DNA of 64,000 bases, taken from positions 3,092,345 to 3,156,344 of the forward strand of contig CM082579.2 of NCBI GenBank assembly GCA_040954595.2, written 5' to 3'. The stretch comes from Balanoglossus misakiensis. Taxonomy: Eukaryota > Animalia > Hemichordata. The notes below the pieces were generated by a model. The model saw only the letters and a list, made by a program, of their open reading frames with translations, had not been told where the DNA came from and did no database searches. Positions within the stretch are counted from its first letter, which is position 1; each line of letters begins with the position of its first letter. Shown piece after piece: positions 1-64,000 of the stretch. The translations under genes and the position numbers were made by a program.

Positions 1-1817
1 GAAAATACGAGTCCCGCGAGAGCTTTTCGGGTGGTGTCTCTGCAGAGCGTGGATTCTGCGCCAAAGAACTGGTAAACAGAATCTAAGTTTCTCTTCAGTG
101 TCGGAGTGTCCAGAACGTCCAGTGTCGCCACAATACTCGGCCAGACTGACGAGGCGAGGTCTTCAAGAATCCCTTCCACGGCCGTCTCAACTTTACGCGA
201 GACCGTGTTGATGATGAAGTTGCGAATTTCGTGACAGAATGCGTGTAGTTTGAGGAATTTTTTAGTTCGCGGAATCGTCCCACCATATTTATTGGTGACG
301 TCGCGATGCAGCAGAACACGATCATACGCGATGATTTCCTGTTCCTTGAGTTTTATTTTGGTGATCTCGTCGCTTACAGGCAGCACGGCTTCACGTATGA
401 CGCCCATTATCTTGTCAGCTGTGCCGTCCACCTCTCGCAGAAGGTCGCTGAATAACCCGTTCTCCGAGCTCCTGGTGGCCTCTAACGCTTTACTCATCTC
501 TTCGTCTTCTTTCTCTATGCTCTCCTGGCTACCCGAAAATGAACAGTAGCACCTTGAATGACACTCTCGTAAAATTCGCGTCGCAGACAGCACAAGGCTG
601 TTCAAGTGGTCGCTCAAGAAACTCACCAGACTTCCTCTGAAAGTCTCGAAGTCTCTCAAGAACACGTTGTTTTCGGTGTCCATGTTTGCTTTCTTGGCAT
701 TGTTTACCTCTCTGGTGGACATCGAGTGGTAGGTCTCTTTGCCGGAGCGGGCATCCAGAAGTGAGAACTCGTGCAGCTGCGCGCGCACATCAGAAGCCTT
801 CAAGTTGTCAACGTATGGCCCACGTATGGCATCCTCCTCGTCCGATTCGTCGTCACTACCCCTGTCCATAATGCTCGCCCTCCTCCCAGCGTCAACTTTG
901 TTGCACACGTATATTAGTCGTGCTTCGGGGCACTTGTCTTTGAAAAACTGAATACTGGCTCTATCCTGTAAAATGAAGAAGAAAACTTAGAATTCGTGGC
1001 CAAGTTCTCAAATGGTTGCACTCTCGTGTTATGCCCCTGATCTATGAGAAAATTTACGAATTAGGAATCAAATAACTTCGCAAGTTCTTGTGTACTACCT
1101 TCTCGAACCGATGGTCAAATACTGCACTTTTCATATAAATATAGCCATTGCAGTGTCTATGTGTGCTTTAACCTGCTGATCTACATGATTGTAATGTTAA
1201 CTTACCGTCGGCCTCAGACTATTATTACCATCAATGACGTAAATTAAGACTGGCAAGTTTCTTTCTAGAGCAAATCTGTCGACAACCTGGTCTAATATCT
1301 TATTCTCACTTCTGCCGGGTGAGTCGACGATCTGAACCCCGCACTGCAAAAAGGGGTGGTTCACTCCGACTTCTACAATTTGGCTGACCAGTTCTTCATT
1401 CTCCCGGTCTTCGCTCTTCAGGACCACTAACTGCCTTAAACTCTCCGAGCTTGTCTGCGTAGAGCCGTCGGCGTCGACGAGACGGTTGTACGGCTCTTCC
1501 GAGTATTTGATGCAAACGACGCGTGAGGTGCATGTTCTGTCGGACACCGGAACGACTCGGCGGTCGGTACTCAACAGCGCATTGATCAGTGAACTCTTGC
1601 CGCAGTTCCGCTCGCCAATAACAGCGACAACGGACATCTGTTCGAGCAGATCCTTGATTTCTGCTTCTTCGGTCTGGCTGATGAGCTTGGCTGCGACAGG
1701 CGCGCTCAGTAGTCGTTCGATCTCCCTCTCCAAGTCTGCAGTGCTGCTTATGAGTTCGTAGATTTTTCGTGTCTTTTCCTTGTGGCCGAGAAACGTTTTG
1801 TCCACTACGGCGGCCAT
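1..1817 (-). CDS. DSTYK-like dynamin-family GTPase fusion, paralog A (3'-partial; exon 1 1817-1206, exon 2 965 to window edge)
   Basis: Exon 1 encodes G1 GERNCGKSS, G2 CTSR, G3 DSPG and YVIDG. GT donor at 1205 and AG acceptor before 965. Exon 2 reads DRASIQFFKDKCPEARLIYVCNKVD (G4) followed by an acidic loop, closely matching paralogs D and E. The kinase part lies outside the window. Confidence 0.85.
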
Positions 1818-2415
1818 GTTGATTGTACCAACCGTCCAGGTTCGACAGTGAGGCCTATTTCACCAGGATGTTATCGTGTGGGGCAATGAAAATACGCGGA
1901 AATGTAAATAAAAGTTCTCAGGGGGTGCTACGTCGTTATTTATCAAATTAAAAATAGCTTCAGCGTCTACAATTGGAGCAAGGAAATATTAGTATGAACC
2001 AATCGAGCTTTACTTTATTGTGACCCCGTGCAGTAGTTCAAATATTTGCACTACAATATTCGTTTTTTATAATTTTATCAATCAACTCCTAAGCTGATGA
2101 TTTATGGCAAACGGGCTCTGTCCGATGCGGAAACTACAGCATGTACGATAAAAAAAATGATTTTCCAAAATATTCAAAATGGTTTATGCATGAAATTGAT
2201 CCTCTTTAAAAAAACACAAGGCTTACCCAGGCTGACTAGGGAAGTAAACGATGGGTACTAGTGTGGAAGTATTGGGCAAAGTCTTTCCTACCTCGGACAG
2301 TTGGAGATCAGAGTGAACACCTTCGCGAGAGAGCGCCCTCACAAATGCGGATTGACAGGTTTGCATACATGCTACGTCAGCTCTTAGCTGAGTGTACAGA
2401 TAGGGTACAAGGACG

Positions 2416-2425
2416 GGGAATTCCC
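2416..2425. promoter_or_regulatory. Palindromic NF-kappaB-like site GGGAATTCCC in the divergent intergenic region between paralogs A and B
   Basis: Exact match to the GGGRNNYYCC consensus, about 600 bp upstream of the A start codon and about 320 bp upstream of the B start codon. Motif match only. Confidence 0.35.
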
Positions 2426-2741
2426 TGGTCTGTTTGTTCCTGGTTACATGTCTCGACACGATCTCCAGCTGAAGGGTCACTCCGGCTACACCCCCTCCCG
2501 TAAATGGTCACAGAACTCCAGGGACAACCGAGGCATCTGATCAAAATTAGCCGAGTTGATCCGGCGAGACAGGACAAAGTCCTAATATGGCCGCTTTTCG
2601 AGGGCGAGTCGACTGACACAATACCTGTGCCTAGGGAGGCTCGTTCGAAGCAACCTCGATGAACGTCGCGTCGTTGTGTTCGGGACCGAGTCTCAAATCC
2701 AGCGAAGCACAGAAAACACCGAAGCGGCCAAATCAGACGCC

Positions 2742-5700
2742 ATGGCTAAAGCGAAGACCAAATTTAGAAGACACGGTAAAGTTTCTGCTGTATAAGTAGA
2801 ATGACCAAGACTACAAACTTCAAAACAACCGCAATCGTTGCAGCATTTAGCCTGGTTATTCCTTTCCACTTGGCTTGCAGACTAGACTAGGCTTCCATAG
2901 CAGAACTTTGCTTATGACTATAGTTGGAATTTTGCAGATCATATAGAGCGTCATTCGTGACAATATTTTTTTCGTAATGGTATTACAGAAGGTAGGCGAA
3001 AGTGACATTGTGGAATTTTTTGCATAATACAGTAACGAAGCTATATCTTTTTCATTCCAGATCAATTATCACAATTTCCTGATGACAACCTAGTCAGCAT
3101 AGGCCCCGATGACCTTGACGAGTTTCGCGCGAAGTTCGAAGAGTTTCAGTCGTTTAAAGAGACCTTGAGAACGGCGTACAAGACCACTAATGCGTGTTTT
3201 GAAGCAATCGTGAAGTCGGTGGCCGAGGGCAAACGGAGAGAACTTGCCCTCTCTCTTCTAGGGAATGAAGACAGGGCGGCTATAAATCGCGTTCTGTCCC
3301 AGGATGCCACGATTCTTATCCTGGGCCAAACGAACTGTGGCAAGAGTTCGCTGGCAAATGAACTGCTGGGAGGGAGGTACCTCCCCACTTCAGAAATACC
3401 CTGCACATCCAGGATTGTAAACCTCCGGTACAGCGAGTCCGGCGAGTACGTTCGAATCGTGAACAACAAGAACGAGGAAATACAGCGACACGACCTGGGT
3501 CACCGCGAGAGGATTTCGAAGGAGTACATTGTCATTCGCGGGGAGGAACGCCAGCAACTGGAGGCCGTTCAGAATGTCGTTGAAATCGGTCTCAAAAACC
3601 CTCTGCTGAAGTCCGGTGTCAGGTTGGTCGATGCTCCTGGGTTGAGTGAAAACAATGCCCTTGACAGAGTTGTACAAGAATGCGTCGATGGAGTGCTGCA
3701 GCTCATTATTTACGTTATCGACGGTAACTATGGCATTCGACTTGAGGTAAGCAACAGGTGGTAGAGTTACAAATTACAAGATTGCAAAATATTACATGTA
3801 GGTGAATATGGATACCTTATTATTTGCTGATTCGGTCCTCTTTCTCTAATGGCAGGATTGTAGGATTCTGGGATCCCTCTACGATGTCGCACCCGAGCTG
3901 TCCATCTTCTTCGTATGTAATAAAATAGAAATGAGCCAGAAGGCAAATGCGATGGACCAGGGCTCCGATGAAAGCAGCGACGATGGAGAAGACGATAGGC
4001 GGATGACTGAGAAGAAGGAACGCGTCTTCCGCGATCTGGTCGACTTTGGCTTCATCAAGAGCCGAGAAACCTCCGGGAGATGCAAGTGCTTCCACGCCAT
4101 ATCAACCCGAGAAATACGAAAATCGCGGAAGTCTGGGAACATTGCCTACAGCACGTACGGGGTCCAGTTTAAGCAGATGAAGAAAGACTTCCTGTACTTT
4201 GCCGGGAGCATGCTGAAGGCTCACCTTTCTCATGCAACGGGTCGACTGCTCCAAGCGCAGAAGCATTGCTTCGATTTCTTCGTAGCCGCGGCTCTACGGT
4301 CGGAGGCGCACGACAGCAACAAGCACAGTGAAATCCGCCAAACCATCGAAGAACTAAAGAACAAACAGTCCCAGCTCTGCAAGGACTCCAAGTCTCTGCT
4401 GAAGGAAAGGAAGGGCACTATTCGAGATTTGCTGAAGAAGTCGCTGCTCGGCGAGTGGACGAATATCTTGAAGACGGCCAGAGACATGGAGTATTCCTCG
4501 GTTAAAGTGGGAGAGACTGTAAGCAGAGGTGAATTAATTAACCAGCTAGAGCATCAAGTGCAGCGGCTGGTGGTGATGAAAGTCACCAACGAAGTGCTGG
4601 AAAAGATCAACCCGGAAATCGAGGCAATGGTCACCTTGATGACCGACGAAGCCAGAAATGCTCTGCGTGAGGTGACGAGCCAACCCATCCTTTCCGGCCT
4701 CAAGGACGTCCTCACAAACGCCAGTATCTCTGCATCGGCGCCGACGCTGTCCAAACTACTCAGCAAAACCAACCTATCTTGGCACGTCGCACAAAACTGG
4801 CTGACCCATCGTCTGGAACATATCACACGATCACTGGCCGCGTCGACCGTCGGGGTCAAAGTGGACGCCGCCTGGAGGGAACAGGTCGCCAGGGAAACGC
4901 TGAAGCGCCTGAGTGCTGACGCGATGACAGAAGCGGTTTGCAGTGAGATCTCGGTGAAAATCGACCAGTTTTATCAAAACTTCGAACGAGAGCTTGACCG
5001 AGTGAGTCTTCTGAACGACTTCAGCCAGGCGCAAGATGACGTCATGAAGGAAGCTGCTAAGAAAATGTTCGCGCTTCATTGTCGGGCAATGGGCGAAAGT
5101 GAATGCCTGATGAACGATATCAAATATGGCGGCGAACTAAAACCGGAAGACACAAATAAAGGCGGAAAAAGAACATTGCTCTACAAGTACAATGACTGGA
5201 AAGGCGAATTTAAGGAAGTATTCGTCAGAAAGGCCAAGAAGGAGGCTGTGAATGCCAGAACATCTTTGGATGTTTTATATGCTATTGCAAAGTATGTACC
5301 GATTTTTTTTCAAGTTTCCATTGTTAGCTTTAAGTGCTCTGGTAACATTTATTGAGATTAATAGCTGTGGCGTTACACATTATTGCCTTAGTGGAAGGAT
5401 AATTGAGATGTCGTGCAGCATGAAAGAGTGGACGCAAGATTTATCTGTGGTGTTGAAATCCTGTCGAATTTATACTTAAGCGTTTTCCACTTAGTTTATG
5501 AACATGTGAAATGATGCGACGGTGAAATCAATGATTATTTTTCTTGCCTCCTTTTCAGACACTTGCCGCCTTGTAAAAACATATTGCCCGTATTGTCCGT
5601 CGTAGGCATCAGTTCACACGAAAGAGTGGAGGTGGGCGTAGTTGTACCGCGACGAAAAAGTGACCTGTGGACCGAGCTTACTTCAGGCTCCTTCAGATCA

Positions 5701-7266
5701 ACTCCGAGACGAGACCGCATCGCCAGAGACATCGCTGAGGGGTGTCATTTCTTGTCGATGCAGGGGTTTCCTGTGCCAGATCTACGTGTTACCAACATCA
5801 TCGTGAGTATATACTGCAAGGTCCAATTCAAGGTCCACGAGCTGCAACATTCGTCCTGATAAATTAACCCCCCTTTTATAGTATTTTAATCTTCATTTTG
5901 AATTTTATCATTATTTAATATTTTATGTGACTTTCACTTTCAGCTCAATAAATTAGATGATGGCTTTTGCACAGAAATAAACATCCTAAAACCAAGAGAC
6001 GATGCTGTGCCTTACCCGGACGGCAAGCCTCCGTTCCACATCGCCCCAGAAAGATATGACCAGAAGGATGACGGCAGTGGTCGGATTGACGCCGATAAAA
6101 GTGATGTGTATGCCTTTGGGGTCTTACTGTGGTGGTTGTTGATAGGAGAGTATAGCAGGCCACTGTACGCCGACACCGCTCAAAGTATCCGAGCGGCCGT
6201 TGTACAGCGCGGGGAGACGCCGATCAGCCGCAGCACGACTCCGATCGAAGACCGGTACAATCGCCTGGAAGAACTCCTCGAGGATTGCTGGCGTGATCCC
6301 TGCGATCGGCCACCTTGGAGACAAGTCTGCGAGAGGTTGACCCCCGGGGGAGTCACGGTCAAGAGTGCAAGCCGGAACAGGAGAGTCAGAAGTGCGAGCC
6401 CTGGTAAGAGAGCCAAGGGTGCGAGTCTGGACGAGAAAGTCGACAGTGCGATTCCGAGCGTCAGAGTCAGAAGTGCCAGCCCACGGGGGAAAGCCACGAG
6501 TGCGAGTGGCATTGCTGTAGACGAGAAAGTCAAGAGTCCTAGCGGGAAAGTCGCAAGTGCGAGTCCAAGTAGGGAAGTCGGCAGTGCTATTCCGCCGAGC
6601 GTCAGAATTAGGAGTGCCAGTCCCCGGGGGAAAGTCTCGAGTGCGAGTGGTATTGCTGCGGACGAGAAAGTCAAGAGTCCTAGCGGGAAAGTCGCAAGTG
6701 CGAGTCCAAGTAGGGAAGTCGGCAGTGCTATTCCGCCGAGCGTCAGAATTAGGAGTGCCAGTCCCCGGGGGAAAGTCTCGAGTGCGAGTGGTATTGCTGC
6801 AGACGAGAAAGTCAAGAGTCCTAGCGGGAAAGTCGCAAGTGCGAGTCCAAGTAGGGAAGTTGGCAGTGCGATTCCGCCGAACGTCAGAGTCAGAAGTGCC
6901 AGTCCTCGGGGGAAAGTCACGACTGCGAGTGGTATTGCTGCAGACGAGAAAGTCAAGAGTCCTGGCGTGAAAGTCGCGAGTGCGAGTCCAAGTGGGGGAG
7001 TTAAGAAGGCGATTCCTGGTGGTAACCGCGCCAGTCCCACCAGACAAGTCAGACATGTGGGCGCGAGTCCAACCGAGGTAGCCAGGAGTATAAGCGATAT
7101 TGAGTTTGACTTAAAGCCGGAAAGCGTCAGTAAAGCCACCGCTGCTGCTAAGGTCACGACAACATCGCCAGAGGGGGGAGACCAGGGCAACAGAACGCAT
7201 TCTTCCAACGATGACGTGGACACACAGAAAAAAGCGATACGTACGATAAGAGAAACACACGTGTAG
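2742..7266 (+). CDS. DSTYK-like GTPase-pseudokinase, paralog B, about 1240 aa with Ser/Pro/Lys-rich repeat tail (exons 2742-2775, 3061-3746, 3856-5291, 5559-5802, 5944-7266)
   Basis: GT-AG introns join in frame. GTPase motifs: G1 GQTNCGKSS, G2 CTSR, G3 DAPG, G4 CNKIE. Kinase fold: RDRIARDIAEGCHFL, VPDLRVTN in place of HRDxKxxN, no DFG (EINILKP), HIAPE, KSDVYAFGVLLW and CW..DP.DRP. The short first exon is less certain. Confidence 0.85.
6460..7023 (+). repeat. Coding tandem repeat, 4 x 141 bp (47 aa)
   Basis: Units start at 6460, 6601, 6742 and 6883. Consensus VRIRSASPRGKVSSASGIAADEKVKSPSGKVASASPSREVGSAIPPS. Units 2 and 3 are nearly identical. Confidence 0.95.
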
Positions 7267-8629
7267 AGCAAAGATGAAAATGAACAAAAATGAACTCTGG
7301 TGCACAGACGACCGTGACATGTTTTTGAAAAGCACAACATTAAATCGTGTGCTATAGGATGTAAAACAAGAAACGGCAGTAGATACACAGAATAATAATA
7401 CTGAAATAGCGAAAAGTTACAGTTCTTCTAAATGTACATTCAAAATGGACCCCACGACATCGACGAGATTATACCGTTTTGTTATTCAAATACACATACA
7501 GCAAACATATCGGTAATAATTCAACATACAAATGTCACTGATTCGGTATGCAAAGTAAAATAAGTACAATGATTTATTAAAGTCTGGCATTTTGCCATGT
7601 TAGATAAGGACGTCGACGCTATGCTGCATAGTTCTCGCGACTATCTAATCTATCTATCTGTCATATGCTACGCATATTTTCCCTTGTTTATTGTTACTAG
7701 AGTAGACTTGTCCCCTTGCAATAGAATCTGTCTGAAAATTTATTTTGTCTTAAGTTACCAAACTGTTTTGGTTAGCAGAGTCGGAATGTTATTTTACAGG
7801 CGAATCAATCAAAATAAAAAATATTATGCACATAATGAAAGAAATCCGAGTGCTTTATCTCGTCGGTGTGTCTCTGTGTGTTTGCCGGAATTACGCAAAA
7901 ACAAGGAAATATACAAATAAATTAGCTGAAGACCAAATGAAGAATCAATGTTGCATTTTTACATGTTCAAGGGGGATTTCAATTGTTGACAAAATTTCAG
8001 AATGACTCATCTGTCTTCCTCAAAGAGATAAACAAACAATTCTAATTCCAGGGATGAGTTGCCCTTTTATGAAAATTGAATACAAGACACGTCTGAATTA
8101 TTTTCACTGATTTTGGTTCCTCTTTTAAGTTGCGACAAAGTCCACTATTGACAAATGTCCGGTATCTGTCAGCTAGGGACGCACCTTGTATTGTCAACTG
8201 GTCATTGTCCACCAAATCTCGCACGTTGCAGCGATATAAGCTCTTACTATAATTTTATTGTCATTTTTAAAGGGCGTAACTTTCTTAGTGAAAGTCCATA
8301 AAGAAGCAGCAACACAATTTACAAACTTGTGACCCGGGAACCTCCCCCCCCCCCCCCCAAAAAAAAAAAAAAAATCTCTCATAGGCCACTTCGTGGAATT
8401 CAAAAGTTTTCTGCAGTGATAAAAAGCTTCGATAAAGGCTGATAAAAGCACAACTGATACGTGTATGCACATGCAGAGTGATGTCGCTGAGCATGCGCGG
8501 TGAACGTGTCAACCTTTAGGCCTATATATGCCTGTATACCAATGCAAATAGAAGACGTGGTTGTTGACAACGGGGCGGGGGACTTTACCATTACCTGATT
8601 ACAGGGCTACTAACATGCGGAAATAACTC

Positions 8630-8639
8630 GGGGATTTCC
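8630..8639 (+). promoter_or_regulatory. NF-kappaB-like site GGGGATTTCC about 200 bp upstream of paralog C
   Basis: Matches GGGRNWYYCC. A second consensus match, GGGAACCTCC, lies at 8336-8345 and a GC box (GGGGCGGGG) at about 8572-8580. Motif matches only. Confidence 0.35.
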
Positions 8640-8840
8640 AATTTTAAGCTTAGTCATTTCCAAACAAAGGGACCTCGTCAGCGATTGGCTCATGTGATGT
8701 CTTTCTGAGCGCATGATCGGAACTGTTCCAGATTATTTTGTCTGCTTTGAGGACGTCGGCTGCGTGTTAACCATTACCCTGGCCAGAGGAGGACCCAGAC
8801 CGATTGTTTAAAGGTACAGCTTATATTACCAATCACAAAC

Positions 8841-11800
8841 ATGGCGGCGCTTGGATTGAGGGGTACCGCAGACACGGACGTGTTGAAGGATGCCTTCTCG
8901 GCCTACTCGCGCGATTCTCACCGGCTGCAAAAGCTGAAAGAGAGCACCATAAAATGTTACGAAGACATCCAGCGCACACTCTCGAAAAACCTGCAGAGGG
9001 AGGTTAAGGAAAGCGGGCTGGCACTGCTCGATCGCAACGACCAGCGAACCATCGACGCCGTCAGCCAGAAACCAAGCCTGATCTTCGTCGGCCAGACCAA
9101 CTCCGGTAAGAGTTCCCTGATCAACCTAATACTGGGCGGGACCTACGTGACGGCCAGAGAAACGCCGTGCACGGCCAGGCTGGTGAAGTTGGTGAGCGCC
9201 GGGGGCGGGCGACAGACGGCCAAGGTCGTGTCAGAGGACGGCACGGTGCAAATGCAGATGGAATTAAAGAAAAGGAAGATACCGCAAGAGATAATCGAGT
9301 TGAGATCAGACAGACGCGACAAGACGTCGGTCAATTCGTACGTAGTAGCTCAGGTCAATAATGAGTTCATAGACAGTGGTCTTGAGATCATTGACTCGCC
9401 CGGTCTGCAGGAAAACGAAGTCATGGATGAAATGGTGCTCGGAGAGCTCAGCAAAATTGTACCTTTTGTAGTCTATGTTCTAGATGGCAAGAATCAACTA
9501 ACCAACCAGGTGAGTTAAGCGCGACAGCACTTGTCGGTATAATAATAATAAGAAATGATAATGACGGACTATGCATAATTTACAGGAGCAGTTTTTTACT
9601 TTTAAAATGACGTATGTGGATGGATGGATGGATGGATGAATGGATGGGTGGATGTGTTTGTTTTGAGAGAGGGGGGAGAGAGAACGCTATGTTATTCTCT
9701 AAAAACTTGAAACTTGAATCTTTCAGGACAGACATGACATCAGGAGAATACAGCAGCGAACAAACGCAGAAATCTTTTACGTGGTCACAAAGGTAGACAA
9801 GGATGAAGACGAGGACGACGACGAAGAAGACGAGGATGAGAAGGAAGTCGTCTTTGAAAAGAAGAAGCGCGCTTATGATAGTCTCGTCAGGGAGGGGTTT
9901 CTACCCGTCGGGAGAAAGATGCAGGATTGTATGCAGTTTCACGGCATTTCAAACTGGAGAGTTAAAGAGTACAGACAGAGGAAGGACGCGGCTTTGAAAC
10001 CGTTCATGGACGATTACGATCGATTTCGGAAGTGCCTCTGCCTGTTCGTAACGGAGCGGCTGGGCGAAATCGTCGAGAGCGCCAGCACCGCTCTCCTGGC
10101 GTCACATTCCCAATGCCTCGACTTCTTCATCGGGAGGGCCAACCAGTCCAAGAGCAAGCCGAAGGAGCTGGGTGGGCTGCTTGATGGCTGCTGCGACAAA
10201 GAGAACAGAATTTACCTTCGAATGGTCAGCAAGGTCAACAATCGGCGCGCGCAACTCGAGCAGAGCATCGCCAAGTGCATAGCCAACTGCAAGGCAGAGA
10301 TCACCCAGTCCGCCAAGTCGTTCAAGTTCAGGGACATAGACATCCCGGCAAACGGGATGGTCAAGAATGACGAAATGGTCAAGCGTTGCACCGAGCAAAT
10401 CGAGAGCCTGGTCATTTCCGTGCTGAGCACAAATATTTCCGCCACCCTGAGCAGAGAGTTCCAAGACGAAGACAGCATCATGGGAGACATAGCCAAGACG
10501 GCGGAAGAGCTGGAGAAATTCGACCCCGACGCAGACTTCTCCATCGCGAAGATCCTCAGTCAGTGCACCATGTCGTCGTACAGGGTGGAAAGCGCCATCT
10601 CCCTGGGAAAGGCAACTTGGGGGCTGGCCATGAGGAAGATGTTCCGGAAGACGCTCAAAGCCTTCCGTAACCCAGTAGCGGCGCTGACGGGGCAACAGCG
10701 AGTGGACGACAGGTGGAAGGTGGCCGCGTCGGACAGCGCACTAGAGAGGGTCAACGCCAAATCCGTCGCCGAAAGCGTGGTCAATCAGGGCAAGGACCAC
10801 CTGTACAGGTGCCACATCAGATTCGTCGAAGCAGCCGCGGACCTGAAGCGAGTGCTGAAGATAGCCTCCCAGACTGGCGACGAGGAAAGAGCCAAGATCC
10901 GGAAAATTGCCCCAAGGCTCGCCCGCCTGGAGTTGGCCACTCATTCAATCCGGGATACCCGTTTCTATGGTATTCCCCGAATAGGCAAGCTTATAGGGAA
11001 AGGCAGCCAGGGCGATGTCCATGAGTGTGGCGAGTACATAATGAGAGGGGAACCATGCGTCGCGAAAATCGTCGACATGGAACGGAAAATAAATGACCCC
11101 GACGATCTAGCATTGGAAGTGCACTATTCAAGGTAACAATTGCACAACAAAACAACTATCAACTGTGATTTTCTTTTATTCCAAACCAGGGTTATTCACA
11201 AAATGTTCCAGTTTGAATAATTAACACAGCCTGCATGTTTACAGTTAAAGTGAAAGTGAAAGTAGAAGAAATGCAGCTTATTCAGCATTTTGTTTTACTC
11301 CCTACAGTATGCTATAATACCAATCTAAACCATTCTCGTTTTATTACAGAAAACTGGGTCAGAATGATAGAATACTTCCCCTATACGCAAGCATAGAGTT
11401 TGACGGATATCTGTTCTTGGTGACACCGCAGATGAAATGGGACCTCATGAGAGCGCTGCCTCATTACAAGAAACTGATCGACAGACTGCAAATTGCCATA
11501 GAAGTTGCAAAAGCTATACGTTTCCTCCACAGCGAGGGGATAGTCCACAGGGACATCAAGACGGAGAACGTACTGGTGAGTACGGCCACTGCTTTATCAC
11601 AGGTCAAAGTTCGTTCACGGTGCGCGCGCATGCCATGCGCCAGCATAGGAAAGTTTGAGCGAGTACTTCAGAGTAAGTGACGGGCATATGAAAAAATAGA
11701 CATTTGCGATTACAGCATTATCGCGTTTCTAACGCTATGCAAACACGGTACATTGCTCAAACCAAAAGTAATGGTCAAACCCATTAGACTTATTGGCACT

Positions 11801-12415
11801 TGAATCGATTTACAGACTTGGTGCAAGGGTCACGCAATCTGCCATCACTGTGAATATTTTCCATTTTTGGAAGAAAAAAAATATTTCAGTCTGCCTATGA
11901 CCAGATGTTTGTCTATTTAATCGAGAAGTAAATATTAATGTCCATATTTGACCAGTTGAATGATGTATACATCATTTACTATATTTTTAATGTATGTTTT
12001 TTTGTTATAGCTTAGCGCTTCTGGTGAGGTCAAGATTGCAGACTTCGGACTCTGCAAAGCAGAGGGCTTGATAACCGACTCCATTGTTGGTGCTCCCATA
12101 GCGATGCCCCCAGAGGTCATCCGAGGCGAGGCGCACGACAAATCCATCGACGTGTACGCCTTCGGAATCCTGCTGTGGTTTTTATGCGAGGGAACGGCCT
12201 CCTGCCCGAGGAACTACGCCCAGATAAGACGGCCCGTGGATCTGATGTTCCTGTGTATGGACGGCCATCGCCCAGAGTGCCAGCCTGACTTTGACAAATC
12301 CTGTTGGGCGCTGATGGAGAAGTGTTGGGACGGGGACAGTACCCGCAGACCAAACTTCGAACAAATCGTCGCGGAGCTCATCAAAATTAAATATAAAATA
12401 GCCGAAAGAAAATAA
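8841..12415 (+). CDS. DSTYK-like (dual serine/threonine and tyrosine protein kinase-like) GTPase-kinase, paralog C, catalytically intact, about 901 aa (exons 8841-9509, 9727-11132, 11350-11575, 12011-12415)
   Basis: GTPase motifs: G1 GQTNSGKSS, G2 CTAR, G3 DSPG, G4 TKVD. Kinase motifs: Gly-loop IGKGSQGDV, beta3 VAK, LALEVHY (alphaC), HRDIKTEN, DFGLCKAEG..DSIVGAPIAMPPE, DVYAFGILLWFLCEG. The activation segment resembles DSTYK (recalled [25 protein letters not shown]). Confidence 0.92.
11247..11263 (+). promoter_or_regulatory. IRF-E/ISRE-like element AAAGTGAAAGTGAAAGT in intron 2 of paralog C
   Basis: Tandem AAGTGA/GAAAGT hexamers match the IRF-1/2 binding consensus. Motif match only. Confidence 0.3.
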
Positions 12416-14315
12416 TTGGTTTAATGTCGAGGCGTTTGAGTCTCAGAGGCAAAATTGCCAAGTCGGGGTACCGTCGCAAGTTATCGAGCCGAACTACCCT
12501 CTCTCATGTCTCTGCGGAGCACATTGTGAAATTTCAGATCTGCCCAAAAGTGACGTTTCAAACCAGCATCAATCCATTCATTAACAGTACTTTGTGTTTC
12601 TTTATAACCCGGTGAAGGTCAAGATGTAACCTTGTATTTTCTTCTATTGGTATTCGAAAATGTGTATGAACATTTTACTGTTTTACACAAGATAGTTTGC
12701 ATGTTCTTAGTCGGTTGCCATGGCCTTGTGACGAAACAGTCTCCGTCCATGTGTGTACATGGTTCCAAACTCTTCCAGTTATTCCAATACCCACTAATTT
12801 GAAGAGATTGTTCGGGAAATGTCGCCACAGCACCTGGCATTTTTGGGGTTGTCATGAAATTTGCGTTCTCACCCGGAAGGTGTCTATAGCATTCCATTGT
12901 TTTGGCAACCGCCGGTTTTGACTGGTGACGCACACCCGCCATATGGTATAAAGGGCAAATATTTAGCACGTAGGGTGTGTCGCCTGTCGAGCACCTCTCT
13001 ATGTTTACGCGGCCCATGGCAAAATATAGGGTTAAACCGGGAATATTTAATTATTCGGAGATCGTTTGAAACAGCCGAATATCCACGTCTGCAGTATAAT
13101 ACTCTGCACCACCTGTTCGAATCGTTGGGAAGCATCTTCACTGTAGGCATGTCTATTCACAATATTACCAAAACACAATATCTAGTACTGACCATAGCTG
13201 TTAAACCTTCTGTTTGATAGACAGATGAACATTCCTGTCTATTCATTGTAAATAAATATATACGAATTGTACATGTACATTTCTTTGGACAAATACGTGA
13301 TGCAATATTTAAAATTCAGATATATGTAATGCAAATAAATGAAGAATTTCGAAAAATCGCACTAACACTTCTCGTGTATTCACATCGTCTGTTTTATTGT
13401 ATTGCGCTAGTATATATATTCTGCCAGATTTTCACTTCAACAAACAAGGTTTATGGTACATCACCCCCAATCAAAGTTAGCAACACCAACATGGCGCTTC
13501 ACATGTGAGTGACCCCGATGACATTGCCCGTAGTCATTACGCATACAGCAAGCAAATTATGGAGCGGCCATTTTGTCATCTATCATTGTAGGCCCAGAAT
13601 GCCTCGACGACCTATGTTCATTTGCAGCACGAAGAACCTTGTGATACTAACATTTACATTTGAATGCATTTTGCCGAATTTTTGTAAGCTTGGCCTGTTT
13701 CACAACACTAGTGACAATTCATTGCGTAACTTGCACACATGGCGAAGAGAGTCTTACAGTGACATAATCGTCATGATTTTCTGGCCGAGTGAGCGGAATA
13801 TATTAAGCAGCCATATTTTGCGCGCACACATTCTCCTTTTTGTCATTTATGAGGTCTGTGTTTGCTGGTCGCCCTGTTCCTGTCAGACAGACAGATGGAA
13901 TGCATTGTTCAAACGACCACAAATAACATCAAGAGGTTACCTTTGATCTCGTTACCTGCAGCTGCCCTGGGCTTATTGTTTCGCGTTCTCAGCGACTTTG
14001 AGTGTGAATTGACCAATCTATGTGAGCAATCATGTGCTGTGTATATGGGAGTATACGCATTAACTTGCAGTCCACCTAATATACACGTAGGCCTGTGTAT
14101 TATATCCCCAAGCCATCGACCAGCTTACAAACAGGAACCTTGGTCAAAAGTGAAAATTGTAAACTTATTCTAAAAATTACATACGAGACAAGTATACACT
14201 GTTTGTCTGCAGTGTGTATGGGGGTCTCAATTTGCGGTCTCTGGAATACAATCGAAGTGAATTTAAACTGAAACTTTATGCATCTGCGGGTGGTTTTAAC
14301 AGTTTGTAAACACGC

Positions 14316-17300
14316 CTAAGATATTCTCTGCAATTCCTGTATGATGTCTGAAACCGTGATGGTTTTGTGTCTACTGAGACACCTGTCAATCAAACTCGAA
14401 ACTCTGTCGTCAACACGGCCAGCTGGCTTGCTCCATCGAAGCGACGACGTCACCGTATTCTCCGTCGTCTTGCCACCGTGCAGCCAAACCAGCAGCTCCC
14501 CTAGATGCTGAATGTCCAAATTCGTCGCCTGTCCCCGAAGAACTTCAAACCGACCCTTGCAAGTGTTGATCGCAGCCCTCTTGTTCTGCTTCAGCTGAAA
14601 TACAAAGAAGAAAGGATTCACATTCCAGACTATCTGTCCACGTGCATAAATGTGCTGAAAAGGCAGTATTTCACAAGCAGACCACAATATACAAATACTA
14701 GCGTGAGACTGTGACTTAATGCCCATAAAGACTTACCAGAATAGTATCTGCCTTGACGTTGTTGAAGATGAACCCGCTGGCATGGATGGTTTGCACCCCT
14801 TTGGCAACATCAAGAACAACTCTCAGCTTTTCCTTGGCCGATAGTTCAATATCGGGATTGTCCAACCTCGCCTCGGCTTTCTCGGTGACTATGTACAAAG
14901 TGTCGGGCTTGGGCAGCAACCAGCCGTATATTCCTATCAGATTTTCACTGCGTTTGCAGTTGCTGGAAAGATGATGAAAACATGTGAATCGGTCAGCAGA
15001 AAATAAGTGTTATCATCACATATTTCTATGTAGTCCAATGGTATGCCTGTCTGCCCCCCCCCCCTTTCTCTTGTTCAGTACCTTTCTCTTTATTTTTGTT
15101 TAAAATAAAACGATGGTACTTACTATGCATAATACAGTGCAGTGATGGATTGTTCCCACGCAACAGGGTCAGTCCTTGTGATACACCGTACAACGTATTG
15201 TCCGGGAGTATTAAAACCCCATCCTTTCTTATACTGATGAACACTGCAGTGTTGGCCCCGGCCAAGAATTTCTCCTTTTTGCAAGGATCCCCGGATGACA
15301 TCAAACTTCAGAGCGTGGTTCTGGATTTCCAGCTGGGCCAATTTCGACATGATTTTCGTTGTGGAGGCGCCGATCTGCTCTTTGATGTTTATCCGGACCT
15401 CGTGTTTGAAGAACTCCATGTGCTTGATGGATTTCTCGAACGCGTCGTGGTTTTCGTACATCTTGTTCTGGCAGGCGTGGATGATAGAGTCGGCCAGGCT
15501 GTCGGCATCCAGCCTGCCGGACAAGGTATCCGCAATCTCCTCGCGATGAGACAGTTGCCCACCCACCGTCTTGTACAGTTCAATGGCCACTTCAACCATC
15601 GGCAGTACCGCGAACGCCTGTTGCAGCTCTGCACCCAGATCCTCCCTCACCGCGGCCACCAGGGAATATATCAGATTTGTCAGACATTTACTGGTGTCCT
15701 CCTTGAAATCGGACTCGTACCCGATGAACTCGTAGATGGATTCCATGTTCCTCTTCAGTGTCGGGTTGTCTAAGGCCTCCATCGTGTCGATGACCCGGGG
15801 CCACATCAACGGCGCTACTTCGTCCTCCAGCAGATTCTCGACGTCCCTCTCGACTCGGCGGAACACGGTGTTGATGATGAAGTTGCGCAGTTCGTGGCAC
15901 AAAGCGTGCAATTTGAAGAACTTGTCTTCATCCGGTAGATCGGAACCGTACTTGGTGCGAACATCTCCGTGCGTCAGCAGAAAGTCGTACGCCCCCACTC
16001 TTTCGAGCTGCAGGTACGTGGCTTCATCCACAACCTCTTTCTTCACATCCCTGACAACTCTGCGGACAATCCCGCGGACCCTATCCAGATTATTGTTGAC
16101 CAGCTGCGAGAGATCGGCGTACAGGGCGTTCTCAGACTGGCGAGCGGACTTCATGATTTTGGCCAACTCCTCGTCTTCCCTCTCGATCATCTCTTGTTTC
16201 TGGGAAAAACAGTAAAAGCACCTGCCGTGGCATCTCATCAGGGAACCGATGGTGCTGGAGAGAGTCGTCTTCAGGTGCGCGTCCAGACAGTGCGATAACT
16301 TCTGGCTGAACTTCTGAAAGTTCAACACGAACGGGTCGTCGAGATCTCCGCGCTTCACCGCGTCCTTGACCGCCTTCACCGACAACGCGTGGAATCTGTC
16401 CATCGACCTGTCGTCATCTAGCAGTGAGTGGAAGCGGAGCTCTTCAAGAACTTTCTCCTGTTTGTTTCTGTCCATCGGCGATTCCGGTTCTTCGTCTGCG
16501 TCCAACTCATCTTCGGAAACATCATAGCGTTTCGCCTTTTTGTCGACGTCTACTTTACTGCAGATGTAGAACAACTTTGTTCCGGGACAGTGTTCTTTGA
16601 AGAACTGGATACTGGCGCGATCCTGTAATATATTGACAAAGTACTTATTTTAAATACCATGATTATGCGCCAACTTAGATCAAAATAGCCTCGGCATGTC
16701 AATAAACACCAAACATTTTGTAGCAAATAGAACAATCTACCGTCATGTTTGGCCTTAAATTAAATCGGGATAGAAGTTTTTTTTCGCAAAAGACGCGTTC
16801 AGATATTTTTCCAGACTAAGTAGTCCTCTGCCATGGACGTAAGAGAGAGACGACGGTATGGGTATAAGCTTACTTACCGCTGGTCGCAGACACATCTTAC
16901 CGTCGATGACATAAAGCAGAATCGGTGCAGACTTCTGTAGTACCAAACGATCCACGACCGTGTCCAGAGTTTTGTTTTCATTGCGCCCCGGCGAGTCCAC
17001 GAACTGAATGCCATACTCCAGCAAAGGGTAGTTCAGTCCGATCTCCACTGTTTGGCTGACGAGCGACGCGTCTTCTCGATCCGTGCCCTTCAGAGCGACC
17101 AATCGCTTCACGGCAACGCGGTCTTCCTTCTCGCTTGTTTTGCTTCCCTGTAGCAACCGCTTAGAGCCATCGATCTGGTGTCCGTCGGTGTCCAACAGAC
17201 ACAAGTAAGGCTCCCGTGAATAAGTCACCCGTACAACTCTCGACGTGCACGCCCGTTCCGACGCAGGAACGACGCGGCGGCCCAGTAGTTCATTAATGAG

Positions 17301-17531
17301 TGAGCTCTTGCCGGAGTTTCTTTCCCCAAACACCGCAATGACGGCTTTCTGGTCCAGTGTTTGGCGGATTTCCTGCTCTTCCCGAGCTGTGATAAGCTGA
17401 GCTGACACATCCTCGCCCAATAACCGACGTATTTCTGTCTCTAACTTTTTAGTCTGGCGAATGATTTCACGAACCCTCTTCAGGCGTTCTTCGTGTGTTT
17501 TCAAAGTGTTTGCCAGGTAGTTGTCCTCCAT
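14316..17531 (-). CDS. DSTYK-like GTPase-pseudokinase, paralog D, about 885 aa (exons 17531-16878, 16622-15124, 14962-14737, 14594-14316)
   Basis: GTPase motifs: G1 GERNSGKSS, G2 CTSR, G3 DSPG, G4 SKVD. Kinase fold: LGRGQHCSV, YVVR (beta3 K to R), IHASGFIFNNVKAD (HRD to FNN), INTCKGRFEVLRG (DFG lost, activation segment deleted). Splice phases are consistent and the joined frame is open. Confidence 0.88.
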
Positions 17532-18329
17532 ATTGGATTTGTGGATGACCTATGCTTTAAAACTGCAGACACGTAGCACACTATAGGCATACACTCAGAT
17601 TGCTTCCTGATTGGCGGCGCCCTATCGCTAGTTTCGAAACCATAGGCACGGCCCGATATGCATTGGTTTAAACTTACGTCACTAGCCCAAAATTCTCCTA
17701 AGGGTATCACATGATCAGGCTGTACTGTAGTACGTGCTTATCATATCAGGTTCCCGATGACATACACTAGATAACAAAACATTTCATGTAACGTGTAAAC
17801 AAAATAGGTACAGTCCCACTTTCTGTATTACTTTAGAAGTCAATATTACAATAGACAGCAAACTGTCTATGATATTACCATGGGGGTAGAAAGCGCAAAC
17901 TTTACTTCTTTAGTTCTTTGTATTTATTTTAATCATTGAATTTTAATCTTGAAGTTTTTTATTTTTCATCATCAATTCAATAATTACACAGATTAAATAT
18001 TAAATCTCCGACTCCATTCTGCATTTACTTCCGACTTCAACGTCATGAGTACGCTGTCACACTTTATCTCTTGAAGTACGTCTACGAGGAAGTATAGGTT
18101 CAGTAAAACAAAAAAAACCTTTACAGTTAGTTCCTGGTTGTGTCCAAGAATGTTATTGTGTTATAAAACTAAGTACATGTAAGCGCTGGTGTGTTTTTAA
18201 TGACTGCTTGAACAGTATGGATCACCTCAGTCCCTCCACACAGACTAGATATATGAATAATATCGCTTGGCAAGCCGTGACGTAGGCCAAGTTAGCACTG
18301 AACAAGCGACAGCGACCGATAGCACAAAA

Positions 18330-21300
18330 TCATCTATTAAAGAACGCCAAAGCCTGCAAACAATCACTCAATTCTCCTTTTATTTGGCTTATTGTCATTG
18401 CATTCGGACTTCTGAGACATCTCTCGGTCAAGCTTGAGATCATGTCAGTCTCCCATCCCGTCGGTCTGTTGACGCGATTGGCCGAAGTTGTTCTTTCCTT
18501 CGAGGCCTTGTCTCCGTGTAGCCATAGCAGCAGATTGCCGAATTGGTAAATATCATTGGCCATTACATGCCCTCCGAGAATCACGTATTTCCCTTTGCAT
18601 GTGTTTATCACGGCTCTTTTGTCATCCATTATCTGCAAAAGGACAATATATACTTAATTGGTGACTTTTGGATGTGCAAAACCCGACACGTTCATGGTGA
18701 TCTGAACTGCGTAACGGGCGCAAAGGAATTCGACTCACCAAAACATTCTTTGGTTCCAGATTATTGAAGATGAATCCGCTGGAATGGATAGCGTCCAATC
18801 CATTGGCAACGTCCAGGGAAACTGACAGTTTCTCGTGGTCCGAAAGAGTGTGCAGCGCAGAATCCAATCTGTCCTTGGCCTTCTCCACGATGACGTCAAC
18901 CGCGTTTGTGTGACGAAACAGCCACCCATGCACCACGAGGAGATTGCTGCTTTTGTCGCAGATGCTGTAGGTGATGTGAAACCAGTAAATATGTGCTTGT
19001 GAAAGTAATTTTTGAAGCTATGATTCCATTCATGGTGCTAATGTAATTCTAAAAGAGGTTGTAAAATACAAATTTGAGTATATACTTACAAGGCATGATA
19101 GAGAGCGGCGATGGATTGTTCCCATAAAGTCTGATCAGTGTTTGTGATGGAGCGAATGACACGGTGGTCTCGCTTCTTGGATCTTTCTCCTTTCATGCAT
19201 TCGTGAATGCTGCAGTGCTGACCTTTGTAGAGCACTTGGCCCCTGCTCAAAGTCTTCCATTTGCGCTCAAACTTCAGAGCGTAATTCTGCACTTCCAGCT
19301 GGGCCAGATCGGAGATGATCTTCGTCGCCTTGGCCATGAACTCGTCGTTCATGCTCAGACAGATCTCCGCTTTGAAGGTTTCCATGCGCTGGATGGATTT
19401 TTCGAACAGGTCGTGGTTTTCGCGCATCTTCCTCTGACACGCGGTTGTGATGCTTTCGGTCAGCTCGTCGACGTCCAACATGGCGACCAGCATCTCAGCT
19501 GCGCTCTCGACCTGGGCCGTCTCCATACCATATGATGTGTAAGCTATACTCACAACTGACGGCAGATCGTACGTTCGCTGGAGTGCGAGGCTCAGATCCT
19601 CTCTCACTGAAGCTATCAAAGAATACATCAAACCCACCAAAGACCTACGCGTGGTTTCCTTGTAATCAGATTGGTATCCGAAGAACTGGTAGACCGACTC
19701 CATGCTTCTTTTCAGAATAGGGTTTTCCAAGGCACCTATCGTGTCAAGCACTTTGGGCCATAAAACGGGCGCTACGTCGTTCTCCAGGAAAGTGTCGATC
19801 TCCGAATCCAAACGGTTGATGACGCAGTTGATGATGTAGCTTCGTATTACCTGGCAGACTGCATGCATCGTGAGAAATTCCTCGTTGTGAAGTAAGTCTG
19901 GTGCAATGGACGAGCTTATTTCACTGTACCACAGAAGAAAATCGTGCGCCTTTGCCCTGTTGGTCAACGAGAAGTGCCTGGCCTCTTGGCTCAACTTTCG
20001 CGTCATATCTTTCACAACCTCGTCAACGATGTCGCGGATTCTTGCCTTGTTTTCCAAAACCAGTTTCGTCATATCATCGAAGAGAGCCATCTCAGACCGT
20101 CTCGCTGATGTCAGCATTCTCGTCATTTCCACGGTTTCATGGTCGATACTCTGCTGTTTCTGCGACAGGAGGTAGAACAGCCGACAGTGGCAACCCGACA
20201 GTGTGCTGCGAACGCGCTGCAGCGATTTGTCGATGTGGACACCCAAGGCTTCCGACAGGCTCTTTTTGAATTTCATGAAGTTTTCGACGAAATCGTTATC
20301 GCGACAATCCCTGCGTGCTTTTCTGATTTCCTTCAGTGACAATCCATGCAGTCTTGTTCTTTTGTTAAGAAGACCGAAGTAAGAAAGATCTTGCTTCACT
20401 CTAGCCAATTTGTCGAGGACAGCGGCAGGAGCACTTTCATCGTCACCGCTTTCATCCTCATCGTCTGAGGCCTGATCATGTTCTGCTGCCTTTTGATCGA
20501 TGTCCACTTTGTTGCAAACATATATGTGCTCAGCTCCGCGACAGCTTTCTTTGAATTGGTTGATACTGGCACGGTCCTGGAAAAAAATATGCCGCATTAA
20601 AACGGAAATCAAGAGAAACCATATACTTTTCAATGTGTGAGGCCTAAATTCTCTTACAGACCCACCCCCTCTCACTGGCCACTAGCACGTAAGAAGTCAG
20701 CAGGGCGTGCATTACATGTACTGAACCATTGTTAAGAGTTTGACTCACCTCTGGACGGACTCCATTATTTCCATCAATCACGTATATCAAGACGGCTATC
20801 GCCTGCTCCTTCGCCATTTTCTCCACGACTTCGTTCAGCTTCTGATTCTCATTTTTACCCGGCGAGTCGATGAATTCAATTCCATTCTTTAGGAACGTGT
20901 CGTCCAGGCCAATCTCCACGGCTTCGCTGACAAGTGCGTCGTCGTGTCTTTCTTCATCGCTCAGATCGACAAGGCGATTCACATGTCCAGAATCGTCAGT
21001 CCCGCAGACCTCCATTTCATGTTTGGTGGTGCCATCGCAGTTGAGGAGGCGTATGTACGGGCGTTCTGAATATTTTATCCGGACAACCCTGCATGTGCAC
21101 GGCAGTTCTGAGACAGGGACAATGTTTTGACCCAGCAGCTCGTTAATTAGTGAACTCTTCCCCGCATTTCTCTCCCCGAACACAGCGATGGTCAATTTCT
21201 GCTCCAAGATCTCTTCTATTGATTGTTTTTCACTGTCTGAGACAAGGGTAGTTGATAGGTCTTTCCCCAGCGACGTTGACAATTTTTTCTCCAGGTCTTC

Positions 21301-21381
21301 AGTTTGTCTTAAGATGGTCTGTAGTCTGTCTAGGCGCAGGGTTCGATCCTGCTGTATCTGTTCCAAGGGATCTCTTTCCAT
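18330..21381 (-). CDS. DSTYK-like GTPase-pseudokinase, paralog E, about 882 aa (exons 21381-20749, 20576-19090, 18964-18739, 18632-18330)
   Basis: GTPase motifs: G1 GERNAGKSS, G2 CTCR, G3 DSPG, G4 NKVD. Kinase fold: LYKGQHCSI, RVIR, IHSSGFIFNNLEPKN, INTCKGKY. Collinear with paralog D, with identical intron positions. Confidence 0.88.
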
Positions 21382-22625
21382 GATAGCGCCTATTCAATGT
21401 CAGTAACAGTTCACTGGTTGACCTGGCTGATACGTCAACACGAAGCAATGGTGGCAGGTGCGGTGGATAGACTGCGAGCTGCAACCTTCAACATTTCATC
21501 TGCGCCCTTTCTTTTCAGCTAGCAAAATTTACAGACTTGTTATCACTTGGAACCACGCCAACCCCTCCTGTCGTACTTCTTCGTCGGAATTTCTGAATAC
21601 TGCACTCAGCAAATTAGGGCACTGGCAGGGTAAAGTCCAAACTTTATTGCAAAGTCGGCCGAGGCACACCACTAATGTAACATCCCATAATTCTGTCTAT
21701 ATGTATGTTTTTATATATTTATTAGCCCAAGGGCCCATGTGGTAGGACTAGCAACTTTGCACAATGTCACCATACGGTGGCGCTGTATCACAATCTCACG
21801 GAATGCCAGTGTGTAGATTCGATGAGAAATGACGAGACATTGATAACCAGGATTGAAGTTATAATCATTATATTACATCTGTTATCTTTTATCCAAGTCA
21901 ACCTATATATGTACACATGCTTCCATCCATTGACTCTTCTAGTTTTTTTTCTTTAAAAGATATAAAGTTTGTACAAAAAATTGTAAAATGAATTCAACAT
22001 CTGATACTCTATGCATCAAATAAAAGTCTACATGACTTTGCTTCAAAGGCTCGTGTTCAAGGTAGTTAACAAAACACTTGTTAAATAAAACGGTAGAATT
22101 AATATAAAAAGCCAGGGTATTGAAGCACTTTGGAGCATATTCGTGGCACAACTTCACACTGTTTGACAGTGCCATGGTTTTGAAATGACAGCGTCTGCAC
22201 AAAGCCAATGCTAGCAGTGTGCCGAAGAAATGTTGGCCATTAAATGACTGAAAGATGGTATGTATGCCTGGTTCGGCCACTACTTATATGGAAAGTAGCT
22301 TTCCTGAAGTGATGATAAAATATGCTGTGTAGCGTTAACATACTGCCAGCAAGATCTATTCAGTACACTAATTACTGGATAGAGTTGTGTATTTCAATAA
22401 CTTTTTTGCATAAAAAAATTGTACTAAAGTATTTCACAACATGATTCATATATGTGCGTTCTTTTTGAAAGGGTGTGACATTTAGAATCTGATCACTGTT
22501 TGAACACACTCCCCCATTTCTCCCTACAGAAGTCCAGGAGTGTCACTGAGATGAACAGAGTTGGACCAAATCATTGTCGAGAAAGAGTTGATTAAAATGT
22601 TTGGTGCACAGACTTCTTGTGTGGT

Positions 22626-24416
22626 TCACTCTTTCTTCATCTGGGTTGCCAGTTTTTTCACTTTACAGTAGTGGCGGAAGTGATTATTCAGGTCGATTTG
22701 TAATCGGAACTTCTTGGAGCAGCACGGACAGTGGAAACTCTTTTCGGAACCGCTGTGCACTCTCTCCTTGTGCAACTTGAGATTGTAGACACTGACGCAT
22801 TTCACGCTGCATTTGTCACACTCGTAAGGTTTCTCGCCGTGTTTACGATGCGACCTGATGTGCGCCGACAACAGAGGCTGTGAGGAGAAATACTTGCCGC
22901 ACAAGCGACACATTTTCAAGTTGGACTCCTCTTGGCCAGCCTCATAGCTGTTCGTCAGGTGGCTCACCTGGCTCCGGAAAACTAAATTTTTGCTCATGCT
23001 GAACTGAGTGGTGGCGATGCGGTCGGCAAGCGCTGAGGGCGGGCTTGCGCTGTTCCCTGCGCGGATTAAATCGTCAGAAGTCGCCACGCCCAACGTGCCT
23101 TCATCGTGCCGAGTCGGCGAGAAAGCCCCTGCAAAACCCTGCACCACCTCCGAGTGGGAATTCCGTGCGTGCGGCTGGGGGCTAGGTTCAGAAAACCCAG
23201 CTGATTGCGTGTTGGACAGACTCACCGGCACCACAATCTGAGACAAGGACATGACATTCTCGATGCGTAGTGGAACGCCGGCTGTGTGGCGATCTTCACC
23301 GCTGGAGTTGCCATCTGTTACCAGATTGTTATCACTGACACTGTATGAGGTATGGAGGTATCGTTCACTGTCCGACAGAACATCTTCTCTAAATCTCTTT
23401 GCAAGCTGTCTGTCAGGTGCACTGTTTTTCTCTCTCCTCTCTCTCGCGATATCCTGCTTTCTGTTTATACTATACGATATTCTGGCAATCTGTTGTTCGC
23501 TATCCGATTTGCTTTCATCGCTTTCTCTGCGGAAACTGTCACTTTTATTGACGTCGTTGTCAATTTCTATTACATCCCTCTCATCAGATTGGCTGTCTCT
23601 TCTGTGTTGGCGTTGAGAGTCTTGACTCTGTTGGTTGACTTGTCTTATGTGTTGGCTTTGATCGGATATTCTGTCAGCACGCTGCTGTGGTGGTTGGCGC
23701 TGGTTGCTTGGACGATCTATCGTGGCTTCTGTCCGCTGATGGGGATGCGGCAACTTCTCTGAGTGACACTCTTTCTGCTGGTGTTGTTGTTGTTGTTGTT
23801 GAGATTGAGAGTTCTCCGGTTGGAATTCCATCCTTTTGTGATGGGAAAACGTATGATCTGGAAGGCTCTGGGAATCTCGCTTCCCTTCAGCTGGTGATGG
23901 TTTCGATATGGGCGTCTTACTGCCATCGTTCTGCTGTGTTTGTCTTTGTTCTGATCGCTCAGGTGCCTGACTCAGATCACTTTTGTTCACATTGGAGTCA
24001 AAACTCCTACTTTCACTTTGCTGCATCCTGGCAGGCTGAAGTCTCTCAAACATACAGTCTATGTCTGTTTTGGTGAGAAAAGAATTATCTCTGCCCTGCA
24101 CTTTGACTCCGTCACCGAGGTAATCTTTCATCAGGTTGGCTGTTCCATAGTAGCTACTTCCATACTTTTCATCGGCTACTTTGAGGAAAACACTGTGTCC
24201 CGGAATTGCACCTAACTCTGATGCCTGGCAGGGAAAGAAGAAGAAAAAGGACGAATCAGAGAATACTTCACTGGTGATGTTGTGTGGTAAAGACAAAAAT
24301 ATCATAAAGAGGGAACTAGGGGTGAAAGGGTTTTTCAACTGTCCGTACATACTTACCATTTGAAATAAGACTTTCCTCAACAACAGCAATGGGTCTGGCC
24401 CACTATTGTACTCCAT
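22626..24416 (-). CDS. C2H2 zinc-finger protein with three C-terminal fingers and a Gln/Ser-rich low-complexity middle (probable exons 24416-24357, 24224-22626)
   Basis: Fingers CRLCGKYF..HIRSH, CDKC..HKERVH and CPCCSKKF..HFRHYC, with an HGEKPYEC linker. A GTAAGT donor at 24356 and a polypyrimidine-CAG acceptor at 24225 define a 132-nt in-frame intron. Confidence 0.8.
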   Translation of the reverse strand: MEYNSGPDPLLLLRKVLFQMVSMYGQLKNPFTPSSLFMIFLSLPHNITSEVFSDSSFFFFFPCQASELGAIPGHSVFLKVADEKYGSSYYGTANLMKDYLGDGVKVQGRDNSFLTKTDIDCMFERLQPARMQQSESRSFDSNVNKSDLSQAPERSEQRQTQQNDGSKTPISKPSPAEGKRDSQSLPDHTFSHHKRMEFQPENSQSQQQQQQHQQKECHSEKLPHPHQRTEATIDRPSNQRQPPQQRADRISDQSQHIRQVNQQSQDSQRQHRRDSQSDERDVIEIDNDVNKSDSFRRESDESKSDSEQQIARISYSINRKQDIARERREKNSAPDRQLAKRFREDVLSDSERYLHTSYSVSDNNLVTDGNSSGEDRHTAGVPLRIENVMSLSQIVVPVSLSNTQSAGFSEPSPQPHARNSHSEVVQGFAGAFSPTRHDEGTLGVATSDDLIRAGNSASPPSALADRIATTQFSMSKNLVFRSQVSHLTNSYEAGQEESNLKMCRLCGKYFSSQPLLSAHIRSHRKHGEKPYECDKCSVKCVSVYNLKLHKERVHSGSEKSFHCPCCSKKFRLQIDLNNHFRHYCKVKKLATQMKKE

Positions 24417-25164
24417 GATTGCTAAGATTTGTCAGTCATCAGTGATGTCGCATATGCTTGCTTGCAGACGCAGCTTTCAGTTACTATGGACACGAATCTC
24501 CTGTTGTCCTGGCAATGAATGCGACCTGTAATTTTATACCACAAGAATGTCTGCATAAAAGACAATTCACACTAAATTCGTGCTGTAGACGTTCATGGAG
24601 AGTTCATGACATACCTGGTGCACATACGATTAGTCTGAAAGCATACGTTATTATGCAAAACAACACAAGTGAAGTACATTGCAACCACCAGCAACTATTC
24701 CGATGTCAAATCATACTCGCTCCGAATTTCGACTATATGCAGTAAGCTCTAGTTATCTGATCAGAGCTGATCATCTAGTGATACAACTACCAGATTATAC
24801 GTACCAAGCAGAATTAGAATTCGGGGTTTCGGTCTCAGATCATAGCATTTTGGTGTCACTGCACTGTATCATGTATGCACCTTTGTTTTGTAAGCGCCCT
24901 CACACACTTCTCTGTGCATAATATTGAGCCCTTAGCTTACTGAATTAACTATCTCTAAATGGAGTTAAAACTCAATATATTTTCGCTATACCAACGGTGG
25001 AATTCTGTTTGAAAAGTTTTCTTCCCCTCTATACGATCGATTGGTCAAAAGTTAGATCACAGTATAGATGTTTTGATGTTAGAATCCTCACTGATCTTTT
25101 CGTTATATAAATTCGTCACATAGGGAGTCAATTTTGAGTGAAGAAACGGGAACAAATAAACAAG

Positions 25165-26832
25165 ATGGCGACGAGGGGAGCAAAGAAAGGTAAAAATGAT
25201 CATCGGATTCATCGATGGTACGCTCGTACGAAAAACCCTGAGCTTCCAATATCGCTCCATATGTTTCATGTTTGCATCGATAACTATACTACATGTACAT
25301 AGGCTTGTGTGACCTTTATCAACGTGGAATTTGTCGAGAGATCAATTAAGCATTCAGAACACCATGCCCCTCCACTCTAGTGCCATCGACAGCTGCAGTG
25401 TAGTTCCTGTGCCTTCTCCTTGTTGAGATTCACGACCTGCAGTACTGTACAGTACTATGTGTTCATTCATTCATTCATTCATTCATTCATTCATTCATTC
25501 ATTCATTCATTCATTCATTCATTCATTCATTCATTCATTCACTCACTCACTCACTCACTCACTCACTCACTCACTCACTCACTCACTCACTCACTCACTC
25601 ACTCACTCACTCACTCTTGTGTGGTTTATCTTTCAGAACATCTTGCGTACAGTGAACTTGCCCTCAGGGGCAACAAATCAGTCATGGACTATTGGTGAGA
25701 TCTTAATACCATTCTTATTTCTCTTTTGTCCACCGACACGACAACTTACTTAGAAATAAATGAATAAAGATGCTGAACAAGACTAAAGATATGTACAACA
25801 TTTTGGTGATTGCTCATCTCTAAAACATGTTAATTCTACTGTTCATATTTAGATAAACCCAATTCTCTTGTCTTGTCAAGTACTGTTTGGTTTAATTCTA
25901 ATATAGGTTTTTCTTCTCTTCCTAGTCGTACTTCAATGTCAGCACTATCTGGCGCAACAGCTGGTGTACTGGGATTGACGGGACTTTATGGGTTCATATT
26001 TTATCTCATCACATCTCTTTGTCTTTCTGTGAGTACAACGGTATCTTATGGTCATGATTGATGACAAGCAGTCTCAAGTGAATTATATTTTTTTCACTTA
26101 CAGATGAAGCATAAAAAATGTTACATTGTTGACCCAGGATGATCACACTGACTGCATCATGCTATCTGTCTGGAACTTTTTATTTCATGTCTGTATCTAA
26201 TGAAAACCCCTTTTACATTTCGTTTCAGTTTATGTTGGTTTTGAAAGCAGGCAGCGGCTGGAACAAATATTTCCGATCAAGAACACCACTCCTAACCAAT
26301 GGTTTTATGGGTGGGCTATTTGTATCCTTTATCAGGTGACATTGTAGTGAACTTGCAAAAATGGGAAGTGGAGTGTGAATGTTAGTGTAGTCATTGGCCG
26401 ATATTGGGGAACTGGTTTCATTTCAGTTTGCAAATGAAACAAACAATTGTCAACATTTTGAATTTCAGTTTCATATCAACCATGCTGTTTGTACGTGTAC
26501 TAGTATGACCAGCTTGATTCACTCATACATACTTTTTGTAGAGTACAACCTGCTTTTGATTTATATTGATATTTTCCTTGACTAATGTTTTCCAGACATA
26601 TATTCTCTTCTGGACGTATCCTTTTACACCATGTGCATCATAAGTTTCTGTTTTTACAGCTTCACAGTTTACAGTACAAATGAATGTGTTCCCATGATGC
26701 AGTGCAACAACCATTTGAAAACAGTTGGTCTGACAGCATGTTTTCGTCATCCAGTGCAGTCTTTGTTAAACGTAACAGTGATCTTTAACGTATCTGTCCA
26801 GATTTCTGTATGGAATGGTCCATGTGTACTGA
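25165..26832 (+). CDS. EMC6: ER membrane protein complex subunit 6, 109 aa (exons 25165-25189, 25637-25694, 25926-26028, 26229-26321, 26596-26615, 26802-26832)
   Basis: Spliced product [54 protein letters not shown]...[42 protein letters not shown] matches the EMC6/TMEM93 family. Exon lengths sum to 330 nt. Confidence 0.95.
25462..25617. repeat. Compound microsatellite (TTCA)n-(CTCA)n in EMC6 intron 1
   Basis: Directly visible tetranucleotide array switching from ATTC to ACTC at about 25541. Confidence 0.95.
26322..26595 (+). other. U12-type (minor spliceosome) GT-AG intron in EMC6
   Basis: 5' splice site GTATCCTTT. Branch site TTTCCTTGAC lies just upstream of the acceptor CAG at 26593-26595. 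Confidence 0.85.
26616..26801 (+). other. Second U12-type GT-AG intron in EMC6
   Basis: 5' splice site GTATCCTTTT. Branch-like TCTTTAAC at about 26782-26789, 12 nt before the intron end at 26801. Confidence 0.8.
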
Positions 26833-27309
26833 GACAAGTGCAATAGGAATACTGCCTTCTTTTCTTAGCCGTGGATTGGGAACACCAACTGGACTAATTT
26901 GGGAAGATGCCAAAATAGACATTCAACCTAGGGAGGGGAGGGGTGGGGTGTTATTCATATGGATTTTGACAATAAAGCTTTGGCACCGAGATAATTCAAT
27001 TCAACCTTGAGCACTGAATTCAGCCCTACACACTAGAAAAGTTAACATCAAATCCTTACACACAATGTTGCATTTTTTGAAGCAAGTTTTTGTGTACATG
27101 TATTTGATGTGTATATATAGCACCCCAAAGAAGAAAATAGCCAACAATATTATTTTGTTTTTTGTACTTTTATTTGAAGAAAATGATAATAAAACTACAT
27201 TATTGAAATAATATACTGGTTCTGTCATGTCACTTTACCACCAGCTATTCATCCAACTACATGTATGGTCTCTGTACAGACGGGACAAAGGTCATTTGTC
27301 CACTATTCA

Positions 27310-29471
27310 TCAGCTCTTGTCAGAATCATCTTTTTTCCCAAAGAACCACTTTCTAACAGAATCCACCCTGCAAGAAAAAGAAATTATTCTGTCAAAACTG
27401 TCATAAGATCATCTTATAAGCAAGTTTTAATTTTAGTATAGCAAATATACTGACTGTTGAATGACCACATGAATGAAAATACCAGGATAAAAACAGTATC
27501 TGTCGTGAAAAGTATTCGAGTTCCTACCTGGAGGATGAATCTTCATCTTCTTCTTCAACATCTGGACCTTCCAAGGTTTGCGCTGAAATGTAAGACATTA
27601 CAATGTTGAAAAAAGATTGGTGCACTGAACACTGGTGGCAGAATAGCACCCCAAGAGGCAAACAATAACTCCTTTGCTGGTCTGGCATCATAACATTGAA
27701 CCAGCACATTGTTTACTTAGTACAAAGGCTACTCACTTTTAAGTTTTGCAACTAATTCCTCCGTGTAGACATCGATCAACGGTCTCACAGGATTATTCAG
27801 TTGCTCCTGAGCTTTCACCTTCTTTATTGCTTCTGCATAACTTAAACCTATCCATTCAGCTTCTTCTTCCTGCGAAAATCACAAACATGCTCAGAGTCTG
27901 CGATGGCCACACCTCTCCATGTTCTCGTTATCTGAGCATTCTGATGGTCAATACAAGAGACTAAAACACACCTTTTCAACACAACCAGTGTTTGGATTCC
28001 AGTACTATACAAACTATCAGTATTATACTGGCTAAGATGATCAACTTACATGAACTACAAATTTTTTGTATCTGTTATAAATTTCCTCTCTTTTCTCAGC
28101 ATCGTCAGGATACATCTCATCTTTCCTGGCAAGTGTCAACAGCATGTGTCGTTTCAAGTCTTCACCGAGCTTTGATCTCAAGTCTTGTCGTGGAGTCTTC
28201 CCAATCAGAGAGGGAGAGAGAGAGAGAGATGGACAGAGAAAGAGAGAGAGAACAAAAAAAACATTACAACTTTGCCACCACATACAAGAATACAACAATC
28301 ACCCCTTGGTGGCTTTTCAGTCACTTGCGAATAAACTTCTTGGTCAGTTACCCCCGGGAACTTACCCAAATCTTAACCCCAACTTTGAAATTGTCTTGGT
28401 GGCATGTCTAGAGTAACCAGCCTGCAAAACTGCTCTTTTTCTAATGTTTCTTACCTTCAGAATGTAAAAGTCAAACCCATAACATTCATCAATTTGATCC
28501 AAAGTTGAATGAGTAACTCCTATCGGTCCAATGTTTCTGTCTAGAATTTCACTATAAAAAGTTTTCATAAATAGCTGTGGTTTCCACACTTTGTGAAATC
28601 TGAAAGAAAAAGAAAGTGCATTTTGGGGGTTTAATTAACCAAATAGGTTGCCCAATAGTGACTGAAACCCAAAAGCTGCAAACAAGTGGTTGTAGTACTT
28701 CAATCAAAATCCTGTCTTAGTGGAAAATGTGTGTGATTCATGTTTATTACTGTTTGCAAATATTTTCTATTCTTACCTTGGTTTCATTTTCTTATCCTGC
28801 TTCTTCTTGTACCCTCTAATTATACCCTCACCTCCCCAGAGAGCAGATTGAGATTCCTTGGGAAACTTTACATAAATGGGAACATTCTGTATTCTTTCAC
28901 GTTCTCCTGTCCTTGGATTTGTTTTGTATTTACCTGTTAAAAAAAGAGACACATAAAAGCTGTTTTTAATGATGTCATATAGTGATTCCACAACATATCA
29001 TCTTCCAGTACGCAGAAAATGAGCCACTTTAGCCATTCAAAACCTCATTTCTGTGACATGTTTCACCTTCTTCTGGTATCCAATGCACTGGTCTTGGAGG
29101 CCTGGTCCAGCTTCTCCATTTATGCCACACATCTGGTATTTTAGCCCCATAACCTTGCTGGTATCGGTGAGCTTTCTATGGGAAGAATGCAAAATGTCTA
29201 CTTAACATACAATGTACATGTATGAATAAACATTTTTGAACTGGACGATTGGTTTTCAACATCAATCACTGCACTGTTCAGTCACTAGTCATCATCAGTA
29301 TCCAAGCATCACTGCATCAATCACCTGTACATTCACACATTTCCCTTTCCAAACGCAGTTGGAAATGTTGAAACGTATAGAACTGTGGCTAACCAACTAT
29401 AAACGCGTTATTCCACCGCATCAAATACTTACGCTTCCATATCTGTAGACTATTGCTGATTTCGAAGCCAT
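27310..29471 (-). CDS. MRPL28: Mitochondrial large ribosomal subunit protein bL28m, about 280 aa (exons 29471-29433, 29175-29067, 28933-28777, 28599-28455, 28196-28050, 27869-27737, 27582-27528, 27367-27310)
   Basis: Family motifs [56 protein letters not shown] and EEEAEWIGL. The exons join in frame. The last two exons are less certain. Confidence 0.92.
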
Positions 29472-30359
29472 GATCACATTGCATGCAAGCTACATATGCT
29501 CCACCGGCTGGGTCAGAGGTTACCTGTAGTCACATGACGATCTGCTCGTAAGCGAATTCTTTAGCAGTCAAAACTGTTTTTCAAAACTTCTGAAATATAA
29601 AGCCTACATTAAAAATTCACCTTGAGACTATAAATTTACAGAAATATACTGCTTACTAATTATTTACATGTAGTTGAAATTGTGTTTGCGAGAAAATATG
29701 AGATTTTACGAGATCTGTCGGCCTGTTGTCTATGTAAACAAATCTCAAAATGGCGCTGTACATACGGTTTTGGTTAGCAACCGAAAATACGAACTAAAAC
29801 GCCCTTTGACGCCCAAATGTAGATCGGATAATAACTTGTATGAGGTAGGATGGTTATAAACGACAACTTATTTTATTCGTATAAACAATTTTTATTTTAT
29901 TTCGTCGCGATCGTCACCTTTCCCTGTCGGACTCCGCGACCCTTGGAGACGGTCAGCTACAGCTGACAGCTCAGCTCATCAGGTCATAGGAACGGGCACT
30001 CCGATCAACGCGAGTAAAGCCCCCCTTGCAGATTGTAACATGAAAGAAGTTGCAATCGCAGGTTTTACAGGTGTTATGTTGGTTGATCGGGTCGCTTCTG
30101 GCTCAGAGTAGTCAACAGGCACTTATGGGTTACGGTTTTATGCATGATGCGTAAGGGGGAGGGGCTATTTGAGGGGTGGAGGGTGGTTACTTTCATAGGT
30201 ACATGTCTATATGATCATGACAAAAAGTTCTTTGCCTACCTGATGAACAAATCTTCACAAACTGATTGCCCCTACAGGTGGGTTGCAGCTACTGCACTGA
30301 TCAAGATTAAAGTTGTAAAGTGACACTACACTGTGCCACTAAAATACAATAATAGGATC

Positions 30360-33300
30360 ATGACAGAAAGGTATGCCAACTCTGCATTAAATATATTTAT
30401 TAATTTCCCAGTCCTCTTTGTCTGTTAATTAATTTGTTTTCACTCATTCCAGCAATTCATTTGCCATGTCTACATCCCATTGAATATAGTCCACTTGTTC
30501 CTGATCCTCTGAGGATAGCATAAATGGAGGACCAAGAGAATAATATTTGCCAAATTAGACATTGTTGCAATAACATATGTTGTCAAACTTTTATTAATGC
30601 TGATAATTTTCTGCCTGACAGAGATGTATTTCCCTCAGACAAGACTGACAAGCCTGCCTTCAGATATGGCTTCAGTCACAAGGACGAAATTGCCATCAGG
30701 CAAGAAATAGAACAACTGAAGAAGAAATCCCAGGAGCAAATGAAAGCCATCAAAGCAGAGAAGAAAAGAGAAAAGTTGAAAGTGGAGGAAGATGATACTA
30801 TAGCGTACGTATTATTGTGTGTACAGACTCCCCCAGTTGTAGCAAGTTTAAATCTCCATTAGCTGAAACTTTTCACATGTTTTCAGTATGGTTGTTTTGT
30901 GTATCTACTGCAGTTGCTAGTTCAAATCCCCGAAACATAATGAATTTCCCAGTATCCAGCTTATAAATACAACCTACAAGTATATAGTCAGCATTGTAAA
31001 TATGCTTTTGTTTCCCCCCTCCCTCCATCCCACACATCCCCCGCCCACTCGCTTGCATTTTCTAATTTCTTTTCTGGCTTTACTGTTTATTTTTCAGTGA
31101 TAAAGTGTTCAATGTGTAGGTATTACAGCTGTGACCATTTCAAACCTCAATATTTATATATATATTCCATGTTTTTGTCAATACTAACAATTTATGGTTA
31201 ATAGCGTGATTTATGTTTGCTTGCTTCTGTTGTAAATGATAACATAGTGATTCTTATGAGAGGTTATTACCAAGGCATATTCTTCTGTAAATTGACCCAT
31301 ATTTCATAATATTGATGCTTTGACGAGTTTTTTCTCTCTCATTGTAATTGATAGATGTTTACATGTGCCTTTGTTGGTAACAATACATACTTGTATATGT
31401 GTTGGTTTGGGTTTATAGCTGGGAATATACTCACTTAATTATCTCTTCTGTTGTCATGGTTACTATCAAGCAGAGGTTGTGGTGGGTCCGTAGATAATAA
31501 TACTACACCATTCTTGAATTGCAATTAGATATATGTAATGCATTCCATGGAAGTACATGTTCTGGAATAAAACAATAGGGAAGGGGAAGGCACCACTTCT
31601 TCTGAAGATAATTTTGTTCTGAATTACCTTTTGGCTTTTGTGGGCATTGAAAATTTATTTTTATGGTCCAGGGCTCACCAAAACCTTTGCTTGAAACTCT
31701 TGTAATGATCAACATCCAAAGAATGTAAAGAAATGGGTAAGGTGTTTAGGAAAGAGGTAAGATTGAGTGGTCATGCCATAATGGAATTTGGAATCTAAGG
31801 GAACAAAACTGTGTTGACTGTCTGTGATAAGGGTCGTGGGATAATTTCATAAAGAGTCAACCGTAAGAAATGTGACCATTATGTTTCTAACATGACTTTT
31901 TTCTACTGTAGTAAATTATCGCCACAATTTGGCAAGAAGAGGATGCCTTACAAGCGAAAAACTGAACCAGTGTTTCATGAGCTTACCTTTGATTTGGCTA
32001 AAAAACAACAGGTAAGTGAATTTTGTCAAATAGGTAAAAATTAGGATAAGATGCTGTATGAAGTTTTGTGTAGTTTTACTCCAGCATTTATTGCAAGTGT
32101 CTGCACATTTCTAAGTAGAGAGAATATTAGTAACAGAAATTTGTAATAATTTATGAACAAAAAGCTCAGAAAAAAAGTTGATGGGCAGTTCTGCAGGACT
32201 GTGGTGTAATTCTGTCTGTTTATTTGACTGACCATGCAGGATGTTGAAATAGCGCCAACCATGTCATCCTACAATCCAATAGAGAAAGCACCCATCCCAC
32301 CTGTGTCCAGTAAGACCAAGAAGTTACCGTTTAGTAAATCTGAGTACATCACACCTAAAGGTAATTCATAAATTCACAAATTGATGCATGACAATTTTAC
32401 CATGCCATGATTATACTGTCAGAATGGTGATTTACAAACTGATATGATCTATATTCTGTTTCATTCCTTTTATCTCTTTCTCTCATCCAGAAATGCGAGT
32501 GCCCCGTGTCTCATCCCTGGGAGTTTTACCAACAAGAAGCACTGCAGGAGTCAAAGGTCTTAATGTTCTCATGGCCGGTGCCCCAGTGCTGAGCCAAATG
32601 GATGGAAGTATTTTTGCTATTACTGAGGTACATTTGAAACCATATTTCCATTTTATATTTTGTACAGTTCAATTCATTTATACTTCATTCATTCATTCAT
32701 TCATTCATTCATTCATTCATTCATTCATTCATTCATTCATTCATTCATTCATTCATTCATTCATTCATTCATTCATTCATTCATTCCAGGCCAACATTGC
32801 AAAGAAACCTGAAGATGATAAGGACAAAGGCAAAGGCTCCGATGAGGGGAGCAAGAAGGGTGATGGTGCTGTCACCAAGACACCAGCATCCACGTCCACC
32901 ATGGCAACCAAACCAGCCATCGTTGGAACCATCGGAACACTGGCACCGGTCAAGTTCTCTTCCCGGGCCAAGCCACCACCAAGACCACGGTCTGAGAAGG
33001 TTGAAACAGTGCCATCTCCTCAGCCACCAAAGAGCAGAGGTCAGTTTCACAGATAGCACCCAAAGAAGAATATATAATAAATCAAGGGATTGTAGGAGAC
33101 TAGAGGTCTCCCTGACTCTATGCTTTAAATCTGACAACATTTTTACCTCTGTATGTACATTAGCACATGAACTTCCTTCTCTGAATTATGAAGGGCACTT
33201 TTGTTAAACCCTTGTCTCTGTTGCTATTTCAGCTAGTTCCAGGGCAAGCAGTAAAGCGACCAGGAAGAAATTCAAAGGAACGGCAAGTGCTCGTAGCCAG

Positions 33301-36300
33301 CTGGTGAAGAGCAGGACTCCCTCCTCGAGGAAGAAAAGACGCAGCTCCGGGTCGGAATCCAGCAGCGACGAAAGCAGCGACGAGGAGGAACGGGAAAGGA
33401 GACCTCACAGCCGGGTGGGATTCCGGGACAGCTCCGCGAAGTCAGCCGCGTCACACAAATCTGCAGCAGAGCTGTTGGCAGAGGCGCAGGCCATTGCCAC
33501 TGGTGACACCGGAATGGCAGCGGGAAAGGGTACGGAAGACGTGGAAAAGGAAGAGGAGGAGGAAGAGCCAATCCCACCTGTGCCAACAGAGAGATCGGTG
33601 GATGATATCATATCGTCTTTGAAAGCATCCAGAGAGGGGAAGTAAGTGGTCTGTTTTTTTGATGCAATGATGTCCTCACGATTTGTGATGCCATGAGCAT
33701 TTAGGGATCTCTCAGACAGAACACATGGTTACACACATAGTTTTCCAACATCATGTCTGCTACACATACCAAAAATAAACCTTTATAATTCAGACAACAT
33801 TCAGATACTTTAACACTTGGAAAGCTATCGGGGGATCACATCACAATGATATTTTACTTGTGAATAAAAGTGTCGCCTATCACTTCCAGGAGAGAAATGT
33901 CAGCAGCAGACGTCAAGATCCAAGAGATAATGCAGAGAGTGATGGTGAGAGCAAAGGCTGTGCTGGGTGACGATGTGGAGGAAGAGGAGAAGAAAGATGA
34001 TGAAGATGAAGGAATAGGCGAAGAAGAGAGCGAGGTTCCTGGTCTTCCGGATATCAGTGTTGCCCTGGAGCCCTCCGGTGATGGAGAGCTCACGGACGAC
34101 CAAGAAGCAATGGCTGATGGCACTGCTGGTGATCTCACACAGGTGTGTATGATCTCTGAGTATTCCTACTGCAAGGTTCTCTTTCATTTCAATAGTGAAC
34201 ATCATTGTGGAATACAGCAGTCCACTACTTTAAAAAAAGAACCACTGATGTCCACTGCACAGTGGTGGCCCAACTAGAACAGTCAGCTCTGTCCCTGGCC
34301 TCACCCCCTTCTGCCCATACTAAATTCAGCCAACTTTGTACTCTATACTTTGTGTATTGATTTTAGACATCTGTTCACAGTTTTGATGATGAGTGTTCTT
34401 CTTGCATTGTAGGATGCAACAGCGAGAGAAAATGGCGACATTGCCGACAGTGCAACTCCTGGTGTGGATGAGAAAGCTGATGGTGACAAGACAGTCGAAG
34501 AAGCTGCAGCCAAGCCCTCACAAGTGGAATTTGCAGAAGCTGTAGAACAGATACCTGAAGATTGGGCCGTCCTGGATCTTTACCAAGCCTGGCAGGTACT
34601 TGTCATTTTTCATTTATCTATCGTTAAGATTCCCAGTGTAATTTAATGATAACTGAAGGCACATTTCATTTGTTTGTTGGAATAAAGAAATCCTTTTTCA
34701 CAGTTCTCATATGGAATGATTTTCTGTAACTTTTCCACTATAGGATGTACAGCTACCAGCTGAAGTGTCCTACGAGGACATCGTCCATGTGGAGGGAGAG
34801 ACCCATCCGATAGAAGAGAGAAAGGAAATGTCCAAGACAGACACCAATGTGGGACCCAGAATACCTGTCTTCAGCAGCTCTGTGTCCTTCCTGTCAACGT
34901 GGGCTCCAAAGCAGAAGATTGAACGTGAGGTGAGGCATTACAAGCAGCTAAATTTTGAAGAGATTTCAGGTATGATCAACCACCTCAAAATCTCCTAAAA
35001 CCCAATTTTTGCGTTTCTGTTTACAGAAGATAGAAGAGAAGCCTAGTGATGAAAAGAAAACTCGAAGCATTCATCATTTCTGTACACATGCCCCAGAGTT
35101 GCCTCTGCCAGGTTACTTACAGGCTGTGACAAGATCTTACCATGCACCATCCAAGTACGGTTTAAAGACACAAGAACAGGTAAGAGAGGGGGACTCCTGA
35201 GTATGTAAGGAACAGAATATTCAACGAGAAACTATATGCTCATGATGAGAGAGAGTTGTCATTTGTGATGATTACCTTTTCCTAATTCCTCTTCTATCCC
35301 CCCCCCCCCTCTCTATCTCTCATCAGGGTGTAGGGAGGTCAAGCAGTCAGAGCTACCACTCCCAGCTCTCAGAATCACAGAACGTCTTGCAGAAACAGAT
35401 GACGGAACGCGAAGACAGAGAAAGGAGAATGTCAGCGGCTGCCAAGAGAATATTGGAAGTGGCGTCAGACAACAGCTTAGATGCTTGGCAACAACGAGCT
35501 GAAGAAGTGGTAAGAAATGCAGTCTTCTGCTGTGAGCTGAAAGCCTGTGCATGATATTTCTCATTACTGTGATTCTAACCACACCTTCACCTTCACATGT
35601 CCAGCATAGAAAGTAACTTTTATTCAGTCAACTTAATACATATGGAAAACCACCTTATCATGAGACACTTCACCAGAACACATCAGACTGATTTTTTGTG
35701 CTTTCTCTCCTCCAGTTTGGAGAAGAAGATTCTGGAGTTGATGGAGAGAAGATGCCGATACGGACTGATGTCTCTCGGTAAGAGTTGTGGACCTCCTTTT
35801 CTTACTCCACAGAATCAGTTTATAGTCTGTATGAAGTCATGTGGCAGTTTCTAGTACAGATACATGGATCCCTTGTAAAATGATGCAAGCAATGATTTTA
35901 AATGTTATTACAATTGTCAACAATGTGTATTGTTATTTAGTCTATACTGGACTCCAGCCCCTCCCAAGATGGATGTACCACCAGCCTACGTACAGAGTCA
36001 TCTATTCCCGTCGTATCATGGCGCTGCATTGGCGCAGGAGAGTGAGAGAGCCACGACCATTGGTGAAGAGTCTGGCGAGAGTGAGGCTGAACTGGCTAGT
36101 ATGTATGATGAAGGCGATGTGGAAGAGAAACAACAGAAAATGAGGTGAGTTGAAAATGTGTGGCAGAATTGAAATCACATTTTTTAAGCGCTCTGTCATT
36201 TTGCCAAGAAATGGTAGGCTGACTCATAGTCCATCTATCTAGAAGTGGCTGAGTCATTTTGTGTGTACACCAGACATGTAGTCTCTTGTCAGAATGTACT

Positions 36301-39300
36301 TCATATACTTAAATATGCAGTGTCTGTGTTTCTGTAATACTTCTGTGTATTATGCAGAATTTTAACACGCCAACACGGTTCTCAGGAAGATCTAAGTCTG
36401 CTCCCCAAACCCAGAATAGTGAAACCCAAGTCAGCATCAAGACCAATATCAGTGAGTTCCAAGACAACTACTGCTACATCTGATGAACAGGAGCCTATCC
36501 CCAAAAAGAAAGGTGAGTTGTAAAATAAACTGACTACTTATGCTGTTGTTATCAGTTTTTCTTATGTCTTTCGGTGTTTATTTTGCATTTGCACAGTCAA
36601 ATCTGGGTTGAATCCCTGCGCAGATAAATGCAGTGAAATAATTTGATTGGATCCCTTGATTAATGCGCTGTAAATTCTGTACCCACTCTGATGAAGGATG
36701 TCATTGAGTAAATGATCTTCGAATCTGATTATCTGCATTTATTTCATAGGTAAACCTCTACCAATCCGAGTCAGAGTTTCAGACATTGAACTTCCCGAGA
36801 AACTGCCAACATCAGCAGCAGCCGACAAAGTCTACAGCAGCGTCAAGACCTGGGATGATGTCCCACAGTTCAAGGCTTACATCGAGGCGTTGCCGGGCGG
36901 CGGCAGGTGCCTGAAAATCTCACAGGGAAGTCTGGTTTTTGAAGTGGAATGCAGCGATGGAAAGACGGCAGATGCCATTTGGTCGGCCTACCGCAGCGGG
37001 AAATTGGAGAAGATGTTGAAGGATATCTTGCAGAAGAAGAGTGGGGCCACAAAGCTTGTTCTGGACCTCTCCATTGGCTTGGAAGATTTCAATGAATTGA
37101 AACAAGATTTGAGTGGAGGTGGGTTGTAGAAATTCAGTTCTCAAGTTTTGTTTATGGATCTATCACCCAAGCTGCCATTGTTAAGATTTTTGTGTGATTT
37201 TTTCTGTCCACCACTCAATGCCTGAAGTGCACACACTGGGCTGTTTTTGTAAGCAAATATAATATACACAACAGTGTCATAATTTGTCTTTTGAATAATG
37301 TTTTAATCATTCTATGTTGCGTTTTTCCATTTTTTTTCATGACCAGAGGGAGAAGATGAACTTGGTGGACTGCCAGGTGAGTTTCTGAAATCATGTAAAT
37401 TAGTCAGAACAAGAAATCTATATGTGACAGTCCCGAGTTCTGAGTATGTGAAAATGTTGCACATTTCAATTCACCCTCCCCATTATAACCATGAGCAAGT
37501 CTGTCAATTTAATGTGTGTTCTATTCTCTCACCTGACAATGTTCACCAACAGAGTCGCCTACCAGACCGGCTAGAACCAGCGTCGCCGAACTCCGTCAGA
37601 AGTTCTCCAAGATGGCAACTATCCAGTCTCCAGACCCTGATAGCAAAGGCAAACCGAGAGAGATACCGGATTCAGAAATCTTCCCTGCTGAAGTTCCAAT
37701 CAGGTAGGCTAACATGGTTAAAACAGAACACTGAAAATCAATATATATTACTCCTAATAATAAATATAGCTAGAATTGCTGTAGGTATTTCTTTGGTGTT
37801 GCCCTATCCAAAAACAAATCTTTTCTTTTCCTTTCCAAGGAGAGCCAAGTCCGCACCCGACTTGATGAGCGAGGACGAGTGGGACTTAGTATTTCCCGGT
37901 GATTTCACCACGTACATGGAAGAGCTTCAGATCCAGAGGCAACTGATTGAGGAAGCCAAGGCCGGAAAAGTGAAGGAACCGTTCAAGAAAGACACAGAGG
38001 ATCCCGCAAGAGAAATAGTAAGTTTTTGTGTGCCATGTTCACACAGTATCACATTCCCCACAGCAATGTATAAAAAAGTCTAATTTTGTATTTCGTCTGT
38101 ATGTTACTTTTTGAAATTAGGCCTTTATGAAATGCATCAAAAACATAAATTCATTATATTCATCTTATTTGCTAGGTGTCAAGTCTTTCAAGAAGTGTGG
38201 AACAGCTAACTCCAATTGAAGAGCCCCACAAGATATGTAGGTTACATTTGTTCTATATTTTTGTAGATTTGTAGATATGTGTGATTTAAAGAAATTAAGC
38301 AATATTAAAATTCATTGAAGGAAAATTCAAATTACTTAACACTGATAGCACTTTCTGAGAATAGTAATAAGAAAATGTTTATTGTTATCTTTCAAATATT
38401 CTATTTTATTTGTAGCGGAAAGTCCCACACAAGCTGAGAAATCCAGAGAAGCTGGACTGAAGTATGTTATTATGCCCAGCAAAATCAAGTAAGTAGTAGA
38501 ATAAAACATACAATTCTACTTATTTCATCAGGAGCCATAGTTTACCAGTTTTTTTGTCATTTGATTTCAAGTCACAGTTATCATTTTTGGACTGTATACT
38601 TCTCACATTGTCAAAGGTAGCTACAACAGAAGCAAATCAAATTAGAATGCTTTTTAACTCTATTGTCTCTGATTTCATCACAGGAAGAAGAAAAAGAAGA
38701 AAATAGACCCTGTAAGTAAAAATTTCTTCATACTCGATAGTGTTATGCATTGCTTTAAATTGCTGAAGGAGATATTGAAATTCTAGACTTGCTGATCTTA
38801 CTTTAATTTTTACAGAAAAGACTTGAAGAAATTGAAAGATTTTTGAGGGAGCAACCTAGAGAGATAAGAAGGTGAGTTTTTCAATTCACTTTGTCCAACA
38901 TGTTGTCTGTTTTTTTATGCCTGACTTTTCAAGTGTGTTAAAGACTTTTTTAGTTTGTGTACAATGTAAAATGAATATTTCTATCTATGCTCATCTCCAA
39001 TATAACTATGTGGCCATAAGTACACCATCCCCAGTCATGTTAATTGTACTCTTTCAGGAGAGTGTCATTACCCAAGATCATTATGCCATTGGAAGCACAG
39101 CTCCGAGTTCCAACGTAAGTCATAACTGCTTCAGCTGATCAGATTAACTTGCTAGATGTATCATGTCTGGCTGTGTCTCATATATTTAATGTTCTTTTTA
39201 TATTGTGACATTACATCTAAGCCGTCTACCATGACTGTGCATATACATGTTCATGTTTCATGATCAAAAGTTACTTGAAGATCCTCAGTGTATTTGAAGC

Positions 39301-42300
39301 TGCTCAGACCAAATACAGCTTGGTTTAACCATTTCAGGTTGGAAACATTAACATGGATGAATTTGGAAGTCTAGTTCATGTATTACCCACCAGCATTCAT
39401 AATTTGTAATTGTCCTTCACATCCTACAGACATGTGCGACATGATAGAAAACCGAGTTTGCCGAATGTCCTGGACTTTGAACAATTTGGAGAAGAGAGAT
39501 ACCTAGAGTAAGTGTCAAACTTGTGAGAAAATGTTTATACAAATATCATGTATCCACTTAAACTTGATGAAAATCATGAGAGAATCATGAACATGTGGAA
39601 TCAGTGTTGTAAATAAGTTTTGTTTGTTATTAAACCTGGATATTTTTCTTTTTCTGTTCAACCAGAGAGGGTACTGATGTCCGTGAATGGGTGCGTGACA
39701 TCTGGGATGACTGGTTTGATGAAGTGTTTCCTCCAGTCAGTGAAAGAGAGAGTGTGACACCAGCCACTGACATTGCATCTGTTCAGGCTCCGACTCCAAC
39801 CAAGAAGTAAGTTGCTTTTCACTCGTATAGTATGTATTAGCTCAAAAATGACACTCCATGCAATGATTGTACCAATTATAGCGCAGAAAACAGATGATGT
39901 ATGTTACAGTGAAGCACTGTGTATAAAAAGACAGGGAAAAAGAAATTGTGATTGAGTCATTGTGTTCTGCAGCTTTCTATAAGTTAGCGCTGTATGTTTG
40001 TCTTTCAGGATGTTGGCAACTGAACCTGAAGAGCAAAGGTTAATTCAATCAAACTCAATTTCTCATCATGGCATTCTGCTTCACATGTATTTTTGTTTGG
40101 CAATTACATTGGTTCATTGGCAATGCTTGGGTCATGGTGATCACTCAAAAACATTTAATTTTTTCCAACAGCTGGTGTGTGAGAACATTTCATCAAATAA
40201 TAAATCATCTTTATACAGTATTTGATTCAGCTTCAGGCATGATCTGGTGGAATTTGCCAATGTGTTGGCACTAACAAAGTAACCTGTACATATATTACAC
40301 GTGACTTCACCAGCAATGTTGTGTCGTGTCTTGCAAGTCTCATCAGTGCTTGTGACATTTTGGCCACTTTTAATAGCAACACTGTTCACTCATGTCATAG
40401 TACCGGGGTACTTCAATACATAATCTAACTCTCTCACACAGTGTCAGCTAGCTCACCAGTGTGTTACAACAAGTCATCTGGTACTGTGATGTAAGGGCCA
40501 GTCATTATCTGCATTACAGTGTGATGTCACAGGGTTGCTAATCATGAGTTTGTCATTGCAGGAGGGCGTCCATCACCAGCTCTGTGATGTCTGAACAGGT
40601 CAACATCATTGATCCTCTGCCGGAAGTTCAGGACAACGAAGAACTGATTGAGGTATTCAGTTTGCTTTCATTGACATTCACACAATCAAAATACTCCCAA
40701 CAGTCAGCATTGGTCGGCAGTTCATTACAGGCCAGGTGATTAATTCATATCAAGTATTTGTATACAAAATAGACAACACGTTGCTTGATGGTATATTAAT
40801 GTCTTACAAATGATGAGATAATCTCTTCTCCTCTACAGGATTATGAAGATGAAATAAACAGGCTAAGTGAAGATATCGATGCAGCTGATGATAAACCATC
40901 ACCTTTTGATCTCTGTCGAAGAGGTGCCCTCTATAGAAAGGTCAGTCATCTGCCAACTTGAATGAAAAAGATGCACTCTTTTAATATGTTTGGATATGGG
41001 ACTGGTTCAGTGGAGAGAACCTCAGAGAAATATAATCCAGTGGCCTAATAAAAATTCATACTTATTCGTCCACAGAAAAACAAATAGTTAAAAATGTAAT
41101 TACTATTTATTCTTTTTCTCTCAGATTGGAAACCTGAAAGGAGCCTGGGAAGACCTGGATAATGCCATCGCGTTGGAACCTCAACTTCTGGATGCCTATT
41201 GGCACCGACATCTCCTGTATCTGTTGAAGAACAACAAACGCAAAGCACTGGATGATTTGAACGTTGTTTTGAAACTCAACAAGCAGCATGCCGGAGCCTA
41301 TAGGTCTAGGTGAGAATTCAATCATTTCAGATGTGATTATGAAATCCAATATGTCTGTTTTTCTCATTGGCGGTCTTAATGATTTCATTTTTTCAGAGCT
41401 GAAATCTTCCGTCAGCAAGGGAATATCACCATGGCGATTATTAATTACACCCAAGCTATTAAACTTTTACCAGATGACTATGAAGCTTACTATGCAAGAG
41501 CTGAAATGTATGAAAAGGTAAGATTGGAATGTGTATGGAAACTTTCTGTGTGTTAGTATGGTTGCTTCTAAAACATTAGGTTGAATTGCCAATAACAGCC
41601 AAAAGTTACACCTATACGTTCCTTGAACCAACAATGCAGTTTAACTCTTCATATTGTGTTTTTGTTTCTCTGTTTCTCAGAGGGGTGAAATCTTACTCGC
41701 TTTAGAAGACTATCGCGAGGCCAACAAGCTGATGCCTAGTAAGACTGAAGCCATCTTCAAACATGGTCACTATCAGTTCAACAATAGGTGAGGACGAAAT
41801 CCGCCTTCCTAAATCTTTCCATTCATGTTGATATTTTAATTCGATTTTCACTCACAGCAAAAGTCCTGTGAAACCTCAAAATGAAACTGACCAATTTTGT
41901 GCTAGAAATCTGGCTATTGTCCAGTATCACAGTAAGTAACTGACACTTCTTTGACAGCAACTGGGTGGCAGCCATCAAGGATTTCACCGAGATGCTGATC
42001 CAAGAACCCAACAATGCCTTAGCCAGGACGTACCGCGGTAGAGCCTATGCTAAACAGGGCCAGTACTCCAATGCCATCGAGGATCTCTCCATTGCTATCC
42101 ATCTTGATCCCTACAACTCTGTGGCATTCTATAACCGAGGGTGTCTATTACGAAGGTAGGAATATACAATTGACCTGCAGTGGCTTTTGACTGTAAAATT
42201 ACATCTACTTTTGATAACAGTCTTTGATAACGTAAAACTTCAATGTACCACAACCTTTGTGTCTGACAGAGCCCATCCCAAGAAGGCCTTACAAGATTTC

Positions 42301-45300
42301 AGTGTGTCTATCCTGCTGGACGACAGCCAAGATAATGTGCTGGCATTCCTTCACAGAGGAATATTGTACATGGACATGGACAGGTAGGTTGGTTTTCTAT
42401 GTCATGTGTGAAGTACGTCAGATGTGTGCATAACACCATTTTTGAATCCTGTAATGTGATGAAATGCATGTTTTTCTTTCTATAGATATGAAGATGCTGT
42501 ATCTGACTTTGAAGAGGTGATCACACTGGATCGTAGCATTGCCTGTCCTCATCTCAATCTTGGACTTATCTACATGACCAAAATGGAAAACCACTATAAG
42601 TAAGATAATCCTGATCAACAAATACTCACCCAGATAAAGTTCACAATATTTGATCACATTTTCAGTCCCCTTGAAACAAGACATACTTTGCATCAAAATT
42701 TTCCTTTGCCTGTGTTTCAGAGCCATTACATGTTTTACGAATGCCATCAAAGTGGATGCTACTTACTGGAGAGCTCTGGTGTGCCGAGCAGAGGCCCACC
42801 ACAAACTTCATGATGTAAGTAATTAAGCCCTACAAGATATTCCTGCCTCTGTACTGTAGTGTAGGTAAAATTGTGAAATGGTTCAGTCAAGGTTTTGTGA
42901 GGAATTCTCTCATTCCAACAGTATTGCACAGTAGCTACTAACTAACGAGCAATCTTGTTCTATCGATTTCAGCTGAAGAATGCGTTACTGGACTACACTA
43001 GAGCTATACATTTGAAACCAGACCTGCAGCATCTCTACATGCACAGAGTGAGTTGCATTTCATCCTTCAGGAAACAGTTGCCATAACTTTTGATGTGTTG
43101 GTGAATGAAGACTTGTATGGATACTTTGGTGTAATTTGTAAATCATGTTGTGCACAGCTGACTATTAAGTTTTCATTTCTTCTCAGGGTAAAATATTACT
43201 GGAGATGAAGAATTTAGACCTTGCCAGCTTCTGTGTTAGGTAAGTATAAACATGTACACATTTCAAATTTCACATGAAAAAGAGTATGCTCTCACATGTT
43301 CATTTGAACATTTAGATTCGCCCGTTTAGCCATATATGGGCATATGAAAATTAAAGGTGTGACACAACATCCATGTGAAGTTTACAAGTTTAATACCCCT
43401 CATCTCTTCTCACAGACATGCAGCAGAATTAAGCGAAGGTCTGGGTATTTCACCCACGCAGCAGGCCGCAGTCTTTTCTTTCTTACAAGAATATTCCAAA
43501 GCGACGGAAGCCCTGGCTGCATCTTCCAGGGTCAAACCGACCGTACCGACATTTGTTCTGCTGGGAAAGACACAGATGAAAGATAAGAAACTGGAAGATG
43601 CCACAGAGAGTTTAGAAAAAGCATTGGAGTTGATGGTATGTTTATGTATAGTTTAATATATTTTATAATTTTCATCTACATGTAGATAGATGTGTCAAAT
43701 CCATGTACCAGTTGTTTTATTGTTCTACCCATACTGTGTTTCCAGGCAATCCCTTTGTAAGATACTTTCTATTAGTACTTTTGCTGTATTTAACAAATTT
43801 CATAACTAACATAAAGATCGTACAGAATGTTGACATGTTTTGGTCGGTTGTCTTGTTATTTGTTTGTCTTACAGGAACAAGGCAGGAAACGTACTTCAGA
43901 GAACAAGTATTCCAAAGTGAAGGTTGTTTGTTCTCCGTTTAATACAAAACCAAATCTGCTCTCCCTGCTAGGCAAACCATCAATCCATCCATCCATCTCT
44001 TCCTTCCCATCAAGTAATGTTCAATGTAATCATAGCGCCATTGTCATTTGCAAATGCCAAACGATTTAGTGATTGTCAGGGTTGATCTGAATTTATCATA
44101 TGAGAAAGTCCTATGATGAAATTCTGACATAGAAAAGCATTTGCGCCCACACAGCTTTTAAACAAAGTAAATAATGTAGACAGCATCCACATCACATTTG
44201 TCTCAACACAATCATAAGTAGGCTGTGTGATGTGTAGCAGAATTCTCTTGAAAAATGGCATCCATGATAGTTTTTCATGTGTGACTTCATTTATGTAAAA
44301 GTAATGCTTTCTTTCAGGTTCATGATAGAAGCTGTCATCTCTGAAATTGCTGATTCTCATATCTCTATTTTTTTTCTTGAAATCATCAATGCTGACAAAT
44401 CTTCTCATAAATCAGCATATCCCCCATCCCACCTTGCATGTGTTAGTTAGTGATGTAGTTTTATTTTGTCAAGCTACATATAAAGCAGTTGCTTTTGTGT
44501 TTTATGGTGCAAAGTATTCTTATTGCCAATGCATAGATACATGCCACCAGGTGGGATTGAATAATATTCAAATCTGAAAATCTACCCCCCTCCCCCAAGG
44601 TGCATTCTATTTCAGATGCTTGTGGGAATATCTTTATTTTTATTCTCACGTACCCCAGCGGTAATGGTAACACAGTCATTCAAGGGGCATACCATTGCTG
44701 GCAAACCATTGCAGAAAAGCAGACCATCATAATGTGTTAAAGATACCATGCTGCGGAAAGAGTTTGCTTTCATCAAGCGTTGATCCGACTCACTCTTGAT
44801 TCCTTCTCCTTGCCGTCTCCCACGTAGAAACCATGGCAGGAGAGAGAACCCTGGCCAAAGGAAGCAGCGGAAGTTCAATTCTTGATTGGCATGTGTCAGA
44901 TGGAGCTGGGCAACTACTTGAAATCCTTTGAAGCGTTCAATAGCGCCATCAAGATCCGATCGGACTATTCAGAGGTGGGTAAACATGAGGTTCAGCACAA
45001 AGAGGCCGAGATGCTTACCTGGGAATCAGTTGTGCATTTAGCAACAATAAATGAGAGCTTGTTTTGAGCAAAACACAATCATCATACAACCCTTCCTATT
45101 TCCTGTATATAGGACCAACCATCCTATCAAAAACACTGGGAGTCCAGAATTTCCTCATTTAAGATTTTTAACGTTTCCATATAATCTCAACAGGCGTATT
45201 ACCAACGTGGATTGGTCAGAATGAGACTAAAGCAGTCCAAAGGAGTTCAGGATTTCAACAGAGCACTTGCCATCAACCCTAAACTATTCCAGGTCAGTAT

Positions 45301-48300
45301 TTCTCTCAAATTGTAGCATGCATGCATGAGTCATGGCAAGGAAGAATTTGTGTGTTGCTGATTCAGACACACCCAGTATACAACTCTGTACAATATTCTC
45401 TTCACCCCTGATATCACAGGCCTATCTGAGCCGAGCTGCTTTCTACGGCATGAAGGGCAGATACAGCAAAGGTATCATCAACTGCAATGAGGCCATCAAG
45501 TTACAACCAAACAGTGTCAGGGCATACCTCTACAGGTCAGTGTTAACTCTGTCTGGTCATCTGTAGGTACCCTGAAGTTGAATTGATAAAGCTGGTGTAC
45601 AGCAAAATCATGTAAACGAACAATGCTTAATGTAGTTTTGCTGTTGACATTAGCTATCAATCATAGCTTTTTATACCCCATGAGTATTTCTTCAACTAGA
45701 CTGGTCTGTTTTTTTTCACCACTTATTTGACAGGGGTGCCTTGAAGTATCACATCAGAGCCTACGACTTGGCAATACGAGACCTGACCAAAGCCTTGGAG
45801 ATCGACAACACTTGTTCCTTGGCCTACTTCAATAGAGCTGTCTGTTACCACACCATGAAAGATTATGATAATGTGAGTACTACTTGCACTGATTTGCTTA
45901 TAGTGTTTTGAATCTCTGATTTTGCATCCCTGTAAGCATGCATTCATTGTTGGAATTTCTGTTCTCATTCTAGGCACTGAGAGATTATGGTATTGTGTTA
46001 TTACTGGGTGAAGACAATTCACTGAAAGTAAGTGTGATTATCTCTATCTGTTTCGGTTGCCATCGGTGACCCATTACCTGACTTCGTGTCAGCGATAATT
46101 TGTCAGTCGCTGCCAGATTTGCTATCATGATTGTACATGTATTTCATTTATATTAATACATTGTGGAATCTTCGAATTTGTCAGCAGTCTCAAGTTGGCA
46201 CTGACTTTAGATAAATGTCTAGGATCTAGGTGCAAATGTCAATTTTTTTTACTCTCTCAAAGAAAATACATGTACACAATTATCCCTATATTGTCATCTA
46301 GGTTTTGATCAATCGTGGTCTGATGTACTTTGAGAGAAAAGATTACAAGAATGCACTGCAGGACTTCTACCAGGCAGTCAAGGTGAGTCAGTTGTCGAAT
46401 CAAGTTGACTGTTGGCTCTCTTTCATGAAGTGGTCATGTGTTTAAACCTGCACAATACCCTGAACACAACAAATTATGAGATATTGAAAAGATATTACTT
46501 GCCAATGTCTAATTTTGTGATTTTTTTCTAGGTTGAACCTGATGATCCAAAGATTAGACATACTCTTGGCCTTTGCTTCCACAAGTAAGTTCACTTTAAA
46601 ATGAAGTAAGATTATCTTGATTTGCAACAGTTGGCATGGAAACTTACTCCAGAGATCCAACATGGGTTTGTTGTGGTTGCCATTTGCTATGGCTCTGTCA
46701 TTGTCACAAAGTGGTTTATTTCATTCTGACATTGTTTTGACTGGATTGTTTGTGATTTTCAGACTCAACAGATTGGAAGAAGCTGTCAGCACTTTCACTG
46801 GTGCCTTACAAGTAGACAAGTACTTCCTGGATTCTCTTATCGGCCGAGGCAACGCATTCATGGACTATGGTCATGAGATCGCCAACACGGCCGCTAGGTT
46901 TGTACCAGTAAAATTTTTGCTGAGTTGGCAAGACTGACTCTATGGTAAAAGCAGGACAAGTCCAAGGTTGGGGTTTCCATGAAACTGGGAATCTCAGTCT
47001 ATGTATGGTTCCATTTTGAGCTTTGATCCACCCAGATGTGTTAATTTATTGACTTAATTTCTATCACACAGACGCGACTACGAAACAGCAATACATTTAG
47101 ATCCTCTATGTTTATCAGCAAGAGTTAATCTGGGATACAACTTGCAAGTCTGTGGAAAATTCCAGCAAGCTTGGAACCACTTCACAGCTTGTCTGCAAAT
47201 CAGTCCAGGTATAGTATGACAAGAAGATGATTTCTGCATATAAAATTCTAGAGTACCAGTAATTTAGTTATGACAACTTGTAAGTTGTTCATTTTACATG
47301 ATAATTAAGTAGCATCTACTGTCTGTGATTCAAGTGAAAATATCGGAACTATAAAAATGTGTTTATACCCAGGCATGTGCGGAAACAATTATTACATTAT
47401 ACCAGTATATTGATGGTGTAAATCACGCTATTTGATTGGTCGAGACACGACACGTGACCGTGATATATTAGCCATATACCACAGTCATATATCATAGTTA
47501 AAGAAAATGCCTTTTTAAAATGTTTTATGCAAAGTTTCAATATACTGGCATAATATAATAGCAATAAAACACCCCAGCCATGGTATACCACTCGATTTTG
47601 ACCAGTTCAACTCCATATACGCACTCGCTATCGCTCGTGCGTATATGTCGTGAACTGGTCAAAATCTCGTGATATACCATGGCTGGGGGTGTTTTATTGC
47701 TTAAGTATATGTTAGTGATTCCATAGCATTATTGCCAATCACTAATTTAGGAATGCTTCTTTATTTTCCAGACTACAAACCGGCTTTGGAAGGTAGAGCC
47801 GTTGTTTGCCTGCAGATGAGAAACACAGCAGCTGCCTTCAAAGACATCAACGCAGCCCTGAAAGTGGAACCCAGTGCTGAGCTGTACACCAACAGAGGCG
47901 TGATCAACCAGTTCATGGGAGACCGCACTAACGCCATCAAGGATTACCAGTCGGCCATCAAAGTCGATCCAACCTATGGACTGGCGTACTTCAACGCTGC
48001 AAATCTGTATTTCCACACAAGACAGTTTAGACAGGTGTGTGAAAATAATAATATATTAAGGGGTCCTGTCATTTGGCATTCTTAAATTTTCATGATTTTA
48101 ATGCACACGTTTCCATGGCCCCTAATGGCATACAAACACACCACTTAGTAACCATTTTGATACTGAAAGACTGGGCCCAACCCCTTCAGATGGCACTTGT
48201 CAATATAGAGCTGTGTTTTTTTAACTTAAGAGCTAAGTACCATTTTATTTCTGGGGCTGTTGACTGTCTGATTCTCTCAATGCACACACTCCGTGGTTAC

Positions 48301-51300
48301 ATAGGAACAAGGGACTATGACAAATACTACTTGTCCCATATATTACATTTGGAACTAGTTCAAGAGTTGATTCATGCAGGTCAGAATTTCATGAGTGCTG
48401 GGCATGATCCGAGACGCATTAATATTCACCATTGATTATGAGTTATTATCATAAAATATTAATATTTAGACAAGTCTCAAACTTTGCATAAATGGATACC
48501 TGATGATTTCATATGTGAAAAAAAATTTCAGACATAAAGACCAATTTATTCCCAAACAGATTGTGAAAATGTCATTCGCGTCTGTTAAGTTTGAATGACG
48601 TTTTTATTGCTTAATGGGAACATCTTCAAGGGCCATACTGTGATGAAACTGTCATGTTTCAACGAGGTTGAAGTAAATCACAAACAGATTTATTTTTTAT
48701 GGCAGTCAAAAGAATCAAGTACATGTTGCGTATGAACTTAACACTTCCCTATGTACTGTCTTTGCTACCTGACATTGCACCAGGCCAGGGGAAGTACTGT
48801 ATTAACAGTGTGCAGTGTTTTGGCAACATATGTCAATTTTTTGTAATGCTCAATTTTCGTCATTAATATCAAGAGGTAACATAAAATCACTTCTCCACTT
48901 CCCTCAGGCTAAAGAGTTTTATGATAAAGCATTTGAATTCAACCCTCGAGATGAATCTGCTGTCTTGAACAGAGCCATCACTAAGGTACGTAAAACGGTT
49001 TTCGTGTCCTGTCCATAAAATTCAGTGTATTGCAAAGTGATAATGGTAATATTCAGTTGTATGACTTATGAAATTGTTAATGATGTCATAGGTCGTCAGG
49101 TGTCATGGTGCAATGGTTCAGTATCAGAATTTCAGAGTATCAGAATCAAATACCATTTCATACTTCCAACTTTATTTGGGACAATTCTTTAATATAGTAC
49201 ACATCATGGGAACAGATATCTTGGAAAACAAAAGTCTTCCTTTTGCTTCATCATTAAACCCTAATTAAAAATCATGACCGAATCAAACAGTTCACCATCT
49301 TCAGAAAATCAAGTCAAATTTTCTTCTTGGATTTGATGTCATGCAATTCATTATGCAAGTAAGACACCACTCTACTTTCAAATTCATGGAAAATCCTGAA
49401 ATGGATAAACATGGCATGGATAGTTGACAAATAATTCACTGCCTCCAGTGATGTTAAAATACCGTCCATTTTTCTTGAATCAAATTGTGCTCGTCTCAGA
49501 CTCTAATTTAGCCTCACAGTTACAACAGATGAGTTGTTTGTATGCAGCCCTGTAGTCTCGGTTGTGTGCGTACAGCCACGGATTGACGGCAGAATTGCAG
49601 TAGCGAAGCCATCCAAAGTAAAACGACAGCTTGGTCACCACGGGGTCGTCAGGATACGCCGTCACCAGAATCTGAATTGTGAAATACGGCATCCACATGA
49701 TGATGAAGACAATGACGATGATGAGGACACCTTTGATGGCCCGATTGTTCCGTCTCTGTCTGTACTGTTGCCGGGTTGTCGACCAGGCGGCGTTCAGTTG
49801 GGCCGTGATCTTTTTGGACTGCTCGCGGGCCACGCAATAGATGTAGATGTTGGTGTACAGCAGAATAAACAGAGGGATCAAGAAGGCTAAGAGTACAGTG
49901 AGGAGCAAGACTCCGCCTGTCCATGTCATACGGCAGGTGTCGTTGCTGGTTTTTGCCCCGGTGATCTTGCTGAGCACACACGTCACGATAAGCGCGACGA
50001 ACCACACAAGACAGATTACAGCTTTGACGGCGCGAAACGACGTCTTCTCCAAGTATTTGATGGGCCAACGAAGACTGGCAAATTTATCCAGACTGATCAC
50101 CACCAGGCTGAGGATGGACGTGAAGGACAACAGTTGGACCAGCGTCAGCCACACGGCGCAGAACGCCTGCCCGAGGTCCAGGTCCCAGGCAAAGCATCGA
50201 ACGATGTCCAGCGGCAAGACGAAGACCCCAAGGGCAAAGTCGCTCAATGCCAAGTTCATGGTCAGAGCCGTCGAGTGTGGGTGACGCAGCTTCTTGAACT
50301 TGATGTAGGAGGCGATCGCCAGGCAGTTGCCGAGGATAACTGCCAGCGTGATCAAGATCACCGCGCAGAGTTCCACAGCGGTGAGGTACGAGGTGACGTG
50401 ACCAGCCAAAGGTGGTGATGTTGCGTTTACCGCTGGAGTTACAGTTGTCACCACCTCGGGAGCTTCAATCACAAAGCCCCGAGCAGATATCTGATGGCTA
50501 TAGCCATGTCCTTCAGCGGCCCTCAGAGCATCCAGAAATGTCCTCATCCGTGATTCTGACATCTCACTCATCAGCTTGTTCAGCGGTCTTTGCGAGGCAG
50601 CTGTCAAGACGACAGCACTTTATGATTGCCAAATTTTAATGTTACATTGTCTCTGTATGTCAGCAGACATGTGAGACGTGAAGAGAGGCACTCATTCGCT
50701 GACTCTCGTCATCAGCAGAAAGGTTACGATGCACGAATTGTAAAATTTCAGTGCGTCTTTTGGATCAACAGGTGCTTAATTCCCAGATACTTTCCCCACC
50801 TATTCAAGTCACAAAAAAAACAGCACCACAATTAATTCTTCCATTAACTGAGTGGGCATTTGCCCGTATCTCAGCTAAGTCTGTTTGTTTTAATGTTTTA
50901 GAGCAGGCAAACCAAACAGAAGCATTTCAGCTCAGCCCGGCAGGGAAAATATGGGTCACACGATCCCGGAACATGCTGACATCAGAAAAACCACTGTGTA
51001 AAGATCACTATTGATCAGCCATTGCCAAAGTCATACCATGTTGCCATGGTTGCTAGTAAAGCTCAAGCAAAAGTTTTGTTTGCCATTTTCATAGTTTAAA
51101 TGCCTAGCGATGAATAAATCAATAAAATCTAGAATCTCAAATAATTTATTTCGGTGCCTGCCATCTGTCCATTAGAAGTTATCACATTATGAGAAGAGCA
51201 GACACTGAGAGACTCTAATTGAGAACTCAAACCAAAATTTACAGATTCTCCCCATGATGCAGTTTATCAATCAATATCTCAAAAGATTGATCATTTTTAT

Positions 51301-54300
51301 CATGTCAGTGCAATATTTGCTCTCTATGGAGTGGTACATGGATTCTGCATCATCGAGTCATCCTACTCACATTTCTTTTAAATGCACAACAAATAACAGT
51401 GCTCTACATTTTCTACGTCTGGCAACTGTAGTACCGGTATATTCTTAGAGCTAAACCTTAGTACAAAATACTGATTCTTTCTCTGCACATTCATTGTACT
51501 GTTATATGCAGTGTGTTGAAACATTTCAGTCACATTTCAGTTATAGCATTTATGGCATTCAGTTCAATCACACTGACGCCATACTTTTATATTCACAGAT
51601 CAAATACATTTTATTGATTTATTCTGCAAAAAAATGGGCAGACTATAGTGGATCTTTTATTACCTATGTTGTAATCAATTTGCCGTAAAATCATTAAAAT
51701 ACATTCTCATTTTCTTTAAAAGAAAGGACAGATGGCAGCGTTGCAGATGTGCAGATGTTGCTCTAGTTCTCCAGGTTTTCAAGGGAGATTGTTGCAACTC
51801 GATGGTCCTGTCTCACGACACTGCTGAGTGACTTGGCCGAAGTATTCCTCTTTCTTGCGCAGGGAACAAACTTGCAGTACGCGTTCTTGAAGTCCTTGTT
51901 GTAGGTGTAGAGAAACGGGTTGACTGCAGAGTTGGCGTATCCCAGCCAGCTGCAGTAGTTGGTCAGGGTCTTCAGTGACATGCAGTCCGGGTAATATGCG
52001 TATATCATGTTGGTAATGAAGTAGGGCATCCACATTGCAGTGAAAGTCAGCACTAGAAACACGGTTGCCATGACAGCCCTTGCAGGCGGTCGCCTGGGGC
52101 CCATAGAGCGGGTGTGCACCGAGATCTGGCGGGACTGTCTCCTGGCGATCCGGTAGATCCTGACGTTGGTGTAGAAGAGAATCGTGAAGGGAATGATGAA
52201 GCCGACAGTGGCAGCGTACCAGATCATTCCGACGCTCCAGTGCGTCTGGCAGGAGAAGTTGTCGCAGTCATCCACGTAGAGTGCCGAGACGTGCCCGCAG
52301 ACGGCCGGTATCCATGACAGCAATGCGGCCAGCACCCACATCGTGAGCACGGCGACGACGATTCTACGTGTCGTCACCTTGTGCGAGTACTGCAGTGGCC
52401 GGGTGATGTTGGCGTACTTGTCCGAGCTGATGAGGAGGAGGCTGAAGATGGACACCAGGCAGAGGAAGAGCTGCGACGTCAGCCAGATGCTGCAGAACAC
52501 CTCGCCCAGGATCCAGCCGTCGAACACCAACTGCAGCAGCTCGAACGGGAGGATGAAGATCCCCAGCACAAAGTCGGTAATCGCCAGGTTCAGAATCAGG
52601 TAGTTGGATATCTGCTGGTGTAATTTCTCGCAGAAGATGAAGGAGAGTAGAACCAAAATGTTGCCGGATATCACCAGAAACATGATAGAGGAGAAGACCA
52701 ATATTTCCAGCACATTCCGGTCCGCATGATCTTCATCGCATAATGTCAAGTTGCCCTCCATCGTGCAAAGAAGATAATGTTTTCAGATCTTTGATGTATA
52801 TGATGATACTGTTTAGAGTTCCTACCTGTGGATCTCGAGCTGTGATTTGCCCCGTCAATGCCTTTGTGATAACTGGTTTTGCAGAGTTTGCAGAGTAGAT
52901 AATGCAAAAGTTATAATGACACACTCTTCCTCCAGTGATACATCTTACTGTACTGTAGGTTGTAACCATGTAAACTGTAAACGTTACCAAATGCCTGTGT
53001 GGAATCAACTCTGCATGTAATACATGTACTAGAGACAATGCTGTCCAACTGGATAAAATAAACTGTAGATTCTTTGCATAAAAGAGAATTACCACCAGAT
53101 GTCCAGGATTTCCATCTGCCGTTACAATAGAAACGTTTTCATGCGATACGTCTGCCGCCGAATCAATTAAAATGTCCTTCCTCCGGTTCTCATCGACGGG
53201 AAGAGCGTCATATTCCATTGTCTGTCTGAGCACTTCATGATGAAAGCCCTGATTGGTTCATTTTGTCTCGCATGACAGTCTGACTGCGGTTTAAAGATCT
53301 TGAGAGAGCGAACGTCAATGCCGTAGGTCAATGACCTGTCCACTTTGTCCAGGCATGGGCTGTAGAGGTTTTCATCACTTGGTCAAATGCATGTGTAGCC
53401 TGTGAAATGCAGTGAAGCCTATTCTGGCATTTCACACACACACAGCCGCAGGACAGAACTGGTCAGAATCTGATCTTTGAATAATTACGCTGCGATTTTG
53501 CAATAATTTAGTAGGATACGATGAATCAACTATTTACACACTGTGGCACATGTTGCCCGAACGTAATTGGCAAGTATTTGCCAGTACTCAGAAAACAGGA
53601 AGCTGGCAAACGATATGTCTTTTTTTTCAGGAAAAGTATGACTAGGCTGCAGACCAAAAGCTATAAATGTAACCTTCCTATCAGGAGATATCTCAGAACC
53701 TCACCATTCATCATTGACTTGCGTACTTTAATTTCAACACTTTCGCATTTTTTGAGTGTTCCTCAGTGGTTACCTAGAGCTCAACAATGAAAGGTCAGCA
53801 AAGAGGTCGACCCAGGATTTTAATCGACACTTTTGGGTTTCCTGAATGTCACAGATCTCCGCTGTGAGAATACTGAGACTGAGTCATCGACTGCAAGCCA
53901 AATGTTAATCTTGTTGGTATTTTACTCATTTAGAGTTACTCACGTACACTTGTATTTGTATGTATAATTAAATAAGGTGTTCACAGGAAACCTCTGGGCT
54001 TTGGCAGTTTGAAGCCTGTTAATTTCCTGTTGCACTAAAAATAAAATAATTTAATTAATTGACAGTTGACATTACCCATTGCCTAGAAATGGAAATGTTG
54101 ATTTTTGTGATTTCTTAAATTGACAATTGTTCTGGTGCTGTTTGCCTTGCACTGTACCTGCCAATGAAAGCGAGAGCAAATATCCACCGTTCTGTGATCG
54201 CTCTCTGAATATTTGTTTCTAGACTGTGTCAATTTGAACAAAAAATAGTCATTAGGCAATCGCTCGTAATGAACACAGCTAAAATTTCACTAACCATTCA

Positions 54301-55700
54301 ATTCAGCCATTCTTTGGTCACAGGATTACTGTTATTGATCAAGCTAATGGGAAAGGGAAGTAACCTTCATAACCTTTAATTGCATCAATTAATAAATAGT
54401 GTGACTCATTAAAGCATGAACATTAATAGTTCAGAGAAATGTCCCTATAAAAAAATTTCATGTCAACAAAATTTCTGATCAACAGATGTTACTGCGATGT
54501 TGTCAGTGTTTAAAATATACCGGTATATGACAATAACAGGCTCTTTTTTCAAGCTGCTGAGGTTACAGACAGAGACAGATGTGTGTGTGAAACATATATC
54601 AGTGAAATATTTTAAACCAGAAATTTGTCAAAATGTACCAGCTTGCAGTTTGTGTTTCATCTGCCAGATTATAGGGAAAGTACATGTTGATAGATTTGAT
54701 CATGTTTGCATCAGTTTGATTTTTTAGAACGATCAGATCTGCATTTTGAGTCTTGTGCAAGTATGTAACAATAATCATATTACTATTATGGTACTACAGA
54801 CAGTCTTAATTTGCTACACCGATCTGGTTCTGTGAGTGCTCTACACTTGGTTCCTCTATAAGGTCGCAGAACCAGCATAACTGTGCATAGCAAAACATGC
54901 TAAGCCCCGCCTGGCTTAATCATCAGGATACACCATTTGAGTAACCAATGAAGGGGTATGGTGGTGGTGGTGGTGGTGGTGGTGATGATGATGATGATGA
55001 TGATAATGCAATGATGATGATCATGAAGATGATGATGACACCACATTGGTTCATTTTTGCTGGCATTTCAGGTCATGTTGAGAGATACACAGGGAGCTCT
55101 TGAAGACTTCAAATTAGCCTGCAAAAGAAGCCCTCACTCGGCACATGTGTACTTCAACCGTGGCAATCTCTATGCTTCACTGGGACAGTTTGACAAAGCA
55201 GAAAAAGACTACACACAAGGTGAGATGAAATCATCAAGCATAGCAAAGAATGATTTATTTCAATCACAACTGTCATGTCAGGACAACAGAAGAAGAATTT
55301 TGTCTTCTTCGGTTGAGGAACAGATTTTCAGAAAAATGGGTCCTCGAAACCTTTGAATTGTTTGCTATGATTCAACAGGTGCAGTTCCAATCAATAAAAT
55401 CCACAATCCATTAATAATTTTAATGGTTAACGTGAAGTGCTGATATAATAAAAAAATGTCTCATATAAGTAATCTGACACTTTGCTCCTGTGATGCATTA
55501 ATAAATTTCAACGTCTGATTGAAGACACTCAGAAATCCTCACATGTCTTTGTTTGCCTTGCTGCAGCATTGGAGTTGAAACCTGACGACGCCCTGGTTCA
55601 CAAGCGAAGAGCAGACGTTCTTGGAAAACTAGGACGACAAGATGAAGCCATAGTTGACTACAAGAGAGCCATTGAAATACGGAGCAAGAAGCACATCTAG
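30360..55700 (+). CDS. TTC6: Tetratricopeptide repeat protein 6-like, many exons, with a long low-complexity N-terminal half and a TPR array encoded from about 40.8 kb to 55.7 kb
   Basis: N-terminal segment FRYGFSHKDEIAIRQEIEQLKK resembles the recalled TTC6 N-terminus. Many TPR exons, e.g. AAIKDFTEMLIQEPNNALARTYRGRAYAKQGQYSNAIEDLSIAIHLDP, AYLSRAAFYGMKGRYSKGIINCNEAIKLQPNSVRAYLYR and AELYTNRGVINQFMGD. The last exon (55567-55700) ends in TAG. The start codon and some N-terminal exons are uncertain. Confidence 0.8.
32684..32786. repeat. (TTCA)n microsatellite abutting a TTC6 3' splice site
   Basis: Perfect TTCA array ending directly before the CAG acceptor at 32787-32789. Confidence 0.95.
36750..37118 (+). 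other. Symmetric phase 1-1 exon of the TTC6-like gene encoding a TRADD-N-like domain
   Basis: 369 nt. Translation ..FKAYIEALPGGGRCLKISQGSLVFEVECSDGKTADAIWSAYRSGKLEKMLKDIL..LDLSIGLEDFNELKQDL fits the GSLxxxVxC..LWxxYxSGxL pattern of TRADD-like N-terminal domains (motif recall). Confidence 0.55.
47396..47700. mobile_element. Non-autonomous repeat element with two inverted-repeat units, in a TTC6 intron
   Basis: 17-bp inverted repeat at 47396-47412 / 47538-47554 (1 mismatch), followed by a 140-bp imperfect palindrome at 47561-47700 centred on CACTCGCTATCGCTCGTG. Family not assigned. Confidence 0.55.
49480..50571 (-). CDS. Intronless class A (rhodopsin-family) GPCR, aminergic/trace-amine-receptor-like, nested antisense in a TTC6 intron
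   Basis: TM1 GN, TM2 NLALSD, TM3 Cys and DKF (DRY variant), TM4 W, TM5 FLIP, TM6 FIIMWMPYF, TM7 GWLRYCNSAVNPWLY. First in-frame ATG at 50571. Confidence 0.9.
   Translation of the reverse strand: MSEMSESRMRTFLDALRAAEGHGYSHQISARGFVIEAPEVVTTVTPAVNATSPPLAGHVTSYLTAVELCAVILITLAVILGNCLAIASYIKFKKLRHPHSTALTMNLALSDFALGVFVLPLDIVRCFAWDLDLGQAFCAVWLTLVQLLSFTSILSLVVISLDKFASLRWPIKYLEKTSFRAVKAVICLVWFVALIVTCVLSKITGAKTSNDTCRMTWTGGVLLLTVLLAFLIPLFILLYTNIYIYCVAREQSKKITAQLNAAWSTTRQQYRQRRNNRAIKGVLIIVIVFIIMWMPYFTIQILVTAYPDDPVVTKLSFYFGWLRYCNSAVNPWLYAHNRDYRAAYKQLICCNCEAKLESETSTI
51763..52761 (-). CDS. Intronless class A GPCR, aminergic/trace-amine-receptor-like, nested antisense in a TTC6 intron
   Basis: GNILV, NLAITD, WILGEVFCSIW, DKY, FIIPF, FTAMWMPYF and WLGYANSAVNPFLY. 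N-terminal NLT glycosylation sequon. Confidence 0.92.
   Translation of the reverse strand: MEGNLTLCDEDHADRNVLEILVFSSIMFLVISGNILVLLSFIFCEKLHQQISNYLILNLAITDFVLGIFILPFELLQLVFDGWILGEVFCSIWLTSQLFLCLVSIFSLLLISSDKYANITRPLQYSHKVTTRRIVVAVLTMWVLAALLSWIPAVCGHVSALYVDDCDNFSCQTHWSVGMIWYAATVGFIIPFTILFYTNVRIYRIARRQSRQISVHTRSMGPRRPPARAVMATVFLVLTFTAMWMPYFITNMIYAYYPDCMSLKTLTNYCSWLGYANSAVNPFLYTYNKDFKNAYCKFVPCARKRNTSAKSLSSVVRQDHRVATISLENLEN
54958..55037. repeat. Compound (GGT)n(GAT)n trinucleotide microsatellite
   Basis: Directly visible near the 3' end of the large TTC6 intron. Confidence 0.85.
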
Positions 55701-56153
55701 GGATTGAATTGCTGGCCGTTTGATTATTCAAACCTTTTTGCACTTTTTATAAAAATTTGGTGAAATTGTGTTCGTCTTTCACCTACACTTTTACTTGTAA
55801 TACTGAACTTCAAGGTGCAACAATTTTGTTTGAACTTTGAGAGTCCGTCCATATTTTCATCTTTTATATTTCTGTGTATATGATGATTCTATAATGCACA
55901 TTATATTGTAAAAATATGCCGACCATTGCTATTTTAGTTGAATTTCCCTTTATATGCATATGCTGTACATTGTTGGTTGCAAATGAACTATTTAATTACT
56001 CACAGAGAAGGTAATCTAATTACACCAGGGTTTTCTCTTTTATGTAGCAGTGTTGAGTAATTTTTATTTGCCAGGAATTTAATATGAAACAAATTTTGCT
56101 CAGTGCCACTAAAGTGATTAAACAAAAGCCGCAAACAGTTCTAGTATTGCCAA

Positions 56154-56538
56154 ACCCGCCGTTGGTGGCGACATTAAAAAATCCAGAACAGAGAGCACCA
56201 TCCTGTATGTCAGAAGTAGGTCTCAAACTATTTGCATAAAAGCAAAGTTCGTGCCAACAGGTGCGAGGCTTCCGGAGATGGTCGCGAGTTTTCTATATAT
56301 AGAACTGGGTCACAATCAATTTGCATTTAAAAGGAAAGTTTGTGCCAACAGGTGAGATTCTGTCTGGCCATGTACGACCTTTGCCGACGGTGTACCGGTA
56401 CATGTTCACCAGACTAACACCTGCACAAAAGTTCCTTAAAATGCAAATAGTTGTGACCCACTTCTGACGTACGTGGACGTTACCCTCCAGGCTCTACTCT
56501 CTGTTCCGGATTGTTTAATGTCGCCACCTACGACGGGT
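56154..56538. mobile_element. MITE-like/foldback element with long imperfect terminal inverted repeats
   Basis: The left arm (about 56154-56254, CCCGCCGTTGGTGGCGACATTAAAAAATCCAGAACAGAGAG...GTCAGAAGTAGGTCTCAAACTATTTGCAT) is the imperfect reverse complement of about 56423-56538. An internal direct copy of part of the arm lies at about 56306-56354. Confidence 0.6.
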
Positions 56539-57015
56539 AGGGAAAATAACACAGTAGAAAAATGTGGCTTTCGTACCAATTTGAAGGCCTTCTGAATATG
56601 TATTTGAGAAATAAAACCAAAAAATATTCTTTGCGACAAAAAAACTCTGGAGACAAATATTCATCGCAATCCAACCTTTTCATTATTCAGATTATATCAT
56701 TTCTGCATGAATATTCGGTTCTCACTATAAAGATTACAATAGTTCTCGATCAATTGTGTTTTTGCTTCTGCTAAAAAATACACATCAAAAATGGCAGAAA
56801 AAGTAAAAAGTTCAGTCACAAAATCTTAGCGATAAGCTTCCTATTGGTGACCATGGCATTGGATCCAAGTTGCGCCAATACGGACAAATTTCAGCCAGCT
56901 GACCAAAACTGGTCGTTATTCGTCATATTCTATCACATGCCTCTCTCTGAAAGATAATTATCTAGCCTATTTCACCTAGGCCTAGATATTTTGCGCTATA
57001 GGCTACTGCAAGTCC

Positions 57016-57936
57016 TCACATTGTACATCCCCGACAGAAAAGTCGCTTGTATGCGTCACGAAAGTCTTTGTTCATGGCGTACATGATGGGATTGATGGCA
57101 AAATTTAAATTCACCAAGATATACGTTGCAATCATGAAGTCTGCAGAAGTTCGCGAACTGTTTATGTGAAACACAGTCAGCGCTATCATGTAGGGTGACC
57201 ACATGCAAACAAACGTTAGCACCAAAACCGCAGAATTTAAAAATGCTCTGAATTCCACAGAATTGAATCCTTGCGGGCGTGGTGACCTGTTCCCAAACTC
57301 CCGCACTTGTATCACATATCGCGCATTTATTTGCCGTACATGTCTCCGAACCGCTAAAAAGTTCTTAGTATTTGCGAATGTTATTATCGCAATCGGTATG
57401 GCTATTAGGCAGCAGAGGATGATGATGTATAGTGGTGACACGAACACGCACAATTTTGCTTCTACCTGGGCGAATACATGGATGACATTGGGAACTACTG
57501 CAAGCCCGAAAATGGGTAAAATCCAGGTAGCAAGTATAGCCCCCGCTATCCGCCTCGCCGTCACCTTCATTGCGTAGTGGAGGGGGTAGTTAATGTACAC
57601 GTACCTGTCAACTGTGATGAATAAAACGGAAAACAGAGAGCTGAACATAAACGACAGTTGTATCGCTATGGAGATATGGCACCCAATCGAATCTGGGAAA
57701 TACCACATTGTGAAGAAGGAGACGAAAGCCATGGCGCCTGCTCCTAAATTACCCAACGACAAATTAAAAATGAGGTAGTTTGCCAATCTGCGTCTCAGGG
57801 CAGAATGTGCCAGAAAAGTGACCACGGACAAGACATTGCCGAAGACGGTAAAAACCCATGTAGCAAAAAGGGCGAAGTGAACGGGATCATGAAAATGATG
57901 TGCTCCTAATGAAAGTTCACTCGAATTTCTTTCCAT
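57016..57936 (-). CDS. Intronless class A GPCR (306 aa), divergent relative of the two nested receptors
   Basis: GNVL, NLSLGN (D2.50 to N), DRY..INYPLHY, FVCMWSPY and NFAINPIMYAMNKDFRDAYK. The C-terminal motif is shared with the other two receptors (NKDFKNAY, NRDYRAAY). Confidence 0.9.
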   Translation of the reverse strand: MERNSSELSLGAHHFHDPVHFALFATWVFTVFGNVLSVVTFLAHSALRRRLANYLIFNLSLGNLGAGAMAFVSFFTMWYFPDSIGCHISIAIQLSFMFSSLFSVLFITVDRYVYINYPLHYAMKVTARRIAGAILATWILPIFGLAVVPNVIHVFAQVEAKLCVFVSPLYIIILCCLIAIPIAIITFANTKNFLAVRRHVRQINARYVIQVREFGNRSPRPQGFNSVEFRAFLNSAVLVLTFVCMWSPYMIALTVFHINSSRTSADFMIATYILVNLNFAINPIMYAMNKDFRDAYKRLFCRGCTM

Positions 57937-60264
57937 TGTTCTGAATCACGGATCGCAGCCAGTGAAAGTGTTTGGGTGCACAACAACGAACATGCGCTTA
58001 TAAAACTGCTTTATAAAGTTGAAATTTGATAAACGTTGTCAAATGTCCTCAAACTTGACATGACACAGGTGTTCTCGTGGTGGCCCAGTGCTGCAAGATT
58101 TGTCTATTGAAGTTTGTTCACGTCTCGAGTCAGGAATTGTTAATGTCCACAATTATCCGTCGTGTTTCATTTTCCAAAGGTCGCCTGAGGTTCCATCGAC
58201 TTTTTCCATGCTAAGAGTCAGTTCCATCTATTCTTCATGTTTCGGTTTTCCAGGTTTCCCAGTACCTTTATCCACTGAAGCATATTCAGCAAGCAGATAC
58301 GCCTTCAACATTGGCAACGACCAAGAAGTAGAGACGTAGGCCTATTTTAGCATGTAAGACCGGCTTGTAGACAACAGACACATATCCACGATGTAAACGT
58401 TCCTGCTCGAAAAAGAATCAACGTCTATAAGCCTAACATCAGAGTGGGTTCTACCACAGAAGGGACTGTGGTTGGCGATTAATTATCAAACTCGGCGATA
58501 AAACGCAAGCTGCACACTCATCTACCCGCTTCTCTCAAAATGAAATCTCCGCAGTCTTAATACTTATGAAGCGTCAGTATCGTCAGGAATCGACCCTAGT
58601 AACAAAAGTAACACTGCCTTTACAAATAGTATGTACACGATCGAAATTCCTCGAAGCAAACACGTATAAAGCATATAGAAGACGTCATTTTTTAATATTC
58701 GCCAGTCAATAATGATGCACCATGTCAGGGAAAGGACAAATGACTGACGTGTTACATTGATTTGTTTTCAAAGAGAAAATATTACATGACATAGACAAAA
58801 AGGAATCGCACTTAGTCGCCTGTAATTTAACTTGTACCCTAAAGCGTCGGTCGCTATTGAGTTACCCATAATGAAAACGATAATTCATACTGCGGATGTC
58901 GGGTGTATTTTATATCAGTGAGGACACGACTTTGATCATCTTCTCTATCAAATTATTGAACGTAAATGCCATAAATTCTGTGTGAATTTGTTTCCTGAAG
59001 AAATCAGGATTTTGGCTTTAGGCTGATTGGCAGAGCTTTTTGCTTCAGTTGCGTTAATAGCATGATTTTGTAGAAAATCAATTTGCAGACATATTAGTAA
59101 TTCTTCAGTCCGATGGAGGCTGATCAATCAAAACTTCTCAATAATAGACTGGTTGAAATTAATTGGTGAATATCAGTAAAAGATTTATGTCTGACTTTGT
59201 TTTGTGCTAATTCGCTGGTATTCAGATCGGTTTTTCACCCCGAGGCCCGAGTGTTAATGCGTTATCCAGTCTACGACATCATGATTGTATTTATATGGAT
59301 AGGGCCGGGGAGTCGTGATGATGAGATAAAAGCTGATTGAAATCATCTGCTGATCCGTGGTTACCTTCGTCAGCTCTTTGCTGTTCTCGCCAGCAGCAGA
59401 ATGAGAACAGCAAAAAACACAGCGTAGGTAAAAGATGATATCTACAGCTGATTTTAATCAGACTGGTTTAGAGAATTAAAGATATTGGCCTCACACTGAC
59501 CTAGAGTGCAAAGTACAGGGCGCTCCGATCACCAATTTCAACAGACTAGTACCGCTAAACCACTTGAAAGTTACGTTGATATAAATACCAAGATGAGACA
59601 GCTAGTCTCTGGCACGATTATATCATGATCAACAGAATAAAAAAACATAGAAATTGATAGCAGTCAAGATTTATATCCCACAACGTCACATTTTGAATTT
59701 CATTCATGCCATTAAAATACTCTCACCAAGTTTTAACTAGCAGTAATAAGATTTTATTAGAAAACAAAATACAGATTCAAATAAAACATTACATGAAGAT
59801 CTATCTACTGTACTTTATTTGCCTTGTAACATAATGTCAAGGTGTGCATTAGCACCTGCTGTGTGTCTACTTTGACACTGTCCGACAATTCACATCAATT
59901 GTCATTTTGGTTCTTATAAAATCACATCTGATTGGTCGTTTCTTGTTCACCAGTAAAATACTGAAATGTCACGTGCACCAAACAAACAACATGTTTCATT
60001 AAGCACATTCAATTCAATGTTGTCCACCACCAATTTTGTTGAGGAACACGTGTACACAAACCAGGGTAATGACCAGTTACTGGTATCACCCAGACATAAT
60101 AGCGTAGAAGCCGAATAAAATTGGGAAACCGGGTGTCACTTCCCTTTAATAAACAATAAGCCAGCTGGCTTCACTGAGACAGAGTTCTGCATAGATAAGA
60201 GGTGGATGTACTCATGTAGCAATTTCATCTTTGGTTCCGCACAACTTCTCCTCGATTTTGCAAA

Positions 60265-63365
<3,101 letters not shown>

Positions 63366-64000
63366 TTGCGAGCGAGCACCTTAATACTCAGATCAGCTAC
63401 ACTACAGGTCAGGTTAGGTCAGGTGACACTCATGTGATAGTTACAGACTATGAACTTTTGAACTTGTTGAAGGAACCAAGACATACGTAAGCCCGATTTT
63501 GATTGGGTTGATTAGAGTAGGGCTACCCGAGGATTCCGAAATGTGAGAATAAAGCAAGGGTCAACATGCATACAAAATCTTTTACTTTGAATAGTTTACG
63601 TTTCCGTAAACATCACAGGGACTATAGAACGGGAACTACAAAGGAACTACATAAAACAACTGGAACCAAAGTTTGCATGCTGCCGCCAACGAACCAATCA
63701 GAAACGAGATTCACAAATTGCATTTGGAATATGCCATTTATCATGACGATTGAAACAATAGTTTTAACCATATTGCTGATATGATGTTTACAATATAACT
63801 AAATGATTTGACAACATAGTGCATTTTCTGAGAGAAATACAGCATTTACTTATTTTTCCCTCCGACGAATCCGTATCAATCTCCTCGAACATGTATGGTA
63901 TATTCCGCATAACTTCCGGATATACATTTCCGGTTTTGCAATCTTGATCAGCATTGTGTAGTCGTAAACAATTTTTCGGCGTTAATATAAACATTTCGCA

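Follow-up and report, generated by a model that had tools for sequence, protein, structure and literature searches.

We find that a 64,000-nucleotide stretch of the genome of the acorn worm Balanoglossus misakiensis (the window) carries five paralogous genes, A to E, whose products join a dynamin-class GTPase to a long helical region and, in the complete genes, to a C-terminal kinase or pseudokinase, and that these genes represent three subfamilies shared across animal phyla. By tree position and motif content, A–E are GTPase-intact sister subfamilies of DSTYK, and vertebrate DSTYK carries a degenerate, likely inactive version of the same GTPase. That the subfamilies form a heteromeric, kinase-coupled membrane-remodelling GTPase is a proposal to which we give an even chance. 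Gene models were derived from splice sites:

Positions 1 to 1817, minus strand: gene A (exons 1817-1206 and 965-<1), GTPase and helical region, truncated by the window edge; A/D/E subfamily.
Exons 2742-2775 (inferred), 3061-3746, 3856-5291, 5559-5802 and 5944-7266, plus strand: gene B, 1240 aa; GTPase, helical region, B-type pseudokinase and Ser/Ala/Pro-rich tail.
Positions 6454 to 7001, plus strand: tandem repeat in frame, 3.9 copies of a 141-bp unit with 93% match, that forms B's low-complexity basic tail.
Exons 8841-9509, 9727-11132, 11350-11575 and 12011-12415, plus strand: gene C, 901 aa; GTPase, BDLP-like neck and trunk, kinase with VAK/HRD/DFG.
Exons 17531-16878, 16622-15124, 14962-14737 and 14594-14316, minus strand: gene D, 885 aa; GTPase, helical region whose tip is acidic, and pseudokinase of the A/D/E type.
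Exons 21381-20749, 20576-19090, 18964-18739 and 18632-18330, minus strand: gene E, 882 aa; architecture like that of D.

The orientation is -,+,+,-,-, as a sequence-only reading of this DNA had described; all 14 introns are bounded by GT-AG and no frame contains an internal stop. Its claims of homologous introns and of a constant exon also held: three introns are common to B–E at identical alignment columns and in phases 0, 2 and 0, with the first also present in A, and the kinase-middle exon measures 226 nt in C, D and E (244 nt in B). A and B lie head to head, with 924 bp separating their starts. Pairwise identity among the paralogs is 21-47% (21-26% overall and 15-16% in the stalks between members of different subfamilies), and their nearest relatives are hemichordate proteins that RefSeq names "DSTYK-like", the name it gives these invertebrate genes.

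In the HMMER check proposed with that reading, each of the five GTPase exons exceeded the Dynamin_N (PF00350) cut-off, with E between 1.5e-15 and 4e-21, and the motifs G1 (GxxNxGKSS), G2 (CTxR), G3 (D[S/A]PG) and G4 ([N/T/S]Kx[D/E]) were confirmed in all five. A PDB sequence search with the GTPase exon of C returned BDLP as the best match (E 3e-10), followed by C. jejuni DLP and Fzo1. The AlphaFold2 model of the Ptychodera ortholog of C (pLDDT 81, pTM 0.77) shows a G domain with neck and trunk helical bundles in the BDLP layout, and Foldseek ranked Nostoc BDLP first and second (2J69, 2J68), ahead of every kinase (E 4e-16, 715 columns, rmsd 11.7, TM 0.33/0.41). The dynamin-like module of A–E is thus predicted to adopt a BDLP/mitofusin-class fold, in agreement with the original description of a dynamin/mitofusin-like GTPase. 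No hydrophobic paddle or transmembrane hairpin of the BDLP or mitofusin kind was detected in A–E, in which the maximum 19-residue Kyte-Doolittle value is 0.78-1.35. The predicted trunk tip of C-type proteins is a basic amphipathic stretch (all 8 tested have a net charge of +3 to +7 and a hydrophobic moment of 0.47-0.74); D, P0011 and P0009 have tips with a net charge of -3 to -6, and not every A/D/E member is acidic there (A +1, E 0, P0020 +8).

Among the five genes, VAK, HRDIKTEN and DFG occur only in C, as the sequence-only reading had stated. The kinase of C is predicted to be active, a prediction and nothing firmer because its P+1 loop carries Ala in place of the Thr of GTP found in the canonical DSTYKs shown. 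B, D and E each lack at least one of the VAIK Lys, HRD Asp and DFG Asp within a kinase fold, which defines a pseudokinase, and are likely dead on these residues. B lacks DFG and has a conserved PYPxGxxPFH-type loop characteristic of its subfamily; it retains the catalytic-loop Asp and Asn (VPDLRVTN), so residual phosphotransfer by B may be conceivable. In D and E the HRD Asp and the DFG are gone, along with most of the activation segment, and Arg occupies the VAIK Lys position. The P. flava ortholog of A (P0015) also ends in a pseudokinase.

Loss of the catalytic motifs, and in D and E of most of the activation segment, is what would be expected if B, D and E had arisen as copies of a DSTYK-like kinase and were now decaying, with their kinase domains being lost. 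We regard this as very improbable, and it is largely refuted by the open frames with intact splice sites, by shared motifs and by constraint. The Ptychodera, Glandiceps and Saccoglossus orthologs show identical degenerate kinase motifs, and each pseudokinase subfamily has its own motif set, common to species from sea anemone through acorn worm. The kinase domain of D is as conserved as its stalk (46% and 43% identical, respectively, to the Saccoglossus relative P0009), and 42 of the 44 non-canonical family members retain an intact G1. The D/E pseudokinase is under constraint: the dN/dS test suggested beforehand gave ∼0.18 for the D/E kinase (dN 0.44, dS 2.45), a ratio to be read with synonymous sites between paralogs near or at saturation.

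A tree built without the kinase from 34 named rows (LG+C20, quick search) resolves the family into C-type kinases, B-type pseudokinases and A/D/E-type pseudokinases, with SH-aLRT supports of 95, 96 and 91; the A/D/E group, supported at 91, includes long branches that come together, and the labels were assigned after an earlier family tree had been seen. One member per subfamily was recovered from amphioxus, Lingula and a nemertean. Species-specific duplication as the origin of the three types was rejected (AU p<1e-4), with AU p=5.0e-5 for a Lingula-only clade and 7.7e-5 for a Branchiostoma-only clade. On this phylogeny the split into C, B and A/D/E is older than the protostome-deuterostome split, and that between B and A/D/E is probably older than cnidarians. 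The duplications that separated the three types are ancient rather than species-specific.

The types are also linked in several genomes, adjacency outside the window being read from accession order and shared scaffold length rather than from coordinates. All three lie on one 880-kb scaffold in Lingula (XP_013414054, 081, 082) and on one 8.96-Mb scaffold in Branchiostoma belcheri (XP_019629705, 833/834, 835), and the P. flava orthologs of A, C, D and E (XP_070553789, 790, 793, 794) share a single contig; the three Tubulanus genes, in contrast, occupy three different contigs, so that linkage is not obligatory. In the sea anemone Actinia, a B unit and an A/D/E unit are joined in one model with a Met at the join, and this "fusion" may have come from the merging of two gene models. 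Each type is present in several copies in hemichordates, and Ptychodera, Glandiceps and Saccoglossus each carry at least three C-type genes on a single contig; for this reason the initial picture of one active kinase surrounded by pseudokinases is probably an effect of the window edge.

Linkage could instead be left over from old tandem duplications in genomes that rearrange slowly, with the subfamilies independent and each a homo-oligomer with its own job. The scattered Tubulanus genes and the low identity between subfamilies, stalks above all, are in keeping with this, and the conserved linkage comes from lineages that retain much ancestral synteny. Against it, the near-consecutive accessions of Lingula, amphioxus and P. 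flava and the joined Actinia model always combine different subfamilies, the A and B starts are closely paired head to head, and a confident hetero G-domain dimer was modelled. We consider independence unlikely.

That dimer was obtained with Ptychodera orthologs in place of the window's own proteins: the P. flava C ortholog (residues 12-636), modelled together with the D ortholog (52-330), GTP and Mg, gave a complex score of 0.61, compared to 0.00 for the best control; in calibration, 51 of 78 solved pairs and 2 of 108 mismatched ones attained the mark (39 of 65 and 2 of 126 for eukaryotes). Runs share at least 77% of contacts, partner pLDDT is at least 71, and the interface is G domain to G domain. 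The score may reflect memory of solved BDLP/mitofusin G-domain dimers, and since close cousins of the true partner passed in 10 of 12 calibration cases, it cannot separate a hetero- from a homodimer. Of the co-assembly through GTPase and stalk regions that had been put forward, pairing of GTPase domains is thus plausible, while its heteromeric nature is not singled out by the model.

In the co-assembly model that we prefer, three ancient dynamin-like subfamilies, one with a predicted-active kinase and two likely dead, would associate via their GTPase domains at membranes inside the cell, probably those of endolysosomes, and bring about tethering or fusion. Membrane binding would fall to the C-type subunit, through a basic amphipathic helix at the tip of its trunk, and phosphorylation by this subunit would be the output. 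Its B-type and A/D/E-type partners would be competent as GTPases, with kinase folds that serve for scaffolding or allosteric switching. Such unequal subunits would resemble the two Campylobacter DLPs, just one of which binds membrane. Here we infer the heteromeric assembly, membrane binding, compartment and direction of phosphorylation; the endolysosomal location would be carried over from DSTYK by analogy. The several hemichordate copies of each type fit poorly with a fixed 1:1:1 complex. Bacterial DLPs mostly occur as adjacent gene pairs acting as hetero-oligomers (excerpts of PMC6162298), and their pairs, as in this cluster, comprise adjacent genes of different types; the joined two-unit Actinia model recalls the two-headed DynA of B. 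subtilis. BDLP (2J68/2J69), C. jejuni DLP1/DLP2 (5OWV), DynA and mitofusin/Fzo1 share the G domain-neck-trunk layout with the present family, which differs in adding a C-terminal kinase or pseudokinase, in lacking the hydrophobic paddle or transmembrane hairpin, and in being animal, intron-containing and composed of three subfamilies rather than two.

A–E are not extra copies of DSTYK, which the sequence-only reading had described as normally single-copy. In the family tree, canonical DSTYK (annotated as such in sea cucumber, tunicate, scallop and vertebrates) forms a separate clade of 25 members; A–E lie outside it and retain G1-G4. It is instead DSTYK whose GTPase appears degenerate: GxxxxGK[ST] is missing in 24 of the 25, the exception, P0058, looking like a chimeric model. 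Homology nevertheless runs end to end: C and caecilian DSTYK are 28% identical overall (41% kinase, 25% stalk, 20% G domain), predicted secondary-structure elements follow an identical order, and a profile from 15 canonical DSTYK N-termini scored the A–E G-domain regions at 66-94 bits, versus at most -1.2 for reversed decoys. Canonical DSTYK, with the kinase signature GRGQYG/HRDIKLKN/DLG, would be the reciprocal derivative, kinase retained and GTPase degenerate, while two of its three sister subfamilies (B- and A/D/E-type) have dead-looking kinases. In the available text of PMC6981171 the DSTYK N-terminus is drawn just as "non-catalytic regions". Vertebrate DSTYK resides on late endosomes/lysosomes and is required for vacuole membrane fusion (excerpts of PMC6981171 and PMC7012607); one zebrafish study found that Dstyk controls this fusion but was unable to name a fusion effector (PMC7012607). 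Human DSTYK is a gene for urinary-tract malformations and spastic paraplegia SPG23 (PMC10492769, in excerpt). It is also known as a human CAKUT gene and as a zebrafish notochord-vacuole and scoliosis gene.

An immune purpose, compatible with co-assembly and added to it, would make the cluster a pathogen-inducible, cell-autonomous defence, akin in function to Mx, GBP or IRG clusters or to B. subtilis DynA, that attacks or repairs pathogen compartments and signals through its kinase, for example to STING. Two candidate promoter elements bear on this:

Positions 2415 to 2425, no strand assigned: palindromic kappaB-consensus site in the A/B divergent intergenic region, candidate shared promoter element.
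Positions 8630 to 8639, plus strand: kappaB-consensus site ∼200 bp upstream of C's ATG, candidate element.

These are two sites in the 3,722 bp of A/B and C upstream regions against 0.18 expected, a count reached in 26 of 2000 shuffles (p ∼0.013, post hoc, the test having been made after the sites were noticed). A tandem IRF-like repeat in C intron 2 (11247-11263), the expanded hemichordate copy number, phosphorylation of STING by human DSTYK at late endosomes (PMC11933320, in part) and the antiviral activity of at least one bacterial DLP (PMC11789081, in part) point the same way. However, the whole-window kappaB count is not above chance (7 matches, reached in 9 of 100 shuffles), D and E have no kappaB sites, and retention of one of each type over phyla resembles a stable machine more than an arms race. 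The immune role put forward earlier leans on the two upstream sites and the DSTYK-STING connection; the evidence weakly suggests it, and we judge the full defence reading improbable. Large clustered GTPases are common to both, but the top fold match here (C ortholog) is BDLP. GBP had no match in A–E and IIGP matches scored 16-21 bits (cut-off 24); sequence membership in Mx/GBP/IRG was ruled out, the best PDB matches being BDLP, C. jejuni DLP and Fzo1. The RIPK3/MLKL switch analogy is weak: a kinase stands beside pseudokinases in both, but the MLKL N-terminus is a four-helix killer domain whereas that of A–E is a GTPase, and two papers, in the parts available, put DSTYK outside the RIP kinases (PMC9573974, PMC10492769).

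Other chains also combine the two activities. Roco proteins (LRRK1/2) likewise hold GTPase and kinase in one chain, but their GTPase is Roc-COR (as defined in the available part of PMC10492769) and that of A–E is dynamin-class; Roc/COR had no match in 18 A–E exon translations at E<=0.1, and Roco membership was ruled out, a BDLP fold being predicted instead. Coral fusions of Dynamin_N, helical region and kinase (Oculina, Acropora, Montipora, Pocillopora; P0173-P0176; ∼1000 aa) are remote, scoring 130-230 bits against 830-1130 for family members with a C-type profile, and have a hydrophobic hairpin (hydropathy 2.3-2.6) and an HRD kinase. No description of this family or architecture was found in the literature searched.

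Early animals may have possessed a dynamin machine for membrane fusion, the fourth of its kind and overlooked in the literature searched: a BDLP-like complex of three subunits, one with its own kinase and two with pseudokinases as switches. Its gene cluster would have been retained in lineages as far apart as sea anemones, acorn worms and amphioxus, and the complex would act on endolysosomes or phagosomes, with NF-kappaB possibly controlling it; DSTYK would be its vertebrate pseudo-dynamin kinase relative, whose "non-catalytic region" still binds and tethers late endosomal membranes. We offer this broader scenario tentatively, as somewhat doubtful. Such N-terminal tethering, if true, would account for the dstyk vacuole-fusion defect. 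The unexplained N-terminal two thirds of DSTYK gain a testable structural identity, and members are present in Nematostella and amphioxus, which are workable in the laboratory. The family would add to the dynamin superfamily a branch with reciprocal losses (GTPase plus kinase, GTPase plus two types of pseudokinase, and pseudo-GTPase plus kinase), and a mitofusin-like module in the DSTYK chain would be an obvious candidate for the missing vacuole-fusion effector.

The five neighbouring paralogs described in the sequence-only reading (A to E, each with a dynamin-like GTPase and a helical region, joined in the four complete genes to a C-terminal kinase fold) are borne out by splice-aware gene models, with open frames and GT-AG boundaries at 14 of 14 introns. 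As that reading had claimed, the introns are homologous, three of them occupying the same columns of the alignment, in phases 0, 2 and 0 in B–E, and the exon covering the middle of the kinase measures 226 nt in C, D and E; that of B is 244 nt. The GTPase exon passes the Pfam Dynamin_N cut-off in all five genes, the G1–G4 motifs (GxxNxGKSS, CTxR, D[S/A]PG and [N/T/S]Kx[D/E]) are intact in each, and C alone carries VAK, HRD and DFG. In the kinase fold of B, the catalytic Asp and Asn are retained and DFG is missing; the HRD Asp, DFG and most of the activation segment are gone from D and E. Gene A runs off the window edge, and a pseudokinase forms the end of its Ptychodera ortholog. We inferred a 34-nt first exon for B, the tail of which is built from a 141-bp tandem repeat (window 6454–7001, plus strand, 3.9 copies) with a 47-aa unit rich in Ser, Ala, Pro and Lys and in SP motifs. 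The Glandiceps ortholog of B also has a long low-complexity tail, of different sequence. The repeat tail is a possible phosphorylation target of C. The window further contains the following features:

22629–24431, minus strand: long open frame immediately following gene E and ending in C2H2 zinc fingers
36716–37126, plus strand: exon matching the TRADD-like N-terminal domain above its cut-off (PF20694, E 1.2e-5), at a distance of ∼15 kb from the cluster
47705–48082, plus strand: exon of a TPR-repeat gene, with a similar frame at 55039–55353
49483–50619, 51766–52782 and 57019–57945, minus strand: three single-frame rhodopsin-family GPCR genes
62644–62982, minus strand: first exon of a TMEM144-like gene

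The three minus-strand GPCR genes are apparently nested among exons of the plus-strand TPR-repeat gene.

The pseudokinases are constrained: that of D is 46% identical to its counterpart in P0009, a Saccoglossus relative, and the D/E kinase comparison gives a dN/dS of ∼0.18, obtained with a simple counting method and at a dS close to saturation. Synonymous sites were saturated in most A/D/E comparisons, and D/E alone yielded finite estimates in each of the three main domains. Pseudogene decay of the pseudokinase paralogs was rejected on the open frames, the GT-AG introns, the D/E dN/dS and motifs common across species.

Among relatives, C is closest to a Ptychodera flava protein named “DSTYK-like” in RefSeq (73% identity), followed by Glandiceps and Saccoglossus proteins, which makes an acorn worm the likely source of the window. 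Of the matches to a profile among 1.84 billion representative proteins, the best 150 were taken; 161 sequences were examined, 98 of which match the non-kinase-region profile at 40 bits or more, and the 69 near-complete ones were placed in a tree. In this phylogeny, canonical DSTYK, the related vertebrate disease kinase, forms its own clade of 25 sequences, apart from 44 others. The motif GxxxxGK[ST] occurs in 42 of these 44 versus one of the 25 canonical DSTYKs, a sequence that appears to be a chimeric model. HRD plus DxG occurs in 13/44 non-canonical members, the remaining 31 including truncated or broken models (A, P0012 and P0028). Among members with an intact GTPase, those that were named belong to hemichordates, amphioxus, Lingula, two nemerteans, Macrostomum, Nematostella and Actinia; no vertebrate was found among them within the named part of the matches. 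Four divergent proteins (P0068, P0070, P0069 and P0128) have altered G2/G3 motifs (e.g., DLPA, DFPS), which suggests that GTPase activity was further lost in part within the expansions. Membership of A–E in the Roco, Mx, GBP, IRG and RIPK families was rejected.

A non-kinase-region tree of 34 named rows resolves a C-type subfamily (kinase; SH-aLRT 95) and two pseudokinase subfamilies, B-type (96) and A/D/E-type (91), in a quick search; this tree has two places where long branches meet, and its group labels were set after the 69-sequence tree. Constraint tests that are independent of these labels reject holding together the three Lingula genes (p = 5.0e-5) or the three amphioxus genes (p = 7.7e-5), and with them recent lineage-specific duplication. 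The kinase domains agree with the three-group tree. In both pseudokinase groups DFG is replaced by a shorter stretch of the type (I/L)Nxx(K/R), and each group has its own motifs, common to sea anemone through acorn worm.

Canonical DSTYK is itself read as a pseudo-dynamin kinase, with a probably inactive GTPase. When its only input is 15 canonical DSTYK N-termini, a profile scores the G-domain regions of A–E at 66–94 bits and their helical regions at 32–111 bits, with reversed decoys at ≤1.6. The G1, G3 and G4 positions of caecilian DSTYK read GQTCNVRCQ, VAPC and VPSF, and strands and helices follow the same order in the DSTYK and C models. ESM Atlas look-alikes of DSTYK 10–600 are all Dynamin_N or mitofusin clusters, a lead only, with scores up to 0.81. 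Pfam Dynamin_N matched two of 10 canonical DSTYKs, both below cut-off, and the best 50 matches of the full-length DSTYK model in Foldseek and VIA-align are all kinases, thus leaving the N-terminus uninformed. One study locates vertebrate DSTYK on late endosomes and lysosomes, with overexpression promoting fusion of both (PMC6981171). Zebrafish Dstyk is needed for carrier fusion with the notochord vacuole and its kinase activity is required; that study identified no effector (PMC7012607).

The A–E family is predicted to be a variant of the paired GTPases of the BDLP (bacterial dynamin-like protein)/mitofusin type. The C GTPase exon matched Nostoc BDLP best in a PDB sequence search (E 3e-10), followed by C. 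jejuni DLP and yeast Fzo1; matches to the family profile in the PDB were filled by kinases. With an AlphaFold2 model of a C ortholog (pLDDT 81), BDLP took Foldseek ranks 1 and 2, ahead of every kinase, in a match spanning more than 700 columns but with a high rmsd of 11.7. A transmembrane anchor was rejected, as neither a transmembrane nor a paddle-like segment is present in A–E. All eight C-type proteins tested have a basic, amphipathic predicted trunk tip; D and the two closest relatives of D in the test have an acidic one, which does not hold throughout A/D/E. Stony-coral fusions with the same domain order (P0173–P0176, from Oculina, Acropora, Montipora and Pocillopora) belong to a more distant second family, which combines an HRD kinase with a hydrophobic hairpin (three tested) that is missing from A–E.

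Linkage of the three types recurs across phyla. One gene per type was retrieved from Lingula, all on a single 880-kb scaffold where the C and A/D/E types have consecutive accessions, and from Branchiostoma belcheri, all on a single 8.96-Mb scaffold where the B and A/D/E types do. The Actinia tenebrosa model P0168 (LOC116307815, 1885 aa) contains a B-type unit followed by an A/D/E-type unit, and represents either a genuine two-headed protein resembling DynA or a merger of two neighbouring genes. P. flava has the A, C, D and E orthologs on one contig, in that accession order, plus further C-type and A/D/E-type genes, and Glandiceps and Saccoglossus each have at least three C-type genes on one contig. 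Because C-type genes are multiple in these acorn worms, the cluster probably continues leftward past the window edge and holds more than one active-type kinase, contrary to the earlier picture of one active kinase surrounded by pseudokinases. That the paralogs function independently, as the many hemichordate copies and the dispersal of the Tubulanus genes (one per type retrieved, on three different contigs) would favor, we consider possible though not likely.

Co-assembly, proposed in the sequence-only reading, was modeled with the P. flava C ortholog (12–636) and the G domain of its D ortholog (52–330), with GTP and Mg. The complex scored 0.61 (best control, 0.00), although similar complexes are already solved and the score may reflect memory; the score mark was reached by 51/78 solved complexes and 2/108 mismatched pairs (39/65 and 2/126 for eukaryotes). 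At least 77% of contacts agreed between runs, with a partner pLDDT of at least 71. The modeled interface joins G domain to G domain; switch I from one partner packs against the DG(N/K) loop and the G4 region of its counterpart, an arrangement that is usual in the dynamin superfamily. The score does not distinguish heterodimers from homodimers. We give about an even chance to a heteromeric, kinase-coupled GTPase for membrane tethering or fusion, in which the C-type subunit would bind membrane and phosphorylate, and the B-type and A/D/E-type subunits would serve as GTPase partners with regulatory kinase folds. The C. jejuni DLP pair offers a precedent: adjacent genes encode a 2:2 complex that needs both of its active sites, while membrane is bound by one of the subunits only (PMC6162298).

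An immune purpose would be compatible with this heteromeric GTPase, and is slightly supported, although we hold it doubtful. κB-consensus sites lie at 2415..2425 (A/B upstream region) and 8630..8639 (upstream of C), a pair reached by 26 of 2000 shuffles in a test made after the sites were seen, but are absent upstream of D and E. DSTYK phosphorylates STING at late endosomes (PMC11933320). A candidate IRF-like element, the tandem repeat AAAGTGAAAGTGAAAGT, occurs in C intron 2 (window 11247–11263, plus strand). Matches to GAAANNGAAA are enriched window-wide, and we place little weight on them because 10/12 fall elsewhere than in the cluster and many consist largely of A.

The domain content of the family is already on record, because database entries are automatically named “DSTYK-like” and Dynamin_N is precomputed. 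A full-text literature search, covering main texts outside subscription journals, found no paper on the family, its three subfamilies or a DSTYK module of dynamin-like type; the genes may be listed in supplements to kinome or genome papers. What is found here is the existence of three conserved subfamilies and their linkage across phyla.
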